Virus record (IMG/VR): IMGVR_UViG_3300035698_018106
Span: 38,717 to 102,716 of that record
Reading direction: 5' to 3' (one strand)
Source of the DNA: a virus
DNA: 64,000 nt
A model generated the notes under the pieces. The model had not been told where the DNA came from, searched no databases, and saw nothing but the letters and a program-made list of their open reading frames with translations. How positions within the stretch are numbered: the stretch's first letter is position 1; each line of letters starts with the position of its first letter. A program made the translations under genes and the position numbers. Below, piece after piece: positions 1 through 64,000 of the stretch.

Positions 1-5
1 CTTTT

Positions 6-2609
6 ATGGCTCAACATGGTAATGATATATTAGCCAAAATATTAGGTGTTTGTATTAAAATTAATAAAAAATTAGATGGAAAGCCATCTTCTGGGACAGA
101 AGATGAAGGTAAGAGCGATAAAGGCACGGGCATGCTTTCTGATATGTTTGGAAAATCTAAAATAAAAGAAGCTATAAAAGGTGAAAAAGTTATTAAAGGA
201 ATATTTAAATCATTATCCGGATTTGCTAAAATTGGTGTCAAACCAAAGAGAATTACTGCAACCGCCAAAGCATTAGATTTATTAATGGGGGTAATTATAA
301 AAACAGGTGAAAATTCAAAAACTATATATAGAGCTATTAATTTATTTGATTCTATGTCTAAAAGTTTAAAAGGAATAAATGAATTCATGTCTGGGTTTGC
401 TAAATTATTATTCTCATTTGGAGCTTCTATTTTATTAATTGCTGGGTCTATATGGTTGGCAGGAAAATTGCTAAAAACTGATTCACCTGGAGGGACTATT
501 ATGGTTATCGCCGGCGTGATTTTAGGATTTATCGCATTAGTATACCTTTTAGGAAAAGCTGGAAAAGCAACTAAAAGCGGAGTATATACAGCCAAAAATA
601 TGGGTAAAGCATTAATGTTTCTTTCTGGAGGATTATTAGCATTTGTTATTTCATTACAATTAATTTCTGGTATTATGGGGGCAGGACAAGGTCCTAAAGC
701 TATAGGATTAGGCATATTAACAATAGTAGGAGTTATAACTGCCTTTGCAGGGATATTTGCATTATTAGGATTTGTTGGCGCTGTTATTAAAAAAGGTACA
801 GGTGTTGCTGTTGGGATGGCTATAGGTATGATTGCATTATCTGCGGGAGTATATTCTATTGCATTAGCTTCTAAAGCTCTTACTGGTTTAGGAGATGATG
901 GTGTGGCAGTTAACAAAAAAGGAGAAAAGAAAGGTAGATTTGGTCAAATGATGTCTAATATTGGCCCTGGTTTAGGATTATTCGGTATTATTTTAGTTTC
1001 GTCTGCATTATTATTTGCGGCTTTAGGCGTATTTTCTCCACTTATTATTGCTGGGGCAGTTACAGCTATGGCCATTGGAGCATCATTAGTTATACTTGCA
1101 GCATCAGTTAAAAAAATGATGGAAATAACTAGTAAATTAGATAAAGATACTGTACAAGAATCCATAACAATATTAACTAGTTCTGTTCTTACTGGTATGA
1201 TTGATGGTATTATGATGGCATTAAATCCTAATGGGAAAAAAGGTCTAAGAGGATTAGGGGCTAGTATGAAAAATACAGCGATATTATATAATGGTATTGC
1301 GTTATTAATGGGTGTATCGGTCTCATTATCAATGTTTGCTAAAGCATTAACTGCATTTGCAAACCTTGGAAATATGAGAGTTATTGAAAGTTATGATGAA
1401 AAAACAGGAAAACCAAGATTTGGAGAAACTGTTGATATAAGAGGTGTAGGAGATACAATTAGAGATTCTATATCTAGTTTCTTAATTGGATTAATAGATG
1501 CTACATCTGGATTATCTAGAAGACAAGCTAAAGCTATTAAAAAAATGGGTAGAGCTCTTACTGGAAGAAGAGGAATATTAACAGCAGTTGTTCAATTTGC
1601 TGATGTACTTACTACCTTTGCAAAATTTGGAAAAAAAGGTGAAATTGGATATGTTGAATTAGTTCCTAATGGTACAGATGAAGATGGGAATGCTAAATTT
1701 AAACAAGTACCTAAAACTGTTAAAATTGAAACTGTAGTAGGACATATAGGTAAATCATTTACTATATTTGTAAAAGAATTAGCTGCATTATCTAAAGATT
1801 TTGAATTTGGTGGTAAAGAAAAAAGAAAATTAGGTAGATTATCAAAAGCTCTTACTGGTAGAAAAGGTATTCTCACTCCTATAATTGAATTCACTAAAGC
1901 TATTGATGCATATGCAAAATATGGAAAAGATGGAACTATACAAAATTATAAAAGAGGAGCAGATGGCGGATATATATTAGATGATAAAGGTGATCTAATA
2001 CCTGTGGGTGCTCCTGTAAGTATTAGCCAAATTGCTAAAAATACTGCCAGAATGATAACAGGATTTTCTACTGCCTTAGCAACAGAATTAGAAACTGCTG
2101 ATACAAAATCAGGTAAAAAAGCAGGTAAAATGTTGGGCAGTTTCTCGGATATGATTGAAGAAATATCTTTATTAGGAGAGCATACACAAGGCTTAGATAG
2201 AACTGCAGCATCTTTAAATAATTTAGCTACAAGTATAGGAAAACTAGTTCAACAATTAAATGGTTTAGATAGTGGTAAATTAAATGGTTTAGCAGAAGTA
2301 GCTAAAAATAATAAATCTATTGGAAGTAGAGCATTTGGTGTTCATAGTAAAACTATAGCTAAAGGAAATTCAGACCAATCTGAACCTAAAACTTCATTCT
2401 TTAATAGATCAGATAATAAACAAACAAACCCACAAACTTCTAGAAGTAATATAGGTGATAAAAAGCTATATGAATTAATGGATAGTATTAACAAGAAAAT
2501 GTCTATTATGCCTGAACAGGTAGGGGCAGCAACATCTAACGCTTTTAAAAATACACAATTTACTTTTGAATTTGCAACTGATAAATCTGGTGTATTAAGT
2601 ACTGAATAA
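6..2609 (+). CDS. Large membrane-spanning Gly/Ala-rich protein with C-terminal internal repeats; tape-measure-like or ejection protein. May be truncated at the window start.
   Basis: 867 aa. Many hydrophobic G/A-rich segments. Three copies of a KALTGR(R/K)GILT...F(A/T)K(F/Y)GK repeat. No catalytic motifs. Confidence 0.25.
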   Translation: MAQHGNDILAKILGVCIKINKKLDGKPSSGTEDEGKSDKGTGMLSDMFGKSKIKEAIKGEKVIKGIFKSLSGFAKIGVKPKRITATAKALDLLMGVIIKTGENSKTIYRAINLFDSMSKSLKGINEFMSGFAKLLFSFGASILLIAGSIWLAGKLLKTDSPGGTIMVIAGVILGFIALVYLLGKAGKATKSGVYTAKNMGKALMFLSGGLLAFVISLQLISGIMGAGQGPKAIGLGILTIVGVITAFAGIFALLGFVGAVIKKGTGVAVGMAIGMIALSAGVYSIALASKALTGLGDDGVAVNKKGEKKGRFGQMMSNIGPGLGLFGIILVSSALLFAALGVFSPLIIAGAVTAMAIGASLVILAASVKKMMEITSKLDKDTVQESITILTSSVLTGMIDGIMMALNPNGKKGLRGLGASMKNTAILYNGIALLMGVSVSLSMFAKALTAFANLGNMRVIESYDEKTGKPRFGETVDIRGVGDTIRDSISSFLIGLIDATSGLSRRQAKAIKKMGRALTGRRGILTAVVQFADVLTTFAKFGKKGEIGYVELVPNGTDEDGNAKFKQVPKTVKIETVVGHIGKSFTIFVKELAALSKDFEFGGKEKRKLGRLSKALTGRKGILTPIIEFTKAIDAYAKYGKDGTIQNYKRGADGGYILDDKGDLIPVGAPVSISQIAKNTARMITGFSTALATELETADTKSGKKAGKMLGSFSDMIEEISLLGEHTQGLDRTAASLNNLATSIGKLVQQLNGLDSGKLNGLAEVAKNNKSIGSRAFGVHSKTIAKGNSDQSEPKTSFFNRSDNKQTNPQTSRSNIGDKKLYELMDSINKKMSIMPEQVGAATSNAFKNTQFTFEFATDKSGVLSTE

Positions 2610-2703
2610 AACATCATAAATTAAATCTTTCACATCAATTTTACATATTAATATTAATAAGATTTGATATAGAATGCTATTATTCTTCAAATAATCCAAA
2701 CTT

Positions 2704-2937
2704 ATGAAAATTTTAAAATTTATTCTAATTTTTTGTTTAATTACTTTATCTTCATGTGCTACTGTTAGATACAGAAAAGAATATAATGAAAAAAGAGGAT
2801 TAATGATGTTAGAAGTACATGAATATCCAAGAAATCACAAGATGTATGAAAAAACAAAAAAGATAAGAAAAACTAAGAAAAAATTAAAAAAAGAAAATAA
2901 ACATCCAAAAAGAAACTATAAATCTTATAAAAGATAA
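2704..2937 (+). CDS. Small lipoprotein with a lysine-rich tail
   Basis: Signal peptide MKILKFILIFCLITLSSC with lipobox Cys, followed by an extremely basic K-rich C-terminus. Confidence 0.4.
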   Translation: MKILKFILIFCLITLSSCATVRYRKEYNEKRGLMMLEVHEYPRNHKMYEKTKKIRKTKKKLKKENKHPKRNYKSYKR

Positions 2938-2940
2938 AAA

Positions 2941-4017
2941 ATGATAAAAAATATACATACAGGAGAAGAATTTCCAGTAGAATGGACTTTAGATAAAACT
3001 GCAAATTTAAATCCAACCGATCTGACATACCATAATCTAATGGTAACTATATTAAAAGAAGGTTTATGGAAAGAAAATAGAACAGGTGTTAAAACACTTT
3101 CTATATTTGGCCCTCAAGTTAAATTTTCAAATGTAGGAGAAAGATTTCCATTACTTACAACTAAGAAAATATTTACTAAAGGGGTTATTGGGGAATTACT
3201 TTGGTTCTTAGAAGGATCTACTGATAAAAATAGATTAAGAGATCATTATGGTACTAAAATTTGGGAAGAATGGAATGGTCCAAATCCAAAATTTGATGGA
3301 GATATGGGACCTATTTATGGTAACCAATGGGTAAATTGGACGTATAATCATATTTATGATGAAGGAGAAGAAGTTGAATTGGAAGGTGAAGATGGTTTTA
3401 TTGTTTCAGAAAAGAGATCAATTAATCAATTACAAGGCATAATCGATACTCTTAAGACTAACCCAGATGATAGAAGAATGATTGTTTCCTGTTGGCATCC
3501 AGAGCAACTCAAAGATATGGCTTTACCTCCATGTCATTGGTCTTTCCAATTTTATACTAACGAATTATTAATAGATGAGAGATTTAGATTGTGGTTTGAT
3601 GAGAACAAACCTAATCGTGATGTTGTTGATTATTGGGATGGATTAAGTAAAGTAGAAAAACATATAATGTTAGATGAAGCAGGTATAAAGAAAAGAAGCC
3701 TAAGTCTTCTTTGGAATCAACGTAGTGTCGACACAGGTTTAGGACTACCTTTTAATATTACATCTTATGCTTTATTGTTAATGATGGTAGCTCAACAAAC
3801 CGATATGATAGCAGGTAATCTAATTGGTAATTTAGGAGACACTCATATATATGAGGATCATATGGATCAATTATGCAACCAGCTTACTAGAGAATCTACT
3901 ACTCTTCCCGTCATAAAAATCGATAAACAAAAAGATTTATGGAGCTATAAACCAGAACATTTCCATATAGAAAATTATAATCCACACCCTTCTATTAAAA
4001 TGAAAGTATCTGTTTAA
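2941..4017 (+). CDS. thyA: Thymidylate synthase (ThyA family) with a roughly 45-aa insertion
   Basis: Motifs RFPLLTTKK, GELLWFL, ALPPCH..FQFY, GLPFNITSYALL, HIYEDH and a C-terminal NYNPHP. Asn present in PFN(I)TSY, consistent with a dUMP substrate. Confidence 0.85.
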   Translation: MIKNIHTGEEFPVEWTLDKTANLNPTDLTYHNLMVTILKEGLWKENRTGVKTLSIFGPQVKFSNVGERFPLLTTKKIFTKGVIGELLWFLEGSTDKNRLRDHYGTKIWEEWNGPNPKFDGDMGPIYGNQWVNWTYNHIYDEGEEVELEGEDGFIVSEKRSINQLQGIIDTLKTNPDDRRMIVSCWHPEQLKDMALPPCHWSFQFYTNELLIDERFRLWFDENKPNRDVVDYWDGLSKVEKHIMLDEAGIKKRSLSLLWNQRSVDTGLGLPFNITSYALLLMMVAQQTDMIAGNLIGNLGDTHIYEDHMDQLCNQLTRESTTLPVIKIDKQKDLWSYKPEHFHIENYNPHPSIKMKVSV

Positions 4018-4061
4018 ATTAGTAAAAGTTAAAAGCACGTCCTAGAATATATAAAATAAAA

Positions 4062-4805
4062 ATGGATGTTATTTATTTAATAGAAGATGAAATTTCAGGA
4101 TTAAAATATTTGGGGTCTAAGAAAAATTGGCAAGGGGAAAATAGCTATTGGGGTTCGCCCTCTTGTAAAAACAAAAATAGAAAAAAATATAAATTACAAC
4201 AAGACTGGAAAAATCATTTTAAAGAGCATAAAGATAGCTTTAAATTTAATATATTAAAACATTTTGAAAAAATATCCATAAAAAAATTATTATTAGAAGA
4301 AAAAAAGCTACAACTAGAATATGATGTTTTAAATAGAAATGATTTCATCAATGCCGGATTAGCCGGAGGACATGGATTTATGGGAGAAGGTGAAGAAAAT
4401 CCGGTGTTTGGAAAAAAACATAGAAAAGATTCCATAAATAAAATGTCTATAAAGCAAAAAGAAAATGGTAAAAAATTATCTAAATTATATAAAGGGAAAA
4501 CATATGAAGAAAGATGGGGGGATGAAAAAGCTAAAATAGCAAGAAAAAAATTATCTGAGCATTCTAAAAACCGAACAGGAGATAAAAATTCTTTTTTTGG
4601 AAATAACCACAGTGAAAAAACTATACAACAAATAAAAAATAAGCAGAGGGGAAATAAACCTATTAATACTAAAAAGGTTTACATTGAAGGAAATATTTAT
4701 AACGGACTTAATGATGCATATATTGCAACTAATGTAAAGCCTACAACTATATGGTATAGGATTCATTCAAAAAATAAAAAATTCAAAGAATATAAATATA
4801 TTTGA
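4062..4805 (+). CDS. GIY-YIG homing endonuclease, I-TevI-like
   Basis: N-terminal VIYLIEDEISGLKYLGS (GIY...YIG). DWKNHFKEHKD resembles I-TevI RWKRHFKDLEKG. Two NUMOD3-like repeats (NPVFGKKHRKDSINKMS and NSFFGNNHSEKTIQQIKNK). C-terminal helix-turn-helix-like segment. Confidence 0.85.
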   Translation: MDVIYLIEDEISGLKYLGSKKNWQGENSYWGSPSCKNKNRKKYKLQQDWKNHFKEHKDSFKFNILKHFEKISIKKLLLEEKKLQLEYDVLNRNDFINAGLAGGHGFMGEGEENPVFGKKHRKDSINKMSIKQKENGKKLSKLYKGKTYEERWGDEKAKIARKKLSEHSKNRTGDKNSFFGNNHSEKTIQQIKNKQRGNKPINTKKVYIEGNIYNGLNDAYIATNVKPTTIWYRIHSKNKKFKEYKYI

Positions 4806-4809
4806 TATT

Positions 4810-5097
4810 TTTCTTGGCGGGCCATTCAATATAGCTTCTTATGCTTATTTGTTATTAATGATGGCTCAAGAAGTAGATATGATTCTCGGAGATTTGATTA
4901 TTTCTGCTGGAGATGTGCATATATATGAGAATCATTTAGAATATATTTATAAACAATTAGCTAGGGAATCTTCTTCTATAGAACCAACAGTTGTTTTAAA
5001 TAAAGATAAAGGTTTTTGGGATTTTACATCAGAAGATTTTGTAACAAATGGATATAATCCTCATCCAAATTGGAAAAATGTACCAATAGCTGTATAA
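4810..5097 (+). pseudogene. Duplicated 3' fragment of thyA (exon-2-like). It has no proper ATG; the track ORF starts at TTG 4849.
   Basis: Encodes FLGGPFNIASYAYLLLMMAQEV...GDVHIYENH...GYNPHPNWKNVPIAV, which aligns with the last ~95 aa of the upstream ThyA. Begins 5 bp after the endonuclease stop codon. Confidence 0.75.
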
Positions 5098-5111
5098 AAT
5101 AAACAATTTAA

Positions 5112-5297
5112 ATGTATAATATTGAATGGTTAAATACTTTTTTCATATATGGATCATATGTTATTGGATTAATAATAGTTGTATTAGTTTTCAAATTATC
5201 AATAAAATTAAATAAAGATATAAAAAAACTCGATAAATCATCTAAAGAAAATATGATTAAATATATGAGACAAACATCTAAATATAATAAAAAATGA
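5112..5297 (+). CDS. Small membrane protein
   Basis: 61 aa with one hydrophobic helix. Confidence 0.3.
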   Translation: MYNIEWLNTFFIYGSYVIGLIIVVLVFKLSIKLNKDIKKLDKSSKENMIKYMRQTSKYNKK

Positions 5298-5539
5298 AAG
5301 TAGAATTACATATACTTAATAATGAAAAGTCTAGTGGCGAAAAAGTAGAAGAATATAGTCCGTATTCAAGACGCAAAAGTTATAAAACTGATGATAATTT
5401 CTTAGATGATGATATTATATCATCTCCGATAAGTCATAAATTAGATAGATTATTACTAAATGATATACAAATCACATCTTTATATCAAATAGATAAAATA
5501 ATTAAACTATTAGAAAATGCAAAACCTTGTTTTAAATAA
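5294..5539 (+). CDS. Hypothetical protein
   Basis: ORF only. Confidence 0.3.
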   Translation: MKVELHILNNEKSSGEKVEEYSPYSRRKSYKTDDNFLDDDIISSPISHKLDRLLLNDIQITSLYQIDKIIKLLENAKPCFK

Positions 5540-6098
5540 AATGAATAAAATGAATAAAATAGAAGATTTAGTTAATATTATTACTATAGAAGGAGATCAT
5601 AAAACTATACAATATGTTGATTATGGAATAGATAAACAAGCAAATTCGCTAGGAGCATATGGAATTAGTTTGTTTGAAAAATATGTTGAAATTTCTAGAT
5701 TTAGTAAAGATATAAAAGATGAATCATATATTTCTGATTATATAGATAAAATTCAAGGTATCTTGAGTACTTATAACAATACTTTAGATATTAATGATAA
5801 GGTTAGACGTAATATATCTAAACTAATATCAAGTGCTTCAACAATAGCACATGAAGGTAGAATAGGTCCTGGCACCACAATACTAATAAATGAAAAGAAT
5901 TTTGAATCATATTCATTACACAATATAAAAAGAATTTTTAACGTGATATTCGTGGATGAATTAAATGATATAATAATTACTAGGAAAAATGGATTAGATC
6001 AACCAGGTATTATTTTAGTTAAAAATGATGAAAATTATATGTTTACCACATTAGGATTTTATCCAGATAAACAATTTATAAAAATTAATTTAAATTAA
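5517..6098 (+). CDS. Hypothetical protein
   Basis: 193 aa ORF. No recognised motifs. Confidence 0.4.
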   Translation: MQNLVLNKMNKMNKIEDLVNIITIEGDHKTIQYVDYGIDKQANSLGAYGISLFEKYVEISRFSKDIKDESYISDYIDKIQGILSTYNNTLDINDKVRRNISKLISSASTIAHEGRIGPGTTILINEKNFESYSLHNIKRIFNVIFVDELNDIIITRKNGLDQPGIILVKNDENYMFTTLGFYPDKQFIKINLN

Positions 6099-6100
6099 AT

Positions 6101-6925
6101 ATGGCAATAAAGAAGTTAAGTTTAACTATAAATGCATTTGATGCATCAGAGTTATTAGAACCTCTTATTACAGAGATTAGAGATCAAGTTGATCATGTGG
6201 CAGCAATTTACCAAAAACTTTCATATTGGCAAAATCCCATGGATCGAGTTGATATGGATGAACTTCATAGATTAAAAAAGATTGGTTTAATAGATGAACT
6301 TATTGAATTTAAACCTAATTTTGCTAAATATTCTAGAGAACAAGAATGTGAGAAGCGAAATATGGGTATTGATCTAATGAAACAAAACGGATCATCACAT
6401 ATACTAAATATTGATTCTGATGAATTTTATAATGCCGATCAATTTAGATATGCAAAAGATAAAATTAATAAAATGGGATATAACGTAACATATTGGTCAT
6501 ATGTTAACTATTATAGAGATTTTGATCATTATCTTGTATATCCATTTAGACCATTTGTTCAAGGTATTCATTCTACATTCTTTAAGTATACATATCAAGG
6601 TCCGGCTCCTGGTCCTACTGATCCAACAAGACGAATTAATAATCCTTCTGGTTTAGGACAATATATTTTTGAGGATAATGAAATTAGAATGGCTCATGGC
6701 GCTTGGATTAGAAAGGACATTAGGAAAAAACTAGTTAACTGGAGTGCTAAAGATCATTTCAAAAAAGAGCTAATTGATGCGGCTGTAGAAAGATGGGAAA
6801 ATTGGAAAGAAGGAGATAATGCAGTTATGTTATTTAATACTCCTGAAAATCAAGTAAGAGTTAACAAATTAGAAACTAGAATTCATGATTTTGAAGTACC
6901 ATGGAATAAAAAAGGAGAATCTTAA
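6101..6925 (+). CDS. Hypothetical protein, possibly a DxD glycosyltransferase-like enzyme
   Basis: 274 aa with an ILNIDSDEF (DxD-like) segment. The assignment is weak. Confidence 0.35.
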   Translation: MAIKKLSLTINAFDASELLEPLITEIRDQVDHVAAIYQKLSYWQNPMDRVDMDELHRLKKIGLIDELIEFKPNFAKYSREQECEKRNMGIDLMKQNGSSHILNIDSDEFYNADQFRYAKDKINKMGYNVTYWSYVNYYRDFDHYLVYPFRPFVQGIHSTFFKYTYQGPAPGPTDPTRRINNPSGLGQYIFEDNEIRMAHGAWIRKDIRKKLVNWSAKDHFKKELIDAAVERWENWKEGDNAVMLFNTPENQVRVNKLETRIHDFEVPWNKKGES

Positions 6926-6941
6926 GATTCTCCTTTTTTTA
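6911..6941. terminator. Bidirectional rho-independent terminator between convergent genes
   Basis: Perfect hairpin GGAGAATCTTAAGATTCTCC flanked by an A-run and T7. The plus-gene stop codon lies in the loop. Confidence 0.75.
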
Positions 6942-6946
6942 TATTA

Positions 6947-7861
6947 TTAAAATCTATGTCTATTCATTTCTTCTCGAGATTTTCTATATTCTGCTTCTTC
7001 ATCATCTTCATCATTTTCATCCTCATCAGCAATATTATAATTTAAATATCCTGTACTTTCTAAGTCTTCAGCATAAGATGCTGGATTATCATCCCATATA
7101 GCAAATCTTCCTAGTTCATATCCATTAATTATAGTTTCTGGTTTTCCAGGTGACCCATCTTCTCTCCAAGATTGTTTAATTACAACTTTATTACCATTTT
7201 CTAGACTAATTACTATTTCTCTATACTCACTATTTAAATTTACATCAAATGAAATTAATTTACCACCTAACGCTTCTGCTACGATATTCCAATACTCATC
7301 TGTATCTATTGATTCATCATATATGTTACTATGATCATAAACTTCTTCATTTAATGATTCTTTTACTAATTTTGCTCTCATATTATTATTATTTAATTTT
7401 TCATCCATTTGTTGTTCTTGACTAAATAATTCCGGATCATCATAAGCAATTCCACCTTCATCATCAGGATCTTCATAATAATTTTCACCACTAAGTAATA
7501 TAGCTGTAGTTGGATCAATCCTTAATTCTTGTGACGTCTGATTGTCTAATATAATGTAATATGATATCTTATTATTTGTTTTTTCTATTCTAATTATCGG
7601 TCCTCTGTGTGATTCTGTTGACCTCTTGTTAAGTTCTTTCCCTTCAATAACATTTCCTGCATGGATTGTTTCTGCATTTTCTGCATTTGATGGTTTTGGT
7701 TGTAATTCTCTATTTAGTGGTTTAATCTCATAAGTATACATCATATTTGGACCGCCTGTATTATTAGCTCCTCCAAAACCTTTACTTCCTCTTGATTGAT
7801 AGATAGATTGTCCATATGAAAAACCTGCTCCACCCCACTCTTTTATTAATTTAGCTCTCAT
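6947..7861 (-). CDS. Acidic protein carrying the MRAKLxKE leader twice (N-terminus and internal Met161). Possible fusion of two units or an internal start.
   Basis: Begins MRAKLIKEW. An internal NNNNMRAKLVKESLNEEVYD segment. Acidic C-terminus. Confidence 0.5.
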   Translation of the reverse strand: MRAKLIKEWGGAGFSYGQSIYQSRGSKGFGGANNTGGPNMMYTYEIKPLNRELQPKPSNAENAETIHAGNVIEGKELNKRSTESHRGPIIRIEKTNNKISYYIILDNQTSQELRIDPTTAILLSGENYYEDPDDEGGIAYDDPELFSQEQQMDEKLNNNNMRAKLVKESLNEEVYDHSNIYDESIDTDEYWNIVAEALGGKLISFDVNLNSEYREIVISLENGNKVVIKQSWREDGSPGKPETIINGYELGRFAIWDDNPASYAEDLESTGYLNYNIADEDENDEDDEEAEYRKSREEMNRHRF

Positions 7862-7862
7862 T

Positions 7863-9527
7863 TTATTCGTCGTAATTTAAACACATATATTCTACTTGTA
7901 CAGGAAATGTTTGAGGATTAAAGATATAAAAACCTCCAATAAGATTTTTTGTATAATAATCAGGATGATCAGATGCAGTAAATCTAGATGAAAATGGTCC
8001 TACTTTAAACCACATATTATGTGTATTAATATAATCTAAGTATTCTGAAGCGCTCATTGTTTTTTCATCTCCACAGCCATTTCTTCCTACATCAACTATT
8101 TTCATAAATCTTTCATAATATAATGAAGAATCTAATGTATATGAAAGTGATGCATCCATTGTACCATTTATATATATAGTGGTACAATTTTCAAGAGAAG
8201 TTTTATCATCTAAATCTGTATTATAAAGAGTACAATTAATTATAGATGAATCATATATTTCAGAAGTATAAATACTTGCATCTGAAATAGTTGTATTATT
8301 TAATGATGTATCATGTATTACTCCGCCTTCAATATAAATTCTTTCACATGAAACATCATTAGTCCATAATCCCGGAATTACTTCAAAAGCATTAACCCAT
8401 GAATTTTCTAAACTAGAATCTATCACAATAGAATCTTTATTAATATGACTACTTATAACAGAAACATTTTGTATTGATGAATCTTCAAATAAACTTTTAT
8501 TTGTATAAGACGTTCCTATTCCAGATTCATATATTGAACAATTAATAATTGAAGCATCATACATATATGAACCATATAATGAACAATCTACAATATTAAT
8601 GCCTATGGATGGTTCAGATATTATATCTACATTATAAAAAGCAGCATCGCTTGGATCTATTGCAATATCATCTACAATAACAGGATATACAATAGAAGGA
8701 TCAAATGAAATAGATTTATATTCGCTAACATCATCAATAAAATTATCAACTTGTATTGATTCATAAACTTCAAAAGGACTATCTACATGATTCATATAAA
8801 GCCATGACGAATATTTACATGTGTCGCGTGGATATAATGTTTTTAACATATATCCTAACATAGCTCCATTTGGGTATTTAGATGCCGGTAACATACCATC
8901 AACATTTTCTGTTAATGGATATATTTGTTGGATATTTACACCATCTATTATAATAGAAGGAAATGGTGAATTTATATCCATAGATGCATCAATTATTCTA
9001 AGTGACACATTTGATATATCATAGTCATAACCAACATTATTTGCTTTGAATGTAAATGAACTTGGATCATATGTAGCTGATATATCTAATGTTGTATTAG
9101 ATAGAACAATATTTAATGCATCATCAATATCGATATTTGCATCATTACTTGAACTAGCATCAATATTAATATCGAAATTCTTAAAATTATAATAATAATT
9201 AGCTGAAAGATCAATCATCATAAAAAACTCTTGTTTATCATATCCAAAATTAGGAATATCAAAAAGTTGAGTTCTATAAAGTAGTCCTCTAGATATTCCA
9301 GGAACATATGTTACTTCTCCACTTTGTAAAGTTTTTTTCTCTCCTGTCCAACTAGTAACAGGAATTGATATATCCGAAAGATCCATAAATTGTACTATAT
9401 CGCTCCCGACTACTACACCTGCTCCATCATCAATAAATTTAAATTCTGCATCATCTCCTGCGTTTGCACATGGTGCTAATCCAGGATTGACATAATCGTT
9501 AGAAGGATTATTAAATACATCTGACAT
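7863..9527 (-). CDS. Tail fibre or tailspike-like protein with parallel beta-helix repeats
   Basis: 554 aa. N/S/D/I-rich repeats (DSSI, DASI, NCS/T IY), typical of beta-helix fibres. Confidence 0.5.
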   Translation of the reverse strand: MSDVFNNPSNDYVNPGLAPCANAGDDAEFKFIDDGAGVVVGSDIVQFMDLSDISIPVTSWTGEKKTLQSGEVTYVPGISRGLLYRTQLFDIPNFGYDKQEFFMMIDLSANYYYNFKNFDINIDASSSNDANIDIDDALNIVLSNTTLDISATYDPSSFTFKANNVGYDYDISNVSLRIIDASMDINSPFPSIIIDGVNIQQIYPLTENVDGMLPASKYPNGAMLGYMLKTLYPRDTCKYSSWLYMNHVDSPFEVYESIQVDNFIDDVSEYKSISFDPSIVYPVIVDDIAIDPSDAAFYNVDIISEPSIGINIVDCSLYGSYMYDASIINCSIYESGIGTSYTNKSLFEDSSIQNVSVISSHINKDSIVIDSSLENSWVNAFEVIPGLWTNDVSCERIYIEGGVIHDTSLNNTTISDASIYTSEIYDSSIINCTLYNTDLDDKTSLENCTTIYINGTMDASLSYTLDSSLYYERFMKIVDVGRNGCGDEKTMSASEYLDYINTHNMWFKVGPFSSRFTASDHPDYYTKNLIGGFYIFNPQTFPVQVEYMCLNYDE

Positions 9528-9585
9528 ATATAAGACAATTATTTTATTTATTTATTCACTTGAAAAGATAATATAATGCTTTAAA

Positions 9586-9613
9586 CTAAAAAAGAGGCAC
9601 TTGCCTCTTTTTA
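9586..9613. terminator. Rho-independent terminator
   Basis: AAAAAAGAGGCACTTGCCTCTTTTT hairpin with A and T runs. Confidence 0.65.
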
Positions 9614-9928
9614 TATTTCATCAAAATTTCTATGTTCACCTTTATTAATAGGAATACCTAAATTATATCTATTTCCCAACCTAGATGGTTGATTATTTTT
9701 CTTTTTTAATCTTTCTATAGCTTTTACATCTACTACTTCCACTCCATCTTTAACCATACTATTATATTGGTCTTCTTTAGGTGCTGGGTGAATATCTACT
9801 ATAGTATCTTCCTTTAAGATAGATGGATCAATATTATCTACCTCTTTTACTTTTGGATCATTCTTGAGCCTCTGAAGCATTTCTGTACCCTTTGAAACTT
9901 TATTAATTTCATCTAAGTTTTTTATCAC
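9611..9928 (-). CDS. Hypothetical protein
   Basis: 105 aa ORF. Confidence 0.4.
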   Translation of the reverse strand: MIKNLDEINKVSKGTEMLQRLKNDPKVKEVDNIDPSILKEDTIVDIHPAPKEDQYNSMVKDGVEVVDVKAIERLKKKNNQPSRLGNRYNLGIPINKGEHRNFDEI

Positions 9929-10023
9929 CTTTGGTTTAGGCGCCTTTTTCTTAAGAGGATCAACCCGACGTTTTTTACGAGTTTTTTTAGGGATAGAGAA
10001 TTCCTCAGGATTATCTACTACCC

Positions 10024-11328
10024 CTAAGCTTTTTTTGGTTCTTTCTTTGCTTTCTTATCTTCTTTTATCAATTTACCAAAGCTATAGATATCTCCATTAG
10101 AATCAATATATTCTTTTTTAAGATGCCATCCTCTTGTACGAACTAATGGTTTCTTTGGAATTGAATTATCTAATATCTCCATCTTTACTTTAGTAGTTTT
10201 CGGTTTTATATTTATTTCCGGTACTATTGGTTTTAAAATTACCCCTGGAATATCTTTATTAATTTTTTCAGCTACTTCTTTTGGAATTACTATTTTTTTA
10301 GATTCTACTTTATGATTAATACCATCAATTACTAATTCAGTTTTTTGTTTTTGGTCTACATTTTCTAGAGCAACATCTAATAAATCACGGCCATCTTTAA
10401 TTGATTCTCCAATTACAGGTGCAACTGTTTCATTTACCCGGGGAATTTTTAAATCCGTTGATTTTTTAAGTTTATCTTGTAATTCTACTTCTTTTACATT
10501 ATCATCAACATATTCACCATATATTTTATTTACTTTTTCAGTAAAACCAGGTTGTTGTTTTATAGAAGTATCTACGTATTGTTTTTCTTCATTAATATAT
10601 GATAAATTTTGTGTAGGAAAATCAACTACTATTTGATCATGTAAAACATCTATACCTCCTTCTCCTTTTTTACTATGCTTTTCTGCTAATGAAGGAGGTC
10701 CTTCATTAGATAATATTTCTTCTGCTAAATTAGTAAGTCTTGATTCTTTTGATGGTATTTTCAATATTGGAGCAGATGGTTTATTATCTTCTATAACTTC
10801 TTTAATAGGTTCAGAATCTCCATCTTTTATTTTATTAAATGATTCTGTATTAGATTGTTCATCTTTAAGTTTTAAGTTATCTGCAACTAAAGCAGTCATT
10901 CCTAAAGCTACAACTGGTAATAATGCTCCAGAAATCCATGATATTATAACTTTAATCATTTCTGGTCCATCAGCTTCTACCCAAAATAATATTGATCTTT
11001 GCCAATATGTCCAATCCATTGAAGTACTAACATCCATAAATTTAAATGATGCATAAACATTTGCAGTTACTTGCAAGGCAGTTAATAAAATCATTAAAAA
11101 CCAGGGCAGAAAATTATTCTTATTATCCGACATTAATATCGAAAATAATACAGTTGCTTGTCCTACTTCATATGTTATACCAAGAAGTACAGCCAGCCAC
11201 ATTTTATTAGCTAATTCGAAAAATGTAATAGAATGTAATGTTGATACAAAACCAACACACACATATAACAAAAAGAATGCTATTATAAGTCCCCAATAGA
11301 GACTTTTACTATTTCTTAAACTATTCAT
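10024..11328 (-). CDS. Integral membrane protein
   Basis: About four N-terminal transmembrane helices, then a hydrophilic K/E-rich C-terminal region. Confidence 0.45.
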   Translation of the reverse strand: MNSLRNSKSLYWGLIIAFFLLYVCVGFVSTLHSITFFELANKMWLAVLLGITYEVGQATVLFSILMSDNKNNFLPWFLMILLTALQVTANVYASFKFMDVSTSMDWTYWQRSILFWVEADGPEMIKVIISWISGALLPVVALGMTALVADNLKLKDEQSNTESFNKIKDGDSEPIKEVIEDNKPSAPILKIPSKESRLTNLAEEILSNEGPPSLAEKHSKKGEGGIDVLHDQIVVDFPTQNLSYINEEKQYVDTSIKQQPGFTEKVNKIYGEYVDDNVKEVELQDKLKKSTDLKIPRVNETVAPVIGESIKDGRDLLDVALENVDQKQKTELVIDGINHKVESKKIVIPKEVAEKINKDIPGVILKPIVPEINIKPKTTKVKMEILDNSIPKKPLVRTRGWHLKKEYIDSNGDIYSFGKLIKEDKKAKKEPKKA

Positions 11329-11336
11329 ATTTTAAT

Positions 11337-11708
11337 TTATTTTACAGATATTGTATCTGTTGGAGAGTTATTTTCTATTTTAATAGTAGTATTTTTACGA
11401 ACTTTTTCGGCTGTTGATTGAACAGCAGCCGCCCGTTTATTAGCTCCATCTTTTTCGGATTTAGCTAATTTAACTTCATAAGATAATCTTTGATTATCAT
11501 CCTCACATTCTCCTAATCTTAATAAGAGAGTATCTGCTTCTGCACCATATATACGATCCAACGAATCTGATGTATAAATCAACTCTTTATTTATTCTTTT
11601 AATCTTCATGTTTCTATTACAACTCTGAAAACTTTTTAATACAAATAAAATTGCTAATGCAATTGCAACATATCGTAGATTTTTCTGAAAAAATTGTTTA
11701 ACTGCCAT
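11337..11708 (-). CDS. Secreted protein or lipoprotein with a coiled-coil
   Basis: N-terminal signal-like hydrophobic segment ending FQSC. Confidence 0.35.
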   Translation of the reverse strand: MAVKQFFQKNLRYVAIALAILFVLKSFQSCNRNMKIKRINKELIYTSDSLDRIYGAEADTLLLRLGECEDDNQRLSYEVKLAKSEKDGANKRAAAVQSTAEKVRKNTTIKIENNSPTDTISVK

Positions 11709-11752
11709 TTAATGTTTATTTTATATATTCACTATTTAAATATTATATCACT

Positions 11753-11781
11753 AAAAAGGACTCGCGATTCGAGTCCTTTTT
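11753..11781. terminator. Rho-independent terminator, followed on the minus strand by TTTTTAGTGATATAAT
   Basis: GGACTCG-CGATT-CGAGTCC hairpin flanked by A5 and T5. Confidence 0.7.
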
Positions 11782-11804
11782 AGTTATTTTATGAAATAAT
11801 ATGC

Positions 11805-12431
11805 TTATTTTTTACCAATTAAATCGTTTGCTGATGGAGCGGCAAATGTATCTGTTGCTTCTTTTTCTACACCATCTTCTTTCTCAAGATAAAAACCTTG
11901 AGACATTGCTGCAGCTTTATCTCCTAACCATTGTATATTTTTTAATTCCGCCCTGGCAATTTCTAATTCTTTACCTGACAATTCATACAAATTAATATAC
12001 ATTTCAGATACTTTTTCTAAAGCTTTAGCAGATTTTAATCCAAATCCTCCAGGATTAGATAATGCATAAAAAAGAAATTCCAATGCATGATAAGTAACAT
12101 TAAATGATTCCCCATCTTTATGTTTCTTTTTATTAGTTTTAAGTTCTTCACTCATTCGGATAACACCCATCCAACCGTTCTTTGTCCATTGAACATATTT
12201 ATCCATGAATTCTATAACAAAATCATATAATGCCATGGCTATATCAGGATTACCTAATTTAAATGATTTTATTTCAAACTCTCCTTTAGATGTTTCAAAA
12301 TCTTCCAATGCTGCTTTAACTTCTTCATCAGATGGTTTATTTAATGAAGCATCTTTATTAAGTTCAGCTATTTTAGCTTGAGCTTCTTTAATACTATTTA
12401 CTTCGATTTCTTTATTCTTACTTTTACTCAT
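11805..12431 (-). CDS. Hypothetical protein
   Basis: 208 aa. CATAAATA motif 9 nt upstream of the ATG. Confidence 0.45.
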   Translation of the reverse strand: MSKSKNKEIEVNSIKEAQAKIAELNKDASLNKPSDEEVKAALEDFETSKGEFEIKSFKLGNPDIAMALYDFVIEFMDKYVQWTKNGWMGVIRMSEELKTNKKKHKDGESFNVTYHALEFLFYALSNPGGFGLKSAKALEKVSEMYINLYELSGKELEIARAELKNIQWLGDKAAAMSQGFYLEKEDGVEKEATDTFAAPSANDLIGKK

Positions 12432-12654
12432 TATTATCTTTATTTATGTTTTTAAAATTTCCAGAGAATTTTTCCCAGTTTTTACTATAATTATTTTCTT
12501 CTATATTATATCGTCTCATCAAATAATTTACATCAGATGGATTTAAAGGATTTCTATCTATTTTATATTCGTTATAACATGATTTGCATCTAGCAAAATA
12601 CCAGAAAAACCAATAATTATAATTTCCACATTCACACTGTAATGATTCGTCCAT
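12424..12654 (-). CDS. Small Cys-rich protein
   Basis: CECGNYNYW...CKSC, possibly a zinc ribbon. Confidence 0.3.
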   Translation of the reverse strand: MDESLQCECGNYNYWFFWYFARCKSCYNEYKIDRNPLNPSDVNYLMRRYNIEENNYSKNWEKFSGNFKNINKDNNE

Positions 12655-12656
12655 TT

Positions 12657-13085
12657 TTAATAATTTAAAATAATATTTTTAAAATTAGAGTTGGAATTTA
12701 ACCTGTATATACATGTTTCTATTAATAATGGAACATTTTCTACTAATTTGAATTTTTTAATATCATTTAAAGGATATTTAAATATAACTTCATCTTCCAT
12801 TGTATTTAATGGTTTATCATATATTGCTGTAAAAACTTCAACTTTAAACTTATTATTGTCATTATTAATACCTTCCATATATCCAATATCAATTAAATTT
12901 GATATATCCACGCCAGCTTCTTCTTTGATTTCTCTTTCAGCTGCTTGTTTATATGTTTCGTTATATTCAACTTTTCCACCAATACCATTAAGACTTCCTT
13001 TTTGCCATTCAGGCTTGATCTTACTAATCAACCATACATTTTCTAAACAAGTTGTAAAAATAAAACAAACTACATATTCTTTCAT
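12657..13085 (-). CDS. Nudix hydrolase
   Basis: Nudix box GGKVEYNETYKQAAEREIKEEAGV (GX5EX7REUXEEXGU). Confidence 0.75.
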   Translation of the reverse strand: MKEYVVCFIFTTCLENVWLISKIKPEWQKGSLNGIGGKVEYNETYKQAAEREIKEEAGVDISNLIDIGYMEGINNDNNKFKVEVFTAIYDKPLNTMEDEVIFKYPLNDIKKFKLVENVPLLIETCIYRLNSNSNFKNIILNY

Positions 13086-13136
13086 ATATTTTAAATTTTA
13101 TATAACACTATAATAAAAAAGATTTATATAAATGAA

Positions 13137-13937
13137 TTAATTTTCTATTAAATATCCTTGTTCATGTTGGAAATGCCAATCTGATGCTAGTCCTTTAAAT
13201 AATCCTTTATATTCTTCTAACTCGGATCCAGATAATACAATTTCTTGTAAATTCTCTGTTTTAGTATTAATACATAATATAGATGATCTTTTAAATTTTT
13301 TCTTTGTATGAGCATACATTTCATCTAAAGCATTTGCATATCCACCTAGTTGATATTTATATTTAAGCTCTTTTACCGAACCTTTTTTAATGAATCCATT
13401 ACTAGTTTTATAATCTGTTACAGCTGGACCAAATATATTATCCATATAAACTACATCTGCTTTTCCTCTGTAAAAAAGTTTAGGAGACCAAATTCCTAAT
13501 TCGGACTTAACTAAACGAGTGAAATTATTAGCAAATTCAGAATAATAAAATTTATAAAATAATTCTCTACCTTCATTTATTTTATATTCTGGAATCTTTT
13601 CTTCATTTAGAAGAATAGTGGGTGTTATAGTTTGAGTTACTCTAAGTGCTTCAGATGGATCTTTTGATTTAGCTAAAGTATCAACAAAATTCTCTATAAA
13701 AAGATGCATTGCCGTTCCTCTATATCCTGCTTTTGTCATGATATCATCAGCCTTTTCTTTACCGATTTTTCTTACCCATTCTTCCATTTCTGGATCAGGT
13801 ATCATATCATTAATAATTGATGTAACACCCGGGGTTTTTATTTTAAAATCAACACCTTCTATATCAACATGACATTCAGGTAAATCTCTCCAACCTAAAG
13901 TCCATTTTACATCTTTTACATTAAAGTTTTTATCCAT
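13137..13937 (-). CDS. PD-(D/E)xK nuclease, RecB-family-like
   Basis: DYKTS motif plus a downstream YQLGGY (QxxxY) motif. Confidence 0.4.
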   Translation of the reverse strand: MDKNFNVKDVKWTLGWRDLPECHVDIEGVDFKIKTPGVTSIINDMIPDPEMEEWVRKIGKEKADDIMTKAGYRGTAMHLFIENFVDTLAKSKDPSEALRVTQTITPTILLNEEKIPEYKINEGRELFYKFYYSEFANNFTRLVKSELGIWSPKLFYRGKADVVYMDNIFGPAVTDYKTSNGFIKKGSVKELKYKYQLGGYANALDEMYAHTKKKFKRSSILCINTKTENLQEIVLSGSELEEYKGLFKGLASDWHFQHEQGYLIEN

Positions 13938-14407
13938 TCTATTATAAGATTAAACCATCCATATTTTAGTCCTGACCAAATCATTAATCCCCAAAATATT
14001 ATTTTTTTAAGTATCCATTTTATAGATAAATGATTAAAAGAGAACCTATACATAACTAAAAAAGATAATGTTAATTCGCCTTCTTCATTTTCAAATCTAC
14101 TAAATGATGGTTCAATACATTCAGCAAATCCTAATTCTTCATCTAGATATCTATGTAAAGGGGCTAATTGTTCCATTAGTCTAAGATGCATTACTTTATT
14201 AGGTAATTGAGATTCTGATTCTTCTATATCATGAGTAAAATAAACAGTATAAAAAGCATTAACTTTTAATTTCCATTTATTGAATTTAGAATTTAGATCT
14301 AATTCTTCACTTTTTAACATTCTTATCCAATCACGATAATTTATTACATCTCTATAAACTTTTGAAATACCCCAATTAGATGGTTTAAAAATTTTAAAAA
14401 TATTCAT
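13916..14407 (-). CDS. Hypothetical protein
   Basis: ORF. CATAAATA motif upstream. Confidence 0.4.
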   Translation of the reverse strand: MNIFKIFKPSNWGISKVYRDVINYRDWIRMLKSEELDLNSKFNKWKLKVNAFYTVYFTHDIEESESQLPNKVMHLRLMEQLAPLHRYLDEELGFAECIEPSFSRFENEEGELTLSFLVMYRFSFNHLSIKWILKKIIFWGLMIWSGLKYGWFNLIIEWIKTLM

Positions 14408-14454
14408 ATTGCTTTAATTGTTTTATGATGAAATATTATAATAGTTTCTATTAT

Positions 14455-15081
14455 TTATGATTCATTCTCTGTATAAGCTAACACTAAATCTGGATAATCC
14501 TTCTTTATGTTAATGGCAATATCTCTTTTAGCTTTTCTTAAGCGAGTTTTAACTGTTGCTGTTTTCATTCCTAAGTCATCAGCAATAGTTTGTAATTGTT
14601 TTTTGTTAACCATTCGTTCAATCATTACTGATTTATATGGTTCTTTTAAATTATTGATAGCTATTACTGACGCATCATATAATTCTTGGATAAGATCTTC
14701 ACCAGTTGGACCTATTACTTCTGTTTCAAATTCATATAATGGTGAATTTTTCTGGAGAGTTTTTGAATGGTTTTGAGATAATCTATCATGAGAAACAGAT
14801 TTATTCATCGCATGAATTTGTCCTAGAGCTTCGTTTTTTGCAATTGCATAAACCCATGTAGAAAAATTATATTTAGAATTATATTGTTCGATTTTTTCCC
14901 AAACTGAAATAAAAGTTTGAGATATTACTTCATTAATTATATCAATATCTTGAATATATTTATATGCAAATGTTAATAAACCAGGTTTCATCCTATCAAT
15001 TAATTCAGTAAATGAATGATTGTCTTTTCTTTCTATAAAATTTAATGCTATACTTTGTATTGATTGATTTCTTTTTTTCAT
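14455..15081 (-). CDS. RNA polymerase sigma factor, sigma-70 family (ECF-like)
   Basis: Region-2-like FSTWVYAIAKNEAL. Region 4.2 helix-turn-helix QLQTIADDLGMKTATVKTRLRKAKRDI. Confidence 0.7.
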   Translation of the reverse strand: MKKRNQSIQSIALNFIERKDNHSFTELIDRMKPGLLTFAYKYIQDIDIINEVISQTFISVWEKIEQYNSKYNFSTWVYAIAKNEALGQIHAMNKSVSHDRLSQNHSKTLQKNSPLYEFETEVIGPTGEDLIQELYDASVIAINNLKEPYKSVMIERMVNKKQLQTIADDLGMKTATVKTRLRKAKRDIAINIKKDYPDLVLAYTENES

Positions 15082-15231
15082 ACCTATGTATTTATGTTAT
15101 TTTAATTATCATTTGTATATAATAAGAAAAATAATCTAAGATTAATGCATATTATTCCTAGATACATTTTTCTTATGTATTAAAATATAGAATTTGGCCT
15201 AACGTTATTATACTCGAAAGTATTAAGGTTA

Positions 15232-15561
15232 TTAATCTTCAGGAACTACTTGCTCAACTAAAGTATTAATATTTTGTAATAGTTTTTCAACTCTTACATA
15301 AGGAAAATTTCCAATTACATTAATAACTTGTGTTAATGTATTGTGGTCCATTGTTGGAACATTAATTGCATTAATTAATCCTGCAATTTCATTAAAAGGT
15401 CTATCACCAATAGCTTTTAATACAGCCTGTTTAAGTTCTGGTTTTACTTTATATGTCGGAACATATGTATCAGTTTCAACTTCTTGACCTGGGTCAACTG
15501 CAGTAGTTACACCTTGTACTTCTTCAACTGTTTCAACTTTTTCAACTTTTTCTGTTGTCAT
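15232..15561 (-). CDS. Small acidic protein
   Basis: 109 aa with net negative charge. Confidence 0.35.
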   Translation of the reverse strand: MTTEKVEKVETVEEVQGVTTAVDPGQEVETDTYVPTYKVKPELKQAVLKAIGDRPFNEIAGLINAINVPTMDHNTLTQVINVIGNFPYVRVEKLLQNINTLVEQVVPED

Positions 15562-15656
15562 CTTTAAAATTTTAAATGTTTAATTATAATTACTTATTAT
15601 ATATGTTTGAATATTGTAAAAGTTTTAATTAATTACAATACTTAATTATTTTTAAC

Positions 15657-15917
15657 TCATTTGAATTCTTCTAAAATATCATGACCTGATATTTTACATA
15701 AATTCATATAATCCGGAATTTGTTTTCTTGTTATAATATAATTTTCGGATACAACGCCTGAAGATGGTTTATATTCAACTACATCTATCAACCATTCATC
15801 TGGTAAATCAATTGTACAAAATAATATCTTAAGAGGAGATCTGGTCTTAGATAATTCACAGATTTTTTTATATTTTATAAAATCTGATATGTGAGATAAA
15901 TTTTTACTAGTTCCCAT
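15657..15917 (-). CDS. Hypothetical protein
   Basis: 86 aa ORF. Confidence 0.3.
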   Translation of the reverse strand: MGTSKNLSHISDFIKYKKICELSKTRSPLKILFCTIDLPDEWLIDVVEYKPSSGVVSENYIITRKQIPDYMNLCKISGHDILEEFK

Positions 15918-16659
15918 TAATTGTGTTATTAATTAAATGTTTATATGTGCTAAATAATTCTCCTGGAGTTAATACATTAATAACGTCTTGAGTATCATAC
16001 ATTTTACCAGTTTCAGCATTTACAGTAATTGCCATTTTATCAATAGTAGCACATTTAACTATATGATAATCTTCTTCTTCTGATAATTCTAATATGAGAT
16101 AATTATCTCTAACTCTTGATTGAAATTCTAAATCGGCTTCATGTATATCTTCATTTCCTTCTAAATATTCTCTATCATCACCTTCCCTATTAGCTATTAG
16201 GCGGTTTTTTATTATATCCATAGGAAGATCTAAAAACAATGTTAAATCAGGATAAGGTAAATTTAAAAAGTTAAATTCAAGATGCATAATCCATTCACTA
16301 ATTTTATTAGCTTTATACGGGTCTAGATATTTTGCGGCTTGATATGCAACATTTGAAAACACATAACGGTCTAATATTACAACGTCATAATTCTCCATTT
16401 TTATTTTAAGTTCATCTAAATACTTAAATCTATCCATTGCATAGATATTTGCAACAAAATAAGGATCTACTTCGTCAACATTTCCAAATTCACCTCTAAG
16501 AAACTGGGCTATAATTTTACTAAAATCATTATGTCCATACATAGGAAAATGCAAGAAATCACAAGTTAATCCTTGATCTTCAATATGTTTTTTTACTATT
16601 TTTATTTGTGTAGATTTACCGGCTCCATCACAAGACTCGAGCACTATTAATTTACTCAT
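15907..16659 (-). CDS. tmk: Thymidylate or dNMP kinase
   Basis: P-loop LIVLESCDGAGKSTQ. Tmk-like overall layout. Confidence 0.55.
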   Translation of the reverse strand: MSKLIVLESCDGAGKSTQIKIVKKHIEDQGLTCDFLHFPMYGHNDFSKIIAQFLRGEFGNVDEVDPYFVANIYAMDRFKYLDELKIKMENYDVVILDRYVFSNVAYQAAKYLDPYKANKISEWIMHLEFNFLNLPYPDLTLFLDLPMDIIKNRLIANREGDDREYLEGNEDIHEADLEFQSRVRDNYLILELSEEEDYHIVKCATIDKMAITVNAETGKMYDTQDVINVLTPGELFSTYKHLINNTINGN

Positions 16660-16707
16660 ATTAAATATGTTTTTAATGTATTATTGAATTATTGAATTTA
16701 TAAATGA

Positions 16708-17079
16708 TTAGTCTTTTTTGAAAAATTCATAAATATTAGATATTAAATAAAAAGACGCTATACCTACAGTAGTAACTCCTAGGAAATTCCATGTAGTATC
16801 AAAAACTGTTTTTAATCCATATCCAAAACTTAAAGAATATATTGATAATCCAATAAGTGTTAATATTAATTCTACATTGTTTTTAAAATTAGTAACTTTA
16901 ATATCTATTGGATTTTCTTGTATATTCTGACCATCTAGTGCATCTAGTGGATGGTTAGTTATTTTATTTAAAACAGCTTCTCTTATTTCTCGTTCAGGAA
17001 TTGGAACTCCATCTTTAACAGCATTTAATCTATTAGCAAGCGCATCATTTTTTATCATCCTCATTCTTTTTAGTAGCAT
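16708..17079 (-). CDS. Membrane protein
   Basis: Two C-terminal transmembrane helices. Confidence 0.35.
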   Translation of the reverse strand: MLLKRMRMIKNDALANRLNAVKDGVPIPEREIREAVLNKITNHPLDALDGQNIQENPIDIKVTNFKNNVELILTLIGLSIYSLSFGYGLKTVFDTTWNFLGVTTVGIASFYLISNIYEFFKKD

Positions 17080-17524
17080 CTAGCTTCATAGATTGTCCTT
17101 TTGGAGATTTATCACTTTCTTTTTTTGTATCATTTTCTGATTCATTATCTCCTTTAGGTTCTTTGCTTTCAGCTGGTGTTTCTTCTTTATTATTTTTAGG
17201 AGATTTTGGGTCTGGGGATTCAGTTTCTGATGTTTTTATTTCACCAAACATTCCAGGTTTGAAGTCTTTAACTGATTTAACATCGGTTTGTAAATCATAT
17301 CCTGGTTTGAAAGAAGAACCTTCACCTTTAACTTCAATTTTAACTTCAGTTTTTCCTTTTTGATATTCCTTTTTTAACCAATCAAAACTTTTTCTGGTAG
17401 CGTCATCTGGTATAAGTATACCATCTTTTTCACTTCCACTAAGAAATCCTTTATCAGTATTTCCTTCCGCTTCTTCATGAAGTTTATTAATATAATCGTT
17501 CGCGTTAAAATTTCCTGCTTTCAT
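17045..17524 (-). CDS. Low-complexity K/E/S-rich protein
   Basis: 159 aa with a charged low-complexity C-terminus. Confidence 0.35.
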   Translation of the reverse strand: MKAGNFNANDYINKLHEEAEGNTDKGFLSGSEKDGILIPDDATRKSFDWLKKEYQKGKTEVKIEVKGEGSSFKPGYDLQTDVKSVKDFKPGMFGEIKTSETESPDPKSPKNNKEETPAESKEPKGDNESENDTKKESDKSPKGQSMKLDATKKNEDDKK

Positions 17525-17719
17525 AATATGATTTTATTTTATATATTTAAAAAATTGGCTCACACTAAGGCAGTGAGCCATTCTCCAGGAAATATTAACC
17601 TCTTAGGCTGCCATTTCCATTTCACTTAATTTGCCATTTAAAGCAGTTTTACAAAGTTAATCACTAATATATTCAATATCCGGTCAATACCAGGTCAGGC
17701 CCATATGTTGAAAAAATAA

Positions 17720-17760
17720 TGGTGGACCTGGGCGGAGTCGAACCGCCGTGTCGCATACTT
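17720..17760 (-). other. Truncated tRNA 3' end (T-arm, 3' acceptor strand, discriminator and CCA) with no matching 5' half
   Basis: The minus strand reads GGCGGTTCGACTCCGCCCAGGTCCACCA. No GGACCTG 5' acceptor strand within 100 nt. Lies in a GC-richer island. Confidence 0.55.
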
Positions 17761-17923
17761 ATTCTACAGCTATCTTGTCAACTTGTTAACAAGAATACTT
17801 TGTATTTTTATCTAATTATATATTCAATTATGTTTTTTATGTTTATGTATATAATATAATACATAATTGAAATTTGGTTATTAATAATGTGTTAAAATTA
17901 TATAACATGTTTGTTAAGAATGT

Positions 17924-19723
17924 TTAAAGGTCTACAGATGTATCTTCATCTCCTAATCCTAAATCTTCTCCACCATCATCTCCAAAGTCTCCACCACCAA
18001 CATCTCCAAAGTCTCCACCACCTCCTCCAAAATCTCCACCAGCTCCGCCGGCTCCATCACCAGCTGGGGCAGCACCACCTTTGGCTGCATTTAATCTGGC
18101 ATAAGCAGCCATTAATTTCTGTATTTCTATTTGTCGTGACTTGCGATATTTTTCATTAATTTTAATATCAATATCAGACATTTGCATATATTTCTCAACT
18201 AGAAATTTTGGATCAAAATAAGGTACATCTACTGGAGTTCCATCAGGACCTACACTAGGATGAGTAATGCCAGATAAGGTAGATACAAGTGCTGCCCCAG
18301 CAGAAGCAACTTCTCTTTCTTTTGCAACAGTAAATAAATTTTCTTCATTAAATAATAGTCCTATAGATCCTTTTAATTTTTTATCATTTTGAAATTCTGG
18401 ATGTTTAAGAACAAACTGATACCATAGAGGTTTTAAAAGTATATCTTTGTATATACTTCTAACTCTGTTAATAAAGTATGAGAATCTCATTTCTTCTCTA
18501 GCTATACCATCCCCACCGGAAGACCAATTCCCACCTTCGGCACCTCCACCACCTGAACCACCTGATTCAGCAAAAGAACTAAATCTACTTTCTGGGACTT
18601 TAGATTCAATTATAAATCGTAACCAAAAATATTTAAGAGATTCAGTATCTGACATATCATATCCTTCTGGTTTAAATGAATCAATCACTGTTTCCATTCC
18701 ATCTTTAGAAGGAATTATATAAGTTTTTCCAAAAGAAAAATTAGGTTGCCCATTAACAGTAACTTCTCCAGAATCATCAGTGATATTAATATCTTCTTTA
18801 TACATACCTCTTAATTCAGCAAGTCTAGTACGAGCCTTTGCTTCAGATTGAGATCCAATTGGAACTACAATTTTCATTCTATATTGAGCATTAATAACAT
18901 TCCATATAACTCTAGAATTTTCTAATGTTCTAAGCATATTAAATGATCTAACTAGTCTTTCTACATATGATAATCTGGATATAAAATTAGTTCTTGCCCA
19001 TGACATATAAATTAAATTAGCATCTAATAATTCTCTTTCTCTTTCAGAATCTCCTCTATATTGTACCCACACTTTATATTCATTACCTGCATCGTCTTTT
19101 TTAAGTTCAGGTTCTAATGAAATTGGATCTAATTCTTTAAAACCGATTACATTTTCTGCATCTCCTTTATCATTCTGATCATATATAATTTCAAATGATA
19201 AAAAACCATCAATTAATAATTTTTTAATATAATGCCATGCATCATGACTTCCATTAAATCCAAAAGCATAATAAATCTTTTTAAATGCTGAGTTTAGATC
19301 ATCAATTACTTCTTTTGCTTTATCTTCTTTTAAAACAGATTTAAGAATTCTAGTATTAGGATATGCAAAATATCCATTATCATCATTAATAATAGTTTCA
19401 TCAGCAATTACTTCTAAAACATGTTCAATTTCACCATTCATTGCAAATCGTCTAAGGAAATCTCTTCTTGTTGGATATTCTTTATCATAAAACGCGATAA
19501 ATTCCTTTTGACCTATATCTGATCCAGAGAAAATATGTGATTGACCATAAAGGTTATACATATTATCCTCAGTTGCTTCAGTAATACCAACAGCTCTAGA
19601 TTGTTTGATGAGTTTATCATCCCATTTCATTCCAATTGCTGATAAATATCTTATATTTTTTTGTATTTTAGAGATTATACCAGATGGTCTACCATCCATA
19701 GTTCTCAAAGTAAATCCTGCCAT
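17924..19723 (-). CDS. Portal protein, T4 gp20-like
   Basis: Stretches resembling gp20 (DFLRRFAMNGEIEHVLEVIADETIINDDNG, GSHDAWHYIKKLLIDGF, FKELDPISLEP). Gly/Asp-rich acidic C-terminal tail. Confidence 0.55.
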   Translation of the reverse strand: MAGFTLRTMDGRPSGIISKIQKNIRYLSAIGMKWDDKLIKQSRAVGITEATEDNMYNLYGQSHIFSGSDIGQKEFIAFYDKEYPTRRDFLRRFAMNGEIEHVLEVIADETIINDDNGYFAYPNTRILKSVLKEDKAKEVIDDLNSAFKKIYYAFGFNGSHDAWHYIKKLLIDGFLSFEIIYDQNDKGDAENVIGFKELDPISLEPELKKDDAGNEYKVWVQYRGDSERERELLDANLIYMSWARTNFISRLSYVERLVRSFNMLRTLENSRVIWNVINAQYRMKIVVPIGSQSEAKARTRLAELRGMYKEDINITDDSGEVTVNGQPNFSFGKTYIIPSKDGMETVIDSFKPEGYDMSDTESLKYFWLRFIIESKVPESRFSSFAESGGSGGGGAEGGNWSSGGDGIAREEMRFSYFINRVRSIYKDILLKPLWYQFVLKHPEFQNDKKLKGSIGLLFNEENLFTVAKEREVASAGAALVSTLSGITHPSVGPDGTPVDVPYFDPKFLVEKYMQMSDIDIKINEKYRKSRQIEIQKLMAAYARLNAAKGGAAPAGDGAGGAGGDFGGGGGDFGDVGGGDFGDDGGEDLGLGDEDTSVDL

Positions 19724-19760
19724 TATTTTTTAATTAAAATTTAATTGTTTTATTATATAT

Positions 19761-20432
19761 TTATCTAGATTTCCAATATGATTTGTAAATATCATTAAAG
19801 TTAATACCTTTTATAGCATTCTTTGGACTATAAAAAGGAATATAATCCCATTCACAATATTCAATCATACGAATATTAGCTATATTTCTTAAATTATATT
19901 TTCGGAATGCATAATTAAAGTTAGATCCAGATTTTTGGATAAATGCTTTTAATAACATTTGACCTAAAACAGAACTAGCTATTGTAATAAATTTTTTGTT
20001 TAATACTAATTCATCATTTTGAGTCTTTTTTTCTAAATCTCCAAAAAATGATTTATATGAGTTATAATATGTACTCAAAAAAGATAAACGTTCTATATCA
20101 GGTAATAAATTAAAATTTACTCCTGATAACATCCCATCTCTAATACCAGTGCAAAAAACCATTGGAACTACATCAATATATGATTTATTTTTAGGAAGTT
20201 CATTAATGCCTAATTGTGGCGGGTAAATAAAAGTATATACTGATCCAGGGAGCGGATATCCTCCATTTTTTGATAATATTAAACTCTCTTGATCTGTAGA
20301 TTCCCATTCCCATAATTTATCATCCCCTTTTTTATTTTCTAAAATATACTTAACGAATAATGTATCATAAGATAATTTTAATATCCCATTAATATCTCGT
20401 AATTCTTTAAACCTACTTATTGGATCTTTCAT
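19761..20432 (-). CDS. Hypothetical protein
   Basis: 223 aa ORF. Confidence 0.4.
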   Translation of the reverse strand: MKDPISRFKELRDINGILKLSYDTLFVKYILENKKGDDKLWEWESTDQESLILSKNGGYPLPGSVYTFIYPPQLGINELPKNKSYIDVVPMVFCTGIRDGMLSGVNFNLLPDIERLSFLSTYYNSYKSFFGDLEKKTQNDELVLNKKFITIASSVLGQMLLKAFIQKSGSNFNYAFRKYNLRNIANIRMIEYCEWDYIPFYSPKNAIKGINFNDIYKSYWKSR

Positions 20433-20691
20433 ACTCTTTTTTAAATTCTTTTAAACCATAAGAGAAATCTACAAATATATTTAAAACTCTATCAGCTTCT
20501 AAACGTTGTTGGTATTTAATCCATATTGGATGGTTTTCATCAAAATAAATCTCGGTGTATTCATAATCATCATGATCACAATGTAAACAAGCCATTCCAT
20601 TGAAATTTGTTTCTTCAGATCTTAACATTTCTCCTTTACAATTTGGGCAAATAGGTATACCTGGATTAATATCATAAATTCTTCCGCTCAT
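20413..20691 (-). CDS. Zinc-ribbon protein
   Basis: CPNCKGE...CLHCDHDD. Confidence 0.4.
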   Translation of the reverse strand: MSGRIYDINPGIPICPNCKGEMLRSEETNFNGMACLHCDHDDYEYTEIYFDENHPIWIKYQQRLEADRVLNIFVDFSYGLKEFKKEYERSNK

Positions 20692-20692
20692 A

Positions 20693-21319
20693 TTACATGT
20701 GTCTAGGTGGTTTTTCGTGCCAAAATCGGCCTGTTATTTTTTCTAATATATGTTCAGTAAACACAAAGAATTTAACTCCATTTTTTTCTGCCCAACCTTT
20801 AAGAGCAGCAAATTTTGCTTCATTAATAAGATATTCTTTTGCTGCATTATTGAAAGACCTTTGAATTTTTAAAGGTGCATCTCTATCAGGTGGTATAGGT
20901 TTAATTAATTTTTTAGCAGGTTTAATTTCAACAAACATTTTTTCAAATTCTCCTTCACCTCTATCTAATTCAAACCAAAAATCTGTGTTATAGTTTTTAA
21001 CTTCCCAATTGGCTGGATCATTTGGATTTAATCCAAGTTTTGAACATTCTTCTAATCTAGAAACTCTATCATAATAAGGGACTGTAACAGGTTCGGATGA
21101 CCATTTAGTTACAGATTTTGACATATCACAATATCTACAAAAGGAATATTCCCAAGCACTTCTGAATATAACTAATTCAGGATCGCCAATATATTTAGCT
21201 TTATTTTCTACTCTATAATAGCCTTGATGAGTAGTACCTTTTTTTAAACTTCCATTAGCATTATATTTATTTGCAGATGGTTTGTGCCAGTTTTTATAGC
21301 TAGAATTGTGATCAGACAT
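20693..21319 (-). CDS. Hypothetical protein
   Basis: 208 aa ORF. Confidence 0.4.
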   Translation of the reverse strand: MSDHNSSYKNWHKPSANKYNANGSLKKGTTHQGYYRVENKAKYIGDPELVIFRSAWEYSFCRYCDMSKSVTKWSSEPVTVPYYDRVSRLEECSKLGLNPNDPANWEVKNYNTDFWFELDRGEGEFEKMFVEIKPAKKLIKPIPPDRDAPLKIQRSFNNAAKEYLINEAKFAALKGWAEKNGVKFFVFTEHILEKITGRFWHEKPPRHM

Positions 21320-21352
21320 ACGTCAGTGATATTAAGTTATACATATTATATA

Positions 21353-21700
21353 TTATAAGTTATAGATAGCATGGTGACTAATAGATATCTTAGATGACTT
21401 TGGCATATGTCCATATAATTTTCTCCAACCTTTAGCAAAGCCATTTTTTATAACCTGTGTATAATAAGCGAATGCATTTTGTGATTTCGCTGGATCATAT
21501 CCTCTCCAATATTGAAAACAATCCATGATAGCTACTGAAATACAATCTTCTTTATCTTCAGAATATACATAAGTTAATTTATTAGCGAATTTTCTAGACA
21601 TTAATATTAACATATCTAGTGCTACCGGTGTCAATTCATCTAATTCTTTAGATTTAAGTATCTCTTCTCTTAAATCGCGATTTTTTACATGGTGTGCCAT
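21353..21700 (-). CDS. Late-transcription sigma factor, T4 gp55-like
   Basis: LDMLILMSRKFANKLTYVYS and QNAFAYYTQVIKNGFAKGWRK parallel gp55 [20 protein letters not shown] and [23 protein letters not shown]. Confidence 0.5.
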   Translation of the reverse strand: MAHHVKNRDLREEILKSKELDELTPVALDMLILMSRKFANKLTYVYSEDKEDCISVAIMDCFQYWRGYDPAKSQNAFAYYTQVIKNGFAKGWRKLYGHMPKSSKISISHHAIYNL

Positions 21701-21821
21701 ATTTTATTTTTTAATTTAATCTTAACAACTATTTGTTTTTTATTATGATTTTTTTGGTTAATTTTATATGTGAATAACATTTGCAACAACACTTATAAAA
21801 TTAGATATAATTATTATATCA

Positions 21822-21852
21822 CAAAAAGCGCCACAAGTTTTGAGGCGCTTTA
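21822..21852. terminator. GC-rich hairpin terminator, followed on the minus strand by TTTTTGTGATATAAT
   Basis: AGCGCCACAAG-TTT-TGAGGCGCT hairpin. Confidence 0.6.
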
Positions 21853-21874
21853 AATATTTAATTATTAATGAGAA

Positions 21875-22153
21875 TTATCTTATAAATCTAGCTACATTAT
21901 TAAGTTTTTGAAGTTGTTTGTTTTGTCTAAGCAACTCTTCAGTATGTCTACTTAATAGAGTATCCATTTCAGGTATTTTAACATCTAAATATGTTTTCAT
22001 TAAACTAAATTCAACTACAACATCATCAATCTTTTTACTATATTTAGGCTGTACTACAGTTACATCTATAATCATATATGAATATAATGAAAGTAAAATT
22101 AATATTGTTATAATTATTGACCATGTTCGTTTAGATATAGATAAATTTTTCAT
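21875..22153 (-). CDS. Small membrane protein
   Basis: One transmembrane helix. Confidence 0.35.
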   Translation of the reverse strand: MKNLSISKRTWSIIITILILLSLYSYMIIDVTVVQPKYSKKIDDVVVEFSLMKTYLDVKIPEMDTLLSRHTEELLRQNKQLQKLNNVARFIR

Positions 22154-22158
22154 TATTC

Positions 22159-22653
22159 TTATTTTTTTTGTTGAGAAACACTAATCTTATGTTTTAGTGA
22201 TATATCTTCATTTTCTTCTTTAAATTCTTCTAATTCTTTAGGTATATATGCCTTTTTAATTTTATCAAAAGATTCATTTAAAATTGTGATATATTCTAAT
22301 ATATCGCCTGTATTCTCTCCTCCTTTTCTAAGTAGAATATCAAATTTTTTGTTTGTATTTTCATTTAATTCTCCTACTAAAGTGTAAATATTATCTAAAT
22401 ACAATATTACACCATTATTATATTCTGTTTGGAAATCTTGGAATGTTTCAAAATTATTAATCAACTTATATGTTGATTCAATAGATCGTTCTATTTCAGC
22501 TAATTCAACTTTTTGACTTTTGGTCACTTTATTTGCAAATAACAAATAACTAAGCATTATTATAACAGAAACCACCAAAATATATTTTAGTGGTTTAGGC
22601 GTTTTTTCATAGAAATTATTTAAATTAAATTTGTCTAATGGTATTATTCCCAT
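22159..22653 (-). CDS. Membrane-anchored protein
   Basis: One N-terminal transmembrane helix. Confidence 0.35.
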   Translation of the reverse strand: MGIIPLDKFNLNNFYEKTPKPLKYILVVSVIIMLSYLLFANKVTKSQKVELAEIERSIESTYKLINNFETFQDFQTEYNNGVILYLDNIYTLVGELNENTNKKFDILLRKGGENTGDILEYITILNESFDKIKKAYIPKELEEFKEENEDISLKHKISVSQQKK

Positions 22654-22710
22654 ATTTTTAATGACATTTTATATATATACCTGTAATTAGGTCTTATTTT
22701 ATTTTTTTAA

Positions 22711-25551
22711 TTAAACACTTAATGTTTTAACTAAAGCTATAGGTGCAGCAGAGAATTCTTGTTCCTGTCCAGAACCTTTTATGATTCTAACTTCTGCCGA
22801 ATCTCCAATACCTGCTGTATAATCAATAATATTAACTAAAATATTTTCTATTGCTTCACCTGATTCTTCATCTATTAATACGCCTTCTGTATAATTGTCC
22901 GGATTTGCAAAATCATTAACATCTTCAAATATTCTAATACGTTCTTTAGGTAATATCGACGATCTTCCTTCTATTATAACTCTTATTGGACTATCATTTT
23001 TAGCTTCTTCCCATTCATTAAACATAACGAAACAATCATTAGTTTTAACAGGTGTCGAACCCATATATATTCCACATTTAACGTATTGTTCAAATAATGT
23101 CTTTGTAGTTAAATTTTGCAATGTTTTTTTATCAAATTCAAAAGGTGGTTTTACTAAAGGCTCTGGCTTTTCATGAGCACCTTTTATTTTTGAAGGATTT
23201 GCTTTTATAGTAGATCCTTGTACTTGAACAATAAAATCACCATCACTGGTTTGACTTATTATAGATCCTTTATTTTTATCTATAATTACATCATCTCCTA
23301 GTTGAAGATCTTCTTTTAATTGTTTAGTGTTTTTTTTTCCATTGACAGATTCTACAACTTTCTTTTTAAGGAATATTCTTGGAGCATTTGGAGCTTTTTC
23401 TTTGGCTTCAACATCTTCAACTTCAGCATCTCCACCATCAGATTTTTCTAAATCAGATTTTTCTAATTCTTCAGGTGCTATTGAATTTGGCTCGGCTTCT
23501 AATTCTTCACCTTCAACTTCTAAAGCTTCATCATCATTATCTCCTTCTTCAGATATATCTTTATTAGGATCATAACTTTCTCCTTCAGCTTCATCAGTGG
23601 CTTCTTCATCTTCATCTTCATCTTTTAAACCTAACTCATCATCTTCGGCTCCATCTTCGGCAGCTACATCTAGATTTTCTTCATCTGTATCTTCACTACC
23701 TTCGGTGCCTAAATCAGTTTCTTCGGAATCATCCCCTTCAGTTCCTTCAGTTCCTTCATCTTCAGTTCCTTCATCTTCCTCGGCATCTGAAGCAGCTTCG
23801 GCAGCATCAGCGGTTGCTTCAACATTATCAACTCCTAAATCTACTTCATCAGCTTGCATAGATGGAGAATCACCTAATAATTCAGATTGATCATCGTCAA
23901 ATGTAATTTGACTTGCTGGTTCTGTTTCCATATTCTCAGCACCTATAACAGTACCTGCTGTTTGATCGGTTGTTTCTCCTTTGGCAGTAGAACTTGGTTC
24001 TGGGATTGGAACAGTATATTTTTGCCCATCAACATCAATAGTTACAGTTGTACCTTCTGATACTTCAGTATATTTCTCAATATGATTAACATAATCTTTA
24101 TATTCAGTTTTAACATCAGCTAATTCTTCTTTTAATATAGAAATTACGTCAGTAGATGCAGAATTATCAATATTATTAAATTGATCAATCTTTTCATTTA
24201 ATGATCTTATGTAATCTAAATATCCTTTTTTAGTTTCATCAATTTGAGCTAATATTTTAGTTTTATTTGGTAAAATATCTGCAAATGTTTTTGAAACATC
24301 AAAATGCATATGTTCATTCATTATCTTTTCAGCCTGTATAGGATTGATATTTCTAAAGAATGTTGCTTTGTTATTATTTGGATCAAATGTTGAAATGAAT
24401 ATATTGTTGCGCAATTTAATAATATCTGCAGCATGAGATTCATCTAGTTTCATATAAACTCTTTTAGCAAAATCTATTTCAACTATTTCATCAAAATTAG
24501 TTTTTAATCTTTCGGCTAACATAAAGAAATTAGTATTTCCTGTCCATTGTGAAAGTTCAGTTGCATCCTTTAATTCGGTCTCATTCATTACATGTGTATT
24601 GATTTCAACAGAATTTTCATTAATAACTGCCTTATCATTCCCAATATATAATGTTATGTCATTTTTAGAAATTTCAACGTTTGGTAAGTTAACAGCTTCA
24701 CATAATGATTTAAAATTTTCATCTAATCCAGCAGCTTGATTTTTTTTGAGTTTATTAACATTATTACCTTTTTTAACATAAAAAGTACCTTTAACATTAA
24801 ATACTACTTCATTTTCTCCTAAATACATAAGTGGGGAAAATACTTTTTCAATAGCAACTTCAGTATTTGCATATTCTAATTGCAAATCCTTAGCATCTGT
24901 CATCACAATATTAATAATATCGTGAATAAAAGGATCATAACTAAATTTAACTAAAGTTTCTTTTAAAATACTTTTAGTTTGTTCAGATTTTTCGGCTAAA
25001 TATTTATTAACAACATCTTCAATAAGAGGTAAAAGATAACTACTCTTAGTTGATTTCATGGTTTCGATTATCTTAGTGATATCGATATCATTTTTATATT
25101 TTGTTGCTTTTTCTGAAAGAGTTTGTATTTGTTTTGAAACATCAGGCATCCAAGTATATTCAGATGATAACACATTAATAAATTCTTCATATATTAAAAC
25201 TTCTGGATACTGATTAACTTTTTCTTCAAAATGTTCTAATATACCTGAAAGAGTTTCATCATTCTTTGCATCACTTTCTTTAAGACTATTAATAGCCTTT
25301 CTTACACCTATGTTCTTAATTGAAAAAAGACGTTTTTCGTTATCTAACCACTCTGATATTAAATCATCAGTTGGATGTTTTTCTAATCCTTCAAAAAGAT
25401 TTTCTAAAGCTACTCTCTCTATTTCAAATCTTGCTTCTGGGGTTACGCTATTATAAATTGCAGAACTCATAGCTGCTATAGTAGTTTCACAAAGTGATTT
25501 TACTTGCCCTATAGTAGTTGTTCTTTTAAGTTTATTAATTTTTGCTATCAT
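22711..25551 (-). CDS. Large virion-associated protein with a ~170-aa poly-acidic low-complexity region
   Basis: 946 aa. The central D/E/G/T-rich tract (DEGTEDEGTEGTEGDDSEE...) is encoded by repetitive gaa/gat DNA. CATAAATATATAAT sits upstream. Confidence 0.45.
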   Translation of the reverse strand: MIAKINKLKRTTTIGQVKSLCETTIAAMSSAIYNSVTPEARFEIERVALENLFEGLEKHPTDDLISEWLDNEKRLFSIKNIGVRKAINSLKESDAKNDETLSGILEHFEEKVNQYPEVLIYEEFINVLSSEYTWMPDVSKQIQTLSEKATKYKNDIDITKIIETMKSTKSSYLLPLIEDVVNKYLAEKSEQTKSILKETLVKFSYDPFIHDIINIVMTDAKDLQLEYANTEVAIEKVFSPLMYLGENEVVFNVKGTFYVKKGNNVNKLKKNQAAGLDENFKSLCEAVNLPNVEISKNDITLYIGNDKAVINENSVEINTHVMNETELKDATELSQWTGNTNFFMLAERLKTNFDEIVEIDFAKRVYMKLDESHAADIIKLRNNIFISTFDPNNNKATFFRNINPIQAEKIMNEHMHFDVSKTFADILPNKTKILAQIDETKKGYLDYIRSLNEKIDQFNNIDNSASTDVISILKEELADVKTEYKDYVNHIEKYTEVSEGTTVTIDVDGQKYTVPIPEPSSTAKGETTDQTAGTVIGAENMETEPASQITFDDDQSELLGDSPSMQADEVDLGVDNVEATADAAEAASDAEEDEGTEDEGTEGTEGDDSEETDLGTEGSEDTDEENLDVAAEDGAEDDELGLKDEDEDEEATDEAEGESYDPNKDISEEGDNDDEALEVEGEELEAEPNSIAPEELEKSDLEKSDGGDAEVEDVEAKEKAPNAPRIFLKKKVVESVNGKKNTKQLKEDLQLGDDVIIDKNKGSIISQTSDGDFIVQVQGSTIKANPSKIKGAHEKPEPLVKPPFEFDKKTLQNLTTKTLFEQYVKCGIYMGSTPVKTNDCFVMFNEWEEAKNDSPIRVIIEGRSSILPKERIRIFEDVNDFANPDNYTEGVLIDEESGEAIENILVNIIDYTAGIGDSAEVRIIKGSGQEQEFSAAPIALVKTLSV

Positions 25552-25629
25552 GCTCTTTCAATTATTTTGTTGAAGATATTTTTATTATATATTTATGTCT
25601 TGTATCAAAAAGCTGTCTTTTTCAATACT

Positions 25630-27000
25630 TTAGACTATCTTTAAATTTTTTATTACACCAAACACATCATTATTCACACTATTTGCTATATGAAGATCAA
25701 TTTCCTTATAGTTAATACTTCCTGGAAATATTATACTAGCATCAGGTGTAACCCAGACAGGATTTGATGGATCTATCTTATAATGTTTTATGTTTATAAA
25801 TATTTCATTATCTTTTGTGTATATTTTTCTATTTTCATCATCTGTCATTTCTAATATTATTCCAATACTTGTATCTTCTAATGGACCTGCTGATGTAGTA
25901 AAATAGCCGGCGTCATTTAAACTAGTATCTGTTGTATCAAAATACCCTTCATTTAATATCATAAAGGATTCAGATGTAATTTTTTTGGTATTTAAATCTG
26001 GAATTATTGATATAGAAGGAGTTCTATATACTTTTACAGAACTAGTTTCTTCCCATGTTATAATTGGTTCTTTAAAATCTGTAAATGTATCAGGGATATC
26101 CCATATCCAATATTCATGATTTTCAATACCTTTTTCAATAATATTCCACTCATTTGTATTTGAATATAACCAATAAGCATCAACTTTAGCTAATACTCCG
26201 TTTTCTCTTGTGAAATTCCATTCAATCATCAATGGATACGATTTTGGGATAGTTAGTCCAGAACTTGGAGATTTAATTTCTATTTTGCCATCATTTTTCT
26301 CATCATGATCATAGATTCTATAACCTATACTTTTCATTGTATTATCTGCCGACATTTCTGTAGTTGGATCAAATACAGGTTGATATGTTTCTGCTTCTAT
26401 AGTAAAAGTGATCTTAATTCTATTATCAGTCTCAAATGAATATTCTATTAACTTATCTATTAAGATGTCCTCAGAGAAGCCTGCAGTGCACCCTAGCCGC
26501 ATCCCTTTATAATATACATAAAACGTTTTTGTCTTATAAAAAACCTCGCGGATGGCTTGTTCAATTTTTAATGCAGTTGTATGTGTATCAATCCACATTT
26601 CACAATCAAACTTAATAGTAAGAGGTATTGAATATAAAAATGATACAAATGAATTAAGGTGTCCATCTGTTTCTTTAACATAACGTCCTTGTACAAATCT
26701 GTTAGTTATCCGTGTAGCATCAATATTTGCACCAGTATAAGTTATAACACCCCTAGGTATTCTATCAAAATTACCATCAACAGGCTTAGGAAATTTACAA
26801 TCAGCATAATGAGTATAAAAATCTTGCATAAATCTTTCATCACCAGATTGATTATAATACCATGGCACTTCTACTTTTTCTACTTCTTTATTAGACCATA
26901 CTTGATTGTATTTAATCTGATTGTTGAGAATATCTAACATACCGGCAATTACAGCCCTAGATATTAAATCCTCATTATTATAAGTGTTATATAACGACAT
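25630..27000 (-). CDS. Putative structural protein
   Basis: 456 aa. An ATAGATATATAATAAAA motif lies upstream. Confidence 0.35.
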   Translation of the reverse strand: MSLYNTYNNEDLISRAVIAGMLDILNNQIKYNQVWSNKEVEKVEVPWYYNQSGDERFMQDFYTHYADCKFPKPVDGNFDRIPRGVITYTGANIDATRITNRFVQGRYVKETDGHLNSFVSFLYSIPLTIKFDCEMWIDTHTTALKIEQAIREVFYKTKTFYVYYKGMRLGCTAGFSEDILIDKLIEYSFETDNRIKITFTIEAETYQPVFDPTTEMSADNTMKSIGYRIYDHDEKNDGKIEIKSPSSGLTIPKSYPLMIEWNFTRENGVLAKVDAYWLYSNTNEWNIIEKGIENHEYWIWDIPDTFTDFKEPIITWEETSSVKVYRTPSISIIPDLNTKKITSESFMILNEGYFDTTDTSLNDAGYFTTSAGPLEDTSIGIILEMTDDENRKIYTKDNEIFINIKHYKIDPSNPVWVTPDASIIFPGSINYKEIDLHIANSVNNDVFGVIKNLKIV

Positions 27001-27054
27001 TGAAATGTTTCTTTTATTATATATCTATATAAAAACAGTATAACGCAGAAAATC

Positions 27055-27825
27055 TTATCTAATAAATTCTCGAATGCCTGAATAATGTATATCTTTATTA
27101 TTATCACGAATTATAAATCGCTTTTTTTCAATTACTATTAATTCTATAATGTCTTTTATTTCATAACTTAAATTTAATGAATCTAATATTTTTTGAATAT
27201 CAAAGTTAACATCATATAAAAATATTCTATCTACATCGATATACAATATATTAGAAGTATATTTATAAATCATTCTTTTAAATACATCTCCTGTATAATT
27301 AGCTATATCTTCTGGACTATCAGCATATATAAAAAAGTCAGATCCTTTATAATTTAAAGCTCCCCATGTATAATTTAATAAAACCTTAAGTAGAAAATAA
27401 GTTTCAGGATTACCATGTTTTTTTACTTCAACTCTTTTATAAAATAAATTTTGAAATAAATTACCGAATTCAAATATATTAAAATTTATTGCATTATTAT
27501 TGATAAGATTTACTAAACTATTTGGATAAAGAGAATTAAATTCAATAACTTTACAGTCTTTATGTATTCTCATCTTAGCTTTATTATTTAACATTACTGT
27601 ACCGCATCGATTAGAATCAATACGTTCTAAATTATTTTGAGTTTTATATCCAGGATAAAATATATCTAATAATTTTTTAATTATCTGATTATAATCAGAT
27701 AAACTGAAACTAGATCCATTTAATTTATTTAAAATAAAGCTAGATCCATTTAATTTATAATCTTTAGTAAAATGGTAAGAATCAAGAACAGAACATAGTT
27801 CTTTAGTGGAAATAATAGTTTTCAT
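27055..27825 (-). CDS. Family B DNA polymerase motif A-like fragment (EFNSLYPNSL) with an internal 30-bp tandem duplication
   Basis: KVIEFNSLYPNSLV matches Pol B motif A (DxxSLYPS), but Glu replaces Asp. KLNGSSF is repeated twice. Confidence 0.35.
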   Translation of the reverse strand: MKTIISTKELCSVLDSYHFTKDYKLNGSSFILNKLNGSSFSLSDYNQIIKKLLDIFYPGYKTQNNLERIDSNRCGTVMLNNKAKMRIHKDCKVIEFNSLYPNSLVNLINNNAINFNIFEFGNLFQNLFYKRVEVKKHGNPETYFLLKVLLNYTWGALNYKGSDFFIYADSPEDIANYTGDVFKRMIYKYTSNILYIDVDRIFLYDVNFDIQKILDSLNLSYEIKDIIELIVIEKKRFIIRDNNKDIHYSGIREFIR

Positions 27826-27904
27826 AAGAATTTATCTTTTAATTTTAGGGAAATTATCCCATTTAAAAATTATATGTATGAAATATAAATAAGTTTTATA
27901 TTCT

Positions 27905-29620
27905 TTAATCTTTTACAATTATGCGTTGTAAAAATTCTACAGGAAATGCCTTTCTGTGTTTATGTATTAAATCTGCTAAAGAACCATCTAATATATAAGT
28001 CTTTGCCCAATCATTTTCATTTCTTACACTTCTACCAACTCCTTGTAATATATTTTTGATTGCGACCCATGAATACCAAGCAGGATTAATTTGCATCTTC
28101 GCTTTTACAAACCTATCACCAAGTGAAAGATATGGAACTTTTGCAAATATAGCAAACCTACTATATTCATCTTTAAGATCTAAACCTTCTAATAAGCTAG
28201 GACCTATAAGTACTTTAGATTTGTCATTCATTAACATACTAAGCACTTTTCTTTTTTCTTCGGCGCCTTCATATACTAAAACTCTCCTTTTATTTTTTTC
28301 AGAAAGCCCATTATGAATTTTCATTGTTAACGCATATGAAGCAGTATGTATTATACCATTTTCAGTAGTATGATCATCTAAAATTTCATCTATTTTATCA
28401 CAAACCCATGGTAGATTAGCATCTAGATGTTTATACGACATTCTTCTTTTATTATAAAAATATATTGGAGATTTACTATAATCAAAAGTATTTGCAATTT
28501 TTATATATTTAGCTTTATTTAAAGCTATTCCTTTTAAATAAACGGCTGGATCTCCAAAAGTAGCACTCATCAATACTGTAAATCCAGTATGCTCATGAAA
28601 ATATTTATTCATCATATAACTCTCTTCTAAACAATTAAATACAATTGCTTTTTCTCCTTGAGGATTTTTTATAATATTGTTAGTAGAAGTTTGATCTATA
28701 ATTTCAACATAATCTTCTATTTTACAATGAACATCCTTTAACCAATCACATATTTTTAGTGCTTTTCTCCATTCTTTGGGAGGATCATCTTTAGGATATT
28801 CTTCTTTAATAGTATCTTTTAATGTTTCTATAGCTGGTTTATATTCTTCTAATAATAATTCCATCTCACTTAATGCTTTAAAAAGATCATCTTGGTCTTC
28901 AAATTTAAATAAAGATTTAGTAACAACTTTTATAGAATGTACAGTTTTACTTAAATCTTTAATTTTATATAAATTAAAGAAATCAGTTAATTCTTCTAAT
29001 TTATCTAAAAAATGATCATCAAATCTAGGTGAATAATGATTTTGAACAATATCTAATATTTTATGAGCTTCATCACAAATAGTAAAAGCTCTAGATGGAA
29101 ACAATTGATGTTCTTCATCCATATGTTGATTAGTATAATTCTGCATTATCAACCAATACGCATAATTTAATAATGAGGTTTGAGATCCAGATGCTTTATC
29201 TCTTGCCATAAAATATGGACATTCATCATAACAATGCATGGCTCTAGGTTTTTTATTTCGCATTCGGCAAGTTCCCAGCGAATTCTTTTCCATATTATCA
29301 ATACACTTATAATTATCAATACCTTTTATAGAACCCCAATTAAATCTTCCTTTTCTAAAATCAGATTCATATTGTTCCTGTAATGCGATGTCAGATGCTA
29401 ATATATAACCATCCTTACCTTTTTTATTAAGAATATATGATATTGCTAATCCTATAATGGATTTACCACTACCAACAGGGGCATCTAATATAACAGTGCC
29501 CACACCATTATCATAAGCTTCAATTATGTTTATAACTGCCTCTTTTTGTCCTATTCTCCATACAAAGCCTTTATCCATAAAAACTTCTACGAATTCTTCT
29601 AATTGTTTATTTACGTCCAT
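27905..29620 (-). CDS. DinG/XPD (Rad3)-like DEAH helicase with an Fe-S cysteine cluster
   Basis: Walker A DAPVGSGKS, CDEAHK (DEAH box) and a four-cysteine cluster (C..C..C..C) between them. Confidence 0.7.
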   Translation of the reverse strand: MDVNKQLEEFVEVFMDKGFVWRIGQKEAVINIIEAYDNGVGTVILDAPVGSGKSIIGLAISYILNKKGKDGYILASDIALQEQYESDFRKGRFNWGSIKGIDNYKCIDNMEKNSLGTCRMRNKKPRAMHCYDECPYFMARDKASGSQTSLLNYAYWLIMQNYTNQHMDEEHQLFPSRAFTICDEAHKILDIVQNHYSPRFDDHFLDKLEELTDFFNLYKIKDLSKTVHSIKVVTKSLFKFEDQDDLFKALSEMELLLEEYKPAIETLKDTIKEEYPKDDPPKEWRKALKICDWLKDVHCKIEDYVEIIDQTSTNNIIKNPQGEKAIVFNCLEESYMMNKYFHEHTGFTVLMSATFGDPAVYLKGIALNKAKYIKIANTFDYSKSPIYFYNKRRMSYKHLDANLPWVCDKIDEILDDHTTENGIIHTASYALTMKIHNGLSEKNKRRVLVYEGAEEKRKVLSMLMNDKSKVLIGPSLLEGLDLKDEYSRFAIFAKVPYLSLGDRFVKAKMQINPAWYSWVAIKNILQGVGRSVRNENDWAKTYILDGSLADLIHKHRKAFPVEFLQRIIVKD

Positions 29621-29639
29621 GTATTTATTATGACAAAAA

Positions 29640-29675
29640 AAGACTGAAGTTTCCTTCAGTCTTTTTATTAATTTT
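29640..29675. terminator. Terminator-plus-promoter-like cassette
   Basis: ATGACAAAAAAA-GACTGAAG-TTTCC-CTTCAGTC-TTTTT. The minus strand continues TTTTTTTGTCATAATAAATAC and then ATG. Confidence 0.65.
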
Positions 29676-29698
29676 TATATTTTAAACTTAAATTTTTA

Positions 29699-29857
29699 TT
29701 GTCTTGATCCTTTTTTAATTTGAAATACTATCCATTCAGGTTTTTGTAATGCTTCTTCTAAAGCTTGTTCATGAACACCATCCCATGTAGAAGTCTGAAA
29801 ATCATCTAAGATAATCTCAGCAAAAACTTCCCATTGGTCCAGGAGATCCTCCTCCAT
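29699..29857 (-). CDS. Possible small ORF (53 aa), absent from the ORF track
   Basis: MEEDLLDQWEVFAEIILDDF...KKGSRQ. Occupies an otherwise empty 190-bp gap. Confidence 0.2.
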
Positions 29858-29870
29858 ATTCTTTTAAAGA

Positions 29871-30395
29871 TTACTGTAGTATTCCATTAACATAGCTAGC
29901 AACTGTTTGATTAGAATCAAACCAATCTTCTACCCTATAACTATCACTTCCAATCTTATTAACATGTTGAATAATTCCTGGATCTTCTTTTGTTATAATT
30001 ATAGCTTCTTCTTTTGCTGCTTTTAATTCTTCAGATTCACCTTCAAATTCATTATATTCATTAAGAACATCACTAACTATTTTTGCTTCCATTACCATAT
30101 CTTTTTTTTCAATTGTATCATTAACATTATCCATTCCAACTTTATTCCAATAATTGGGATCATCTAATTCATCTCTTCTAATATTATAGAAAAAAGTTAA
30201 AGCTAATCTTGCTTTATTATCAGGAAGTTTTTTTATAACTAAATTATAAATTTCTTCTAACTCTCTTTCATCTGAAACATCTTCAAAATATTCATCGTAA
30301 TAATATGCATATAGTGCCCAAAATTCTGTATAATCTGGTACATTAGTAGGATCTATTCCATAATATTCAAATAATCTTTTTAAATTTCTTTTCAT
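29871..30395 (-). CDS. Hypothetical protein
   Basis: 174 aa ORF. Confidence 0.4.
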   Translation of the reverse strand: MKRNLKRLFEYYGIDPTNVPDYTEFWALYAYYYDEYFEDVSDERELEEIYNLVIKKLPDNKARLALTFFYNIRRDELDDPNYWNKVGMDNVNDTIEKKDMVMEAKIVSDVLNEYNEFEGESEELKAAKEEAIIITKEDPGIIQHVNKIGSDSYRVEDWFDSNQTVASYVNGILQ

Positions 30396-30748
30396 TATTT
30401 AGATGATTCTATTAGAATATTTTTAGTTAAAACTTTTTTAACTCCAGTTTGTGTTTTAAAAAGATAATAAGACCCTTCACCCATTTTAGCGATTGGTTTC
30501 CCTTCTACGGTTTCCCCTGATTCTTTATTCTTAAATATTAAAATATCTCTATTAAATTCAGGAGAAAGTAATTCATTATCAATTATAGTCGAAACTCTTT
30601 TTGACATTCCTAGATTTATTGCATTTGTTGGATCAACATCTTCTACATCATTAGAATCCGGATTATAATCATCTGGCATATCTCCAGCCATATAGTCTCT
30701 TTCATTAGATTCTTTTAGACTTTCTGCAACAAATTTTATTTTTTTCAT
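30395..30748 (-). CDS. Hypothetical protein
   Basis: 117 aa ORF. Confidence 0.4.
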   Translation of the reverse strand: MKKIKFVAESLKESNERDYMAGDMPDDYNPDSNDVEDVDPTNAINLGMSKRVSTIIDNELLSPEFNRDILIFKNKESGETVEGKPIAKMGEGSYYLFKTQTGVKKVLTKNILIESSK

Positions 30749-30757
30749 AACTTTATA

Positions 30758-31420
30758 TTATTTTATTTCTTCGACATTATAAATTATCCCTTTTTTTACA
30801 TACTGATGTAAAACATCATTAACCTTATCTACGGAAGCTTTAGGATCTTTTATAATTATTCTTCTTATTCCATTTGCGTTAACCCCTGGTAATAATTCAA
30901 CACCATCAAAAAATTGATCTAATAAAGAATCTACTGATGTACGAGATTTATATAACACTAGTATCTCTACTACATCTGTTTCAGAATTTTCATATTGTGC
31001 ATTAGCTAAAACATAATCTCCATTTCTTTGATTCATAAACATATTTTCATGTAATGATTCTGAAACTAAAGTGTCTGATGAATACACAAATGTATCAATA
31101 CCTGCTGTAACATCTTCTGAACTACAAAAAGCTGAAATTTTAATTTCATTTCCATCTTTAAGTGCAATATTTATAAAATCATTAACACCATCGAATTCTT
31201 CTTGTATAGTATGTATACGTTTACCTTGTAATTCTTCTTCAGACAATGATCCAAAGTCAACATCTAGTTGACCAACACCTTTATCTCCATTAGGATATGC
31301 AGTAATATTAAGTTTACCACCTTCCTTAAAGTTAATTATGATAAATGAGTTTTTACCATCTGAACTTTCTTTAATGTCCTTTATTGTTTTGCCTTCTAAT
31401 CTCTTTAAATCATTCATCAA
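30758..31420 (-). CDS. Hypothetical protein
   Basis: 220 aa ORF. Confidence 0.4.
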   Translation of the reverse strand: MMNDLKRLEGKTIKDIKESSDGKNSFIIINFKEGGKLNITAYPNGDKGVGQLDVDFGSLSEEELQGKRIHTIQEEFDGVNDFINIALKDGNEIKISAFCSSEDVTAGIDTFVYSSDTLVSESLHENMFMNQRNGDYVLANAQYENSETDVVEILVLYKSRTSVDSLLDQFFDGVELLPGVNANGIRRIIIKDPKASVDKVNDVLHQYVKKGIIYNVEEIK

Positions 31421-31451
31421 ATAGATATTTTTATTATATATTCTTTATAAT

Positions 31452-33152
31452 TTAATCTTCTTTATCTAAATCATTAACCTCTATATCACTAAACCCTGTA
31501 TTTTTAGAAATAGTTACTGCATAATCAAAATGTTCTATTGGTAAAGGTGAATGATTAATAATGAAAATATTAATATTCATTTCTTTAGAAATTTTCTGTA
31601 ATAACCCTATAATATCATAGATGCCATCACCATCAATTGATGATAATACTTCATCGAGCATAAATATATTCAATAAAGGATATTTTCTTTTTAACATTCT
31701 AATAATAGAAATTAATACAGCTAAATCAACTCGTTTCTTTTCTCCTGTACTTAGCGTATCAACACTAATTTCTAATCCTAATTGAAATAATTGGGGTTCA
31801 AAATCAGTATCAAAACTCAATGCATAAGGAAAATGTAATTCATTTAATGTATATTCAATTTCTTTATTTAAAGTCGGAAGATAACTCTCTAAGATTTTCT
31901 TTTTAACTCCTGTATCTGCATATATTTCTTCTAGTATTGCCAAATATTTATGGTCATCATCATATTTAACTTTATCTGTTTCTTTAGAAGCTAATTGTTT
32001 AGTGTTTTTATTTATAATATTTCTAATACTACTAAATTCCTTAGGTTTATTAACTTTTAGACGTGTTAATTCTGATTCTAATGTTTTGAAAGCAGATTCA
32101 TATTGGATTATAAATTCATTAATCTTGTTAATTCCTTTATCTAATTTATTAAAAGCAACGCTATAAGTTTTTTCGTTTCCATTAATAGTTTCTAAATTAT
32201 TATTTTTTGATATTATATCGCTTTTTAATTTCTCTTTAACTGAGTCAAATCTTGTATCAGAAAAAGTGGTTTCGCATGTTGGACATTTATCCTTATCATA
32301 TAAATTTATTTGTCTATTAATTTGTGCAATTTCTTGTATAATTTTAGTTTTTTGCTGAATGAAAATATTATAAGACTCTGTTATTTCTTGTTTTTTACTT
32401 ATATATGTATTCCGCTTATTATAACCATCTTGCAACTTAGGTTTATATTCAGTTAATTTTTTTGATATTTGAGATATTTTTTCTATATTATCATTTTTAA
32501 CTTGTTTTTCTAACTTAGCTAATTCTTTTACAGCTGAATTTATATTTCCTTTTAATGATATTATTTCTCTATCAAATAATGTCATATTAACTTTTATATC
32601 TCTTAAGTCGTGTTTAACAAGATTATTCATCTTATTAATTATTTCCATTGCAAATAATTTATTAATAATAATTCTTTTATCATGAGGAGTCATTGAAATA
32701 AAAGATTTAAAATCATTTACAGATAAAGATATAATATTAGAGAAAATATGATAAGGCAATCCTGTAACTTCTGAATCTATATAATTTTGATAATTAGCTA
32801 TACCACTTTTACCAATATTATTATCTTCTGATGGTTCTTCTCCTGGGGCGTATTTATAAACAGTTAAATCCATTGGAGATATCTTCCGTTCTATAGTAAC
32901 ATCGGTTGTAGGATTAACAGATATATCCATTTTAATATATCCGTGTTTATTCATTCTATTAGAAATTTCATCTTTTTTGAATCGATCTAATTTTCCATAA
33001 TAACCGATTTTTGGTAAATTAACAAAAAAGGATTTGCCATGTCCATTTTTACCGGATACCATCCATAATCCACCAGATGCCGGCAGGTCTATAGTTTGTA
33101 ATTTATTACCAAATGGACCTATATTCTTCCACTCTATTTTATTAATTCTCAT
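31452..33152 (-). CDS. Recombination endonuclease ATPase subunit, SbcC/Rad50-like (T4 gp46-like)
   Basis: Walker A GKNGHGKS, a central coiled coil, signature LSTGEKKR and Walker B/D-loop MLDEVLSSID. Confidence 0.8.
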   Translation of the reverse strand: MRINKIEWKNIGPFGNKLQTIDLPASGGLWMVSGKNGHGKSFFVNLPKIGYYGKLDRFKKDEISNRMNKHGYIKMDISVNPTTDVTIERKISPMDLTVYKYAPGEEPSEDNNIGKSGIANYQNYIDSEVTGLPYHIFSNIISLSVNDFKSFISMTPHDKRIIINKLFAMEIINKMNNLVKHDLRDIKVNMTLFDREIISLKGNINSAVKELAKLEKQVKNDNIEKISQISKKLTEYKPKLQDGYNKRNTYISKKQEITESYNIFIQQKTKIIQEIAQINRQINLYDKDKCPTCETTFSDTRFDSVKEKLKSDIISKNNNLETINGNEKTYSVAFNKLDKGINKINEFIIQYESAFKTLESELTRLKVNKPKEFSSIRNIINKNTKQLASKETDKVKYDDDHKYLAILEEIYADTGVKKKILESYLPTLNKEIEYTLNELHFPYALSFDTDFEPQLFQLGLEISVDTLSTGEKKRVDLAVLISIIRMLKRKYPLLNIFMLDEVLSSIDGDGIYDIIGLLQKISKEMNINIFIINHSPLPIEHFDYAVTISKNTGFSDIEVNDLDKED

Positions 33153-33676
33153 ATTTTACTTATGATAAGTTCTTTAATTTCATTAACAGATTCCCTTTCA
33201 GGTTTGATTCGATATATATTATAGCAATATGTATTAACGATTTTGTTTATTTTTTCATCTATTGTTATAGCCTCAACATGAGATTGCATTCTTCCATTCA
33301 CTGAATATCTATGAATTCTATCCAATACAATGTTTATAGAGTCAAATTTATTATGGAGATCTAGTACCATATCTTTATAAGGAGCCGATTCCTTTTGGCC
33401 ATAATATAATCCAAGTAAAAGAGGAGAATCTGTAACGATAACATCAACTTTGCCTGATAATCTAAATAATCTATGATACTGATTTGCCGTTACATATAAT
33501 TGGTTATCTAAAATTTTTGTAGAGCCTTCCCATATCTTATCTTTTACATATTCAGGAGCCATTTCACATTCTACACCGTACATCTTTAATTCATAAAATA
33601 AACCTGCCATGAATGTACTTTTTCCAACTCCTGGACCTGCAAAGATATTTACTAACAATGTGTTTTTATTTACCAT
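33149..33676 (-). CDS. P-loop NTPase, kinase-like
   Basis: NIFAGPGVGKSTF Walker A. Confidence 0.4.
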   Translation of the reverse strand: MVNKNTLLVNIFAGPGVGKSTFMAGLFYELKMYGVECEMAPEYVKDKIWEGSTKILDNQLYVTANQYHRLFRLSGKVDVIVTDSPLLLGLYYGQKESAPYKDMVLDLHNKFDSINIVLDRIHRYSVNGRMQSHVEAITIDEKINKIVNTYCYNIYRIKPERESVNEIKELIISKI

Positions 33677-33882
33677 TTATTTCCTAATATTACTTTATTT
33701 CCTAATATTACTCTATCGACAAATTGATAAATTATAGATGCTTCTTTTCCTTTTGTATTTCTACATAATTCTTTAACTCCCTCATTACCACCTTCTTTAT
33801 ATGATTCTTCAATCATATCTATAAAACTTTGTTTTTCTTCTTTTTGAAAAATAATCTTTTTAATTTTCTGTAATTTATTCAT
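33670..33882 (-). CDS. Hypothetical protein
   Basis: 70 aa ORF. Confidence 0.3.
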   Translation of the reverse strand: MNKLQKIKKIIFQKEEKQSFIDMIEESYKEGGNEGVKELCRNTKGKEASIIYQFVDRVILGNKVILGNKW

Positions 33883-34162
33883 TTCTATATTTTTTTGTTT
33901 CGTTTAACATAAGTCTTGCTAGTATAATTCCATCCATCATATTAGTTAGTGATGTATAATATAATGGTTTTCCAGAATCATCTAATCTAGATAATTCTTT
34001 AGATTCTTTATCCCATTCATTTATAGTTTTTCCTGAATACACATAAGTTTCTATATATCTAATATCTTCTTCTGAATATTCATTTTTATATAATTCTCTT
34101 ACTGCCGAAAATTGTTCAGAATATAATACTCTTTCACCTCTAATTGGCTTAATATTTTTCAT
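33875..34162 (-). CDS. Hypothetical protein
   Basis: 95 aa ORF. Confidence 0.3.
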   Translation of the reverse strand: MKNIKPIRGERVLYSEQFSAVRELYKNEYSEEDIRYIETYVYSGKTINEWDKESKELSRLDDSGKPLYYTSLTNMMDGIILARLMLNETKKYRNE

Positions 34163-34164
34163 AT

Positions 34165-34632
34165 TTAAATTTTCATAAGATCTATAATTTTTGAAGCGGC
34201 TTCATCTAATGTATTAACAAATGGTATTGCTGTTCTGGATAATGAAGTTTGAGTTATAACATCTACTTTTCGTTCATAATTTTTGTCTAATCCTATTATG
34301 ATTTGTTTTTCTCCTGAATTTCCCCATCTTCCTAATTCATATAAAACTATAGGGTTAATAGATCCTTCTGCAAACCAGAATAAAATCATATCAGATTCTG
34401 CTAATTTATTGTATTCCCATGTAATTTGTTCTTCTGCTGCGTTTGGATCATCTATTGGAAAATCTTTTCTTCTTGGATTATATATTGTAAGATTTGGAAC
34501 ATTTTTAATTTTTCCAAGTAACTCACTTTGCCAATCAGGACAATTAGAAATTCCTCCTGCTAAAAATAATCTAAAATTCCTATTATTTTTAACAGAATAT
34601 ACTTCATTAGGTGATTCTATAATTATTGCCAT
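34165..34632 (-). CDS. Nucleoside 2-deoxyribosyltransferase-like (DNPH1/Rcl-like) protein
   Basis: RLFLAGGISNCPDW...MILFWFAEGSINPIVLYELGRW pattern of this superfamily. Confidence 0.45.
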   Translation of the reverse strand: MAIIIESPNEVYSVKNNRNFRLFLAGGISNCPDWQSELLGKIKNVPNLTIYNPRRKDFPIDDPNAAEEQITWEYNKLAESDMILFWFAEGSINPIVLYELGRWGNSGEKQIIIGLDKNYERKVDVITQTSLSRTAIPFVNTLDEAASKIIDLMKI

Positions 34633-34743
34633 ATTTTTAATTTATTAGGGACAATCTAGTGAATAATTAAGTATTATTTAGATATCCTATTTATATTCGT
34701 TTTTATTTAATTAGAATGTATTAAAACTAACCCAGAATTAACA

Positions 34744-35847
34744 CTAATCCTCTTTACTAGCTAATTTATAATAATGATTATTAAGAACCTTTAATTTAAC
34801 TAAAACTTCTGTTTGATGTTGTAAATCATCTATACTGTTTTCTAATAATGTTAAAATATCTTTGATATCAATACCTTCGACAGCTTCAGACAATTCATCT
34901 CCAAGCATTTTTTTCTCTCCACCTGTTTCGATTTTTTTATAATTACAACCATCTAATACATCAATAAATTTAGTGAGATTAAATAGATGAATATGTTTAT
35001 CAGGTACTATAACATCAGAATAATTATTTTCGAATAATTTAATTGCATCTTCTACAGTTAATTCTAAAATTCCACTTAGCATAATTCGCTGAAATATAGG
35101 GGAATAAATGTTTGGGGTAAAGCTAACTTCATTGGTGGCAGGTGAGAATATATAAACTCCTTTTGTGTTTCCAATATCGGATCTTTTTGTAGAATAAGGA
35201 GATCCAATGTATGTAAATTGTTGATATTCTTGTCTTTTATGAATATGTCCCGAAAATAATCTCTTGATTCCGGGAATCGCAGTAAAATCTGCACCTTTAT
35301 GGATAGCTCTATCATTGTCATATCTAAATCCTGCTATATTTGTATGTGCGAACACATAATTATGATCATTTTCTTTTACATATTGTTCTTCTGCCTTTTG
35401 ATCCCCAACCCATGGTAAAACTAAAATTTTTGAATCATTATTAGTAACAATAACTGGTTTTTCGTAAACTATTACATTAGGAATTCCCCTGAAAGGACGT
35501 AATGAATTTACATCCGTATCATATTTTTTGTATATGTCATGATTTCCAGTGATAAAATAGATAGGAATTATTTCTGATAATTGAATAACTATATCAATAG
35601 CAGAATTCATTACATAAATATCTAAAAATTGTCTATTATCAAAGAAATCTCCAAGAAAAAATAATACATCTCCTTTTTTCATATTCTTTTTTAAGAAAGG
35701 TATATAAAATTCTTTAAAAAAATTAATGTGATTTTGTAACCATTCAAGAGAATTATTTCTAACCCCGAAATGTAAATCAGATAAAAGAAATATATTTTTG
35801 TATTTTATTTCTACTGTATCAACTTTAAATGATGTTGGGATACTCAT
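34744..35847 (-). CDS. Recombination nuclease, SbcD/Mre11-like (T4 gp47-like)
   Basis: Metallophosphoesterase motifs DLHFG, GDFFD, GNHD and GHIH. Confidence 0.8.
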   Translation of the reverse strand: MSIPTSFKVDTVEIKYKNIFLLSDLHFGVRNNSLEWLQNHINFFKEFYIPFLKKNMKKGDVLFFLGDFFDNRQFLDIYVMNSAIDIVIQLSEIIPIYFITGNHDIYKKYDTDVNSLRPFRGIPNVIVYEKPVIVTNNDSKILVLPWVGDQKAEEQYVKENDHNYVFAHTNIAGFRYDNDRAIHKGADFTAIPGIKRLFSGHIHKRQEYQQFTYIGSPYSTKRSDIGNTKGVYIFSPATNEVSFTPNIYSPIFQRIMLSGILELTVEDAIKLFENNYSDVIVPDKHIHLFNLTKFIDVLDGCNYKKIETGGEKKMLGDELSEAVEGIDIKDILTLLENSIDDLQHQTEVLVKLKVLNNHYYKLASKED

Positions 35848-35876
35848 ATAAATTGTTTATACATTATATAAAAAAA

Positions 35877-35908
35877 TGGCCGAAAGGTTTTAACCTTTGG
35901 GCCATTTT
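35877..35908. terminator. Terminator hairpin, followed on the minus strand by TTTTTTTATATAATG
   Basis: TGGCCGAAAGGTT-TTAA-CCTTTGGGCCA. Confidence 0.65.
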
Positions 35909-35927
35909 AAAGTATTCTTAATATTTT

Positions 35928-36317
35928 TTAATCTCCTTTATAAATAGAAGCTTTATCTTGATAAAATTTAGTAATTCCTTCTCCTGTTTCTTTTTCTTGT
36001 TTAGAATCAAATCTTATTTTTGGGGAGTTCAGTGAATCACCTTCATCCACAAACCAGGTAATATTATCCATTTGATCATTTACAACTTCTAATGCATTTA
36101 ATAATTTATCTAATTCACCTGACATATAATAGGCATATATTCCACCTGTTTTAATAACATATTCATCTGTACTTCCGGATTTTAGTGTAACAGAAGGTCC
36201 TAATATTTTTTTATAAGTCTTTCCTTCTATTTTTTGCATAAGTATGGTTGCAAATTCAACTGCTTCATCATATGAAACAGATTCTTCAACAGATTCATTA
36301 ACAAATTTAGCTCTCAT
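35928..36317 (-). CDS. Hypothetical protein with MRAKFVNES leader
   Basis: The N-terminus shares ATGAGAGCTAAATT with the 7861 start. Confidence 0.45.
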   Translation of the reverse strand: MRAKFVNESVEESVSYDEAVEFATILMQKIEGKTYKKILGPSVTLKSGSTDEYVIKTGGIYAYYMSGELDKLLNALEVVNDQMDNITWFVDEGDSLNSPKIRFDSKQEKETGEGITKFYQDKASIYKGD

Positions 36318-36338
36318 TATACTATTTTATTTTATATA

Positions 36339-36812
36339 TTAAAATAGTTTTTTTGTCTTTATTCTATTTTCCATTTTATTTTTTGCAACAAAATCTCTTA
36401 ATACTAATTCCTGATCTAATACACCTATACCCTTATATAATTGATCATAATTAAGTTGGAAACATTCAGCGAAACTTATAAATATTTCAACCGGACTATA
36501 TTCACCGGTTCCACAACGTTCCTTGAAATAATAATACATATTTATCATATCTGTTTTATCAACCCTTTTTGGATTCTTATACTTTTTATGATAAGGAGAA
36601 TTCTTAAATATTTCATAGATTTTTTCATTAAGAATATGTAAAGTTCTATGTTCTATTACATCTCCTAATTGATCATCATATAAACTAGATACTCTACTAT
36701 CTATTTTAATAGATTGAGTAAATTCTTGAAATTGCATTTCCCCTGAATTAAAGGAATTATTTATTATTTTATCTTCAGCCATATTATAATCTTCTTTATT
36801 GTTTAAATTCAT
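36339..36812 (-). CDS. Hypothetical protein
   Basis: 157 aa ORF. Confidence 0.4.
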   Translation of the reverse strand: MNLNNKEDYNMAEDKIINNSFNSGEMQFQEFTQSIKIDSRVSSLYDDQLGDVIEHRTLHILNEKIYEIFKNSPYHKKYKNPKRVDKTDMINMYYYFKERCGTGEYSPVEIFISFAECFQLNYDQLYKGIGVLDQELVLRDFVAKNKMENRIKTKKLF

Positions 36813-36852
36813 TTATTTATAATTATTTTAATTTAGATATTTATCATCTAAA

Positions 36853-38340
36853 TTAAAATAAATTTGATCCAGTGATTTCCATTTCATCTATTGCAGCAAG
36901 AGGGTTAGATGCATCTAGATCTTTAATTGTTGGAGAATTATTCTCAAATGCTTGGATTGAAGATCCTACAAAGGATTCTGGAGATACCGGTTTTCCTGGT
37001 ATTGGAGCAGCAACTACACTATTTATAATATAATCCATATCTTGTATAGGTGAATCTCTATCTTCTTCAATTTTTGCATATTTCCATTGAATGGTATATC
37101 TCTTTTTAGTATTTTCATAACCAGATACCCTATTAGCTAAACATTTAAGATAATATTCTCCTCTTGCTTTCATTTCTGCATTAGTAATTATACCAAATAA
37201 TACATCAACAGTATGTAACAATGCAGCCGATTCAGAAATATTAGTTGTGTTTAAATCAGTAGTTTCCCATCCACCTCTATTTGTTTGTGTAGCAGTAATC
37301 ACACACCATTTACCTTCAGATGCCATGGCTCTTAAATCCTCTGCAATCTGTTTAATTTTCATATAGGTATTTTCAGTATTAGGATTTCTCCAATTTTTCA
37401 TAATATTAATGTAATCAACAAAAATATTATCGAATTTAATACCTAAAATTTCTTCTGCTTTAATTAAATAAGCCTTTAAATCATTAACAGAACAAGATGA
37501 TGCTGGAAATTCTTTTACATGCAGAACACCTAAATCTTTAAGAGATCCACTTCTCATTTTATGGATATTATCCTTTAATAAAGATTGATCCTTTGCCCAT
37601 TCTTCATAATCATCCATAGGAATATTAAAAGCATTTGAACCAATTCTCATATTAACAATTTCTTCCTGCAGTTCAAATGTTATGTAGGCAGTATTATGTC
37701 CTAATTGAGATGATTTTAAAGCTAAATTACCTAACCACATTGATTTACCTGCTTTTGGACCACTAAGAAAGGTTATAAGAGATCCTTTCCAATATCCCCC
37801 TTTTAAACATAAATCAATATAATCATATCCTGTAGTTGTTCTAGCTAATCTAGATTGTAAGTGAGTTGCTGCATCATAAAAATCAGAACCCATATTAAAA
37901 CTAAAATCAATAGATGTTTCAGTAGTTAACATATGTCTGATTTTCTCAACAACTTCATTTGCGTTTTCTGCAGTTACTTTAGTTGTTTTCATGAAAGCTA
38001 TAGCTTTCCTCATTACATTATCTAAATTACGAACCTGAATCCATGGCCCAACATTTTGTTCAAGCCATTCACTATCATAATTTGCAAGTAATTGTTTTGT
38101 ATTATAAAGTCCTTCTACTTGTTCAATACTAAATCTTTCAGCGTAGCCTTTTATCCTTATAAGTTCCATCATCTGATCTTTAGAAGGTGGAGTTTTATAT
38201 TGCAATGCATGTATCTTTGCAATATCGAATAATTCCCTCATATCAACATTTTGAAAATATTCAGATTTTGAAGAATTTAAGAAAATCTGATTATCTAATA
38301 TATAATGGTAAAAAATTTGTTCCTGATAGGCTGACATCAT
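36853..38340 (-). CDS. Replicative DNA helicase, DnaB-like (T4 gp41-like)
   Basis: GYDYIDLCLKGGYWKGSLITFLSGPKAGKS Walker A context. RecA-like fold. Confidence 0.65.
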   Translation of the reverse strand: MMSAYQEQIFYHYILDNQIFLNSSKSEYFQNVDMRELFDIAKIHALQYKTPPSKDQMMELIRIKGYAERFSIEQVEGLYNTKQLLANYDSEWLEQNVGPWIQVRNLDNVMRKAIAFMKTTKVTAENANEVVEKIRHMLTTETSIDFSFNMGSDFYDAATHLQSRLARTTTGYDYIDLCLKGGYWKGSLITFLSGPKAGKSMWLGNLALKSSQLGHNTAYITFELQEEIVNMRIGSNAFNIPMDDYEEWAKDQSLLKDNIHKMRSGSLKDLGVLHVKEFPASSCSVNDLKAYLIKAEEILGIKFDNIFVDYINIMKNWRNPNTENTYMKIKQIAEDLRAMASEGKWCVITATQTNRGGWETTDLNTTNISESAALLHTVDVLFGIITNAEMKARGEYYLKCLANRVSGYENTKKRYTIQWKYAKIEEDRDSPIQDMDYIINSVVAAPIPGKPVSPESFVGSSIQAFENNSPTIKDLDASNPLAAIDEMEITGSNLF

Positions 38341-38408
38341 AACGATATATGTTTTATATGTTTTATATGTTTAAAGTTTATATGTGATATTAATATTAAG
38401 ATTTCAAT

Positions 38409-38681
38409 CTATTCCCATAAATGCTTAAGTATTTTAAAGTTAGAGTATTTTAATTTTTCAATATATCCTTTATTAATTAATGATTGTAGATCTTCATTTA
38501 TATCAGATGCTACTCTAACTCTTGTAAATAAAGAAACTTCTCTTAATTTAAACTCACCATCATATCTTTTTGAATTATCAAGAAATTGAACTATCTCAAA
38601 TAGTAAATCTTCTATCATTGGATATTCAATAATACCAATAAGATTTTTTATTTTAACACTATTCTTTTGTATTGACTTCAT
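38409..38681 (-). CDS. Hypothetical protein
   Basis: 90 aa ORF. Confidence 0.35.
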   Translation of the reverse strand: MKSIQKNSVKIKNLIGIIEYPMIEDLLFEIVQFLDNSKRYDGEFKLREVSLFTRVRVASDINEDLQSLINKGYIEKLKYSNFKILKHLWE

Positions 38682-38699
38682 ATATGTTTATTCTTTATA

Positions 38700-38738
38700 A
38701 TGACAAAAAAGGCTAGAGTTTTCTCTAGCCTTTTTAAA
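38700..38738. terminator. Terminator-plus-promoter-like cassette
   Basis: ATGACAAAAAA-GGCTAGAG-TTTTC-CTCTAGCC-TTTTT. Compensatory stem changes relative to the 29640 copy. Confidence 0.65.
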
Positions 38739-38781
38739 GTTTGTTAAATTTATTTATTTTATTTTATTTTTAACTTATTTT

Positions 38782-40179
38782 TTAATCGTCTGTTTCTTCA
38801 ACTTGATCATGATCACCAGCTTCTAATTCTCTATCATCCATTTCAGTTCCGGCTAAATCTTCTGTTACATCAACTAAATCTTCTAATGATTCAATAGAAG
38901 GTAGCATAAATGTAGGTTTGATTGTAGTTTCATCTAATTCTCTAAGTACTTCTTCAGAAAATACTTCTGGTGTATAAAGATTTCCTAATGGTACCTCTCC
39001 ACCTAAATGTTTACATACTAAAGTTCTCGCTGTATCTCTTGGTTGAGCATATTTCACAACATGTTCTTTTACAAAATTATCGCCATCAATTACAATCACT
39101 TTCTTTTTGTCTTTTTCATTTAATTTTTTGAAAGCTACACTTGAAAGTTTAACATTTTCATCTGTTTCAAATTTATGACAATTCGCTTGTTCTTTTTCAG
39201 ATAATTTTAAATATTCTTTTTCAGATAATGCTTTACCTCTAACAATTCCACAATTTTCCCAAGATACAAACTTTTCTAATCCAACATAAGGATTAGGTTT
39301 CTTATAAAAAGGAATATGAATTTGAGTTTTAATAGGTCTAGCAAATCGTTGCTTAGTTGGGGATACGGTTACCACAATTCCAACTTTAGTATGTTTATCT
39401 AAACCTTTCTTTTCAACCTGTTCTTCTGAATCTTTATCAGTTAACTTAGATTTAGTTAACATAAAAATCATAGATGAATTATATTTAAGTCCACCACCAC
39501 CAGAAACAGTATTACCACCGAAAAATGAACCAATTGACGCATATACGTGGTTACAAATAATAAAAGGGACAGCATTCTTAGCAAAATCAGTACCTACAAC
39601 TCTAAACGTTCTACGAATAGCTTGTTGTTTAGTCATATCTCTTTTATTAGAACCTTCTGTAGTATCTTCTTTTTCTTTTGTGGATGAAAGGTTTCCTAAT
39701 GAATCTAATACTACTATAACCTTTGGGGGGATGTCACCTTTTTCTCTTATAGCACTGAGCGTTTCATTTAACTTTGCTGTTAGATGAGCAAATTGTTCAA
39801 TCGTAGAAATATTTTCTATTCGTATTTTAGAAGTATCAATTCCTAATCGTTTTGCAAAATCAATATCAATACCGCCTTCGGAATCATAGTATACTACAAA
39901 ATATCCCATAGCCTGAGCATTTCTGCATATACTCATTGCTAAGTATGTTTTACCTGTTCCTTCTTCTCCTGCAAAAGTTAAAGATCTTCTATTTGGCATT
40001 CCACCAAATAAGGAACCACTTAATGCAGCATTTAAAATATAAGGACCGGTTGGGATAAATTCATCTATTCTAGCATATATACTTTTTTCTAGAATATCTC
40101 CATCAGGAGAAAAAACACTTAGTGCATCATTAAGTTCACTAAATGAAACAGTTTTTTTATTTGCATTCTTTTTAGCCAT
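38782..40179 (-). CDS. uvsX: RecA-like recombinase UvsX
   Basis: Walker A TFAGEEGTGKT and DSLGNLSSTKEKED (compare T4 DSLGNLASKKETED). Acidic C-terminal tail. Confidence 0.8.
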   Translation of the reverse strand: MAKKNANKKTVSFSELNDALSVFSPDGDILEKSIYARIDEFIPTGPYILNAALSGSLFGGMPNRRSLTFAGEEGTGKTYLAMSICRNAQAMGYFVVYYDSEGGIDIDFAKRLGIDTSKIRIENISTIEQFAHLTAKLNETLSAIREKGDIPPKVIVVLDSLGNLSSTKEKEDTTEGSNKRDMTKQQAIRRTFRVVGTDFAKNAVPFIICNHVYASIGSFFGGNTVSGGGGLKYNSSMIFMLTKSKLTDKDSEEQVEKKGLDKHTKVGIVVTVSPTKQRFARPIKTQIHIPFYKKPNPYVGLEKFVSWENCGIVRGKALSEKEYLKLSEKEQANCHKFETDENVKLSSVAFKKLNEKDKKKVIVIDGDNFVKEHVVKYAQPRDTARTLVCKHLGGEVPLGNLYTPEVFSEEVLRELDETTIKPTFMLPSIESLEDLVDVTEDLAGTEMDDRELEAGDHDQVEETDD

Positions 40180-40229
40180 ATTTTACATATTATTTTATAT
40201 CTTATATGTAAAATTACCTATAAAGATTT

Positions 40230-40679
40230 CTAATCTAATAAGTCTATTAATGATGCAAATCTTCCAAAAATTCGTTTTTTAGCATCTTCTTTATTAACAA
40301 AACCTACCCAATCTACTTCCTCGAATTGAGGTTTAAAATCTATTGAATTAATTTTTTTAGATGGATATACGACAAAATAATATACTCGTTTAAAGATTCT
40401 GCCAGAACTATTTGTATAATTTATGATACCATTATTCGTTAGAGAAATATCTTTTCTTTTTATCTTTATACCTGTTTCTTCTTTTGTTTCTCTAATAGCT
40501 GCATCTAATGGATCTTCTTTTTTATCTACTCCTCCTTTTGGAATAGAATAAGTTTTATACCAAGGAGAATTAGTAGGATGTACTAATAGAATTTTATTAT
40601 CTTGAATCACTACTAAACCAGCCGAAATCTTTATTCCTTTTTTGTTTTTCACTTCGTATAATTTTTCTAACTTTGACAT
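40230..40679 (-). CDS. Nudix hydrolase (second copy)
   Basis: PKGGVDKKEDPLDAAIRETKEETGI Nudix box. Confidence 0.75.
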   Translation of the reverse strand: MSKLEKLYEVKNKKGIKISAGLVVIQDNKILLVHPTNSPWYKTYSIPKGGVDKKEDPLDAAIRETKEETGIKIKRKDISLTNNGIINYTNSSGRIFKRVYYFVVYPSKKINSIDFKPQFEEVDWVGFVNKEDAKKRIFGRFASLIDLLD

Positions 40680-40680
40680 T

Positions 40681-41409
40681 TTATAAACTCCTTAAAATTT
40701 CTTCTTCAAGTATTCCCATAGATTTCTTGTACATTATCATACAGATTTCATACAAATTGTAAGGTCTCCATATACCTATTCTATCTATTCCAACGTCAAA
40801 TGATAATTTATCTTGTCCTTCTAATTGTCTACAGTGAACATGCCCAAATAATGACCAAGTCCCATGTACTCTTCTATTCCATGTCAACATAGGATAGTGA
40901 CAAAGTACTATATGGATTTTAATACCAGCAGTTTTGTTATTATAAGTAAAATCTTTAATTTTAGTAATTTCGCCAAATCTTGTAGACTTCCTAATATTTT
41001 GATCATGATTGCCTTCAATTAATCGCTTATCACCATTTAATCTATCAAGAAATTTATCGCTAGCTATTTTATTAGCCATTGTAACATCTCCTAAAATATA
41101 AAGAGTATCTTTTCTACCAACAGTATTATTAATAACATCTTTGATAATCCACTCATCATTTCGTGGATTTATAAAAGACTTATATTGTTTACTATTTAAG
41201 ATTTTATAATCAGGTGATTTGATTAATTCTTCCTTTTCTAAATTAGATAATATTATTTTTTCTTCTTGAGAAAGATAAACAGGCCTATTACATATGTCTA
41301 CTATCTTTGGATGTTGGGCATGTAAATCTGCTGTAAACCATATAGATTCCATTTCTTTTTTTACATCCGAAGTTATTTTATCTAAAATATCTACTTTTAT
41401 ATCTTTCAT
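40681..41409 (-). CDS. Calcineurin-like metallophosphoesterase
   Basis: DLHAQHP, GDVTM, GNHD and HVH motifs. Confidence 0.6.
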   Translation of the reverse strand: MKDIKVDILDKITSDVKKEMESIWFTADLHAQHPKIVDICNRPVYLSQEEKIILSNLEKEELIKSPDYKILNSKQYKSFINPRNDEWIIKDVINNTVGRKDTLYILGDVTMANKIASDKFLDRLNGDKRLIEGNHDQNIRKSTRFGEITKIKDFTYNNKTAGIKIHIVLCHYPMLTWNRRVHGTWSLFGHVHCRQLEGQDKLSFDVGIDRIGIWRPYNLYEICMIMYKKSMGILEEEILRSL

Positions 41410-41432
41410 TTGTTCTATTATATAAATGTATA

Positions 41433-41654
41433 TTACATTCTACTGCTTCCTTGACCGTTTGATCTCCAAGGGTGAGCAAATACATAATCAAGTTGTTCTT
41501 TAAAATCATCTACCTCTTGATCAGATAAATGTTGAGTTTTACTATTAATAAAACTGATTACATCAATAACTAATTCACTGTATTTTACTGAATTTTCATC
41601 AAAACCTTCTGAAATATTGTTAGGTTTTAAACCTGCTCGTACTAATTTTTTCAT
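41433..41654 (-). CDS. Hypothetical protein
   Basis: 73 aa ORF. Confidence 0.3.
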   Translation of the reverse strand: MKKLVRAGLKPNNISEGFDENSVKYSELVIDVISFINSKTQHLSDQEVDDFKEQLDYVFAHPWRSNGQGSSRM

Positions 41655-41815
41655 ATTTATTTTTATTTTATATATTTAAATGTTCCACTCATAATAATCC
41701 CAGACAGATGGATCATCTCTAAATATATCTTTCTGACGAGTGGTGCAATCTTCTAACAATATCCCTTTTTTATCTAGGAATTCTTTAATTAAATTTGATT
41801 TAAACATAATATCTA

Positions 41816-42991
41816 TTAAAATAATGAACGCGCATATATTAAATTTCCAGGAACTTTATTAAATCCAGCAGATGTCATAAATCTATTAAAAGGTTCAATT
41901 ATAATTTTTTCAAATTGTAAATCATAATCTACATCAGGGGCAATTTCAAATGGATAATTTCCAGGTAAGAAACCAAATGTCCCTTGATCATTTTTAGCAT
42001 AAAAATACTTTAATTTATCACCTGTTCTAATTAAATTATATTTAGTTTTCCATTTAGTATTTAATAACGAATTGTTATAAATAGCTGCAGATCTAACATT
42101 TATAGGACATTTTGGAGCTAATCTAATTTCTTTTCTATCTTCTAAAACATATTTTTCATAATCTCCTATTGATACAGTTTTTGCTATATCATTAGGATCT
42201 TGTAATAAAAATTGTTTTTTATATTCTTTGAGTTTTTTTACTATTTCTGAATATTCTAATTTATCATTTTTTTCAAAAATCTCATTAAGCATTGCTTTTA
42301 ATACCTTTCTAGAAAATGCCGGAGTAGATCCTTGTACAACTTCAACACCAACTGGAGTTATTTTTTGTTGTGGTTTAAAAGAAATTCCAGGATCTTTCCA
42401 TGCTAAATCTAAGATATATTTTTTCTTAGCAACCATAAGAGCAGAATATGAAATTTTCTCTAATTCTAAATCTTGTAAGTTTTTAGTATTAAATTGTGCC
42501 GCATATTCATCAAATTTTACTTTAATATATCCTTCTAATCTTAATTCTTTAATTTTTAATATAAGATCTTTTGGATCTCCTTTCCAGTCACAAGATTTCA
42601 CAATTGGATCTAATGTAACATATGTTGAATCTGTATCATTATAAATTACTATAGTTGATGCTTGTACTTTATTAGCATATGTTAAACCAAGTTTTTCATG
42701 TAATGATTTATCTAAATGCCATTTGTTTAAAAAATAATCATCTAGAAAATCATTAGCATATTTAATCATATTTTGACCTTGAAGCGTAACAGCTTCAGCT
42801 AATGCAACATTATAACATTCAAACCAAGGAGATCCAACACCACCATAAATTGAATTAATAAAGATTTTAATAGATTGCTCTAGATTAAAATATTCTTCTT
42901 TCAAAGATTTAAGTCTATTTATTTCTAGATCTAATTCTTCAATAGAACAATTATATGGATCTATTTTTACTAATTCAAATTCAAAACTCAT
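41816..42991 (-). CDS. Family B DNA polymerase C-terminal fragment (palm motifs B and C plus thumb)
   Basis: KIFINSIYG (motif B, Kx3NSxYG), YNDTDS (motif C, YGDTDS) and KKKY (KKRY). No motif A and no exonuclease domain. Confidence 0.75.
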   Translation of the reverse strand: MSFEFELVKIDPYNCSIEELDLEINRLKSLKEEYFNLEQSIKIFINSIYGGVGSPWFECYNVALAEAVTLQGQNMIKYANDFLDDYFLNKWHLDKSLHEKLGLTYANKVQASTIVIYNDTDSTYVTLDPIVKSCDWKGDPKDLILKIKELRLEGYIKVKFDEYAAQFNTKNLQDLELEKISYSALMVAKKKYILDLAWKDPGISFKPQQKITPVGVEVVQGSTPAFSRKVLKAMLNEIFEKNDKLEYSEIVKKLKEYKKQFLLQDPNDIAKTVSIGDYEKYVLEDRKEIRLAPKCPINVRSAAIYNNSLLNTKWKTKYNLIRTGDKLKYFYAKNDQGTFGFLPGNYPFEIAPDVDYDLQFEKIIIEPFNRFMTSAGFNKVPGNLIYARSLF

Positions 42992-43040
42992 AATCTATTT
43001 TTAATTTATTATTGAAAAATAGACTATAAGTTTCAAAAGA

Positions 43041-43220
43041 TTAATTAAGACTTATGTTAATTTTTGAACCATTACCTGGATTCCATACGATAAAAAGTCT
43101 ATGGCCACACCTTTTACTCTCAAATGCAGCAATAGCAGCCAACCTCATGTATTCATATGGGGTAATATGTCCATTTTTAAGATAGAGCTTAATATCACCA
43201 CTTAAATTATTTTTTTCCAT
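43041..43220 (-). CDS. Possible small ORF (59 aa), absent from the ORF track
   Basis: MEKNNLSGDIKLYLKNGHITPYEYMRLAAIAAFESKRCGHRLF... Confidence 0.2.
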   Translation of the reverse strand: MEKNNLSGDIKLYLKNGHITPYEYMRLAAIAAFESKRCGHRLFIVWNPGNGSKINISLN

Positions 43221-43286
43221 AATTGGTTTATTTATAATGGCAATATAACCAATTAATGTTAATTAAAAAATGTTAATTACAAATAT

Positions 43287-44066
43287 TTACTCTAATGTAT
43301 TTAATACTTCTAACACTTTTGGTATGATTTTATTTCTAACACATTCTTCGTTTACAAATTCAACTGTGCCAACAAAATCGTGTGGTTCAAATCCAGAGTG
43401 CACTTTCTGTAAACATGATGTATTCTTAGCTTTTCTATCGATTTGCTCAGTGTCACCAATAAATATCATTTTACTATTTCTACCTATGCGGGTAATTATA
43501 GTTTTAAATGTATGCATATCTATATTCTGAGTTTCATCAATTATAATAATTGAATTATCTAGAGTATTACCTCTAATAAAAGCAATAGGTTCAACACCAA
43601 TGGTTCCATCTGCTATAAGTGCCTTAGTAACACCTCTATCACCAAATATTTTATTTAAATTACCAGTATACGATGTCATATATGGTTCCATTTTTTCTTG
43701 TAAAGTTCCAGGAAGAAACCCTGTTTCTTCTCCTTGAATGGTTTGTAATGATTTAATTAGAATTATTCTTCTATATTGTGGACTTGTTTTTAAAATATGT
43801 AAAGCAGTTATTAAACTTAAATATGTCTTACCCGTTCCGGCAGGGCCTACACAAATTGTGATTTCATTATTCTCAATTGATTTTTTTAACTTCTTTTGTT
43901 TTTCATTTTCACATTTAATTTTTATGGGTATGTCGTTAATCTGAATTTTATTAGTACCTGTAGTTTTCTGTTTGCGATCAAGCCATTGGTTAACATCCTC
44001 GACGTCATCCTTGGATAAATTTTTCTTTTTTGCCATACAATACTTATTTTTAATTTTAGTTATCAC
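43287..44066 (-). CDS. phoH: PhoH-like ATPase
   Basis: VGPAGTGKTYL Walker A and DETQN Walker B. Classic PhoH layout. Confidence 0.85.
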   Translation of the reverse strand: MITKIKNKYCMAKKKNLSKDDVEDVNQWLDRKQKTTGTNKIQINDIPIKIKCENEKQKKLKKSIENNEITICVGPAGTGKTYLSLITALHILKTSPQYRRIILIKSLQTIQGEETGFLPGTLQEKMEPYMTSYTGNLNKIFGDRGVTKALIADGTIGVEPIAFIRGNTLDNSIIIIDETQNIDMHTFKTIITRIGRNSKMIFIGDTEQIDRKAKNTSCLQKVHSGFEPHDFVGTVEFVNEECVRNKIIPKVLEVLNTLE

Positions 44067-44130
44067 ATATGTGATATCCCATTTTAATATCTATTCAGGC
44101 TTAATAAACTTTAATATGAATGCAATGCGC

Positions 44131-45945
44131 TTATAATTCATCTAAATAACTATCATAAAAATTAGTTGTTTTATGTTCTTTCCATTTCTTAAATGTTTTA
44201 TCAACTGTTTGTTCATTCTTCCCTTCAGTGCGTCTATTTTTATTAACTATTTTTATAGCTTTTTGACTTATTGTATCAAATACATAATTTTCGAGCACAT
44301 CTATTTCTATGCGTTCGGGCTGAAACACCATAAAATAATCAACATTTGAGCTACTACTATATTCATTTCCTATATCATCCAAATCTAATTGTAATTGTAA
44401 AGGATCTTTAACATATTTAATAGACATTAATTCAGATATTTTTATTAAGTCTAGATTATTTCGCTTTATTTTAATTCTTCTAACTTTTTCTTTTCTAGAT
44501 TGTTTAATTTGTTGAATCTCTATAATTTCGGAATTAGCATTAGGACCTTTTAAAATAGCGTATGTAAAGTTAGTATTAGTAGAAATAATTTTTGAATATA
44601 AAAATTCATTAACTAAACAATAGAATACTTTTAGTATTGATATTTTACTAGAATTAACTTCACCTGCATCAATGGCTGAGCCAACTATTCTATTTTTTTG
44701 ATAAGGATTATCTGATGCAACTAATTCCCATACTTTAAATAAGTTATCATTAGCTTTTAAATTTTTAAGAGTTTTTTCTAGATTTTCTTTTCCATAATCA
44801 TTCATTATATCTCTAGCCATTTTTATAGTTCGCTCTATTTCTTTCCACCAGCTAAATCTAGTTAATGCCCCATGAGCTCCCAATCTTATAGATCCCCCTG
44901 CATCAGAATAATCCTTTAATTCATATGTTACATTATCAATGATAATATCGGCACCATCTTCTTCGTTTTTTATAGTAATATCATAAGATTCTGATCCTCC
45001 TGCAAATTTTGAATTTTGTACTAAATAAGCTATTAATACTTCACCCCTTCCCATTCCAGATGGTTCAGTTATCATAAGTACTTCTAAAAAACCTGCTCCT
45101 TTACTATTTTTATTAGTTTTACATACTATCTTGTCACTGTATGTGCCGTCTGTGTTAATATCTTTTAATGTATGAGAGTTATATTTACCAATGAATTCTA
45201 ACATGTCAGATAGCCAGATATCAATTTCTTCTGGACTATTTAATGCTAGTAATGTTAATCCTTTTTTTACTTTAAACTTTTCTCCAGGTTGTATAGTTTT
45301 AGCTATAACTTTTGATATTAAACTAAACAAAGTATTTAATTCTCCTACTATAGATTTGCCTCCAGATTCTGTAACATTTTTTATGAAACTATTCCACTCG
45401 TTGATTTTATTATTTTTTTTAAAAAAAGGAGAAATATTAGTTGGTATATAATATTCAGATTCAAAATTACCAGATTTAGTAGTAGATTTAGAAGAGGATT
45501 CTTCATTTTTAAGTTTTTCAACTTTTTCTGATATTTCTATTGAATTATTTAATAATTGATAATTCCAAAACTTTCCATATGTAGTAGAAATTGGAAATAA
45601 AGGTATTTTAAGTGGAACCCATCCAGAAGGAGTTTTTCTTTTTAATTCTCGCTTTGCTTTATCAGAATTAATTTTAATATTATCTAACACATCAGAAACA
45701 TTTAAATTAGTTTCGCTAGTTATAAAATTAGATATATGTTTCCTATGATTCCTAGGAAATGTTAAAATATCATCCCATATAGATATGATATCATTTTTGC
45801 GTTTATTATTTACATGCACAATATCTCTAGATATTGGATCTATTAATATATTAGAGTTTATGGCTCCAACATATGTGCCTAATAATTTTTCAAATTTACC
45901 TTTTGGTAATTCTTCGGTTCCTGTGTTATTAATACAAAATGACAT
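44131..45945 (-). CDS. Large protein with a possible PD-(D/E)xK nuclease core
   Basis: GEVLIAYL...DIIIDNVTYELKDY gives an E...D...ELK pattern. The N-terminal 300 aa is unassigned. Confidence 0.3.
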   Translation of the reverse strand: MSFCINNTGTEELPKGKFEKLLGTYVGAINSNILIDPISRDIVHVNNKRKNDIISIWDDILTFPRNHRKHISNFITSETNLNVSDVLDNIKINSDKAKRELKRKTPSGWVPLKIPLFPISTTYGKFWNYQLLNNSIEISEKVEKLKNEESSSKSTTKSGNFESEYYIPTNISPFFKKNNKINEWNSFIKNVTESGGKSIVGELNTLFSLISKVIAKTIQPGEKFKVKKGLTLLALNSPEEIDIWLSDMLEFIGKYNSHTLKDINTDGTYSDKIVCKTNKNSKGAGFLEVLMITEPSGMGRGEVLIAYLVQNSKFAGGSESYDITIKNEEDGADIIIDNVTYELKDYSDAGGSIRLGAHGALTRFSWWKEIERTIKMARDIMNDYGKENLEKTLKNLKANDNLFKVWELVASDNPYQKNRIVGSAIDAGEVNSSKISILKVFYCLVNEFLYSKIISTNTNFTYAILKGPNANSEIIEIQQIKQSRKEKVRRIKIKRNNLDLIKISELMSIKYVKDPLQLQLDLDDIGNEYSSSSNVDYFMVFQPERIEIDVLENYVFDTISQKAIKIVNKNRRTEGKNEQTVDKTFKKWKEHKTTNFYDSYLDEL

Positions 45946-46076
45946 AAGTATAAATTTTAATTTGTTTTAAATTACTTTCATATGTATTATGATCTAATAC
46001 TAAAAAGTTTTTAAAAACAAATTAAAATTTATACTTATGTCATTTATAACGTATTATAGATTAAAGGATTAAACCT

Positions 46077-46859
46077 TTAGTCATCTTTTTCAACTCTGGA
46101 AATAACAGTAATAGTAGAAGTTTCTTCAGAAGAAAAAACTAATTTATCATCACCCATTTGAACATTATATTTCTCAGAATCAATAGATCCAAATTGATCT
46201 TTAAAAATACTTATTGAACTTTCTATAGGTGTTGGGGTTGTGATTGAATTTTCTCTAATCTTTAAATCAAAAGTTTTACCAGATACATATAGATTGTCTG
46301 AATTTTTAAATTCCATAAATTTATACTCATTATCTAGATTACATAATGCGTTAACTTGATCAATTGTTTCTGTTGTTAATTCAAATTTCGCATTAACATC
46401 ATCTAATAAAGCAATTACTCCTGAGAATAAATCATCAGTTATATAATTAAAAATATTAAGTGATGTACAATCAATATTCATTTTAAGATTTTTATTCTTA
46501 AGAATCATTGATAATCCAGCCCATTCAGTTGTTTCGCCTGTAATTTCATCATAATTAATAGTAAAAGAGAATTCTTCTCCTTCGAATTGATCCATTATCT
46601 TCATCAATCTCGAAATATTATAAATTCCAACTTTAACTCTATGAGGATCTGTAGAAGTTTTTACAGTTAATCCGGCCTCATCAAATCTAATTTTTGATAA
46701 TTTAACAACGGATCTTTCTTCATTGTACGTTTTTGCTATAAACTCGGAAGTATTTTCATCAATTTCAAGAAGAAGAGATGTATCGATAGAAGCAAATTTC
46801 TTAAGCCATGTAGAAAAGGCTTTCACATTTTTTGCTGTAAATTCTATTTTTTTTGGCAT
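46077..46859 (-). CDS. Possible sliding clamp (gp45-like)
   Basis: Acidic 260-aa protein in the replication module. Weak resemblance to the gp45 N-terminus. Confidence 0.3.
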   Translation of the reverse strand: MPKKIEFTAKNVKAFSTWLKKFASIDTSLLLEIDENTSEFIAKTYNEERSVVKLSKIRFDEAGLTVKTSTDPHRVKVGIYNISRLMKIMDQFEGEEFSFTINYDEITGETTEWAGLSMILKNKNLKMNIDCTSLNIFNYITDDLFSGVIALLDDVNAKFELTTETIDQVNALCNLDNEYKFMEFKNSDNLYVSGKTFDLKIRENSITTPTPIESSISIFKDQFGSIDSEKYNVQMGDDKLVFSSEETSTITVISRVEKDD

Positions 46860-46926
46860 GTTGTAATAATTATTTATTGTTTAAATATTATATCAACAAC
46901 ATATTAAAAGGATTCATTTATAACAA

Positions 46927-46951
46927 AAAAAGTCCTAATTTAATAAATTAG
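46927..46951. terminator. Palindromic terminator hairpin, followed on the minus strand by TTTTTTTGTTATAAATG
   Basis: AGTCCTAATTTA-A-TAAATTAGGACT flanked by A7 and T5. Confidence 0.65.
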
Positions 46952-46978
46952 GACTTTTTAATTTTTATTGGATAATAT

Positions 46979-47272
46979 TTATATTCTGTTTGTATCTGAT
47001 AATGCATCAGCATCAGGATATTTTGCAAGAATTTCATAGCCGGTTTCTGCAGCATCTTTAAGATCTGATATAGGAATTCTTTTATCATACCATTCCTCTT
47101 CACCATCTTCCATTAAATAATCTTGTTCAACTTGATACCATTCTTCTTCAGCTTCTTCATCTCCACTAGATCCTATCTGATATGATATTGATTCTATCGA
47201 GGAAATATATTCAAATCTTTTTTGTGGTATAACATTTTCTATTAATGATTCTTTTACTAATTTTGCTTTCAT
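46979..47272 (-). CDS. Acidic protein with MKAKLVKESL leader
   Basis: The first 31 nt match 7351..7381 at 30 of 31 positions. Confidence 0.5.
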   Translation of the reverse strand: MKAKLVKESLIENVIPQKRFEYISSIESISYQIGSSGDEEAEEEWYQVEQDYLMEDGEEEWYDKRIPISDLKDAAETGYEILAKYPDADALSDTNRI

Positions 47273-47299
47273 AATTTTTACTTATATTATTTATGTTAT

Positions 47300-48730
47300 T
47301 TATTCTTCAGATTCATGAAGTTCTAGTTCTTTTTCATAAACATCATCTCCATTCCAAACCATCATACCATCTATTTCTTCTAGATCATTTGTATCAAATA
47401 AATCTACAACATTCTTTTTAGATCCAACTCCCCGTTCAATTGTTGGATCTTCAATTGATTCAAATAATTTTTTTGCAGCATTAAATTCTTTTAATTTATG
47501 TAATAATTCTGTTTCAAATCTCTTAATTTCAGATATTGTAAATTTTAATTCATCTTCTGTTAATTTTCTAGCAGTTAATCCCTCTAATTTAGGACGTACA
47601 TTCTTTGGATAATCGCTTAAAAAATCTGTTATTTCTTGATCAGATCGTTTCTTACCCATCATAAACATAATAAATAATTTCTTAGCTTTATTAAATTCTA
47701 GACTATCCTTTAAAGTTTCACGTTCCCATTCTTTATTTCGATAATCTAATCGAAGTAATTGCCATTTAAAATCAGTAAGATATTGTTCAATATTTTGGTA
47801 CACTAAAACTTGACCATCTTTTATAAAAACCGGATTTTCTGTTACAATAATAGAAAATGATTTGGTAATATATGCTTGTAATTCCTTAAATTGTTCTTTA
47901 GAATTTCCATTATATACAATACTAATATCAACTTTAGTATTAGAGTTATTAATAATTCTTACTTTGCCTTCAAATTTTAAAATAAGAGCATCTAATTTTT
48001 TAAGAACAGTTCCATATTTAAGTATTGGTGGTATTTCATCTATTTGAATTTTCTTATCTTCTATAGTAAATATTGATGATAATTTCCAAGTACTTTCTTT
48101 ACCATTATATCTAGCAATTTGTCCATTAAATCCTTCAAAATATGGTTTTACAGATTTTCTCTTACCTGCCATAAATTCTTTAATATGGTTCAAGTTCCTA
48201 GGAAGAATAGTGGTTTTATATCCAACAGCAATACCAACAATAGAATTTGTTAATCCTAATGGAACTTCCATCCAAAACGGGTCGTATGGTCCCTCAGGCT
48301 CCTTTGTGGTGAGGTATTTATATTGGTTAAGTATTCCTATGGTCTTACTACTAAGTTTCACTGAGGTGTATCTAGCAGCGGCGGGGTCTGGACTAGCTTC
48401 GGTTCCAAAGAATCCATATCCTTCAAGTATCTGAAGTGCATTACCGAAAGGTCTGGCTAATTTATTAAGGGCTCCAGTGAGACTTGAATCGCTGTGGTGA
48501 TATCCGTCTTGGATACATTTTCCGACAACGGTAAGGGATTTATTAAAGGTATTTGGACTGTTCTTAAGTATGAAACGTTGTACTGGGGTAAGGGCATCAT
48601 AGAAACTTGGTATTCCTCTGGCCTCCAAAACATAAACTGCATAATCTCTATATTTGGTATCTATAAATTTTGATATAGGTAACTTAATTATTTTCTCTTT
48701 CGGTTTCGTCAGATCTCTGTTCCTTGCCAT
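47300..48730 (-). CDS. DNA topoisomerase II DNA-cleavage subunit (GyrA-like, T4 gp52-like)
   Basis: RDYAVYVLEARGIPSFYDALTPVQRFIL matches the GyrA active-site region. Confidence 0.7.
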   Translation of the reverse strand: MARNRDLTKPKEKIIKLPISKFIDTKYRDYAVYVLEARGIPSFYDALTPVQRFILKNSPNTFNKSLTVVGKCIQDGYHHSDSSLTGALNKLARPFGNALQILEGYGFFGTEASPDPAAARYTSVKLSSKTIGILNQYKYLTTKEPEGPYDPFWMEVPLGLTNSIVGIAVGYKTTILPRNLNHIKEFMAGKRKSVKPYFEGFNGQIARYNGKESTWKLSSIFTIEDKKIQIDEIPPILKYGTVLKKLDALILKFEGKVRIINNSNTKVDISIVYNGNSKEQFKELQAYITKSFSIIVTENPVFIKDGQVLVYQNIEQYLTDFKWQLLRLDYRNKEWERETLKDSLEFNKAKKLFIMFMMGKKRSDQEITDFLSDYPKNVRPKLEGLTARKLTEDELKFTISEIKRFETELLHKLKEFNAAKKLFESIEDPTIERGVGSKKNVVDLFDTNDLEEIDGMMVWNGDDVYEKELELHESEE

Positions 48731-49214
48731 CTACTGTTATTTTTATTTTATTATGCCGATTTGATATTATAGTTTCAATAACATTATCTTTTAAATCATT
48801 TATAGATATTGAATCTAGTTCATCAGCTGTTAAATTTTTCAATAATGAAGGATCTTTAGAAAAATCCTTCATTATCTGAGGATATAAACCATAAATTTGA
48901 TAAGTTGATGGTATCATATGGTATTTTTCAGATTCATTATTTAATGCTATTAATCTAATTTCTTCAGGATCTGTAATTACACCTTTCTTATAGATATCTA
49001 AATCATGTTCCATTTGTTTTAGACAATCATACATTTTATAATAATCATATGTATCCCCATAAAGACCCATATTTTCAAATTTACCTCTTTCATAGAAAAA
49101 AGCATCATGATAATCACGTAAATTAAGTGTATGAATTTCTTTGATTAATTCATCTATAGAACCTTCTTTAATAACTATAGGTTCCATATTATTTCTAAGT
49201 CTTACTAAAATCAT
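48684..49214 (-). CDS. Hypothetical protein
   Basis: 176 aa. Overlaps the topoisomerase gene start. Confidence 0.35.
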   Translation of the reverse strand: MILVRLRNNMEPIVIKEGSIDELIKEIHTLNLRDYHDAFFYERGKFENMGLYGDTYDYYKMYDCLKQMEHDLDIYKKGVITDPEEIRLIALNNESEKYHMIPSTYQIYGLYPQIMKDFSKDPSLLKNLTADELDSISINDLKDNVIETIISNRHNKIKITVDGKEQRSDETERENN

Positions 49215-49217
49215 ATT

Positions 49218-49454
49218 TTAAAAAAATTTGAATATTTTAGAGAATTTAATATTATTAGTCTGTATATGTTCTCTTGTGAACATATATTCTTTATTATCTA
49301 ATATATCATAAACATATATAATATCATTTGCTTTTACTGTTACTTTACATAGATTATATTTCCATATAGTATCTAGATATAAGCCTTTTGCTGTTCCTGA
49401 CCATAAATACCATTTATTTTTAAGGACAGTATTATCTAATAAAATTGTCGACAT
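49218..49454 (-). CDS. Hypothetical protein
   Basis: 78 aa ORF. Confidence 0.3.
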   Translation of the reverse strand: MSTILLDNTVLKNKWYLWSGTAKGLYLDTIWKYNLCKVTVKANDIIYVYDILDNKEYMFTREHIQTNNIKFSKIFKFF

Positions 49455-49459
49455 ATTAA

Positions 49460-49687
49460 TTATTTATTTTTGAATATAAGTTTTTCATCGTTGTTAGCTA
49501 ATCTAACATAACTAATTCCTATACTATCTTTTCTTCCATTATCATTATACCAAACAACTCCCCATTCATAATCATATTTAATACATTTAAATATTTCAGG
49601 GGTTTCATCACCTACAGACCATCTTAGATATTTTATAATATCTCCAATTTTATAATTAGTATACGTTTTATTGATTTCTTCTATCAT
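49460..49687 (-). CDS. Hypothetical protein
   Basis: 75 aa ORF. Confidence 0.3.
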   Translation of the reverse strand: MIEEINKTYTNYKIGDIIKYLRWSVGDETPEIFKCIKYDYEWGVVWYNDNGRKDSIGISYVRLANNDEKLIFKNK

Positions 49688-50199
49688 AACAATCTTTTAT
49701 TCTTTATTTCTTTTAGAGTACCATTGTCTCTAAGTTTTGTTAGTCTTGAACAAAATTCCCTAATTGTTAAAACAGTTTCCGATTCTTTTGATCTACCTAT
49801 AGAGTGAGTGAGTTTAGATCCTTTACTAGATTCTAAAGCTTTTTTAAATTTAGTATTTTTATACATTTCAGTATAAGCTTTATCTAACAATTCTTGATAA
49901 CCTCTTGATTTTCTTGGTATTTCAATACCTCTCCAATATAATATTTGGTATTGTTGCCAATTTTTATTTCTGCCTTTTTTCTTAGCTGCAAATCCAACTA
50001 ATTTACACACCTCTACTTGCATCTCAGGAGATTTAAACTTTAAACTCTGTAAAAAGCCTTCCATAGAATTACAATCTACACCATCTATAATAAAAGGGTG
50101 AGGTGAAAAATTACTTAAAGCACTTGATGGGTATTTATTTCCTGATCCTATGTCCATGGGCTTATTTTTAAATATATTAATATTAAATCTGCAGCACAT
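49684..50199 (-). CDS. NADAR (YbiA/DUF1768) domain protein
   Basis: LSNFSPHPFIIDGVDCNSMEGFLQSLKF matches YbiA FSNFAAWPIKVDGKTWPTSEHYFQAQKF. Confidence 0.6.
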   Translation of the reverse strand: MCCRFNINIFKNKPMDIGSGNKYPSSALSNFSPHPFIIDGVDCNSMEGFLQSLKFKSPEMQVEVCKLVGFAAKKKGRNKNWQQYQILYWRGIEIPRKSRGYQELLDKAYTEMYKNTKFKKALESSKGSKLTHSIGRSKESETVLTIREFCSRLTKLRDNGTLKEIKNKRLL

Positions 50200-50308
50200 C
50201 CAGATGCGAAACCTTGTATGTGACCATCTTCTAAGTATTCTATTTCTAAAGGAGATTCACAAATAACGTGCCATCCAGCTTTTTCTAATATTTTGATATC
50301 TTTTTCCA

Positions 50309-50506
50309 TTAGCTATTTAATTTATTATTTGTTATTAATCTAGCGGCTTTTCCTAAATCACTATAATTTGGGTTATTCTTAATTAATTCCGATAATTCAG
50401 TAGAATTTAAAGAATTCATATATTTTTCATTTAAATATTCTCCTAAATCATAATCATTAGAGAATTTTGCAGCAGCTTGCCCTAAAAGTAAAGTTTGATT
50501 ATCCAT
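50309..50506 (-). CDS. Hypothetical protein
   Basis: 65 aa ORF. Confidence 0.3.
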   Translation of the reverse strand: MDNQTLLLGQAAAKFSNDYDLGEYLNEKYMNSLNSTELSELIKNNPNYSDLGKAARLITNNKLNS

Positions 50507-51063
50507 TATGCTAATTTTTTACCTTTTAATAAATATCGCAAAAACACATTTTTTGAACCACCTAAACTAGTTTCCCATTCTGTATAAACTTTAGGTAATT
50601 GATGTCTTAATTCACATAAATCAACATCTCTAGAATTTCTGAATATTTCAAACCATGTATTCTTATCTATTCGATCTTTAAAGAATTTACTAATATCTGG
50701 AAATAAATCATAATTAAAAACAGGTTCATCTGCTATAAAACATATTGCAGTTAATGTATCATTTAAATCTGGTTCATAAAATTCAGAATAATTGATTATC
50801 GTTCCGGGGTTTTCTTCATTATAATTACATAAACTATTTACAGTTTGTTGCATACTACCTAATCTTGATACATTATTGTTAGTAGTTCCACCATTTAAAA
50901 TTATCCAAGTTTTCCAATTGACAACAAAATCTTCATATAATGAAGAGTCAAAGAAATGCTGGGCATATTCTAAGGATGCATGTCCGGCTTGTATACCTTG
51001 TTGAATTGGTGATAAATTATAGGGTACAAAAAAGTACATTCTTTTTTCTAATAAGTTGTTCAT
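50506..51063 (-). CDS. Hypothetical protein, possibly peptidyl-tRNA hydrolase PTH2-like
   Basis: MYFFVPYNLSPIQQGIQAGHASLEY resembles the PTH2 R.DL.MG.GK.AAQ..HA pattern. Confidence 0.25.
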   Translation of the reverse strand: MNNLLEKRMYFFVPYNLSPIQQGIQAGHASLEYAQHFFDSSLYEDFVVNWKTWIILNGGTTNNNVSRLGSMQQTVNSLCNYNEENPGTIINYSEFYEPDLNDTLTAICFIADEPVFNYDLFPDISKFFKDRIDKNTWFEIFRNSRDVDLCELRHQLPKVYTEWETSLGGSKNVFLRYLLKGKKLA

Positions 51064-51281
51064 TTTTTATTTTTTAATTGATTTTTACTCTGGTAATTCT
51101 GCAACAGTTATTAAATATAGATCTTTATATTTTAGATATACTTTTGATGTTATAATATAACATGTTGATTCATCTAGCATTATAAACTCTCCTTAAGATA
51201 AAACAAGGTCTTGTTTAGTGATAAATAACGTTTTATCGTCTGGTAATAATTGTACTTGTGTCATAATTTTTGATTTAATTA

Positions 51282-51458
51282 TTAAATAGTATAAGGATAT
51301 CTAACACCATATGTAGCAGTTGCCCCACATGAATTACAAGAATGTTCATATGATGGTGGGTTTGTTTGATTAACTATTCCATTAGGCCTCATCCATCCAT
51401 TGTTACATGTTGGACATTTTTCATCTGCTTGTTTTGCTTGTACTTCTCTAATTTCCAT
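51282..51458 (-). CDS. Possible small zinc-ribbon ORF (58 aa), absent from the ORF track
   Basis: MEIREVQAKQADEKCPTCNNGW...CNSCGATATYG. Two CxxC pairs. Confidence 0.3.
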   Translation of the reverse strand: MEIREVQAKQADEKCPTCNNGWMRPNGIVNQTNPPSYEHSCNSCGATATYGVRYPYTI

Positions 51459-51478
51459 TATTTTATTTTTTATTAAAT

Positions 51479-52714
51479 TTATTTCCCAAATCCGACGTTT
51501 CGTTTAAAATCTTCAGATTTATTATTATTATCAGCTGAAACATATATATCTGCTAATGTCATAGGTTCTTTAACTTCTATATCATCGCGGCCTAATTTTT
51601 CAAGTAAAAATTTAGATTTATTAATTGCTAATTTTTCAAATTTATAACTAATAAGTAGTCTACCTTTTCTTAATAAAGCTTCATCTATATCTTTTTCTTT
51701 CGTATTTAATGTTACTACAATAGAAATATTTAAACAATCAGATAATAATCCATCAGTTAAATTAAGAATATTTGATACAGCTCCAGTTCTTCCCGAGAGT
51801 TCTCTTTTTCCTATAACCGGTTCTCCATCTTCAATAATAAGAATTGCATTAGCATTTTCCATTAAAAATGGAATAAATGCTGGTTCTGTTATATGGTTAA
51901 CCATATCCGGAGATATAAAAATAATATTTTTCTTTAATTTATGAGCAAGATGTCGCAAATAAGTAGTTTTTCCTGTTCCTGGATCTCCTCTAAGAATAAC
52001 AAGATTAGAAGTTTTTCTCTTATTAAGACCATCTATAATCTTATTTGATATATCACTAAATCCATTATTATAATTTTCATCTAGATTAATTTTACATGTT
52101 TTTACAGTGAATCCAGTTTTTTGAAAACCATGAGAATCTTGATATACAATATAAATTTTATTTTTTATATTATTTGGTACCACAACACCTTTTATTAAAC
52201 TTATCATAGTATGAAGAGGACTTCTACTATCTGTTTCTATATGTTTAGGATAAAAAATCATTGCTGTGTCATGATTAACATAAACATAAATAGAAAAAGA
52301 TTTATACTTAAGTGCAAAAGCAGAACTATAAAGTTTTATTAATCCATTAGAATCTCGTATAGATTTATAATAAGCTTCTTTAGGAACATTAGTATATTTA
52401 AATAATTCAGAAATAAATTTTTCACTTATAACATTTCGTAATGTATATACATCAGGTTCGATATTATATAGTTTATGATATCTATAAGCAAAATAAGATT
52501 CTTTATCATAGTCATTTAGGTATCCTTCTTGCCCATCTGCAGATTTCATAATATCATTAATATTTCCCCATATAATGTCTTTTAATATTTCTTTAGAAAA
52601 TTTTTGTTTTTTAATAGGTTTAAAAAAGGTATTTTTCATTCCGCTTATTTTTTTAGGTTTATCACTTCCATCCCAAAATTCATCTTCAGTAAGTACGGGC
52701 ATATGCTCAATCAT
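51479..52714 (-). CDS. AAA+ ATPase
   Basis: LVILRGDPGTGKTTYL Walker A and ILIIEDGE Walker B. Confidence 0.5.
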   Translation of the reverse strand: MIEHMPVLTEDEFWDGSDKPKKISGMKNTFFKPIKKQKFSKEILKDIIWGNINDIMKSADGQEGYLNDYDKESYFAYRYHKLYNIEPDVYTLRNVISEKFISELFKYTNVPKEAYYKSIRDSNGLIKLYSSAFALKYKSFSIYVYVNHDTAMIFYPKHIETDSRSPLHTMISLIKGVVVPNNIKNKIYIVYQDSHGFQKTGFTVKTCKINLDENYNNGFSDISNKIIDGLNKRKTSNLVILRGDPGTGKTTYLRHLAHKLKKNIIFISPDMVNHITEPAFIPFLMENANAILIIEDGEPVIGKRELSGRTGAVSNILNLTDGLLSDCLNISIVVTLNTKEKDIDEALLRKGRLLISYKFEKLAINKSKFLLEKLGRDDIEVKEPMTLADIYVSADNNNKSEDFKRNVGFGK

Positions 52715-52717
52715 TTT

Positions 52718-54526
52718 TTATCCTCCGTTTTCTAACCATTTTTTTCTTTTATGAGAACTAGTTCCAAATGCAATATCTAGAAACTTATTCGCGCCTCTAT
52801 CATATATTATTTGGAATAAAGCTTTATTATTCATTACATGAGTCCAATCTTCTATTGATAAAGATCCTAATCCTTTTAAGTAAGTTATATTTGAAACTTT
52901 TTTAGATTTAGAATATTCATGATATTCATCCATAGAATAAAAATATTTTCTTTCTTTTCCATAATTACACGCAACTAAAGGTGTAATTATTTTATATAGT
53001 CTTTTGTCTTTAATAATATGAGGAAACCATTTATAAAATAAATTAATAATCAAAGAACTAATATGTTGTCCATCTGGATCTTCATCAGCAGCGATTACAA
53101 TTCTATCAAAATCTGGCATTTTTTCATTATCAGGTTCTATATTTAAAATGCTCATAATTTCTAAAATTTCTGCATTATTGCTTAAATCTGATAGTTTCCG
53201 AGTATTTTTAACTTTTCCTTTTAATGCATATACTCCTTCTGATGCAGCTTCTCTTGCCTGTTTAACACTACCCGCCGCCGAAAGTCCTTCAGTTACATAA
53301 AGTGTCCCTTTCTTCCTAGAAGGTGGACTATATTTTTCAGATATCTTTCTTTTACTTTGTCGTTTTGCTTTCTTTATCTTAGAAATACTTTCAGAATGTA
53401 ATCTATCCTCAATACGTTGTTCAATACTATTAGATATATCTGATTTTTTTAAACTTCTAATTAATTTAGTTTTAAAATTCTTAACTAAATCTTCTTCCAA
53501 TTCTCCTCTACTCGTATCAAGTTTTGATTTATTTTGATCAGCCCATCTCATTAATTGTGATGGTAAATTAATAGATAACCAAGTTTCAAAGAAATGATGC
53601 GATAAATTATACTTAAAATAATCATTACCCCAATCATTTACTATCTTTTGATGGATTCCTGTACATTGTGATCCGTTAACAAATGATAAAGAACCAGAGT
53701 TTTCATACGATTCCCATAAATATAGTGTTCCGAAATCTGTATTGACCGATATAAAATCACCTTCTATGAATTCAGAAGTGACATTCATGGGCATTTCTTT
53801 ACCATCTTTAATAAACTTACATTCCAGATTTAAATCCTTTATAATAGGATCAGACTTAATCAGAAAGGATTTGAATGAAAAATATGTATTAATTAATTCT
53901 TCATCCCATTTATATCCAGGAAATTGAGGTTTAGAAGGAATAAATGATACAGATGTACCAATTAAATCTCCTTTTTTCTTTTTTCTAATATCTTCTTTTA
54001 CTACTTTAAAATCTACCCAATCATAAGATACAGAATGAGTTTTATTAACTGTAGATATTTTAAAAGATTCAGATAAAATATTAGTAACGGCAGCACCAAC
54101 ACCATGAGTACCTAAAATATTTGATTCTGTATCAGAAAAATTAGATCCTGCATGTAATTCTTCCATTGCAGTTCTAACTACATTTTTTTTAGTTTTAGAA
54201 TGTATAGAATTAGCTTTATAAAATCCATTACCTTCATCTGTAATAATAACTTCATTTGTATCTAAATCAACAGTAACATGTACATTTTTCATATTACCAT
54301 TACAACGTTTGGCTTCATCTAATGCATTTTCTAAAACCTCAACTATTAAATGCATATAACCGGGTGACCATGATTTTTCAATCATCTTGATTTTATTATC
54401 AACGATAATTGGTATTTTTTCTTCTACATAAGCAACTTGACCTATATACATTCCTGGACGAAGACGTACAGCTTCAAATGTATCTAATGCTATAATCTCA
54501 TTTGAATGTTTTTGTTTAATAGTCAT
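52718..54526 (-). CDS. DNA topoisomerase II ATPase and Toprim subunit (GyrB-like, T4 gp39 plus gp60 fused)
   Basis: EAVRLRPGMYIG, HLIVEVLENALDE and VTEGLSAAGS (Toprim). Confidence 0.8.
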   Translation of the reverse strand: MTIKQKHSNEIIALDTFEAVRLRPGMYIGQVAYVEEKIPIIVDNKIKMIEKSWSPGYMHLIVEVLENALDEAKRCNGNMKNVHVTVDLDTNEVIITDEGNGFYKANSIHSKTKKNVVRTAMEELHAGSNFSDTESNILGTHGVGAAVTNILSESFKISTVNKTHSVSYDWVDFKVVKEDIRKKKKGDLIGTSVSFIPSKPQFPGYKWDEELINTYFSFKSFLIKSDPIIKDLNLECKFIKDGKEMPMNVTSEFIEGDFISVNTDFGTLYLWESYENSGSLSFVNGSQCTGIHQKIVNDWGNDYFKYNLSHHFFETWLSINLPSQLMRWADQNKSKLDTSRGELEEDLVKNFKTKLIRSLKKSDISNSIEQRIEDRLHSESISKIKKAKRQSKRKISEKYSPPSRKKGTLYVTEGLSAAGSVKQAREAASEGVYALKGKVKNTRKLSDLSNNAEILEIMSILNIEPDNEKMPDFDRIVIAADEDPDGQHISSLIINLFYKWFPHIIKDKRLYKIITPLVACNYGKERKYFYSMDEYHEYSKSKKVSNITYLKGLGSLSIEDWTHVMNNKALFQIIYDRGANKFLDIAFGTSSHKRKKWLENGG

Positions 54527-54734
54527 AAAATGTTTAATTATTATATCTTTTTATATAATAAAGTTTTAAAAATTATTCATCTTCATTAAAATCTTCTTCT
54601 GGAGTATTTGCTTCTCTTATATTTTCTGCCGATAAATAAAAAATGGCATCACCAAAACTATCACATGATATTAAATAATTTTTAAATTCTATAATTGTAA
54701 ATGTATCTTCCATATTATTTAGTATTAAAATTAA

Positions 54735-54971
54735 TTACCATGTTATGACAGTAGCTAATTCATTATTTCCACTTGAACAAATCTCTACAGAAAATCCATT
54801 AGATTCTAAATGCTCTTGAACTTTTATACTCAGTGGGAAAAAAATCTTAGTAGAATAATGTCCATTTTTAGATACAGCCTCTTCAATTCGAGAGTTAACT
54901 TTATTAAGTTGTTCAGTATGTTGTGCACTATTATAATTATCAGCTTGTTCTCTTGCTTCTTTTGCGTTCAT
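54735..54971 (-). CDS. Hypothetical protein
   Basis: 78 aa ORF. Confidence 0.3.
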   Translation of the reverse strand: MNAKEAREQADNYNSAQHTEQLNKVNSRIEEAVSKNGHYSTKIFFPLSIKVQEHLESNGFSVEICSSGNNELATVITW

Positions 54972-54973
54972 AA

Positions 54974-55285
54974 TTAATTATTACATGGATAAATATAAAG
55001 GACTTCAATAATACCTTGGCCTTTATCATTATTCCAAGGTGATTCTCTCCAGCCCCAACATGTATCTGGTTTATTATTTTCTTCTTCGGAAATTATACGC
55101 TCTATTCTAATATCAAATTCCAGAGCGGCTTTTTGTCCAAGAAAATATCCTTTTTCAAAAGATTTAGCTTCATATTGGTTTTGTTTATCATATAAAGTAG
55201 AAGGGTTGGGAATTAGCACGCATAATGCTATTATACATAATATTTGTAGCCATGCTAATACTCTGGAATTGATTTTAAAATTCAT
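54974..55285 (-). CDS. Secreted or membrane protein
   Basis: N-terminal hydrophobic signal. Confidence 0.35.
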   Translation of the reverse strand: MNFKINSRVLAWLQILCIIALCVLIPNPSTLYDKQNQYEAKSFEKGYFLGQKAALEFDIRIERIISEEENNKPDTCWGWRESPWNNDKGQGIIEVLYIYPCNN

Positions 55286-55295
55286 AGTTTTTGGT

Positions 55296-55637
55296 TTATT
55301 TTTTGATTATTTCAACAGCAACTGATTTCCAATAATTTATACCATTTTTTTCTTTATCAAATCTACCATCCAATTCTCTGACAATATACAAATCCTCATT
55401 CAAAGTTTTTGCAATATTTTCAAGTGTCTTTCTAGATATAGTTATATCAATATCGCCATACCATATTTTACCTGATTTTTTTGTGGCTATATTTGCATTA
55501 AATAATACAACATTACCTCTGTGTTCTGATAAATAACCTATTTTAGAACCAGATATCATTCTACCTAAAGAAAATTTATTATCTCGAAACACCTGATTAT
55601 AATCAGGTGTTTCGATAGTTTTTGATCTTAATTTCAT
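55296..55637 (-). CDS. Hypothetical protein. Start taken at the internal Met to avoid overlap; the track ORF extends to 55763.
   Basis: ORF. Confidence 0.3.
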   Translation of the reverse strand: MKLRSKTIETPDYNQVFRDNKFSLGRMISGSKIGYLSEHRGNVVLFNANIATKKSGKIWYGDIDITISRKTLENIAKTLNEDLYIVRELDGRFDKEKNGINYWKSVAVEIIKK

Positions 55638-55638
55638 A

Positions 55639-56022
55639 TTAAAATGGATTACTTTTTTTAGTGGTTGGCATGCTTTCACCAGGTGACATACCATTCTTAC
55701 ATCTATATATCCAAACCTTAACAGGTCCTTCATACATATATTTTTGTTCATCAAAATTAGCATATCGATGAGCGGCTAAGTTTTCTAAAGCTTTTCTAGA
55801 ACCATCATCAGACTTTAACCACTCTTTGTAATCTTTGGCTGCTGATATTCTATTTGATTCAACAAAACTTTGTGTTTGTTCAAATACTTCCCGGTCAGCA
55901 TTTTTCTGAGCTTTTCCAACTGTCTTAGTTTTAAGTACACCTAAATACCCAGTACCTAAATCTAGTGCAGCTAATATAACAATTAATAGGATTACTAATC
56001 CAAAAATTTTTCCTTTTGACAT
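55639..56022 (-). CDS. Membrane-anchored protein
   Basis: N-terminal transmembrane helix (IFGLVILLIVILAAL). Confidence 0.4.
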   Translation of the reverse strand: MSKGKIFGLVILLIVILAALDLGTGYLGVLKTKTVGKAQKNADREVFEQTQSFVESNRISAAKDYKEWLKSDDGSRKALENLAAHRYANFDEQKYMYEGPVKVWIYRCKNGMSPGESMPTTKKSNPF

Positions 56023-56024
56023 TC

Positions 56025-56552
56025 TTATAGTTTATAAGGTGAAACAATAATTTGTGGTTCGACATATAATGGTCGAGGTTCTTTAGTTTTAGGGTCAATC
56101 ATAATTAACCAGGTAGCAGACATTCCTTCAGGTTTAAATAATCCATTAGGTTCGGCTTGTGGTAATAACAAATAATCATATACCCAATTTCTTCCTGAAA
56201 AATCTGCAACTTTATCAGTTGTAGCTCCTTGAAATTTTAATGGACTAGAAAATTGTGTAGAATAAGGTACTCCATATCCAATACATTCTCCTAAATATCG
56301 ACCAACATCTCCGGTCATAACATTAACTAAATAAGCATGACATACAAGATTTTCTTGATCACATAGTTCATATATCCATTTTAATGTTTTCTTTTCTTGG
56401 AAATTATTCAATGCTGGTAATCCAACTTGTCTATTTCCTTCTGTTAGAAGATTTTCTAACTCGTCATTTAACTTGGTATCTGAAGTTTCGCCTTTTCTAC
56501 AACTAAACGAAATTAAAGATAATAGCAAAATAAGTACAAATAATTTTTTCAT
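56025..56552 (-). CDS. Lipoprotein (paralog 1)
   Basis: Signal peptide plus lipobox LISFSC. Core NLVCHAY...GYG.PYSTQFS.P...PNGLF.P.G.SATWL..IDP..EPRP.Y.EP.I.VSP.KL. Confidence 0.55.
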   Translation of the reverse strand: MKKLFVLILLLSLISFSCRKGETSDTKLNDELENLLTEGNRQVGLPALNNFQEKKTLKWIYELCDQENLVCHAYLVNVMTGDVGRYLGECIGYGVPYSTQFSSPLKFQGATTDKVADFSGRNWVYDYLLLPQAEPNGLFKPEGMSATWLIMIDPKTKEPRPLYVEPQIIVSPYKL

Positions 56553-56586
56553 GATTTTATTTTTATTAAGTTTAAAATTTATTTAA

Positions 56587-57117
56587 TTATTTAAGTTTGA
56601 ATGGAGATACTACAATAGTAGGCTCTATATAAACGGGCCGGGGTTCGCCATCTTCTGGATCAATTAAAAGTAACCAAGTAGCTGAAAGTCCATCAGGCAT
56701 AAATAATCCATTAGGTTCAGGCTGTGGCATACCAATTCCCCAATAAGATCCACTGTAACCCCCTTTTTCTAATCTTTCTGGATTACTAAATTGTGTAGAA
56801 TAAGGTAATCCATATCCAATACATTTTCCAATATAAGCACCTAATTCGCCTTTTAATTCATTAAAGAAATATGCATGACATACTAAGTTTTCTTGGTCAC
56901 GAAGTTCATAAATATACTTCATAACTTTCTTTTCCTGAAAATTTATAATAGCTGGATAACCAACTTCTCTATTGGCTTCAGACATGGCTGTTTCAGTTTG
57001 TTTTTCTAATACCTGATCAGCAGTTGGAGCTGTTGGTGTACTAGTACAACTTGGTAATAATGTACTACCTAATGCAATTAGCACAACAATTAACGTTAAC
57101 AATGTAATTCTTTTCAT
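56587..57117 (-). CDS. Lipoprotein (paralog 2, tandem duplicate)
   Basis: Signal peptide plus lipobox LLPSC. About 50% identical to the 56025..56552 product. Confidence 0.55.
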   Translation of the reverse strand: MKRITLLTLIVVLIALGSTLLPSCTSTPTAPTADQVLEKQTETAMSEANREVGYPAIINFQEKKVMKYIYELRDQENLVCHAYFFNELKGELGAYIGKCIGYGLPYSTQFSNPERLEKGGYSGSYWGIGMPQPEPNGLFMPDGLSATWLLLIDPEDGEPRPVYIEPTIVVSPFKLK

Positions 57118-57159
57118 TTTTTATTATTTAAGTTTAACATTTATTTTATGATAATTATT

Positions 57160-58014
57160 TTATGATAATTGAAGTTCGGGCATAAATTCTTCGGCAATTC
57201 CCCAAAGTTGTTTATTTAAATCAATATTTCGGGTTGCATTTGTTAATTCTCTAACGGTTGATATTCTTCCTGAAGGGTTAGATCTTTGATATCCACCTTT
57301 AACCATTCGCTCCTGTATTACATTAAATACAGTCCAAAGATTATTTGCTTCATCTTCTCCTCTAATAGGGGTAATGATAGATTGTGGATTAGTAGATGTA
57401 GTAACAGCTTTAACATCAATAGTTCCATCATCTTTAATAAACATATGAGGTTCACGGGTGGCAATTGCTTTAATAGCAAATTGTTCTTTGTCATCATTAG
57501 ACATGGTAATATCTTGCATGTCTCCGATATGGTCACCAATAGTTTTATATTGTTCCCCTGCAGCATCGAGAACTCTTTTAAGTTCTTCTTGATCAACACC
57601 CATATGTCTGAATTTAACAGCATTATACATACCAGGAATTGAAACAACCAGGCCATTTGTGCAAACAAGTCTAAACAGACCCATATGTAATTGTGTAGAT
57701 GATCCTCTATTATGAGAATTATCAAGAATAATTTGGGGTTTTACGTTATCACCTTTGAGATTGAAATATCCCATTTTTGGATTAGTGAAACGAACAGAAT
57801 GGCGGGAAAAAGGATTAGGACCATTTTGTTTTGCAGAATGTAGTTCCCATCCAAGATTAATAATACGTTTAACATATTCATCAGTAGGAATAAATGAATA
57901 ATTTTTAGTTACACCACTAGCAGGGGCAGTAGCAAATACAGAAGGAGCTATATTTTTTAACTCATCTAAATTATGAACTCGATATCCAATTGAACTTAAA
58001 GTTGTATTTTCCAT
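57160..58014 (-). CDS. Hypothetical protein, possibly DUF932-like
   Basis: FRLVCTNG motif. The assignment is weak. Confidence 0.3.
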   Translation of the reverse strand: MENTTLSSIGYRVHNLDELKNIAPSVFATAPASGVTKNYSFIPTDEYVKRIINLGWELHSAKQNGPNPFSRHSVRFTNPKMGYFNLKGDNVKPQIILDNSHNRGSSTQLHMGLFRLVCTNGLVVSIPGMYNAVKFRHMGVDQEELKRVLDAAGEQYKTIGDHIGDMQDITMSNDDKEQFAIKAIATREPHMFIKDDGTIDVKAVTTSTNPQSIITPIRGEDEANNLWTVFNVIQERMVKGGYQRSNPSGRISTVRELTNATRNIDLNKQLWGIAEEFMPELQLS

Positions 58015-58133
58015 TTTTTAAATTTTGTTATGTATTTTTCTTATAATGTAAATATAACTATAATCTGTTAAAGAAAAAAACATTTGATGTAAAACTTTAA
58101 AAAAAATTAAAAACTTATATTTTTGTTTATAAC

Positions 58134-59231
58134 TTATTCATCATGTTTTAGAATAAATTTATTAGATATTACTTTAAATGATAATCTTCCTTGATAATCA
58201 TCTATTGGTCTTGTATCTGGAAATATTTCAGATTCAGCAACAAAAACAATACCTTCTCTTGCAGTATCTCGTAAAGCTGACCTCCCATCTGCTAATTTTA
58301 TTAATTCATCAATTGTATCAGGAAGGGTCATATCTTTTTCTATTACTGGAACAGTTTTTAATCCCATAGATACACAGGCATCATCAAATTGCTCCCACGG
58401 GAGAAATTGGTATTTAAGAGGATCAAACATTCTAAATAACCTAATAGTTTGTCCTTTAATTTTATATTTATTTGATTGGATACCTTCACCTATTAATTCT
58501 CCTTGTAAAGTTAATGCTTTCAATCCATGTTCTTTCATATAGATACGCATCTCTTTTTCAATATTTAAAACTCTAGCAACTTTCCAAAGTGAATTACCTT
58601 CACTTTCTAATAATTCTAGGTTTCTAGAGCTTACTCCAAAGATATCATCATATATAGCATATGAACAAGATGAACCATCTAATTTTTCAGTAGCTACCCA
58701 AGTATAATTATCATGATAATTTTTGTAGCTATCTATTAAATTTTGGATTCTGTTTTCATCTGTTTTAATAGAATGTGATGGGAAATTACCTTTAGCTATT
58801 CCATCTAAACAAGCAGGTATAGGTGGATCATATTTTATAATACCAAGAGTATCTGTAACATCTGCGCCAACTGGTTCTATAAAACCAATTTCTGGATTTA
58901 TTTCAACTGCTAGCCCTGATGGTGTATCTAAAAAGCTAACAGACATTGGTAAAATACTCAATGGGAATGTAATTCCTTGACTAATAACTCCTCTTAATTT
59001 AGTTGTTTTAATTCTATATTTTCTAGGAGCTAAAAATTCAAATTCTGGACGTTGCGGCATAAGTGAATCAATTTCACAATATATACCTAAATCTCCTTCT
59101 TTAAAATCTCCTTTTTTAATAACGACATTCCATCCTCTGATTGTACATTGCTCTATATTATCAGCACCTGTAATTGGTCTAATATTAGTAACTTTTTCAA
59201 TTGTCGCTAGTTTTCTTTTAATTTCTGACAT
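58134..59231 (-). CDS. ATP-dependent RNA ligase (KxDG nucleotidyltransferase) with an N-terminal OB, tRNA-binding-like domain
   Basis: ATEKLDGSS motif I. The N-terminal IRPITGADNIEQCTIRGWNVVIKKGDFKEGDLG fits a tRNA-binding OB-fold pattern. Confidence 0.5.
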   Translation of the reverse strand: MSEIKRKLATIEKVTNIRPITGADNIEQCTIRGWNVVIKKGDFKEGDLGIYCEIDSLMPQRPEFEFLAPRKYRIKTTKLRGVISQGITFPLSILPMSVSFLDTPSGLAVEINPEIGFIEPVGADVTDTLGIIKYDPPIPACLDGIAKGNFPSHSIKTDENRIQNLIDSYKNYHDNYTWVATEKLDGSSCSYAIYDDIFGVSSRNLELLESEGNSLWKVARVLNIEKEMRIYMKEHGLKALTLQGELIGEGIQSNKYKIKGQTIRLFRMFDPLKYQFLPWEQFDDACVSMGLKTVPVIEKDMTLPDTIDELIKLADGRSALRDTAREGIVFVAESEIFPDTRPIDDYQGRLSFKVISNKFILKHDE

Positions 59232-59430
59232 TTGTATTTTTATTAAATTTTAGTTGTTTCAAATCCAACAACATTATATTTGCTAATTTTCTTCGACATC
59301 AACCCTTCCAAATTTTCTAAATTTAGGTGGTCTGGTGTCGAATTTACTCTTCTTATTTCGTTATCCGGAATCCTATCCAAACTTTGATTATTATCTCTAC
59401 TATCCGCACTAAAAAATTTAATAGCTCCCT

Positions 59431-59874
59431 TTATCCAATAAAATCTTCTATTTTATAAACAGAATCACATTTAATACATTTTTCTATCATTCTACCTCTT
59501 GACCATCTAAGTAAATGATCCAAAGATATAATATCTTTTTCCATTTCTATTTCGGCTACCTTAATTAATGTTAAGAGAGGCTCACTCCCATCATCAAGTG
59601 TTTTGAATTTGTATTCAATTTGTCCAAATAATATATCCGAATCAATTGGATCAACTTTAGGTCCATATTTATCTCTACACCATCTATATAGCCATCTTTC
59701 ACCTTCACCATCTCCGTAATTAGGATCGTGAGTATCATAGTCAATTGTATAAATAATAGAGTTATGATTTATTTTCTCACCTGTAAAATCACATATTTCA
59801 TGATCATATACTTTAGTAGGACTTTCTTCTCCTGTTTTACTATCAAATTGTGTAACTAACTTATATACTATCAT
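59431..59874 (-). CDS. Hypothetical protein
   Basis: 147 aa ORF. Confidence 0.35.
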   Translation of the reverse strand: MIVYKLVTQFDSKTGEESPTKVYDHEICDFTGEKINHNSIIYTIDYDTHDPNYGDGEGERWLYRWCRDKYGPKVDPIDSDILFGQIEYKFKTLDDGSEPLLTLIKVAEIEMEKDIISLDHLLRWSRGRMIEKCIKCDSVYKIEDFIG

Positions 59875-60158
59875 AATTGTACTTTGTTTTCATATTCATT
59901 AGCAATTTTCTTTAGAATCTTTAAATATTTATCAATCTCTTTATTTTCTGGAGATAATATATATTCTGGTACTTTAATAATTTTTTCTTTTCTATTAAAA
60001 CTTATACTTTTAAGCCATGTAAAGATTAAATCTAATATATGATAAATAAATATACAAATTGTAATAATACATAGGAGTATAATAACTATAGTTCCACCAT
60101 ATCTTTCACCTGATATATCTCCTTGTTCGCTTAAAAATTGTAATATTTCTGTTAACAT
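59871..60158 (-). CDS. Small membrane protein
   Basis: One transmembrane helix. Confidence 0.35.
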   Translation of the reverse strand: MLTEILQFLSEQGDISGERYGGTIVIILLCIITICIFIYHILDLIFTWLKSISFNRKEKIIKVPEYILSPENKEIDKYLKILKKIANEYENKVQL

Positions 60159-60168
60159 GTTTTATTTT

Positions 60169-61389
60169 TTAAATATTAATATTTGAAACATAATTAAATG
60201 TATCTGTTTTAGATTTCCAATCAAATACATTTTCTAGTGCAGCTTTTCTAATTTTCTCTAATATTTGACCAATTTTTGGCAGATCTTTTTTAGATGAAAT
60301 ACCAAAAAGTTCCATTATTTCGTCTCCATTTATAAGAATATCAGAATTAGAAGATGGAATTTTACCTGCATTCATATCTAAAATAATATTTGCCATATCT
60401 GTTGGTAATAATACAACATTAGACATTATAGGGAGCTTAGACATTGTTTGAAGAGTTAAATACATTTGATCTGTTTCTCCTAAATTATCCCAATCTCTTA
60501 AAATATTATCTAATTTAAGAATTGCCGTTCCAACTTTTTGTTTATCAGATCCTTTAATTTTTTTCATGTAAAAAGTATAAGGATCAACACCTCCAACTAA
60601 GCCCATCATATAATAAAAAGATATTGGATCTAGATCATCAAAGCCTTTATCATAATGAAGCATTTTTTTATTAAATAATGCTTCATCAGCTCCTGTTTCA
60701 TGAAGAAGATTAATAGCCATTTGAGTACTACCACCTTTATTTAGAATTTTTTGAAATTCATCATAGATTCGTTCGCCGGCGATCTCTTTAATAAGATGAG
60801 AATTCTTTTTCATTAAATCCATAGTACCTTTTTCGATATTGAATCTAAATCTGGCGGCAAATTGGATGCCTCTTAAAATTCTTAAAGGATCCTCTATAAA
60901 TGCATTCTTATCTGTTGCTTTAAGTAATCTATTATGCAAATCTTTTAGTCCATTAAAAGGGTCTAGTAATTCATCTGACATTATATTAACAGCCATTGAG
61001 TTAAGAGTAAAATCTCTTCTTTTTAAATCTCCATGAACATCAACTCCATCTGTAACTACTTCAAAACCTTTATGTCCTGACCCTATTTTTCTATCTTCTC
61101 TAGGTACAGCTACATCATAATCTTCACCAACATGACCTTTAGGCTTAAATTTAATAACTGAGAATGATTCACCTTCTACATTAGCTCTTCCATATTCTCT
61201 GAGAATTTTAAGAATACCAGATACAGATAATCCATCTACGATAAGATCTATATCTTTCATAGGTTTTTCTAAATATGCATCACGAACACTACCTCCTACC
61301 ACATATATTTCTGCGTTAGAAGCCATTTTTTGAATCCATATATGTTTTCTTAGATTTTCTGTTATTTGTTTTAAACTTTCAGGTATCAT
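60169..61389 (-). CDS. cca: tRNA nucleotidyltransferase (CCA-adding enzyme or poly(A) polymerase family)
   Basis: GGSVRD...DIDL head motif, RRDFTLNSMA and EDPLRILRGIQFAARF. Confidence 0.8.
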   Translation of the reverse strand: MIPESLKQITENLRKHIWIQKMASNAEIYVVGGSVRDAYLEKPMKDIDLIVDGLSVSGILKILREYGRANVEGESFSVIKFKPKGHVGEDYDVAVPREDRKIGSGHKGFEVVTDGVDVHGDLKRRDFTLNSMAVNIMSDELLDPFNGLKDLHNRLLKATDKNAFIEDPLRILRGIQFAARFRFNIEKGTMDLMKKNSHLIKEIAGERIYDEFQKILNKGGSTQMAINLLHETGADEALFNKKMLHYDKGFDDLDPISFYYMMGLVGGVDPYTFYMKKIKGSDKQKVGTAILKLDNILRDWDNLGETDQMYLTLQTMSKLPIMSNVVLLPTDMANIILDMNAGKIPSSNSDILINGDEIMELFGISSKKDLPKIGQILEKIRKAALENVFDWKSKTDTFNYVSNINI

Positions 61390-61398
61390 ATCTTTTTA

Positions 61399-61611
61399 TT
61401 ATTTTTGAGGTAGCCTATTAATTACTCTATCTAATTTTATTTTAATATTTTCTAATTCTACTAAACTAGCTTTAATTGATTCATTTTGTATCATTATAGC
61501 CAATTGGTTTTCTAATAGCATTCTATCATGACTTGCTCTGTCATATGACATAATTCTATGTTTAGTATCACTTATTTGTTTATTAATATCCATAATTTTA
61601 TTTAATTTCAA
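61399..61611 (-). CDS. Hypothetical protein
   Basis: 70 aa ORF. Confidence 0.3.
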   Translation of the reverse strand: MKLNKIMDINKQISDTKHRIMSYDRASHDRMLLENQLAIMIQNESIKASLVELENIKIKLDRVINRLPQK

Positions 61612-61628
61612 ATTCTTTTCTTACAGTA

Positions 61629-62114
61629 TTAATTGGTACTATTAATATTATTAATTGGTACTATTAATATAATATCGCTATAAATATATTTAGTTTTCCA
61701 ATTTGATATATATTTTTTCCTATCTAGTAATAACCATTTAGAAGAATAACCTGGCTGTATAGTTCTAGTATAATATTGTTTAATCCTAGGAGATTCTTTA
61801 TCGGTCTCATTAACATAAACATTATTAGCATATAGTTCCATACGTTTTACACCTTGTGGATATATACCTCGAATGATATATTTAGATGTAGCTGATCCAG
61901 ATATCGTTCCACATCCTAATATAAACGAACCATGTAATTCCTGACTAGAAGAACTATACGCAGATTGAATTAATAAATCCTTTGTTTCTGAATATTCAGG
62001 GTGGAGATAATCTAATTTATCGCGGAAAAGAACAAAGCCTACTATAAAGATCGTAAAAATATTTTCGGAATATCCATATAACTTATATAAGTTATAGTTG
62101 CAATTAATACACAA
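61629..62114 (-). CDS. Hypothetical protein. The 3' end contains a perfect 22-bp tandem duplication.
   Basis: ORF. The C-terminus INNINSTN is encoded by the repeated unit. Confidence 0.35.
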   Translation of the reverse strand: MCINCNYNLYKLYGYSENIFTIFIVGFVLFRDKLDYLHPEYSETKDLLIQSAYSSSSQELHGSFILGCGTISGSATSKYIIRGIYPQGVKRMELYANNVYVNETDKESPRIKQYYTRTIQPGYSSKWLLLDRKKYISNWKTKYIYSDIILIVPINNINSTN

Positions 62115-62144
62115 ACTCCGAAAATTATATAAAAAGCCATATTT

Positions 62145-62612
62145 TTATTTTTTTATAGACCAACTAGGGTCCGGTAAATAATTATTATATTTGCAATGTC
62201 TCAAAAATGAAAATAATTCAAGCCATTCTAATTCTGGAGAAAATCCTGCTTTGTCATCAAAAAGAGTATTAAAATAAAATTTATTTTTATAATATCCAAA
62301 ATTCCCTTTAGCAGTATCTATTTCTGGATTTTCATTGACATATTTAAAATTAATATTATTTTCTTTAAATACTTTTTGATAATGTTCTATTTCTTCTGGA
62401 TATGATGATGTGTATAATATTAATATAATATCATCTCTTTTAGATAAAAGTTGTAATGTCTCTTTTGCCCATGGGTAAAAATCAGAATCAAAGCTATTTT
62501 TCCTATATGTAGGTATCAAAATAGTACCATGAATATCAAAAGCCCAATAAGTTTCATACCATTGTTTCTCAAAAGAATGTTTAAACATTTTTAGTATCCA
62601 ATGTTTCATCAT
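62145..62612 (-). CDS. Hypothetical protein, possibly a HAD-like phosphatase
   Basis: WAFDIHGTIL resembles HAD motif I (DxDGT), but the second Asp is His. Confidence 0.2.
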   Translation of the reverse strand: MMKHWILKMFKHSFEKQWYETYWAFDIHGTILIPTYRKNSFDSDFYPWAKETLQLLSKRDDIILILYTSSYPEEIEHYQKVFKENNINFKYVNENPEIDTAKGNFGYYKNKFYFNTLFDDKAGFSPELEWLELFSFLRHCKYNNYLPDPSWSIKK

Positions 62613-63121
62613 TTTATTCTGTATTTTTCTAATCCTGTCCTAATTGTTTCAATAGCAGATAATTCCATACTTAACAAAAACATATCTTCTAAATTCTTTA
62701 CAATATATACATTAGGATATTTTAGTTTTTTTAAATGAGCTTTAACTAATGCTCTTGCTCTTAAAGATTCTTTTTTAAGAAGCTCATGCTGAATCATTTC
62801 ATTCATACTCATGGGTATATCATCCAAAACATCTAGATTTTGATCAATCATAATGATGACATTTCTATTAGTGTCTGCTTTAATAGCCTGTAAAATAGAA
62901 AATCCAACTTCTGACAAAGATCCAGTACCATATGTTTCATTAGTAACGGGAAATAAAATTATTTCATCGTTAATTAAATGTTCTGCTTCAATTACTGCAT
63001 CTTCAGGTTTCCATTCATCTACCTGAGGATTATAATATTCTACATCATTTTCTTGATATCTTTTCATGAAGCTATCTCTCCATATACTACCACCACATGT
63101 ACCAAATAATCCTATTGTCAT
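62609..63121 (-). CDS. Nucleoside 2-deoxyribosyltransferase-like (DNPH1/Rcl-like) protein, second paralog
   Basis: GLFGTCGGSIWRD...IILFPVTNETYGTGSLSEVGF pattern. Confidence 0.45.
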   Translation of the reverse strand: MTIGLFGTCGGSIWRDSFMKRYQENDVEYYNPQVDEWKPEDAVIEAEHLINDEIILFPVTNETYGTGSLSEVGFSILQAIKADTNRNVIIMIDQNLDVLDDIPMSMNEMIQHELLKKESLRARALVKAHLKKLKYPNVYIVKNLEDMFLLSMELSAIETIRTGLEKYRIK

Positions 63122-63300
63122 TTTGTTTTTTCTTTTAAAATATACGAACTTAATTGTACTATTTGTTTAAGATTTAAAGAATTTACATCATCTGTTGAAT
63201 AGTAATCATTTGCATATTTTAATCTATCTTCATTTGATAAATTATTCCACCAGTCAAATGCAGAAGATGGGGTTTGTTTATGTTTCTTTATTTTCATCAT
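63118..63300 (-). CDS. Hypothetical protein
   Basis: 60 aa ORF. Confidence 0.3.
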   Translation of the reverse strand: MMKIKKHKQTPSSAFDWWNNLSNEDRLKYANDYYSTDDVNSLNLKQIVQLSSYILKEKTK

Positions 63301-63450
63301 AATTTTTTATGCATATCCCATTTAAATGGATTAAAATAAAACCAATAATATTCTTCCATAATATTACAGCAGTTTATCCATGTACATCCATATCTATGTT
63401 TAAATTTATTCTTAAGTTCTTTTTTAAGTTTTCTAGGTATTCTTTTAAAC

Positions 63451-63660
63451 TTATACATATTTATGAAATATTCTTAATCCAATATTTACCACATGTAAAA
63501 ACACGATAGGTGGTATAATATCAATAAAAATATCTTTAAATGTTGGTGCATCTGGAAGAATTACAATCATAAAAGTGAAAATTAACCAAATTAAATTTAT
63601 AATACCAAACATATACAAAAATCGTATATTTGCAGTTTTTATTTGTTTTTTGTTACTCAT
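63451..63660 (-). CDS. Small membrane protein
   Basis: Two transmembrane helices. Confidence 0.35.
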   Translation of the reverse strand: MSNKKQIKTANIRFLYMFGIINLIWLIFTFMIVILPDAPTFKDIFIDIIPPIVFLHVVNIGLRIFHKYV

Positions 63661-63662
63661 TT

Positions 63663-63974
63663 TTAAAAATCTCCATAAGTTTTAATTTCTATTCCTTTTT
63701 TAAGTGCTTCTGTCATTTTTTTAGAGATAGAAGATGGATTATCAGTAATAAGAAATTTACATGATGGATCATTTAATTTATTGACATCATATAAATTTGG
63801 ATATTTAGCTAAAAAATCTTTTTTTGTTTTAAATCCATATTCTTTAGGTGATCCGGTCATAACAACAGGAATGATATTTGGATCTTCTTTAATATCAATA
63901 GGTCTATCAATAATTACACCTAATGATTCCAATCTACAAATAGCAGTATCAATATAAGTTACTACATCAGGCAA
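63663..63974 (-). CDS. BRCT-domain protein. Possibly the C-terminus of an NAD-dependent DNA ligase whose gene may continue beyond the window end.
   Basis: VVMTGSPKEYGF...FLITDNPSSISKKMTEALKKGIEIKTYGDF resembles the LigA C-terminal BRCT domain. Confidence 0.35.
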   Translation of the reverse strand: MPDVVTYIDTAICRLESLGVIIDRPIDIKEDPNIIPVVMTGSPKEYGFKTKKDFLAKYPNLYDVNKLNDPSCKFLITDNPSSISKKMTEALKKGIEIKTYGDF

Positions 63975-64000
63975 ATGTAATTTAGCAACTAATGCTTTTT

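Follow-up and report, generated by a model that had tools for sequence, protein, structure and literature searches.

How a homing endonuclease gene (HEG) comes to stand between a complete thymidylate synthase gene (thyA) and a second, partial copy of the same gene is the question raised by this phage locus. To our knowledge, HEGs are thought to enter conserved coding DNA safely only within self-splicing introns or inteins, and otherwise to occupy intergenic sites. The locus lies in a 64,000-nt stretch of viral DNA (hereafter the window), and all of the features discussed are on the + strand. A complete 358-residue thyA (2941..4017; full-length PF00303 match, E 5e-94) ends with the stop codon TAA at 4015-4017 and is followed by a 44-nt spacer (4018..4061) containing the motif AAAAGCACGTCCTAGAATATATAAAATA, which is kept in the window and in loci L002, L029 and L030. 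A free-standing I-TevI-like HEG of 247 codons (4062..4805) then begins with its own ATG, and a diverged thyA 3' fragment (4804..5097) follows it. This order, reported in a preliminary description of the locus, was confirmed in all three parts, with boundaries at or near those proposed there. The exact junctions recur in an ENA contig (L001, 1248 nt) that matches window positions 4004-5251 without a single difference and covers both of them; it is the sole other record of the window junction and, being identical in sequence, may share a sample with the window. The phage also encodes a UvsX/RecA-like recombinase. A scan for sigma-70 promoters and terminators gave no excess over the shuffled expectation, and no close relative was found among GenBank phages, where thyA matches extended over 70-120 nt only.

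The downstream fragment belongs to thyA. It matches PF00303 positions 173-262 of 266 (E 2e-25), lies in a reading frame different from that of the intact gene and runs uninterrupted until it meets a natural stop at 5097, providing 97 codons with nothing 5' of its first, Asp codon. Nucleotide identity to the duplicated portion of the intact gene (3730-4017) is 61.1% (176/288), close to the approximately 60% first estimated, compared with a mean of 33% and a maximum of 42% for shuffled sequence; at the protein level identity is 49% (BLASTP, E 2e-29). The start of the fragment had been placed 5 bp past the HEG stop codon and exactly at the T4 td intron position, between FLG and LPFN, a site we confirmed in the T4 genome. 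Instead, thyA homology begins at 4804, where GAT encodes the Asp of D-I-F-L-G-G-P-F-N, 15 nt 5' of the td-site equivalent and overlapping the HEG stop (T/GA). The right junction is thus resolved to a single nucleotide within that stop codon (4803..4804): homology to L027 extends to 4803, and homology to thyA genes of the resident type (class B) begins at 4804 in comparison with six loci. Microhomology across the junction is 1 nt at most, and no shared repeat capable of misleading an assembler is found there. The high identity that had been read as a co-conversion signal at the 5' edge of the fragment is better described as ordinary thyA conservation; the first 10 codons are the least similar block of the fragment/intact pair (53% overall, 20% at third positions), and control pairs of unrelated class B genes and HEG-associated (class A) genes are equally or more identical near this edge.

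The fragment also sits where a thyA 3' end should be. In the HEG-less loci L009, L012 and L028, a homologue of orf61 comes straight after thyA, 8-26 nt past its stop, and in the window this native position ahead of orf61 (5112..5297) is taken by the fragment, which ends 14 nt before it. The best match of the fragment is P0063/L035 (85% amino acid and 76% nucleotide identity), and its dN/dS against the functional L035 gene is 0.084. Because P0063 is also the best match of the 5' part of the intact window gene, and because the native spacing to orf61 is preserved, the fragment is identified as the 3' end that the resident gene itself lost, an assignment of donor and recipient that relies on relatives 74-85% identical.

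The intact thyA, on the other hand, is a composite of three allele classes, with breakpoints shortly upstream of the target site. ThyA residues 1-208 are most similar to P0063 (78%), whose C-terminus is of the fragment type, whereas residues 263-358 best match P0062 (85%) and show only 45% identity to P0063. The same partition is seen in the DNA. The resident-type 5' part (2941..3560) has L035 as its best match, with 74% identity over 714 nt ending at 3560; overall, L035 homology runs from 2876-3560 in the window and then again from 4809-5114. It is followed by a third-class (class C, long-type) insertion segment (3592..3662; 79% nucleotide identity to the L022 thyA) carrying the motif KPNRDVVDxWD, common to the window, L022 and L052, and by the class A 3' part (3687..4017), which is 78.6% identical to L036 from 3687 on. 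Since the class C segment makes the left boundary something other than a clean two-parent crossover, at least one additional event is needed. The intact target-site region (3703..3771; WNQRSVDTGLG/LPFNITSYA, with the slash at the td site) has diverged from the class B target. The hybrid gene is predicted still to work.

Comparison with other loci links the class A 3' end to the endonuclease. Within the 247-aa HEG subfamily, a class A-type target is found in 4/4 loci where the target region is visible; among HEG-less loci, eight have the class B target, and the one that is class A carries a class B remnant. L027 shares with the window a block joining the thyA 3' end and the HEG (window 3937-4803) that is 83.5% identical, with an HEG dS of 0.61; in the flanking p274 gene, identity is 69% and synonymous sites have reached saturation. 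Likewise, the identity of 75% between L052 and L042 increases to 86% over an interval that starts 43 nt upstream of the Asp codon and extends to 9 nt past the HEG stop. These patterns indicate that the 3' third of the intact gene is foreign DNA that travels with the HEG, and that the block of thyA 3' end and HEG has spread horizontally and recently. The preliminary description had proposed the reverse direction, with the intact thyA as resident and the fragment as donor exon-2-like DNA brought in with the endonuclease. The fragment does abut the HEG directly, as that proposal would have it, but it is the fragment, and not the intact 3' part, that matches the gene type resembling the window's 5' part; the native orf61 spacing belongs to the fragment; the L027 block joins the HEG to the intact 3' part and not to the fragment; and HEG-linked alleles in other loci are class A. 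We regard the reverse direction as very unlikely. What stands of the earlier idea of an endonuclease footprint is a recombination event in the thyA segment targeted by I-TevI, with the truncated target copies and the high-identity tracts as putative traces of cleavage, and what falls is the fragment as donor DNA.

The arrangement is not confined to the window. A comparison of related thyA loci, of the kind the preliminary description had called for, recovered HEG-less thyA-orf61, HEG-only and HEG-plus-fragment arrangements, and the order thyA, HEG, thyA 3' fragment is repeated, across several thyA lineages, in no fewer than eight further metagenomic contigs, which come from JGI, ENA and IMG/VR assemblies. 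(For the HEG search of IMG/VR, a single-sequence query gave only a distant match, and an alignment query was needed.) The full order is present in L038, L039, L040 and L052; in L041, L045 and L046 the HEG and fragment are seen, with the upstream thyA missing or partial at the contig end; and L036 keeps a 56-aa remnant but has no HEG. In none of the nine loci is the fragment interrupted before its natural stop or, for L039, before the contig ends. Unrelated ORFs separate the HEG from the fragment in L040, L041, L046 and L052, and a HEG without any fragment is found in L002, L027, L029, L030 and L042. The HEGs of L041, L046 and L052 have been shared recently (dS 0.24-0.27), whereas the divergence of their fragments is old and took place under purifying selection (dS 1.3-2.2, dN/dS 0.08-0.24); therefore one cassette appears to have entered different resident genes.

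This recurrence also bears on whether the window locus could be a chimera that assembly made of two co-occurring strains, or a tandem duplication within the genome whose copies later diverged. The window is probably metagenomic, and the one other record of its junction is identical, as a chimera would allow. Against this, an assembler would have had no repeat at the junction to be misled by, the same architecture is seen in contigs of three sources, and the two copies, which are saturated at synonymous sites, have diverged by 39% and each group with a different allele class elsewhere. The last of these observations rules out a recent in-genome duplication, and an artefactual or duplicative origin is, taken as a whole, improbable in the extreme.

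An intron was the other obvious candidate. In the window (2600-5600), no group I intron match (RF00028) was obtained up to E 10 when Rfam was run in E-value mode, while the T4 td intron, run as a positive control in the same mode, was found with E 2.5e-8. Gathering-threshold mode misses even the T4 td intron, and thus E-value mode alone is informative. Rfam scans of L005, L007, L011, L038, L039 and L045 likewise gave no group I intron. The HEG is free-standing and without an intron, and the absence of an intron core noted in the preliminary description is upheld. Descent from a td-type group I intron that has lost its ribozyme core, also suggested there, gains no support. Homology of the HEG to I-TevI and its association with the same thyA segment would fit such descent, but beyond the silence of RF00028, the HEG is flanked by only 44 nt on one side and 0 nt on the other, the junction is displaced from the td site, and L038, L039 and L045 share the architecture with no intron detected. 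The upstream thyA is moreover complete, so that there is nothing to splice. Intron descent is accordingly hard to credit.

The HEG itself, which had been proposed to be I-TevI-like, is an end-to-end homologue of I-TevI, of the GIY-YIG homing endonuclease type and under purifying selection (dN/dS 0.16 against the L027 HEG). Alignment by hhalign extends over both proteins from end to end (98.7%; 247 versus 245 residues), and the top two Foldseek matches, 1I3J and 1LN0, are the two domains of I-TevI (both prob 1.00). The HEG also matches 1I3J by phmmer against the PDB (E 4.7e-9) and PHROG 314 (E 6e-15). The N-terminal domain was modeled by AF2 with a pLDDT of 83 and superimposes on 1LN0 with a target-normalised TM score of 0.63 (Foldseek E 0.02), though its Pfam scores fall below the cut-off (SegE_GIY-YIG, E 4e-4; GIY-YIG, E 0.14). 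The C-terminal part contains an I-TevI-type DNA-binding domain, composed of a NUMOD3 helix and a helix-turn-helix (PF07460, E 4e-6; PF20987, E 4e-4, below cut-off). No Cys cluster that could form a zinc finger is present in the linker of the HEG; the distant relatives P0046 and P0055 have one.

The expectation that the GIY-YIG catalytic residues would be present holds only in part. V-I-Y5 and Y16-L-G18, corresponding to I-TevI Y6, Y17 and G19, are invariant in the 12- and 16-member family alignments. E80, which aligns with the catalytic Glu of I-TevI (E75), is invariant too. Invariant N97 aligns with I-TevI N87, three residues from the conserved Asn, N90. The catalytic Arg (R27 in I-TevI) is absent from the HEG family: the aligned position varies between E, D and G, and no conserved Arg is found near it, with K20 and K21 invariant instead. 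As for the DNA target, the canonical CAACG motif at -27..-23 occurs in the HEG-linked allele but not in the presumed target, and therefore the cleavage rules would have to differ from those of I-TevI. In every class B allele whose Ser codon is TCN, the sequence at -20..-16 is C-N-T-G-G; the end produced by an I-TevI-style cut at this place would lie 1 nt from the observed junction. This match, about a 1-in-20 coincidence, is no more than a lead.

The explanation we consider probable is that the resident thyA had its functional 3' end replaced by an HEG cassette consisting of a foreign thyA 3' portion, the 44-nt spacer and the I-TevI-like gene. The endonuclease, expressed by a co-infecting donor phage, would cleave the class B thyA of the resident within the DNA for the active-site loop (R-S-W-D-I-F-L-G-G-P-F-N), a segment that I-TevI recognises as well. 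The left broken end would then recombine homologously with the donor thyA, copying the putatively target-resistant class A 3' end together with the HEG, and the right broken end, comprising resident thyA from the Asp codon, would be joined directly behind the HEG stop, either by illegitimate end-joining, as in one-sided homing, or by pairing with a fragment already present in the donor. The product would be a working hybrid thyA, then the HEG, then the orphaned resident 3' end at its native place before orf61. There are precedents for such joining: in T4 td intron homing, one-sided, illegitimate double-strand-break repair has been demonstrated (Parker, Belisle and Belfort 1999, as reviewed in PMC2988022), in which the second junction needs no homology and arises once the end has been degraded to a limited extent. 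The window locus would resemble this in that only one side of the break has homology, but the T4 experiments used an engineered plasmid-phage system, whereas here the product would be a natural one, fixed in a phage genome.

Several observations fit this replacement less well: the non-conserved R27 equivalent with sub-threshold GIY-YIG scores, the third-class segment at the left boundary together with the lack of an empty-site relative above 90% identity among the loci found, the unrelated ORFs that intervene in four loci, and a right junction that falls precisely on the HEG stop in each of three junction types (window, L038 and L039/L045), which random end-joining would not predict. The last of these would be accommodated if the mobile element had two homology arms, its right end being the HEG stop and the fragment acting as an "exon 2" arm. 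The fragment would pair with the 3' end of the recipient thyA at each round of homing, such that the junction is inherited while the fragment is renewed from the functional gene. Consistent with this, the junctions of L039 and L045 share 18 identical nt despite saturated synonymous sites, the fragments are uniformly open and have low dN/dS, and the HEG stop is the end of every conserved block. The recently shared block of L041, L046 and L052, however, stops at the HEG stop and is followed by unrelated ORFs before the long-diverged fragments, and therefore the fragment is not used as an arm in those loci. Many HEG-bearing loci also have no fragment at all, and the window fragment lacks a tract of raised identity near the junction. 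A two-armed element, which would refine cassette replacement rather than exclude it, is a possibility to which we give limited weight. Equally tentative is the broader proposal that these loci represent an intron-free mobile element new to phages, in which the HEG cassette brings its own target-resistant 3' end for the essential-type gene that it enters and the displaced native 3' end serves as the homology arm of the next round, and possibly as a non-cleavable binding site. Were this true, the element could spread through active-site coding DNA without splicing.

Replacement of a gene's C-terminal part by an HEG cassette is known from fungal mitochondria, where the atp6/ORF360 pair of Allomyces macrogynus was reportedly described as a mobile-ORF gene hybrid by Paquin in 1994. 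Further mitochondrial mobile ORFs accompanied by an inserted C-terminal gene part have been described for Glomus atp6, atp9, cox2 and nad3 (Beaudet 2013, PMC3630166). These C-terminal duplications are the closest match to the phage locus. In both, a foreign C-terminal part and an endonuclease ORF are inserted and the native C-terminal part is retained downstream, and in both it is the native remnant, not the inserted part, that clusters with close relatives. The phage case differs in its host and in the gene affected, thyA; in its HEG, a separate ORF set off from thyA by a stop codon and 44 nt of spacer, where the mitochondrial ORF is fused in phase; and in that this HEG is a homologue of I-TevI found in I-TevI's own target segment. 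No phage precedent for a HEG with a duplicated gene 3' end was found in a full-text literature search, although such a search does not prove absence.

Among phage systems, the HEG resembles I-TevI of T4 td in its end-to-end homology, similar length, GIY-YIG-type N-domain, NUMOD3/helix-turn-helix domain and predicted thyA target segment; it differs in lacking an intron, a zinc finger and the Arg27 equivalent, and in its junction 15 nt 5' of the td site. An intergenic HEG beside its target gene is typical of T4 SegF, SegG and MobE, and a free-standing I-TevI-like gene lies beside td in Acinetobacter phages 133 and Apostate, where, unlike here, it is convergent with td and overlaps the td 3' end; neither the T4 nor the Acinetobacter cases retain a duplicated part of the target gene. 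In intronless homing of the Seg/Mob type, co-conversion of flanking markers means that the HEG and the target-resistant allele are passed on together; the thyA 3' end and HEG forming one conserved block across diverged genomes, with a HEG-linked class A allele, are in keeping with this process. In Aeromonas phage Aeh1, nrdA is split by mobE into genes-in-pieces (PMC2988022). That case also has a free-standing HEG inside a gene of nucleotide metabolism, but both Aeh1 pieces are needed, whereas here the replacement 3' end would restore the gene and leave the downstream piece redundant.

The window locus and its relatives would then exemplify a third route for phage HEGs, in which the endonuclease brings a putatively resistant replacement end for the gene that it cuts. 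The locus may serve as a natural record of where the break occurred and which DNA was copied, and the pairing of class B (candidate target) with class A (candidate immune) alleles provides testable sequences for an I-TevI relative without a zinc finger and Arg27. The set of loci captures successive stages of a life cycle: fresh invasion (window, L038 and L039), a remnant separated or eroded (L040, L041, L046 and L052), and loss of the HEG (L036). Remnants of this kind are annotated by gene callers as short "thymidylate synthase" proteins, as observed here. When the short C-terminal thyA proteins P0002 and P0006-P0008 were considered as additional fragments, three proved to be contig-end truncations or to contain an in-frame stop (L031, L033 and L034). 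In L032, thyA begins behind aldo-keto-reductase-like sequence.

The phage belongs to an uncultured AT-rich myovirus group (27.6% GC) and the window encodes a T4-like portal, a UvsX/RecA-like recombinase and topoisomerase II. [quoted passage not shown] The two 3' copies share 49% protein identity (E 2e-29) and 61.1% DNA identity (33% for shuffled sequence), and a 1248-nt ENA contig (L001) that is an exact substring of the window covers both junctions. The complete thyA, endonuclease ORF and second thyA 3' copy of the preliminary description are thus confirmed, and its verdict that the layout is the footprint of an endonuclease event stands.

The HEG product is an I-TevI-like protein, encoded by a free-standing gene as earlier proposed. 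In a search of solved-structure sequences the sole match was the DNA-binding domain of I-TevI (1I3J, E 4.7e-9), and the two best PDB matches of the AlphaFold model (pLDDT 83) were that domain and the I-TevI catalytic domain (1LN0), with probability 1.00 each. A profile of 12 family members aligned with I-TevI over residues 4–237 (98.7% probability), and PHROG 314, 'homing endonuclease', matched with E 6e-15. The expected GIY-YIG catalytic residues are found in part: the GIY and YIG tyrosines and E80, the Glu75 equivalent, are invariant in the family, but the Arg27 equivalent is not conserved in the alignment to I-TevI. The linker zinc finger is absent from the protein, and the Pfam GIY-YIG models score under threshold against it. 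The family is under purifying selection (dN/dS 0.09–0.27); the product is a putative nuclease. The annotation of Acinetobacter T4-like phages already includes free-standing I-TevI-like genes beside td, without any duplication there; in the cultured phages 133 (L056, 2102–3830) and Apostate (L057) the convergently oriented HEG shares ~23 nt with the td 3' end, and among GenBank phages the nearest match to the window HEG is the DNA-binding domain of this gene's product (37–41%, aa 106–247).

ThyA C-termini in this phage group form two classes, A (WNQRSVDTGLGLPFN … IDKQKDLWSYKPEHFHIENYNPHPSIKM.V.V) and B (MNIRSWDIFLGGPFN … LNK.KGFWDF.PEDF…HPNWKNVPIAV); the window has both, class A at the end of the intact gene and class B in the fragment. 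Residues 1–208 of the intact ThyA match best to P0063 (78%), the product of the class B gene of locus L035, as does the fragment (85%), while residues 263–358 match best to P0062 from locus L036 (85%, against 45% for P0063). DNA matches are to L035 at 2876–3560 and again at 4809–5114, to L036 at 3687–4053 and to L027 at 3937–4803. Together, the protein partitions and DNA blocks indicate that the resident gene resembled the window 5' part joined to the fragment, and that the class A 3' part arrived with the HEG. This reverses the direction first proposed, in which the intact gene was resident and the fragment was donor DNA. Between the resident 5' block and the class A block, a 38-aa insertion (~3592–3662; …WFDENKPNRDVVDYWDGLSKVEKHIMLD…) has 79% DNA identity to a third, long thyA type (class C) found in L022 and L052, making the intact thyA a three-parent mosaic whose breakpoints all lie just 5' of the HEG target site.

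The gene order tape-measure-like gene, thyA, (HEG), orf61, … p274 is conserved in 18 IMG/VR loci. In the HEG-less L009, L012 and L028 the thyA stop lies 8–26 nt before orf61, and in the window the fragment lies 14 nt before orf61 (5112–5297); the fragment therefore holds the native thyA 3' position. In L002, L027, L029, L030 and the contig encoding P0033, a HEG homologue immediately follows thyA and no fragment is present. The p274 gene (6101–6925, 274 aa) is 68–84% identical across the group; its GenBank phage homologues are confined to Prevotella Lak megaphages (37–39%), and it matches no Pfam or PHROG family.

Absence of an intron core, claimed at the outset, is borne out: an Rfam E-value scan of 2600–5600 gave no group I intron match at E up to 10 and recovered the T4 td intron control at E 2.5e-8 (gathering-threshold mode missed this control), the HEG ORF is flanked by 44 nt upstream and 0 nt downstream, and the thyA before it is complete. 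The fragment had also been placed exactly at the td insertion position, which does not hold. In the T4 genome td exon 1 ends ...CAA CGC TCA GTA GAT GTT TTC TTG GGT (…QRSVDVFLG) and exon 2 starts CTA CCG TTT AAT (LPFN…); homology of the fragment to thyA begins at 4804 (GAT ATT TTT CTT GGC/GGG CCA TTC AAT), 15 nt 5' of the td-site equivalent, and overlaps the HEG stop codon. Homology to the L027 HEG block stops at 4803, and from 4804 onward the sequence is homologous to six class B genes. The closest HEG terminates in …TAT CTT TAA and the window HEG in …TAT ATT T/GA TAT TTT TCT TGG; since the 4803/4804 boundary lies inside T/GA, the HEG stop codon spans the junction, where microhomology is at most 1 nt.

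The thyA 3' end and HEG block are 83.5% identical between the window and L027 (HEG dS 0.61), and the flanking p274 genes are 69% identical with saturated synonymous sites. The thyA 5' parts of L052 and L042 are 75% identical; identity climbs to 86% in a tract that opens 43 nt before the Asp codon and closes 9 nt beyond the HEG stop, and drops to 75% again in p274. Both identity tracts are as expected for break-initiated gene conversion running from the target through the HEG.

Class B target DNA is strikingly uniform (AAT ATT CGT TCN TGG GAT ATT TTC TTA GGN/GGN CCA TTT AAT), and HEG-linked alleles depart from it at numerous sites from −27 to +3; FLG is even replaced by ACG in the class C lineage. 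Where the target is visible, all 4 loci with the 247-aa HEG are class A-type, and loci without a HEG are class B (8) or, in L036, class A with a class B remnant downstream, counts that are indicative only, as the loci are phylogenetically non-independent. The canonical CAACG motif for I-TevI cleavage, at −27 to −23, is in the window's class A copy and missing from class B, so the enzyme cannot follow the exact rules of I-TevI. Class B has C-N-T-G-G at −20 to −16, where an I-TevI-style cut would end 1 nt from the observed junction, which is suggestive only of a cut site. A co-conversion tract had been read into high identity at the fragment 5' edge. The window's two copies are 53, 73, 67, 57… % identical per 10-codon block, class A/class B pairs across genomes are equally similar or more so in the first block (63–73, 60–67 and 50–90% over the first three), and at third positions the window pair is least alike in that first block (20%). 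Ordinary thyA conservation accounts for the 5' 'peak', and the target site is, if anything, more diverged than expected. Before the HEG start, the spacer motif AAAAGCACGTCCTAGA(A)TATATA(AAATA) is conserved in the window, L002, L029 and L030; it includes a T4-late-promoter-like TATAAATA, and read in reverse complement (ATATTCTAGGAC) it bears a loose resemblance to the class B target (ATATTTTCTTAGGAGGACC), reminiscent of the I-TevI operator.

In the mechanism with the best support, a donor HEG from a co-infecting phage would cut a class B thyA, the left end would be repaired on the donor thyA, copying the resistant class A end and the HEG, and the right end would be joined behind the HEG. The right junction could have arisen in two ways. 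It may have formed by illegitimate one-sided repair; according to the summary of Parker 1999 in PMC2988022, experiments on T4 td intron homing with only one homologous exon demonstrated such repair. Alternatively, the right end may have paired with a fragment already in the donor, serving as an 'exon 2' arm; two findings favour this version: the junction coincides exactly with the HEG stop in three junction types, and 18 nt around it (GATTAGTTGCGATTTGGG) are identical in L039 (1340–1380) and L045 (975–1015), despite HEGs and fragments that are only ~74% identical with saturated synonymous sites. Such an arm is harder to accept as a general rule, as unrelated ORFs separate HEG and fragment in L041, L046 and L052, and many HEG-positive loci have no fragment.

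An alignment-based scan found further HEG family members, mostly of a 284-aa subfamily. The order thyA, HEG, thyA 3' fragment recurs in L038, L039, L040 and L052, and HEG with fragment in L041, L045 and L046, where the contig end removes the upstream thyA or leaves only part of it. The host genes come from different thyA lineages (class C, bacterial-like, GC-rich). Fragments of L038, L039 and L045 again begin where the HEG stop codon lies, near −4 and −21 counted from the td-site equivalent, and 9/9 fragments are open to the natural stop, that of L039 to the contig end. The HEGs of L041, L046 and L052 were recently shared (dS 0.24–0.27) and the divergence of their fragments is old and took place under purifying selection (dS 1.3–2.2, dN/dS 0.08–0.24), so one cassette lineage entered different resident genes. 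Compared with the functional L035 gene, selection on the window fragment is not relaxed (dN/dS 0.084); the fragment either was displaced recently or is being renewed. In L036 (10001–11659) a 56-aa class B remnant lies 7 nt past the stop of a class A thyA (P0062, 493 aa) with no HEG between them, apparently a later stage reached by deletion of the HEG and of the fragment's 5' part.

The architecture matches the fungal mitochondrial mobile-ORF 'gene hybrids', in which a foreign C-terminal part and an endonuclease precede the native C-terminal part (Allomyces atp6; Glomus atp6, atp9, cox2 and nad3; PMC3630166), and differs in that the window endonuclease is a separate ORF. Full-text searches, together with Barth 2023 and the 2010 T4 review, gave no phage report of a HEG with a duplicated 3' end, which does not prove absence.

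Elsewhere thyA is interrupted around aa 140–159 and aa 186–193 (L011 2645–4578, L005 4045–6468, L007 4400–6555); the L005 gap holds a HEG-like ORF, and Rfam found no group I intron in these three loci at E up to 0.01. In this phage group, thyA seems to be invaded at no fewer than three separate sites. The L036 thyA has a ~180-aa in-frame insertion at EEW/…/GPIYGNQW with a WLGMMKRCY motif, which could be another endonuclease or intein-like insert. In L032 (1–200) a class B thyA 3' part that begins at HWSFQFY lies behind aldo-keto-reductase-like coding sequence in another frame; this is a further truncated thyA or else a chimeric contig. L035, the closest 'pre-invasion-like' relative, carries a different, 186-aa GIY-YIG/NUMOD3 endonuclease gene (9406–9966) between the tape-measure-like gene and thyA. 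The window has there a 77-aa ORF (2704–2937) whose N-terminus (MKILKFILIFCLITLSSC…) is lipoprotein-like and whose tail is very basic; in its relatives the tape-measure-like gene directly precedes thyA, without this ORF. Between orf61-like genes and p274, L027, L028 and L035 have a DHFR gene, and the window has an unrelated 193-aa ORF (5517–6098) without a Pfam or PHROG match. The window ORF after orf61 begins MKVELHILN (5294–5320) and the L002 ORF 2 nt past the HEG stop begins MKVQLHILN (3458–3484); the remainder of the two proteins is unrelated, and the shared start may mark another recombination breakpoint.

Follow-up and report, generated by a model that had tools for sequence, protein, structure and literature searches.

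A short leader peptide heads otherwise unrelated proteins in an uncultivated huge phage, and the same motif separates and closes the modules of longer proteins. The leader is a real feature, far from random and confined to one clade. We tentatively read it, at a probability of roughly 45%, as a capsid-targeting, prohead-protease signal and module separator that would act like the T4 capsid-targeting propeptide (CTS). The tag ends at what is probably the cut sequence of the clade's own head protease, which by analogy with T4 makes a signal for loading into the capsid and trimming the most likely role.

Genome and leader copies

The window, a stretch of 64,000 nt covering positions 38,717 to 102,716 of IMG/VR virus record IMGVR_UViG_3300035698_018106, derives, judged by its genes, from an uncultivated huge phage that is a distant relative of the Lak megaphages. 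This placement follows from homologs in Prevotella phage Lak-A1 for 26 of 87 window ORFs (25–45% identity) and from the capsid protein of a 405-kb contig (L001 and L093; source JGI 3300027899) that is syntenic with the window; that protein is 48% identical to the Lak capsid protein. The 405-kb contig carries a leader gene and a gene of the GYG family described below, and also encodes a gp21-type protease-scaffold fusion and a gp23-type capsid protein. The window itself has 26–31% GC and no tRNA genes, and past ~7 kb nearly all of its genes lie on one strand. Its replication and nucleotide genes include T4-like topoisomerase II subunits, a DnaB-like helicase, UvsX, SbcCD, a UvsW-like helicase and thymidylate synthase. 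The portal gene (PHROG 213, E 7.6e-46; phmmer against T4 gp20, E 5e-13), whose product is 42% identical to the Lak-A1 portal, identifies head assembly in this phage as T4-type. The T4-like genes of this region are:

17924..19723, minus strand: T4 gp20-type portal gene
19761-20432, minus strand: gp2-like DNA end protector
20693-21319, minus strand: gp4-like head completion protein
21353-21700, minus strand: gp55-like late sigma factor

The host is probably a member of Bacteroidota, and the host of Lak-A1 probably belongs to the same phylum. Genes of the window start behind A/T-rich sequence and without a Shine-Dalgarno, and several of its ORFs resemble lipoproteins. Huge phages from fresh water that infect Bacteroidetes have 'prohead core scaffolding and protease' as one fused gene (PMC9723584).

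The window holds four strong copies of the leader and a fifth, degenerate one:

6947-7861, minus strand: ORF of 304 aa, N-terminus MRAKLIKEWGGAGFS
7838..7861, minus strand: leader copy 1, short form, MRAKLIKE directly ahead of GGAGFS
7346..7381, minus strand: leader copy 2, MRAKLVKESLNE, in frame at Met161 of the 304-aa ORF
46979..47272, minus strand: ORF of 97 aa, acidic, N-terminus MKAKLVKESLIEN
47237-47272, minus strand: leader copy 3, MKAKLVKESLIE, at the head of the 97-aa ORF
35928..36317, minus strand: ORF of 129 aa, acidic and without homologs, N-terminus MRAKFVNESVEES
36282-36317, minus strand: leader copy 4, MRAKFVNESVEE, at the head of the 129-aa ORF
30395..30748, minus strand: ORF of 117 aa, acidic, N-terminus MKKIKFVAESLKES
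30710-30748, minus strand: fifth leader copy, degenerate, MKKIKFVAESLKE, at the head of the 117-aa ORF

The original prediction had located four copies, and all four were found where it placed them, on the minus strand. Translation from Met161 at 7381, in frame with the 304-aa ORF, reads MRAKLVKESLNEE. The four strong copies share the pattern M-[RK]-A-K-[LF]-[VI]-[NK]-E. The leader had been described as ending in L-x-x-E; this we corrected to a three-residue ending, [I/V/L]-x-E (IKE, VKE, VNE), after which the long form of the leader adds S-L-x-E.

Similarity among the copies extends to their DNA. The 31-mers at 7351-7381 and 47242-47272 are identical at 30 of 31 nt, as had been reported, and a match of this quality appeared in 0 of 100 dinucleotide-preserving shuffles. 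The starts at 7861 and 36317 have ATGAGAGCTAAATT in common, again in agreement with the earlier reading. A position matrix trained on leaders of other contigs, used with a cut-off of 12 bits, found only the four strong copies in the window, against a mean of 0.13 sites in 200 shuffles of the proteins. The shuffles and position-matrix controls led us to reject chance as the origin of the motif.

What follows the leader differs from protein to protein. Pairwise comparison of the cargo parts of the five window leader proteins detected no similarity (E > 3), and all five are acidic (pI 4.1–4.9), which bears out the claim that the downstream proteins are unrelated and mostly acidic. The five proteins had no matches in PHROGs or Pfam, and separate homolog searches with the 129-aa and 117-aa ORFs returned the query alone. 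The 117-aa ORF is a member of a second conserved family; its homologs start with MKKMFVDESLNEF or MKKIMVEESLYEF and have leader-like motifs at both ends.

Selection on the leader

The motif acts at the peptide level. Leader alanine codons (GCA 19, GCT 18, GCC 4) follow background usage, the leaders have no RNA structure (folding z-scores 0.07–1.38), and an Rfam search returned no family matches there. Background-like synonymous codons together with the lack of RNA structure place selection on the peptide, and they lead us, with the Rfam result, to reject a structured RNA or translational operator at the gene starts. Codon bias alone was rejected as well, since Lak-A1, an AT-rich genome, is without the leader: its complete sequence (541,643 bp, 25.9% GC) has 0 leader ORFs among 958 raw ORFs, no GYG homolog and no over-represented N-terminus of any kind. 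The DNA-level conservation had been suggested to reflect a translation-initiation element. That suggestion is not borne out by the background-like synonymous sites, by the Met-less copies inside proteins and at their ends, or by Lak-A1, which shares the base composition and has no such leader.

The near-identical DNA of two of the copies is mostly the product of peptide conservation and extreme codon bias. Under codon bias alone, and given identical peptides, the probability that all eight shared codons coincide is ~0.003, and the pair probably owes part of its 30/31-nt identity to a recent copying or recombination event in the leader. Recent recombination, the other cause offered for the conservation, may explain this single pair and leaves the motif as a whole unexplained.

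Distribution and consensus

The leader recurs in IMG/VR on low-GC contigs. Searching with a degenerate 24-nt pattern found 73 stretches, all on contigs with 24–36% GC; nearly all matches are true ORF starts, and many of the loci are syntenic with the window. They contain 88 unique leader ORFs, which fall into 63 unrelated clusters. Tandem arrays of leader genes are common, with five consecutive genes in locus L047 and four in L011. A Pfam domain was found in only ~10 of 89 leader proteins, including six with ankyrin repeats and one with an SLT lytic transglycosylase domain. A full-text literature search for the motif strings found no paper.

Residues were counted by position in 97 N-termini starting M[RK]A[KR]:

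Position 5: L 41, F 41 (n = 97)
Position 6: V or I in 96 of 97
Position 7: N 48, K 32 (n = 97)
Position 8: E 89, D 1 (n = 97)

The clade consensus is M-[KR]-A-K-[LF]-[VI]-[NK]-E-[SA]-[LI]-x-[ED], and some members, MRAKFIRGQDPKD for example, are without the Glu. Besides N-termini, the motif marks junctions within multi-module ORFs and, in two conserved families, the C-terminal end.

The GYG family

One of these families accounts for the internal copy in the window. The first 160 aa of the 304-aa ORF place this region in a small family that we name GYG; one search returned 111 matches, and a set of 1.84 billion representatives contained 168 clusters of it. The ORF is ordered as leader, Gly-rich disordered stretch (Gly/Arg-rich in the family), MYTYEIKPLN segment, Tudor/SH3-like beta-barrel, boundary motif and a closing acidic module of 130 aa that has no homologs. 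In 103 of 109 GYG homologs a Glu stands three residues ahead of GAGFS, and in 103 of 109 an L, I or V lies two residues ahead of that Glu. The pattern is independent of where the domain sits, at the N-terminus or after another module, and divergent members keep it at a variable spacing to GAGFS.

A leader-like motif appears again 30–45 aa past the barrel in ~62 of 103 GYG homologs. In 29 regex matches this second motif lies 12 residues or fewer from the stop (KKVVRESI-stop is one case), and some C-terminal copies are only 1–3 residues before it; where the second motif is farther from the stop, an additional module follows. Junction copies in multi-module homologs may have no Met (VRARFINES, LRARLVNES, HRAKLVDKTLNE). 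On the 405-kb contig the GYG gene stops past its own motif and a separate leader gene comes next. Because GYG homologs carry the motif after the barrel, sequence comparison identifies the internal copy in the window as the GYG C-terminal boundary motif, fused here to an extra acidic module. The original prediction had explained the internal copy by gene fusion, which is right as far as it goes and incomplete, since the fusion site is the family's conserved C-terminal boundary motif.

The internal copy may also act as a start. Scored for start context, Met161 ranks in the top 1.9% of 324 internal ATGs, and on the scale of real starts it stands at the 35th percentile. Its upstream sequence is A/T-rich and scores as that of a true start does, which makes internal initiation plausible. 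AlphaFold2 placed both motif copies of the 304-aa protein in disordered flanks (pLDDT 50–60); on this prediction of disorder, both motif regions would be accessible. In the AlphaFold2 models, including one with the internal motif, neither copy docked onto the barrel in cis. Searches of cultured phages by tblastn, with the 304-aa ORF and with the leader plus DPIKDMGIG peptide, returned nothing useful.

Gene neighbourhood

Leader genes are interspersed with replication genes and occupy slots whose content is swapped between related genomes. One hypervariable slot, flanked by the topoisomerase II medium-subunit gene and a conserved gene of 260 aa, holds the 97-aa leader gene in the window and four different tandem leader genes in L011. 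Another is flanked by an SbcD-like gene and a conserved gene of 157 aa: the window carries its 129-aa leader gene there, L066 a different gene of 108 aa that also starts MRAKFVNE and adjoins a GIY-YIG endonuclease gene, and L023 has no leader gene. Swap slots often adjoin homing endonuclease genes, and they mirror the hypervariable internal-protein loci of T-even phages.

Position and promoter motifs give the leader no clear tie to head genes. Only 3 of 624 ORFs near head genes have the leader. Motifs like TATAAATA, resembling T4-like late promoters, stand upstream of ~15% of leader genes and ~15% of other genes. ATAAATAAAA, a motif like those that precede capsid genes, is three-fold enriched (p = 8e-4), but it is of low complexity.

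Head protease and candidate processing sites

The clade encodes a head protease whose predicted processing sites resemble the leader ending. No protease gene lies in the window. In IMG/VR, look-ups of the window's own genome returned fragments of only 2–4 kb, and neither the exact sequence nor ThyA, so the protease was taken from the syntenic 405-kb contig. Using T4 head proteins as phmmer queries, we found gp21 and gp23 homologs adjoining leader genes in L072 and L041, and protease and capsid genes are both present in ~30 related contigs, including the 405-kb contig. The gp21-type protease of the clade is fused to a scaffold-like region of ~600 aa; in L093:7573-9915 the protease domain covers about residues 1–170. 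Three sites are invariant across 22 protease-scaffold proteins: LILE-RSS at the N-terminus, AQLxx(V/I)NE-(S/G) directly past the protease domain and, ~18 aa beyond it, a second site, (L/M/I/F)NE-S. The 27 capsid proteins have an invariant HAL(N/T/Y)E-(A/S) near residue 43. The Lak-A1 equivalents at matching places are RINE-S, YLNE-S and KLNE-D, and [LIVMF]NE[SAG] is 15 times denser in the Lak-A1 protease-scaffold protein than genome-wide.

The leader ends in [LIV]-x-E, mostly as V/I-N-E-S/A, and its commonest ending, F/L-V/I-N-E-S/A, is the motif of the predicted protease and capsid processing sites of the clade. By eye, HALNE of the capsid protein had lined up with the position at which T4 gp23 is cut, E65. 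MAFFT pairs the conserved Glu with E49 instead; we dropped the equation, and the capsid site counts as a candidate processing site only. Lak-A1 has the protease and the sites and lacks the leader, so the leader is not an obligatory partner of this protease. The same combination speaks against codon bias and start-codon optimisation as explanations of the leader.

Comparison with known systems

The leader shares its main features with the T4 CTS (IPI, IPII, IPIII and Alt, with gp21). The T4 signal is a 10-aa N-terminal propeptide, and the leader is similarly short at 8–12 aa; T4 gp21 cleaves behind L/I-x-E, and an Asp at P1 prevents this (PMC9026906). Diverse T-even internal proteins have nothing conserved but the CTS (PMC3012670), just as the leader is the only part common to otherwise unrelated small proteins in the window. 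Both signals end in hydrophobic-x-Glu, cargo genes sit in hypervariable loci in both systems, and the clade has a gp21-family protease and a T4-type head, even if the protease gene lies outside the window. The nucleotide pattern is alike too: T4 ipII and ipIII match exactly for 32 nt from the start, with abrupt divergence beyond, and in the window pair identity (30/31) is likewise confined to the leader. Alt, which is processed at both ends, offers a precedent for proteins with a signal at each end (PMC9026906).

Any tie of the leader to the T4 CTS is one of functional analogy, without demonstrable homology. Read side by side with MKTYQEFIAE, the leader shares only the M-K start and the final E. 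Leader P3 is mostly V or I, with Val commoner than in T4, and P2 is often Asn. T4 has a handful of cargo proteins, whereas the leader heads at least 63 cargo clusters, and here copies of the motif also link modules or stand at protein ends, a few residues ahead of the stop, a polyprotein-like layout that has no T4 counterpart. Cargo in this clade is acidic, whereas those T4 internal proteins known to contact DNA use lysines. The protease is fused to a scaffold, unlike that of T4.

Other huge phages also load many different proteins into the head. In phiKZ, 201phi2-1 and SPN3US, inner-body and ejection propeptides are cut by gp175/gp245 at S/A/G-x-E (PMC9026906, PMC10052503). That protease is gp21-related and cuts after the Glu of a three-residue motif, as we propose here, and several sites per protein give redundancy (PMC9026906, PMC10052503), a further point of likeness. 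The phiKZ-type propeptides are long and have no common short leader, unlike those described here, and their P3 is a small residue where the leader has L, I or V. Those phages are Chimalliviridae and relatives, whereas the window belongs to a Lak-like clade. The closest described genomes are the Prevotella Lak megaphages and the Bacteroidetes freshwater huge phages (PMC9723584). Low GC and a protease-scaffold fusion with conserved (I/L)NE-S sites are common to the window's clade and Lak; Lak-A1 differs in having neither the leader nor the GYG family.

Interpretation

We infer from T4 that leader proteins dock, are cleaved and are packaged. The basic and hydrophobic first half of the leader would dock the cargo on the prohead scaffold core, the gp21-type prohead protease would cut after the Glu of [LIV]-x-E, and the mature protein would be freed inside the capsid and possibly ejected into the host. 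Multi-module ORFs would behave as small polyproteins, with the motif separating the modules, and where it closes the C-terminal end of the two conserved families it may serve for both-end processing of the kind known from Alt. A resemblance to capsid-targeting sequences had been part of the original prediction. The T4-type head genes, the gp21-type protease of the clade, the matching endings and the ipII/ipIII pattern lend that idea circumstantial support, more than any rival has. Several observations count against capsid targeting. Leader genes lie among replication genes, the late-promoter motif is not clearly enriched upstream of them, and few are near head genes. Some leader members have no Glu, copies 1–3 residues from a stop make little sense as cleavage sites, and acidic cargo departs from the lysine-DNA contacts of T4. 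The pairing of the capsid Glu with E49 and the lack of a protease gene in the window weigh in the same direction.

The main rival, a serious one though rather unlikely in our estimate, is that the leader is never cleaved and instead serves as a short linear docking motif for a common partner outside capsid loading. The partner could be the Tudor/SH3-like barrel of GYG, so that the GYG protein itself may read the motif, or else a replication or transcription hub or a condensate, and the motif would work equally at an N-terminus, a C-terminus or in a linker. Its distribution over N-termini, junctions and sites 1–3 residues from C-termini fits binding better than cutting. Leader and GYG are present together in the clade and absent together from Lak-A1, GYG joins Gly/Arg-rich disorder and a Tudor-like barrel with a motif at both ends, and leader genes sit among replication genes. 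Against this, AlphaFold2 put neither copy on the barrel in cis and modelled the motif at pLDDT 50–60, a simple docking helix leaves the near-invariant Glu and the L, I or V two residues earlier unexplained, and so does it leave the match to the protease and capsid sites. Cleavage in the cytoplasm is a quite improbable alternative, in which a host protease or another phage protease would limit the lifetime of accessory proteins or free their modules. Motifs at termini or in linkers, within disordered regions, a beads-on-a-string ORF layout and the mixing of leader genes with early-type replication genes would all suit such a degradation or activation tag; yet we saw no second protease candidate, the motif ends like the head protease's own conserved sites, and Lak-A1 manages without the tag in a host probably of the same phylum.

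Two further explanations place the function in nucleic acid. Conservation of 24–36 nt as a handle for cassette swapping, with a peptide of little function, is very improbable. It draws on the 30/31-nt pair (P ~0.003 under codon bias alone), on different cargo behind one leader in syntenic slots, often beside homing endonuclease genes, and on the tandem arrays. But synonymous positions vary as background does, amino-acid substitutions are conservative (L/F, V/I, N/K), and the motif persists on contigs of 24–36% GC and at C-termini, so that recombination is more likely a consequence of the common leader than its cause. The idea that an A-rich, unstructured coding start boosts initiation in hosts without Shine-Dalgarno sequences is already disfavoured and deserves hardly any weight. 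Gene starts in the window do have A/T-rich upstream sequence and no Shine-Dalgarno, and leader RNA is unstructured; yet Lak-A1, with the same composition, has neither this nor any other over-represented N-terminus, the motif occurs without Met inside proteins and at their ends, and what is conserved at positions 5, 6, 8 and 10 is the class of residue, not the nucleotide.

A broader reading, distinctly unlikely as it stands, joins the leader and GYG in an undescribed plug-and-play cargo system. A universal tag of 8–12 aa at either end of a module would be read by a dedicated adaptor or scaffold; tagged modules would be strung together as small polyproteins and then separated by the head protease. 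Dozens of fast-evolving effectors would in this way be loaded into the capsid or some other compartment made by the phage, and from there be delivered to the host.

If the leader is a capsid-loading and trimming signal, it would give a listing, from sequence only, of packaged and ejected proteins for a clade of uncultivated huge phages. Most of the tagged proteins are without homologs, and they would become candidates for roles in host takeover or anti-defence. The capsid-targeting principle of T4 would then extend to Lak-related megaphages, with a much larger cargo repertoire, and the leader may, as a very short tag, serve to bring foreign proteins into large capsids.

Motifs that follow the leader

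The leader, an 8-12-aa N-terminal peptide (M-[KR]-A-K-[LF]-[VI]-[NK]-E) common to otherwise unrelated small proteins, is followed in subsets of its cargo by three further conserved short motifs: (I/L)(L/F)KPKS..(D/E)(I/L), DPIKDMGIG and SGLS.IGIGK. They occur in the related contigs L006, L009, L018, L019, L021, L045, L072, L088 and others. Their conservation in cargo subsets suggests that the leader proteins fall into sub-classes sharing a longer N-terminal module of about 25 aa.

A short protease homolog

The T4-type prohead protease gp21, fused to a scaffold-like region in this clade, has a 169-aa homolog lacking any scaffold part in L067, a contig syntenic with the window. This gene (8655-9161, minus strand) lies 1.5 kb from that of GYG, the family of the window's 304-aa ORF with a Gly-rich stretch and a Tudor/SH3-like barrel. 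Weak as the phmmer match is (E 0.009), the protein's ELEHP and ASRA motifs line up with their counterparts in proteases of the gp21 family.

Promoter-like motifs, sigma factors and a tmRNA

A promoter-like motif, ATATATAAA(A)TAAA, recurs about 8-15 nt 5' of start codons and is often preceded by a terminator-like hairpin. It stands upstream of 36317, 17524, 11708, 40179 and 41654 in the window, and upstream of the protease genes of L084, L089 and L090. The motif is similar to TATAAATA, the late promoter of T4, while capsid genes have a second type, AATAAATAAAATAAA, upstream of them. Motifs like the T4 late promoter are about as common before leader genes as before other genes (about 15% each); the capsid-gene type shows a three-fold enrichment before leader genes (p = 8e-4) but has low complexity. 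The window contains two sigma-factor-like genes and, between the portal gene and a downstream 159-aa ORF, a permuted tmRNA (Rfam RF04321, E 1e-10, bit score 67 where the gathering score is 47) that is absent from the ARAGORN output for the window.

14455-15081, minus: sigma-factor-like gene, sigma-70 region 2/4 type
17603-17783, minus: permuted tmRNA
21353-21700, minus: sigma-factor-like gene, gp55-like late factor

Other ORFs of the window

A long ORF with a hyperacidic tract is conserved in many related contigs and, at 33% identity, in the Prevotella megaphage Lak-A1. Genes for an RNA ligase and a tRNA nucleotidyltransferase lie close to a cluster of lipoprotein-like small ORFs.

22711-25551, minus: 946-aa ORF with about 200 aa of hyperacidic low-complexity sequence
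55296-57117 and 58134-61389, minus: small ORFs with lipoprotein-like signal peptides

Possibly interrupted or split genes

Three ORFs lie within 2941-5294 on the plus strand.

2941-4017, plus: thymidylate synthase (ThyA)
4062-4805, plus: homing-endonuclease-like ORF
4858-5094, plus: 79-aa ORF

ThyA and the 79-aa ORF match the same Lak-A1 ORF, with the homing-endonuclease-like ORF between them. A mobile element may have interrupted a single gene here, or the region may be what is left of a TS-DHFR fusion gene. In another related contig, L011, the gene for the topoisomerase II medium subunit is divided between a 181-aa and a 435-aa ORF (3910-6055, plus strand); both match a single window ORF (47300-48730), which suggests an intervening element. 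The window's DNA polymerase gene may be split within 41816-45945 (minus strand): the match of ORF 41816-42991 to DNA polymerase profiles is confined to their C-terminal half, and upstream of this ORF, beyond a 259-aa ORF, lies a 604-aa ORF (44131-45945) with no PHROG match.

Follow-up and report, generated by a model that had tools for sequence, protein, structure and literature searches.

A predicted circularly permuted, two-piece tmRNA gene beside the portal of a large T4-like phage

The locus

The DNA analysed here, called the window below, is a stretch of 64,000 nucleotides (64 kb) from an IMG/VR virus record. With the standard genetic code it contains 84 ORFs at a coding density of 91.6%, and the stop codons used are TAA (69), TGA (9) and TAG (6). 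The interval from 17525 to 17923, 399 nt in length, is among the two largest non-coding gaps of the window. As the first-pass annotation had stated, it has the portal gene on one side and the next gene, a 159-aa ORF, on the other, and it is free of ORFs, none of 60 aa or more being found within it. All genes around the interval are on the minus strand. The flanking features are the following.

17924–19723, minus strand: T4-type portal gene (Pfam Portal_T4, 163 bits)
17794–17923, minus strand: AT-rich spacer from the portal stop codon to the RNA described below, presumed promoter region
17531–17546, minus strand: recurrent promoter-like motif ATATATAAAATAAAAT, just upstream of the ATG at 17524
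17045–17524, minus strand: 159-aa ORF, with its ATG at 17524

The interval had been described as a GC-rich island of 400 bp. A core of 241 nt (17550–17790) indeed has 39.8% GC, which places it in the top 1.1% of windows of the same size, but the stated extent was exaggerated: the whole interval has 29.1% GC compared to 27.6% for the window, and the part from 17791 to 17923 only 14.3%. The perfect palindrome CTTGTTAACAAG is present at 17782–17793. A GC-rich hairpin with the arms TGGCTCAC and GTGAGCCA is present at 17556–17580, with a loop of 9 nt and not 10 as first given. On the minus strand the tRNA-like 3' end reported earlier was located as the 28-mer GGCGGTTCGACTCCGCCCAGGTCCACCA, running from 17747 to 17720.

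Identity of the gene

A cmscan comparison of the 64-kb window with 4227 Rfam families gave a match to RF04321 (tmRNA_permuted) on the minus strand, 17783→17603, with 67 bits against a gathering score of 47 and an E-value of 1e-10, which on the scale of this search is far beyond chance. The match covers the full model, positions 1–213 of 213. RF04321 was the sole family that reached its gathering threshold in the whole window, and therefore no tRNA was called there; a canonical tRNA cloverleaf, with D-arm and anticodon arm in the standard order, was not found in the window either. The RF04321 alignment bears out the original reading of the T-arm, acceptor strand, discriminator and encoded CCA as tRNA-like. 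It contradicts the description of this element as a truncated tRNA, since over the full model the tRNA-like module is complete, with its halves in swapped order. The 5' half appeared to be lacking because the gene is circularly permuted and the 5' strand is placed downstream. Where no complementary 5' acceptor strand had been seen, GGGCCTG at 17702→17696 pairs with all seven bases of CAGGTCC.

By homology and predicted structure, the minus strand from 17794 to 17549 is a complete circularly permuted (two-piece) tmRNA gene, ssrA, and we consider it highly probable that it encodes a functional two-piece tmRNA. A complete tRNA-type gene in a covariance-model search was what the first-pass annotation had named as evidence against its own reading; such a gene was found in substance, the family being RF04321 and not tRNA. 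Its suggestion of a structured non-coding RNA was right in the broadest sense only. The apparent oddity is thereby resolved into an ordinary, complete gene.

ARAGORN called neither a tRNA nor a tmRNA in the window. Other copies escape it too, namely those of the close relatives L006, L011 and L012, described below, and of 4 of 34 sampled members of the wider family. In view of the Rfam match and the homologues, the negative result for the window copy is a false negative. Such genes are left unannotated because their halves are swapped and because ARAGORN misses the window copy and several relatives. The lineage-specific models RF01849, RF01850 and RF01851, which cover Alphaproteobacteria, some Betaproteobacteria and some Cyanobacteria, were merged into RF04321. 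None of the three reached threshold on the window RNA; the best lineage-specific model, beta_tmRNA, scored 38.8 bits against a gathering score of 84 and matched the tRNA domain only. The minimum free energy (MFE) fold of the window sequence alone recovered the T-arm, the acceptor stem between the two pieces and the terminator.

Anatomy of the RNA

The features of the RNA, all on the minus strand, are listed below.

17720–17794, minus strand: acceptor piece with 5' hairpin, P2 5' strand, T-arm, 3' acceptor strand, discriminator and CCA (RF04321 and comparative structure)
17782–17793, minus strand: 5' hairpin of the acceptor piece, formed by the palindrome CTTGTTAACAAG (hairpin at the same place in relatives)
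17794–17773, minus strand: alternative longer hairpin UCUUGUUAA-CAAG-UUGACAAGA (MFE fold)
17731–17747, minus strand: T-arm GGCGG-UUCGACU-CCGCC (Rfam; three of five pairs compensatory across 10 clade copies)
17730–17724, minus strand: 3' acceptor strand CAGGUCC (Rfam alignment)
17723, minus strand: discriminator A (A73)
17722–17720, minus strand: encoded CCA
17703–17719, minus strand: intervening segment UUAUUUUUUCAACAUAU, 17 nt, expected to be removed in processing
17549–17702, minus strand: coding piece with 5' acceptor strand, D-loop-like segment, P2 3' strand, tag frame, stop-codon hairpin and terminator
17702–17696, minus strand: 5' acceptor strand GGGCCUG, 17 nt after the CCA, giving G3·U70
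17603–17635, minus strand: tag frame GGC AAA UUA AGU GAA AUG GAA AUG GCA GCC UAA
17549–17580, minus strand: intrinsic terminator UGGCUCAC-N9-GUGAGCCA, followed by AUUUUUU

The acceptor stem GGGCCUG/CAGGUCC consists of seven perfect pairs, with G3·U70 as the third pair, and is followed by a discriminator A. G3·U70 is an identity element for alanyl-tRNA synthetase. Together with A73 and CCA, it gives the window sequence the features expected for alanine identity, and charging with alanine is predicted. A search with the tRNA-like fragment, proposed earlier as a way to find the tRNA species, points to the same amino acid. The exact 28-mer occurs in 3 of 185,579 species-representative genomes, all of them MAGs. 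Two of these, from Patescibacteria, have it as the 3' half of a complete tRNA-Ala(CGC) gene starting with GGGCCUG, and in the third, unclassified MAG it lies within a tRNA-Ala match cut by the end of the locus. Alanine is the species that a tmRNA must mimic, so the match is read as shared identity: that the 28-mer is identical to the 3' half of tRNA-Ala(CGC) indicates an alanine identity of the predicted RNA. An inference from the 28-mer to a host or donor was rejected, the matches being tRNA-Ala genes that speak for alanine identity and not for a host.

The tag is GKLSEMEMAA, encoded by 10 codons with UAA as stop, and UUUAAAU stands directly before it. The resume codon of the window copy (GGC) was assigned by homology to relatives because ARAGORN does not call this copy. 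Downstream of the tag, the GC-rich hairpin is followed by AUUUUUU on the minus strand and is therefore read as an intrinsic terminator. It was missed by a simple terminator scan because that scan allows loops of at most 8 nt and the loop has 9. The hairpin and the palindrome, listed earlier as separate curiosities, are thus the terminator and the 5' hairpin of one gene.

In the window, helix P2 is less well formed than in the relatives. Three of its 15 pairs are non-canonical in the Rfam alignment of the window and the helix is absent from the MFE fold, whereas in the comparative alignment described below helices 2–4 are 86–100% paired with compensatory changes. Inspection of the sequence shows that the stretch from P2 to the resume codon is too short for a canonical pseudoknot PK1. 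The model RF04321 does not include PK1 (PMC11915505). In the relatives, RNAalifold proposes a helix around the tag region (helix 7) instead of PK1; this helix is poorly paired in the window.

Conservation and covariation in related phages

The same tmRNA gene occurs in 11 related viral contigs, which have a portal that is 63–86% identical or a homologue of the 159-aa ORF. A portal protein search found 10 viral contigs with 78–86% identity and one with 47%. All close contigs that reach far enough carry the permuted tmRNA (Rfam scores of 54–69 bits and/or an ARAGORN call). The gene is also carried by three members that are more distant (portal identity 63–66%) and by two contigs sharing just the 159-aa ORF. 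Wherever the contig DNA includes the portal gene, the RNA is found a short way downstream of it. Aligned over almost the whole of its length, the window RNA shares 65–69% identity with its nearest relatives.

The stems of the RNA are maintained while their sequences change. The acceptor stem is found as GGGCCUG/CAGGUCC, GGGCCAU/AUGGUCC, GGGGAUG/CAUCUCC, GGGGCUG/CAGCUCC, GGGGUUG/CAGCUCC and GGGGCAU/AUGUUCC, and amid these compensatory changes G3·U70 is unchanged in 10 of 10 aligned copies. Every relative has a hairpin of other sequence at the place of the palindrome (GACG/CGTC, GACAC/GTGTC, GTCATG/CATGAC, ATCCC/GGGAT and AGTTT/AAACT). In the terminator, four of six pairs show compensatory changes among the relatives and all cells of the alignment are paired. 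The last tag codons and the stop codon sit within a small covarying hairpin.

Covariation was quantified on an alignment of seven copies from which the spacer between the pieces was removed. In these spliced copies 94.7% of cells are paired compared to 35–47% with slid partners, 22 pairs are changed on both sides compared to 2–5 with sliding, and in 500 shuffles the observed values were never reached; the pairing figures are inflated because the structure was derived from the same alignment. The tRNA-domain core of this alignment-derived structure coincides with the independent Rfam model. Across 10 copies, compensatory change is found in 25 of 42 pairs.

The tag frame aligns codon for codon as a conserved G…(A/E/K)MAA, in which the Ala codons differ synonymously between copies. 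Tags called by ARAGORN in the relatives are GELQTTMAMAA, GEQTKYAMAA, GVNKNEMAMAA, GENKTEMAMAA, GTYNEMKMAA and GEKQTQFAMAA. Nearly all copies keep the motif UAAA(U/C) ahead of the resume codon. In 11 of the 12 clade copies G1 and the stop codon lie about 97–105 nt apart (100 nt in the window; L004 left out). The intervening segment after the discriminator varies from 15 to 167 nt in the clade copies and is not conserved in sequence, as expected for a discarded piece. A fully encoded CCA is found in one of the 12 copies, that of the window.

In the relatives further structured elements are inserted in the intervening segment; one of them, in L002, is tRNA-like. An Rfam search of the long spacer of L007 matched no family to the inserts.

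The carrier phage

The deposited genomes nearest to the window by portal sequence are those of Lak megaphages (43%), LR756500 (462 kb, 39%) and other huge phages, compared to about 23% for ordinary T4-like phages. Other genes in the window encode a DNA polymerase B, a topoisomerase II, UvsX, a DnaB-like helicase and SbcCD-like nucleases, and further genes for a sigma factor, PhoH and thymidylate synthase complete a content typical of T4-like lytic phages. Judged by these sequence comparisons, the carrier is a large T4-like phage related to the Lak megaphages. Two genes for RNA maintenance enzymes are also found in the window.

60169–61389: CCA-adding enzyme (PolyA_pol, 84.5 bits, with an RNA-binding domain; PHROG tRNA nucleotidyltransferase, 7e-61)
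58134–59231: RNA ligase

The CCA-adding enzyme and the RNA ligase fit a theme of tRNA and tmRNA maintenance, and they may matter for the relatives, whose genes have no encoded CCA. With the tmRNA they also fit the picture of large phages that maintain the host translation apparatus during infection. The gene described here adds a clade of large T4-like phages, with portals nearest to Lak, to the carriers of an own ribosome-rescue RNA.

Comparison with known tmRNAs

One-piece tmRNA genes are known from mycobacteriophages and phage G (PMC4131195), and tmRNAs and SmpB are documented in huge phages (PMC7162821). Two-piece tmRNAs made up 53 of 133 unique phage tmRNAs in one survey; the carriers include Pelagibacter phage Mosig, the OM43 phage Melnitz, pelagimyophages and cyanophages (PMC9004378). 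Phage-encoded two-piece tmRNA is thus already known and the window copy adds one more. The annotated SsrA of Mosig, the sequence of which we examined, is permuted, has the context UUUUUAAAU GGC GAA and encodes the 9-residue tag GEDNFALAA.

The genes of these marine T4-like phages are similar to that of the window in several respects. They have the same order of acceptor piece, short intervening segment and coding piece, they have G3·U70, translation resumes at UAAAU-GGC (Gly), and the tag has 9–11 residues ending in xAA. The carriers are likewise T4-like myoviruses with a low-GC genome. ARAGORN and Rfam class the relatives of the window in the same way as the two-piece genes of marine phages. 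Differences are that the tag of the window ends in …MAA and the marine phage tags in …LAA, and that the window gene directly follows the portal gene whereas the Mosig gene adjoins a late-transcription accessory gene. The portal of the window is closest to those of Lak and other huge phages (39–43%), not to Kyanoviridae. Unlike in the marine phages, a glutamine riboswitch was not detected in the window by the Rfam scan. Outside the T-arm the window RNA has no BLAST-detectable similarity to deposited phage genomes: blastn of the 261-nt RNA region against 50,697 phage records gave no match, and for two RNAs of the wider family similarity to the deposited phage records was confined to the T-arm.

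With the bacterial two-piece tmRNAs the window RNA shares the architecture of the tRNA-like domain, the kind of permutation and a presumed dependence on RNase P for processing. Its coding piece is much more compact (100 nt from G1 to the stop codon) and has no evident PK1.

The tmRNA of Lak-A1 (MK250016) is also phage-encoded, adjoins the portal gene on the same strand, has G3·U70 and has UUUAAAU before the resume codon. Its tag, DDEIDFRMAA, ends in …RMAA, and its CCA is not fully encoded, as in the relatives of the window. In contrast to the window RNA, it is a one-piece, unpermuted tmRNA (RF00023, 54 bits) of about 395 nt with the usual long pseudoknot region. It lies directly upstream of the portal gene, where the window gene lies downstream, and its resume codon is GAC. 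The window uses the standard genetic code, unlike Lak. A further phage-borne tRNA-like domain with alanine identity is the DS6A RNA, which consists of this domain (TLD) only; it has no tag reading frame (PMC4131195), whereas the window gene has a conserved one.

Prevalence and origin

Viral contigs were searched with a strict pattern of a T-arm, TCCAC, a spacer of 15–45 nt, GGG, 75–105 nt and Met-Ala-Ala-stop. It was found in 59 viral contigs, mostly with 26–37% GC, a minority of which belong to the phage clade of the window. The same pattern with Leu codons (…LAA) is present in at least 151 more. With at least 210 viral contigs carrying it, the permuted tmRNA architecture is therefore common in viral metagenomes, and tags ending in …MAA are a sizeable minority of such tags. 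The notion that …MAA is a peculiarity of the window clade was dropped in view of these 59 contigs. ARAGORN called 30 of 34 sampled MAA contigs, with tags such as GEQVELAMAA, GAQVEMAMAA and ANDNHYAMAA. The …MAA family is thus common in uncultivated viral contigs and without a BLAST-detectable counterpart in deposited phage genomes. The supplements of the tmRNA database paper contain no phage breakdown.

A glycine resume codon and a tag starting with GE could point to Bacteroidota. Capture of the gene from Bacteroidota followed by an independent permutation was considered on this basis, but the case is weakened by Mosig, which starts with UAAAU-GGC-GAA too. An independent origin of the window lineage is possible but unsupported, because Mosig has the same design. 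The tmRNA of the window lineage and the one-piece, portal-adjacent, …MAA tmRNA of Lak might descend from the same phage gene. If so, the ssrA permutation would have arisen, or the form of the gene would have been swapped, inside a phage lineage, and …MAA would be a phage-specific degron variant that is routed differently from the …LAA tag of the host. The variable intervening segment might in addition serve as a landing pad, with extra small RNAs freed by the same processing. Taken jointly, shared descent with Lak, an MAA degron and a spacer that acts as landing pad form a speculative and rather unlikely combination.

Proposed mechanism and alternatives

The established pathway of two-piece tmRNAs (Keiler, Shapiro and Williams 2000, as cited in PMC9004378 and PMC11915505) suggests how the window gene could work, and the transcription start, processing, charging, tagging and phage benefit proposed here are modelled on it. 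A precursor of about 245 nt would start in the AT-rich spacer after the portal gene and end at the intrinsic terminator (17549). In this precursor CAGGUCC would pair with GGGCCUG about 20 nt downstream and stack on the T-arm, which would complete the tRNA-like module. RNase P would cut 5' of G1 (17702) and the 17-nt spacer after the CCA would be trimmed. Two pieces would result, an acceptor RNA of about 75 nt and a coding RNA of about 150 nt, and pairing in the acceptor stem and P2 would keep them joined. AlaRS would charge the CCA end by recognition of G3·U70 and A73, and the charged RNA together with SmpB, presumably that of the host, would enter stalled ribosomes. Translation would resume at GGC (17635), append (A)GKLSEMEMAA and end at UAA, by which the ribosome is freed and the tagged product is marked for proteolysis. 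The likely benefit for the phage would be that ribosome recycling is kept up while mRNAs break down during infection.

SmpB is presumed to be provided by the host since none was found in the window. It is absent among the strong Pfam and PHROG matches of the 84 ORFs (best 25 of 38 and 63 families); this excludes a strong SmpB match but not a weaker one. The lack is not disqualifying, as most phage tmRNAs would depend on SmpB from the host and the window is just a part of the genome.

An RNA with an intact tRNA-like domain could also act as a decoy, titrating host SmpB, AlaRS or EF-Tu and thereby inhibiting host trans-translation. Such a role was proposed for the TLD-only RNA of DS6A, and a molecule of this kind inhibits tmRNA in E. 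coli (PMC4131195, PMC11915505). The lack of SmpB among the listed family matches of the window and the unusually compact coding piece, in which PK1 is not evident, would agree with it. However, the length of the tag, its C-terminal …MAA and the stop codon are conserved in the 12 clade copies and in 59 members of the wider family, the UAAA(U/C) context is kept in nearly all copies and synonymous variation occurs. A conserved tag frame counts against a pure decoy, which needs none, and we regard this role as improbable. Even less probable is that the gene, while working in the relatives, has recently been inactivated in the window and is a pseudogene there. That ARAGORN does not call it, that P2 has mismatches, that helix 7 enclosing the tag is poorly paired and that the RNA is just 65–69% identical to its nearest relatives could be taken as signs of decay. 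Yet the window copy retains an intact acceptor stem, T-arm, G3·U70, A73, CCA, tag frame with its stop codon, stop-codon hairpin and terminator, and its Rfam score of 67 bits equals that of L007–L009 and exceeds those of L006, L011 and L012.

The first-pass annotation had listed a decayed tRNA gene and an attP-like core kept from a temperate ancestor. Integration often takes place at the 3' ends of tmRNA and tRNA genes, and fragments of this kind can be present in phages (PMC4383910, PMC9004378). An unrelated viral contig, L003, has the identical 28-mer with no coding piece in about 300 nt downstream, so isolated fragments of such kind do exist. At the window locus, both readings are already refuted by the complete permuted gene: the "missing" half is found 17 nt downstream, the tmRNA parts are intact, the whole gene covaries in related phages and the tag frame is conserved. 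Nor does the fragment stand alone, being part of the complete gene. Against the attP core it further counts that no integrase is present among the strong Pfam and PHROG matches listed for the 84 ORFs (best 25 of 38 and 63 families) and that the genes are those expected of a lytic, T4-like phage; exact cellular matches of the 28-mer are confined to ordinary tRNA-Ala genes, found in three MAGs. The probability of a decayed tRNA gene or an attP core derived from a tRNA or tmRNA is thus very small here, and a functional two-piece tmRNA gene is the preferred reading.

Presumed promoter region and neighbouring motif

The AT-rich spacer between the portal gene and the two-piece tmRNA gene is presumed from its sequence to be the promoter region. 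A scan found sigma-70-like consensus sites at 17926→17897 and 17884→17856, and a degenerate copy of the recurrent gene-start motif of the window lies at about 17823–17803. In the relatives L004 and L028, close versions of this motif (ATATATAAAAAAAT and ATATATAAAGAAAT) stand directly before the 5' hairpin of the RNA.

On the other side of the RNA, the 159-aa ORF has no Pfam, PHROG or PDB sequence match. This ORF, which is syntenic, was considered as a divergent SmpB and rejected, since it has no family match, is acidic and has a tail of low complexity. The motif at 17531–17546 before this ORF lies outside the RNA and is where the next transcription unit begins. The recurrent motif has 13 matches in the window, compared to 5.1 ± 2.1 expected, mostly close upstream of start codons, and the relatives keep it downstream of the terminator.

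Other carriers of the tmRNA 3' half

The 28-mer formed by the T-arm, 3' acceptor strand, discriminator and CCA of the permuted tmRNA, which the first-pass annotation had read as a truncated tRNA 3' end, recurs in other settings. An identical copy is present in a second viral contig, L003:

1001-1028, minus strand, L003 (IMGVR_UViG_3300021963_006801): T-arm, acceptor strand and CCA

In L003 a ribosome-binding site and an ORF directly follow the 28-mer, neither a 5' acceptor strand nor a tag frame was found in the approximately 300 nt past it, and Rfam and ARAGORN call nothing. The 3' half in L003 is genuinely isolated, the type of object envisaged in that annotation. In two Patescibacteria MAG loci (L017 and L019), the tRNA-Ala(CGC) gene is identical to the window tmRNA both in the 28-nt 3' half and in the 7-nt 5' acceptor strand. 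The same 3' half occurs in the unclassified MAG locus L018, where the tRNA runs off the end of the locus and the 5' strand lies beyond view. One of the Patescibacteria MAG contigs is 326 kb in size.

Inserts in the intervening segments and a one-piece relative

The unrelated viral contig L002 (IMGVR_UViG_3300027747_001220) also encodes a permuted tmRNA, the 91-nt intervening segment of which holds a tRNA-like element that exceeds the Rfam gathering score and was not called by ARAGORN. From such a precursor an additional tRNA-shaped RNA would be set free. Within the clade of the window tmRNA, some members have insert-bearing intervening segments.

tRNA-like element and insert-bearing intervening segments
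L002 127-197, minus strand: tRNA-like element, Rfam tRNA 32.7 bits (gathering score 29)
L006 ~6124-6225: intervening segment with insert
L007 ~6214-6375: intervening segment with insert
L011 ~6155-6225: intervening segment with insert

An element of approximately 85 nt with the closing stem TCTACC…GGTAGA is common to L006 and L007, and a second element (CCAAT.GTGCT…) is shared by L007 and L011; in a search with the long intervening segment of L007, no Rfam family matched the inserts at E ≤ 1.

Prevotella phage Lak-A1 (L016, MK250016.1) has a standard one-piece tmRNA directly upstream of its portal gene, with two suppressor tRNAs nearby. ARAGORN made no call for this tmRNA, whose tag was read as DDEIDFRMAA.

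RNA genes of Lak-A1 (L016)
5244-5639: one-piece tmRNA, RF00023, 54 bits
2357-2431 and 3264-3336: tRNAs with anticodon CUA (amber suppressors)

Enzymes of RNA repair or maturation encoded by the phage

Two enzymes with RNA repair or maturation functions are encoded in the window:

60169-61389, minus strand: CCA-adding enzyme (tRNA nucleotidyltransferase); PolyA_pol, 84.5 bits, and PolyA_pol_RNAbd; phrog_2244, 7e-61
58134-59231, minus strand: RNA ligase, PHA02142 OB-fold domain

The tmRNA could be a substrate of both. CCA is not fully encoded in 11 of the 12 clade copies.

Promoter-like motif and neighbouring features

The motif ATATATAAAATAAAAT, with up to two mismatches allowed, occurs at 13 sites in the window against 5.1 ± 2.1 expected, and start codons lie a few bases downstream of most copies. 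It resembles the T4-late-type promoter (TATAAATA); transcripts initiated at this putative promoter would have very short leaders. The copy ahead of the 159-aa ORF is kept in relatives.

Example sites of ATATATAAAATAAAAT
4047-4062, plus strand
11713-11728, 17531-17546, 36324-36339 and 41660-41675, all minus strand

Other features of the window
17924-18090, minus strand: Gly/Asp-rich, low-complexity C-terminal tail of the portal protein, ~50 residues, …GGAAPAGDGAGGAGGDFGGGGGDFGDVGGGDFGDDGGEDLGLGDEDTSVDL
51064-51478: second large ORF-free gap, 415 nt
20693-21319, minus strand: protein with TnsA-like endonuclease N-terminal domain, 54 bits

GC content peaks locally at 51–57% over the stretch coding for the portal tail, and alignments with related portals end at about residue 547. 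The scan of the window placed no Rfam family in the ORF-free gap at the gathering threshold. The gene for the protein with the TnsA-like domain sits on the same strand as the portal gene, roughly 1 kb upstream and three ORFs away, and its product is kept in close relatives at 65–76% identity and in locus L055 at 50%.

Follow-up and report, generated by a model that had tools for sequence, protein, structure and literature searches.

Gene content of the window

The DNA analysed here, called the window throughout, is a stretch of 64,000 nucleotides from an uncultivated large phage (IMG/VR record IMGVR_UViG_3300035698_018106, positions 38,717 to 102,716) with a G+C content of 27.6%. Its T4-type gene set includes a gp55-like sigma factor, UvsX, gp46/47-like SbcCD, topoisomerase II, a gp2-like protein and RNA ligase, and contigs of related T4-related huge phages reach about 405 kb. 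Megablast of positions 27000-34000 matched nothing among GenBank phages, and an exact-protein lookup of the helicase described below returned no record. Comparisons were made with uncultivated relatives (50-84% amino-acid identity). Two large ORFs (22711-25551 and 6-2609) are without any family match. Intergenic gaps are short. A Shine-Dalgarno sequence is present before only 5 of the 74 genes, and A makes up 56% of the 15 nt preceding the ATG, so A/U-rich tracts beside start codons are expected in any case.

The sigma factor genes lie on the minus strand. The one at 14455..15081 encodes a 208-aa ECF-type sigma factor, which matches Pfam Sigma70_r2 (1.9e-11), Sigma70_r4_2 (1.8e-6) and phrog_1740, and scores 70.2 bits against TIGR02937 sigma70-ECF (cutoff 42.9). 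Its best profile is SigW, with a score under SigW's own cutoff. The gp55-like late sigma gene (21353..21700, 115 aa) matches phrog_234 'late sigma transcription factor' (3e-12) and, weakly, Sigma70_r2. Neither an anti-sigma factor nor an autoregulatory arrangement was seen, and no MotA/AsiA-type middle system is apparent within the window.

Intergenic cassettes on the coding strand

The gene for a DinG/XPD-like helicase is preceded by a cassette at 29621..29666 on the minus strand. It comprises an A-run, an 8-bp stem GACTGAAG/CTTCAGTC (29642-29661) with the loop GAAA (29650-29653), AAAC at 29649-29652, a T7 run (29635-29641), GT, CATAAT (29627-29632), AAATAC and the ATG (29618-29620). The coding strand thus reads AAAAA-GACTGAAG-GAAA-CTTCAGTC-TTTTTTT-GTCATAATAAATAC-ATG. 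The RNA folds at -16.8 kcal/mol (z -5.4), and a covariance model scores the cassette at 67.7 bits in sense versus 22.6 bits in antisense orientation. Orthologous cassettes were found in relatives L004, L005, L007/L011, L010, L042 and L219/L220. The cassette at the DnaB operon (38691..38735, minus strand) has the stem GGCTAGAG/CTCTAGCC (38711-38730), the loop AAAA and AAAC at 38718-38721. It continues with a T6 run (38705-38710), TATAAA (38694-38699) separated from AAAC by 18 nt (AAAC-N18), TAAAC and the ATG at 38681, which opens a 90-aa ORF located before DnaB. On the coding strand it reads AAAAA-GGCTAGAG-AAAA-CTCTAGCC-TTTTTT-GTCATTATAAAGAATAAACATAT-ATG, and its orthologs occur in L139/L221, L140/L222, L142/L226, L143/L144/L224/L225, L145/L228, L163/L219 and L227.

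These two copies had been singled out by an initial annotation, which located both hairpins correctly on the minus (coding) strand and noted that their stems differ in a base-pair-preserving way. The alignment bears this out: 35 of 46 positions are identical, 3 of the 8 stem pairs differ, and all three differences are compensated. The linker TTTTTTGTCAT is common to the two copies in the window and is not kept by all of their own orthologs.

Four further sites that had been cited each proved to consist of a hairpin and a T-run, and two additional ones were found, at 17556-17580 and 9594-9607. The SbcD cassette (35863..35904, minus strand) has an 11-bp hairpin with one internal mismatch (35877-35904; z -5.5) whose loop ends in AAAAC (AAAC at 35887-35890), a T7 run (35870-35876), TATAAT at the AAAC-N18 position (35863-35868), GTATAAAC and the ATG at 35847. 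Its orthologs (L219/L220, L162, L221, L222, L234/L141 and L223) keep AAAAC-N18-TATAAT and have different stems. The cassette at 21813..21848 (minus strand), with the gp55-like late sigma gene directly downstream, combines the stem GCGCC/GGCGC, a loop containing AAAAC (AAAC at 21837-21840), a T5 run (21823-21827), GTGA and TATAAT (21813-21818). This hexamer lies at the AAAC-N18 position and carries an extended -10 TG; the ATG at 21700 is 112 nt downstream.

The cassettes at 46887..46954 and 11720..11776 (both minus strand) each hold a second box. In the former, the hairpin GTCCTAATTT/AAATTAGGAC (46932-46954) is followed by a T7 run and TGTTATAAA (hexamer 46917-46922), then by TGaTATAAT (hexamer 46887-46892) placed 27 nt before the ATG at 46859. 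The protein encoded downstream (46077-46859) has no relatives in IMG/VR. In the latter, the hairpin GGACTCG/CGAGTCC (11758-11776; z -8.5) precedes a T5 run and AGTGA-TATAAT (hexamer 11742-11747), and the second box TATATAAAATAAAC (hexamer 11720-11725) is 11 nt from the ATG at 11708. A distant relative of this cassette (L318) retains the order hairpin, TATATAgAATAAAA, ATG. Behind the permuted tmRNA gene, a terminator hairpin (17556-17580, within 17538..17580, minus strand) is followed by a T6 run, AAA-TATATAAAATAAA (hexamer 17538-17543) and the ATG at 17524. The (G/A)AAAC box is missing from the cassettes at 46954, 11776 and 17580. Finally, the hairpin GAGGC/GCCTC with its T6 run (9588..9607, minus strand) is the sole sense-strand terminator without an adjoining TATAAT-like hexamer, the closest being 12 nt off.

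The hairpins are a conserved RNA structure

The eight sense-strand intergenic hairpins with T-runs in the window all beat shuffled sequence (z -3.2 to -8.5), with fold energies of -12 to -22 kcal/mol. All lie between genes on the coding strand, just past the stop codon of the upstream gene. Their stems contain G+C and span 7-11 bp, their loops measure 3-11 nt, and 4-8 T residues come directly 3' of the stem. No Rfam family matches them.

Covariation was assessed on 14 distinct orthologous or paralogous hairpins. For the pair counts, one loop base was taken out of four sequences to obtain gap-free columns, as MAFFT had gapped the 5' arm. In this alignment 96% of cells pair, both sides have changed in 6 of the 9 pairs, and 27 cells are compensatory (shuffles, 9.1±2.2; slid controls, 0-2). 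The orientation of the structure was examined in 37 distinct hairpins. The sense RNA is the more stable (-10.4 versus -8.7 kcal/mol; 22 cases against 10; Wilcoxon p=0.0011), and G·U pairs number 21 in sense versus 7 in antisense. Moreover, the covariance model gives the sense copies 44-68 bits and the same hairpins read in antisense 21-30 bits. Among orthologs the T-run is invariant, whereas the A-run before the stem varies. As the initial annotation had argued from two copies, the RNA structure of the hairpin is conserved; selection acts on it at the level of RNA. Together with its T-run it looks like an intrinsic terminator, termination being predicted from this architecture.

A TATAAT-like box adjoins the predicted terminators

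TATAAT-like hexamers were defined by at least 5/6 matches to TATAAT and a start between -1 and +5 nt from the end of the T-run. Such a hexamer follows 7 of the 8 terminator T-runs; for the remaining intergenic T-runs the figure is 4 of 20 (Fisher one-sided p=0.0019; binomial p=1.7e-4 for the 7/8 relative to the intergenic background). The coupling of box and hairpin therefore exceeds chance, as had been proposed. TATAAT-like words are common at this base composition, and most such boxes in the window are without a hairpin. TATATAA[AT] is 20 times denser in sense intergenic than in sense coding sequence and lies mostly 7-37 nt from an ATG. A generic sigma-70 promoter scan revealed no excess (152 found versus 151.5 expected), and raw k-mer enrichment gave nothing informative. 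Promoters of the Bacteroidota type (TTTG ... TAnnTTTG) were set aside, all their occurrences being within coding sequence.

The wording of the box needed revision. The motif GT(C/G)AT(A/T)ATAA(T/A) describes the two named copies, but it matches no other intergenic sense-strand site, its one further match being in a coding region. The CATAATAAATA box proposed with it is not conserved in orthologs, in which only TCATAA(A/T)A is retained. When IMG/VR was scanned with YTTTTTTGTCATAAWA, 120 loci were retrieved, of which 5 had a hairpin in front; only L042 is a true ortholog, all remaining loci being unrelated. The extended form GTGATATAAT does occur at 11750 and 21821 as reported. A third TGnTATAAT, at 46895, is not beside a hairpin. 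TG stands one base before the hexamer in 5 of the 8 window cassettes (29621, 46921, 11753, 21822 and 38690), 38690 being counted only if its hexamer is read as CATTAT and not as the AAAC-N18 hexamer TATAAA.

The distance from the box to the start codon is variable. It had been given as 10-40 nt, which is correct for the cassettes at 38690, 35861 and 11753 but not for those at 29621 (6 nt), 46921 (57 nt) and 21822 (112 nt). The predicted 5' UTRs would mostly be just 0-10 nt long, which is unusual, and three cassettes place the box 33-112 nt from the ATG.

A bipartite AAAC-N18-TATAAW motif as the probable promoter core

The initial description lacked a feature that is shared by three cassette families: (G/A)AAAC, conserved on the 3' side of the loop and placed exactly 18 nt upstream of TATAA(T/A). 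The (G/A)AAAC is invariant in these families and is also kept by distant orthologs that have no hairpin. In the window alone AAAC-N18-TATAAW occurs 5 times, which is not above chance (2.67±1.7 expected; 17 of 100 shuffles reach 5), so that the case for a -35-like box is made by the relatives. In 119 related loci (737 kb) the motif was found in 82 unique sequences forming 7 clusters of at least 3 members, compared with 11 unique sequences on the antisense strand. Other AAAC spacers gave 0-1 clusters, except N17 with 5. Control words gave 0-4 clusters, and TAAA reached 6-7 at N20/N21, a peak that we read as the same motif seen as TAAAAC. Only multi-member clusters were counted, since singletons are noisy (ACAA-N16 yields 24 clusters, all of them chance occurrences in coding sequence).

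The cassettes of the orthologs of the gp55-like gene come in 21 distinct versions with unrelated stems and an invariant AAAC, N18 and TATAA(A/T); conservation of 80% or more is confined to AAAC, the 18-nt spacing and TATAA. Folded singly, 14 of 15 of these cassettes have z ≤ -2.3. RNAalifold returned no consensus structure for 17 of them, whose stems are offset by 1-2 columns when the sequences are aligned on the fixed AAAC. In orthologs farther removed (L310-L315) cgAAAC-N18-TATAAT persists, and the hairpin is absent. The motif likewise exists without a terminator in the window, as AAAC-N18-TATAAT at 27869..27896 (minus strand) lies in the gap upstream of ORF 27055-27825. Furthermore, orthologs differ in the distance from hexamer to ATG (DnaB, 12 or 16 nt; SbcD, 15, 16 or 20 nt) while that from AAAC to the hexamer is fixed, a pattern that suits a signal for transcription better than one for translation. 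The conserved promoter core thus looks like (G/A)AAAC-N18-TATAA(T/A), with AAAC within the hairpin loop.

The helicase copy has an unusual geometry

In the helicase cassette CATAAT is 6 nt from the ATG, and the hexamer in register with AAAC, TAATAA, is only 4 nt from it. A transcript begun from the in-register hexamer would have lost the start codon. Either the helicase mRNA would be leaderless, or there is no promoter at this site. The position of TCATAA(A/T)A relative to the ATG (8 nt, then ATG) is the same in every one of the 7 helicase orthologs, and T-runs of different length move it by 1 nt relative to AAAC. With a hexamer just 4-6 nt from the ATG, the copy that first drew attention is the least clear promoter candidate.

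The cassettes are inherited at syntenic junctions

The cassettes before the helicase, the DnaB operon, SbcD and the gp55-like gene occupy the same syntenic junctions in many uncultivated relatives. No cassette-bounded indels were seen in these relatives, and there was no sign of shuffling. Within the replication module the cassettes have been passed on vertically, each at its syntenic junction. The cassette that the initial annotation read as a modular terminator-promoter unit does recur at such junctions, and both the conserved hairpin and its coupling to a promoter-like element withstood the computational tests that were run. The promoter core, however, would be (G/A)AAAC-N18-TATAA(T/A), TGn being present in some copies only.

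Proposed overlap of terminator and promoter

We consider the cassette to be a compact transcription-unit boundary in which an intrinsic terminator is overlapped with the promoter of the downstream gene, and assign this reading a probability of about 0.6. Transcription of the upstream gene would be stopped by the hairpin and its U-tract, acting as an intrinsic, Rho-independent terminator. In its fullest form, represented by the DnaB-operon, SbcD and gp55-like sigma cassettes, the unit would also hold a two-part promoter: a -35-like box (G/A)AAAC(T/C)TT at the 3' side of the loop, an 18-nt spacer made of the 3' arm and the T-run, and TATAA(T/A) as the -10 box. The DnaB and SbcD cassettes have, 2-3 nt past the -10 box, a TAAAC that resembles a start site. 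The same ~45 bp would then be read twice, as RNA that halts the incoming polymerase and as DNA that recruits polymerase for the next unit. That AAAC-N18 is fixed, and kept even where the hairpin is lacking, is the reason why the unit looks like a bipartite promoter overlapped with a terminator. The copies at 46954 and 11776 would have merely a TGn-extended -10 box right behind the T-run, and the helicase copy may give a leaderless or near-leaderless mRNA or serve chiefly as a terminator or attenuator. Termination and initiation themselves, like the transcript start sites, we infer from the sequence.

The strongest competitor, though a good deal less probable, is that the hairpin is only a terminator, an attenuator or a stabiliser of the mRNA 3' end, while the conserved U-tract and A/U-rich box would together form an unstructured translation-initiation region for a downstream gene that has no Shine-Dalgarno sequence and is transcribed by read-through. 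This is most plausible for the helicase copy, given the TCATAA(A/T)A locked to the ATG in all 7 orthologs and the in-register hexamer too close to the start codon, and the rarity of Shine-Dalgarno sequences and the A-rich composition before the ATG make such tracts expected. It accounts poorly for the DnaB, SbcD and gp55-like boxes, which are fixed relative to AAAC (18 nt) and variable relative to the ATG (12-20 and 112 nt), for the bipartite motif found without a hairpin (27869-27896; L310-L315), and for the three cassettes with a box far upstream of the start codon.

It is rather improbable that two independent, ordinary signals have merely become adjacent through tight packing, with a -10-only promoter and a loop AAAC kept for RNA reasons. 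Short intergenic gaps, the AAAC-N18 count of the window and the cassettes devoid of AAAC are in keeping with such an origin; GAAA, moreover, is a stable tetraloop of the GNRA type. However, the AAAC-N18 spacing holds across loops of 4-11 nt and 3' arms of 5-10 nt, and also in hairpin-less promoters, and the box abuts the T-run in the cassettes at 46954, 11776 and 21848 despite ample room before the ATG.

An element acting as DNA, either an operator palindrome for a dimeric protein or a recombination substrate shuffling modules in the manner of the PeSLs of T4-type phages, seems very unlikely. The two window copies are similar enough, with their shared linker, that gene conversion could be invoked, and PeSLs do recombine (PMC2839356). 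Against this, the stems differ within one genome and covary, so that the shape and not the sequence of half-sites is conserved; the G·U pairs favour sense-strand RNA, and the cassettes, rather than flanking orphan genes, are found at stable, syntenic core-gene junctions.

Promoters of phage N4 have 5-7-bp stems and 3-nt loops close to the start, and are used by a phage single-subunit polymerase. A hairpin-form promoter of this kind, extruded from the DNA and read by a phage RNA polymerase as by the N4 virion RNA polymerase, can be practically dismissed even though a conserved loop sequence lies at a fixed distance from a start-proximal box and the two family-less large ORFs leave room for such an enzyme, because the stems (7-11 bp), loops (4-11 nt) and position of the hairpin (about 22-41 nt upstream of the predicted start) differ from those of N4, every hairpin leads into a canonical U-tract, the boxes persist in relatives that lack the hairpin, and no N4-like polymerase was detected in the window.

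Comparison with known regulatory elements

PeSLs are the closest analogue. Like the cassettes they are small intergenic elements, repeated in the genome, that join a terminator stem-loop to the promoter of the next gene. They measure about 100 bp, with a stem-loop upstream of an AT-rich UP region, sigma-70 -35 and -10 boxes and a Shine-Dalgarno sequence at the end; they are concentrated in hyperplastic regions, near orphan genes, and bring about recombination and the formation of minicircles (Arbiol et al. 2010, PMC2839356; Comeau et al. 2014, PMC4122927). The cassettes described here differ in having no TTGACA-like -35 box, the region 17 bp upstream of the hexamer being the hairpin loop with AAAAC(T/C), and no Shine-Dalgarno sequence in any copy. 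They also lie at stable syntenic junctions of core replication genes, not in hyperplastic regions. Plain intrinsic terminators have the same stem-loop and T-run past a stop codon, but need neither the loop AAAC nor a fixed distance to TATAAW, both of which the cassettes conserve.

Among extended -10 promoters (TGnTATAAT), the window offers TGaTATAAT at 11742-11750, 21813-21821 and 46887-46895, and TGtCATAAT and TGtTATAAA directly behind T-runs. In many orthologs, however, TG is absent or unconserved (ta-TATAAT for SbcD; ca/at-TATAAA for DnaB), and as an upstream signal AAAC-N18 is conserved more faithfully than TG. T4 late promoters (TATAAATA) depend on gp55; a gp55-like sigma is present here, and another recurrent box, ATATATAAAATAAA, is similar to the T4 late one. 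The T4 late promoter was rejected as a cassette element: of the sense intergenic sites just 3 have exact TATAAATA, and none of these is in a cassette. Since the genes downstream of the cassettes are replication genes and the gp55-like gene itself, the cassettes would fall into a temporal class that precedes the late promoters.

ECF (group IV) promoters typically have AAC in the -35 region, as in the sigma-W/V-type tGAAACnTTTt of B. subtilis, and CGT-type -10 boxes (CGTA for sigma-W/V) after spacers of 14-17 bp (PMC5758882). The cassettes share AAC followed by T residues, but their -10 box is TATAA(T/A), 18 nt after the C, in a housekeeping-like geometry. No CGT-type -10 box was found at a fixed position, TGT/CGT shifting in position among orthologs. 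Because the phage encodes an ECF-type sigma factor and AAC is a hallmark of ECF -35 boxes, the product of 14455-15081 is a candidate reader of the (G/A)AAAC box, the candidates for the box-reading sigma being this factor or the host primary sigma.

Implications for T4-related huge phages

Taken jointly, these elements might represent a clade-wide 'middle' promoter class of T4-related huge phages, in which the ECF-type sigma reads an AAAC embedded in the terminator loop; we put this forward tentatively, as a possibility well short of an even chance. If it were true, transcription of the replication genes and of the gp55-like late sigma gene would start from promoters of this class, in a cascade from host sigma to ECF sigma to gp55-like sigma, and the mRNAs would have very short leaders or none, consistent with the missing Shine-Dalgarno sequences. 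It would suggest that the phage's own ECF-type sigma might time the replication and late-sigma genes without a MotA/AsiA-type system in the window. The predicted short or absent leaders also bear on how mRNAs devoid of Shine-Dalgarno sequences are translated.

The cassettes extend the PeSL idea and do not overturn current understanding; they would be a more condensed form of a regulatory design already known from phages. A -35 box placed in a terminator loop would be unusually economical, and an insulate-and-restart unit of ~45 bp could interest synthetic biologists. Finally, AAAC-N18-TATAAW laid over a terminator provides a testable grammar for a widespread uncultured clade, and could serve to delimit its transcription units and temporal classes straight from metagenomic contigs.

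Intergenic hairpin cassettes on the minus strand

The intergenic cassettes, each consisting of a hairpin, a T-run and a TATAAT-like hexamer on the coding strand, are a real and conserved feature of this genome. The two copies named in the initial annotation, upstream of the helicase gene (29621-29680) and of the DnaB operon (38690-38740), match their description: an A-run, an 8-bp stem, a GAAA or AAAA tetraloop (coding strand), 6-7 T and GTCAT. Three stem pairs differ between them, and all three changes are compensated. The four other sites cited there, upstream of SbcD (35861-35910), upstream of the gp55-like sigma factor gene (21822-21870), at 46921-46975 and at 11753-11800, are likewise intergenic hairpins with a T-run on the coding strand, as are two further sites (17556-17580 and 9594-9607). 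All eight hairpins fold far better than shuffled sequence.

A hexamer with at least 5/6 match to TATAAT, starting -1 to +5 nt from the T-run end, follows 7/8 cassette T-runs compared to 4/20 other intergenic T-runs (p=0.0019). The boxes are thus commoner after hairpins than elsewhere, the reverse of what the initial annotation had named as fatal to its proposal. TATAAT-like boxes are, beyond the cassettes, the general upstream motif of the genome: within the window, TATATAA[AT] reaches 3.96/kb in sense intergenic DNA versus 0.19/kb in sense coding DNA, and most of its 19 intergenic sites lack a hairpin. Two further details of the initial annotation are loose. Among intergenic sense-strand sites, only the two named copies match GTSATWATAAW as a literal consensus, and the distance to the ATG, first put at 10-40 nt, ranges from 6 to 112 nt.

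A separate minus-strand hairpin at 22572-22593 (CCACTAAAA-tata-TTTTGGTGG, then TTTCTGTTATAAT, a perfect TGnTATAAT) lies within ORF 22159-22653, 60 nt past its annotated start. This could represent an internal cassette or point to a misplaced ORF start.

Conservation at gene junctions

Loci from uncultivated relatives were retrieved with the helicase, DnaB, SbcD and gp55-like proteins. Cassettes occur at the same junctions and gene order is conserved. The helicase cassette is kept in L004, L005, L007/L011, L010, L042 and L219/L220 (63-73% amino-acid identity), where it comprises an 8-bp stem, a GAAA/AAAA loop, 6-7 T, (G/A)TCATAA(A/T)A, 6 nt and the ATG, with stems that vary among orthologs (GACTTAAG, AGCTTAAG, GCCTTAAG, GACCTAAG); it is absent from the more distant loci retrieved by the helicase protein. 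The DnaB-operon cassette has 7 distinct orthologs. For SbcD, at least 6 orthologs were found at 71-75% identity and none at 61-67% among loci retrieved by this protein. The gp55-like gene cassette exists in 21 distinct versions with unrelated stems.

The hairpin as an RNA structure

Fourteen distinct helicase and DnaB hairpins were aligned without gaps after removal of one loop base from 4 of them. In this alignment 96% of cells pair, both-side changes occur at 6/9 pairs, and 27 compensatory cells are observed, compared to 9.1±2.2 in shuffled alignments and 0-2 after sliding of the 3′ partner. Of 15 hairpins located upstream of the gp55-like gene, 14 have z ≤ -2.3. A comparison of 37 distinct hairpins gave greater stability for the sense RNA (-10.4 kcal/mol, versus -8.7 kcal/mol for the antisense RNA; Wilcoxon p=0.0011), which contains 21 G·U pairs versus 7. 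The T-run is invariant whereas the upstream A-run is variable, and scores from a covariance model are 44-68 bits for sense copies but 21-30 bits for antisense copies. The pairing, the compensatory changes and the greater sense stability bear out the conserved RNA structure originally proposed. Taken together, covariation, strand asymmetry, the invariant T-run and the covariance-model scores point to a hairpin that would act on the coding-strand transcript as an intrinsic terminator, and argue against a symmetric DNA site.

A two-part element overlapping the loop

Loops vary from 4 to 11 nt, yet their 3′ side reads (G/A)AAAC in every aligned cassette. Exactly 18 nt (N18) separate the C of this motif from TATAA(T/A) in the window DnaB, SbcD and gp55-like cassettes and in all their orthologs. 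In 119 related loci totalling 737 kb, AAAC-Nx-TATAAW shows a sharp maximum at x=18, with 82 unique sequences and 7 clusters of at least 3 members; other spacers give 0-1 such clusters, apart from N17 with 5. Control words give 0-4, except TAAA at N20/N21 (6-7), which in our interpretation picks up the AAAC motif in the form TAAAAC. On the antisense strand of these loci, 11 unique AAAC-N18-TATAAW sequences were counted. Since the count in the window alone is not above chance, the AAAC element rests on the comparative data. Many N18 sites are hairpin-free (e.g. 27869-27896 in the window), and L310-L315, which carry the most divergent gp55-like orthologs, retain cgAAAC-N18-TATAAT without a surrounding hairpin.

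While the AAAC-to-hexamer distance is fixed, that from the hexamer to the ATG differs between orthologs, being 12 or 16 nt in DnaB cassettes and 15, 16 or 20 nt in SbcD cassettes. Judged from these spacings, the loop AAAC and TATAA(T/A) would fit a two-part promoter rather than a ribosome-binding signal. TAAAC lies 2-3 nt after the hexamer in the DnaB and SbcD cassettes, at the expected start-site position. Directly 5′ of the DnaB ATG, three tandem TATAAA(A) boxes are found at 38341-38385 (minus strand; cacaTATAAActttaaacaTATAAAAcaTATAAAAcatatatcgttATG), one of which reads AAAC-N17-TATAAA.

The helicase copy is the one that fits the promoter model least well. In one register, AAAC is 15-16 nt from CATAA(T/A), itself 6 nt from the ATG, so transcription would begin at the A of the start codon and the helicase mRNA would be leaderless. 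In the other, AAAC is 17-18 nt from TAA(A/T)A(A/T), itself 4 nt from the ATG, and a transcript beginning at the corresponding position would lack the start codon. In 7/7 orthologs the box keeps a fixed distance to the ATG, which would be compatible with a leaderless mRNA as well as with a function of the box in initiating translation of read-through transcripts.

Genomic context

The window has a G+C content of 27.6%, and almost all genes from ~6947 onward lie on the minus strand. A Shine-Dalgarno sequence (GGAG, GAGG or AGGA) precedes only 5/74 of the minus-strand genes, and A makes up 56% of the 15 nt preceding the ATG. Many of the TATAAW boxes of minus-strand genes end just 7-15 nt before an ATG, predicting very short leaders.

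A T4-like replication and recombination module encodes SbcC, SbcD, DnaB, UvsX, a DNA polymerase fragment, both topoisomerase II subunits and a DinG/XPD-like helicase (27905-29620, minus strand). Portal, head-closure, gp2-like, RNA ligase, CCA-adding enzyme and PhoH genes are also present. The best UvsX matches among annotated phages come from Prevotella Lak megaphages, with amino-acid identities of just 40-42%; closer relatives are represented solely by uncultivated IMG/VR and JGI contigs, some >400 kb. In L219 (469-3400), the DnaB ortholog is split into two blastx segments ~1.4 kb apart, which suggests an intein, intron or homing-endonuclease insertion. Five large ORFs (434-946 aa) have no significant match: 22711-25551, 25630-27000 and 6-2609 against Pfam and PHROG, and 7863-9527 and 10024-11328 against Pfam only at a relaxed threshold, the sole sub-threshold match being Pentapeptide_4 for 7863-9527.

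A permuted (two-piece) tmRNA (Rfam RF04321) was detected at 17603-17783 (minus strand; 67 bits, gathering score 47, E 1e-10). It lies in a 399-nt gap between genes of the phage genome; ARAGORN made no call there. TATATAAT boxes starting at 17822 and 17904 lie 5′ of it, and the terminator at 17556-17580 follows it. The RNA ligase and CCA-adding tRNA nucleotidyltransferase genes are close together (58134-59231 and 60169-61389, minus strand) on the same contig, and with the tmRNA they possibly form an RNA-repair toolkit.

The plus- and minus-strand gene blocks converge at a hairpin (6914-6933, GGAGAATC-ttaa-GATTCTCC) that is flanked by an A-run and a T-run and resembles a bidirectional terminator. 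At 55584-55615, TCGAAACACCTGAT-tata-ATCAGGTGTTTCGA forms a perfect 14-bp inverted repeat, with no T-run after it on the coding strand, that falls within coding sequence or at its edge (ORFs 55296-55763 and 55639-56022).

Candidate sigma factors

The window encodes an ECF-type sigma factor (14455-15081, minus strand; TIGR02937, 70 bits; best-matching profile SigW) and a 115-aa gp55-like late sigma factor (21353-21700, minus strand; phrog_234, 3e-12). The Bacteroidota-type promoter (TTTG ... TAnnTTTG) was not found in intergenic DNA. An AAC in the -35 region is typical of ECF promoters, with tGAAACnTTTt as the sequence of the sigma-W/V type (PMC5758882); the cassette box (G/A)AAAC(T/C)TT resembles it. 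However, a TATAAW -10 box and an 18-nt spacing are atypical for ECF promoters, and the phage ECF-type factor is a tentative, rather doubtful candidate reader of the AAAC box.

Another recurrent box, (A)ATATATAAAATAAA, occurs 0-13 nt 5′ of ATGs in nearly identical copies (41665-41677, 36329-36341, 17536-17548 and 11718-11730; 4047-4061 on the plus strand) and is conserved in relatives (L001:213-226, L012, L010:1090-1103, L222). It may be a late promoter read by the gp55-like factor.

Comparison with PeSL cassettes

The most likely role of the cassette, to which we assign a probability of about 0.6, would be that of an overlapped terminator-promoter unit. The closest known system is the promoter-early stem-loop (PeSL) of T4-type phages, in which a terminator is combined with an early promoter (PMC2839356, PMC4122927), and the predicted function is the same. 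Unlike PeSLs, the window cassettes have neither a canonical -35 box or UP region 3′ of the stem-loop nor a Shine-Dalgarno sequence, and they lie outside hyperplastic regions around orphan genes. No evidence of shuffling, a PeSL feature, was found for them. The -35-like box overlapping the predicted terminator loop, together with vertical inheritance at core-gene junctions, sets these cassettes apart from PeSLs as a variant of that design.
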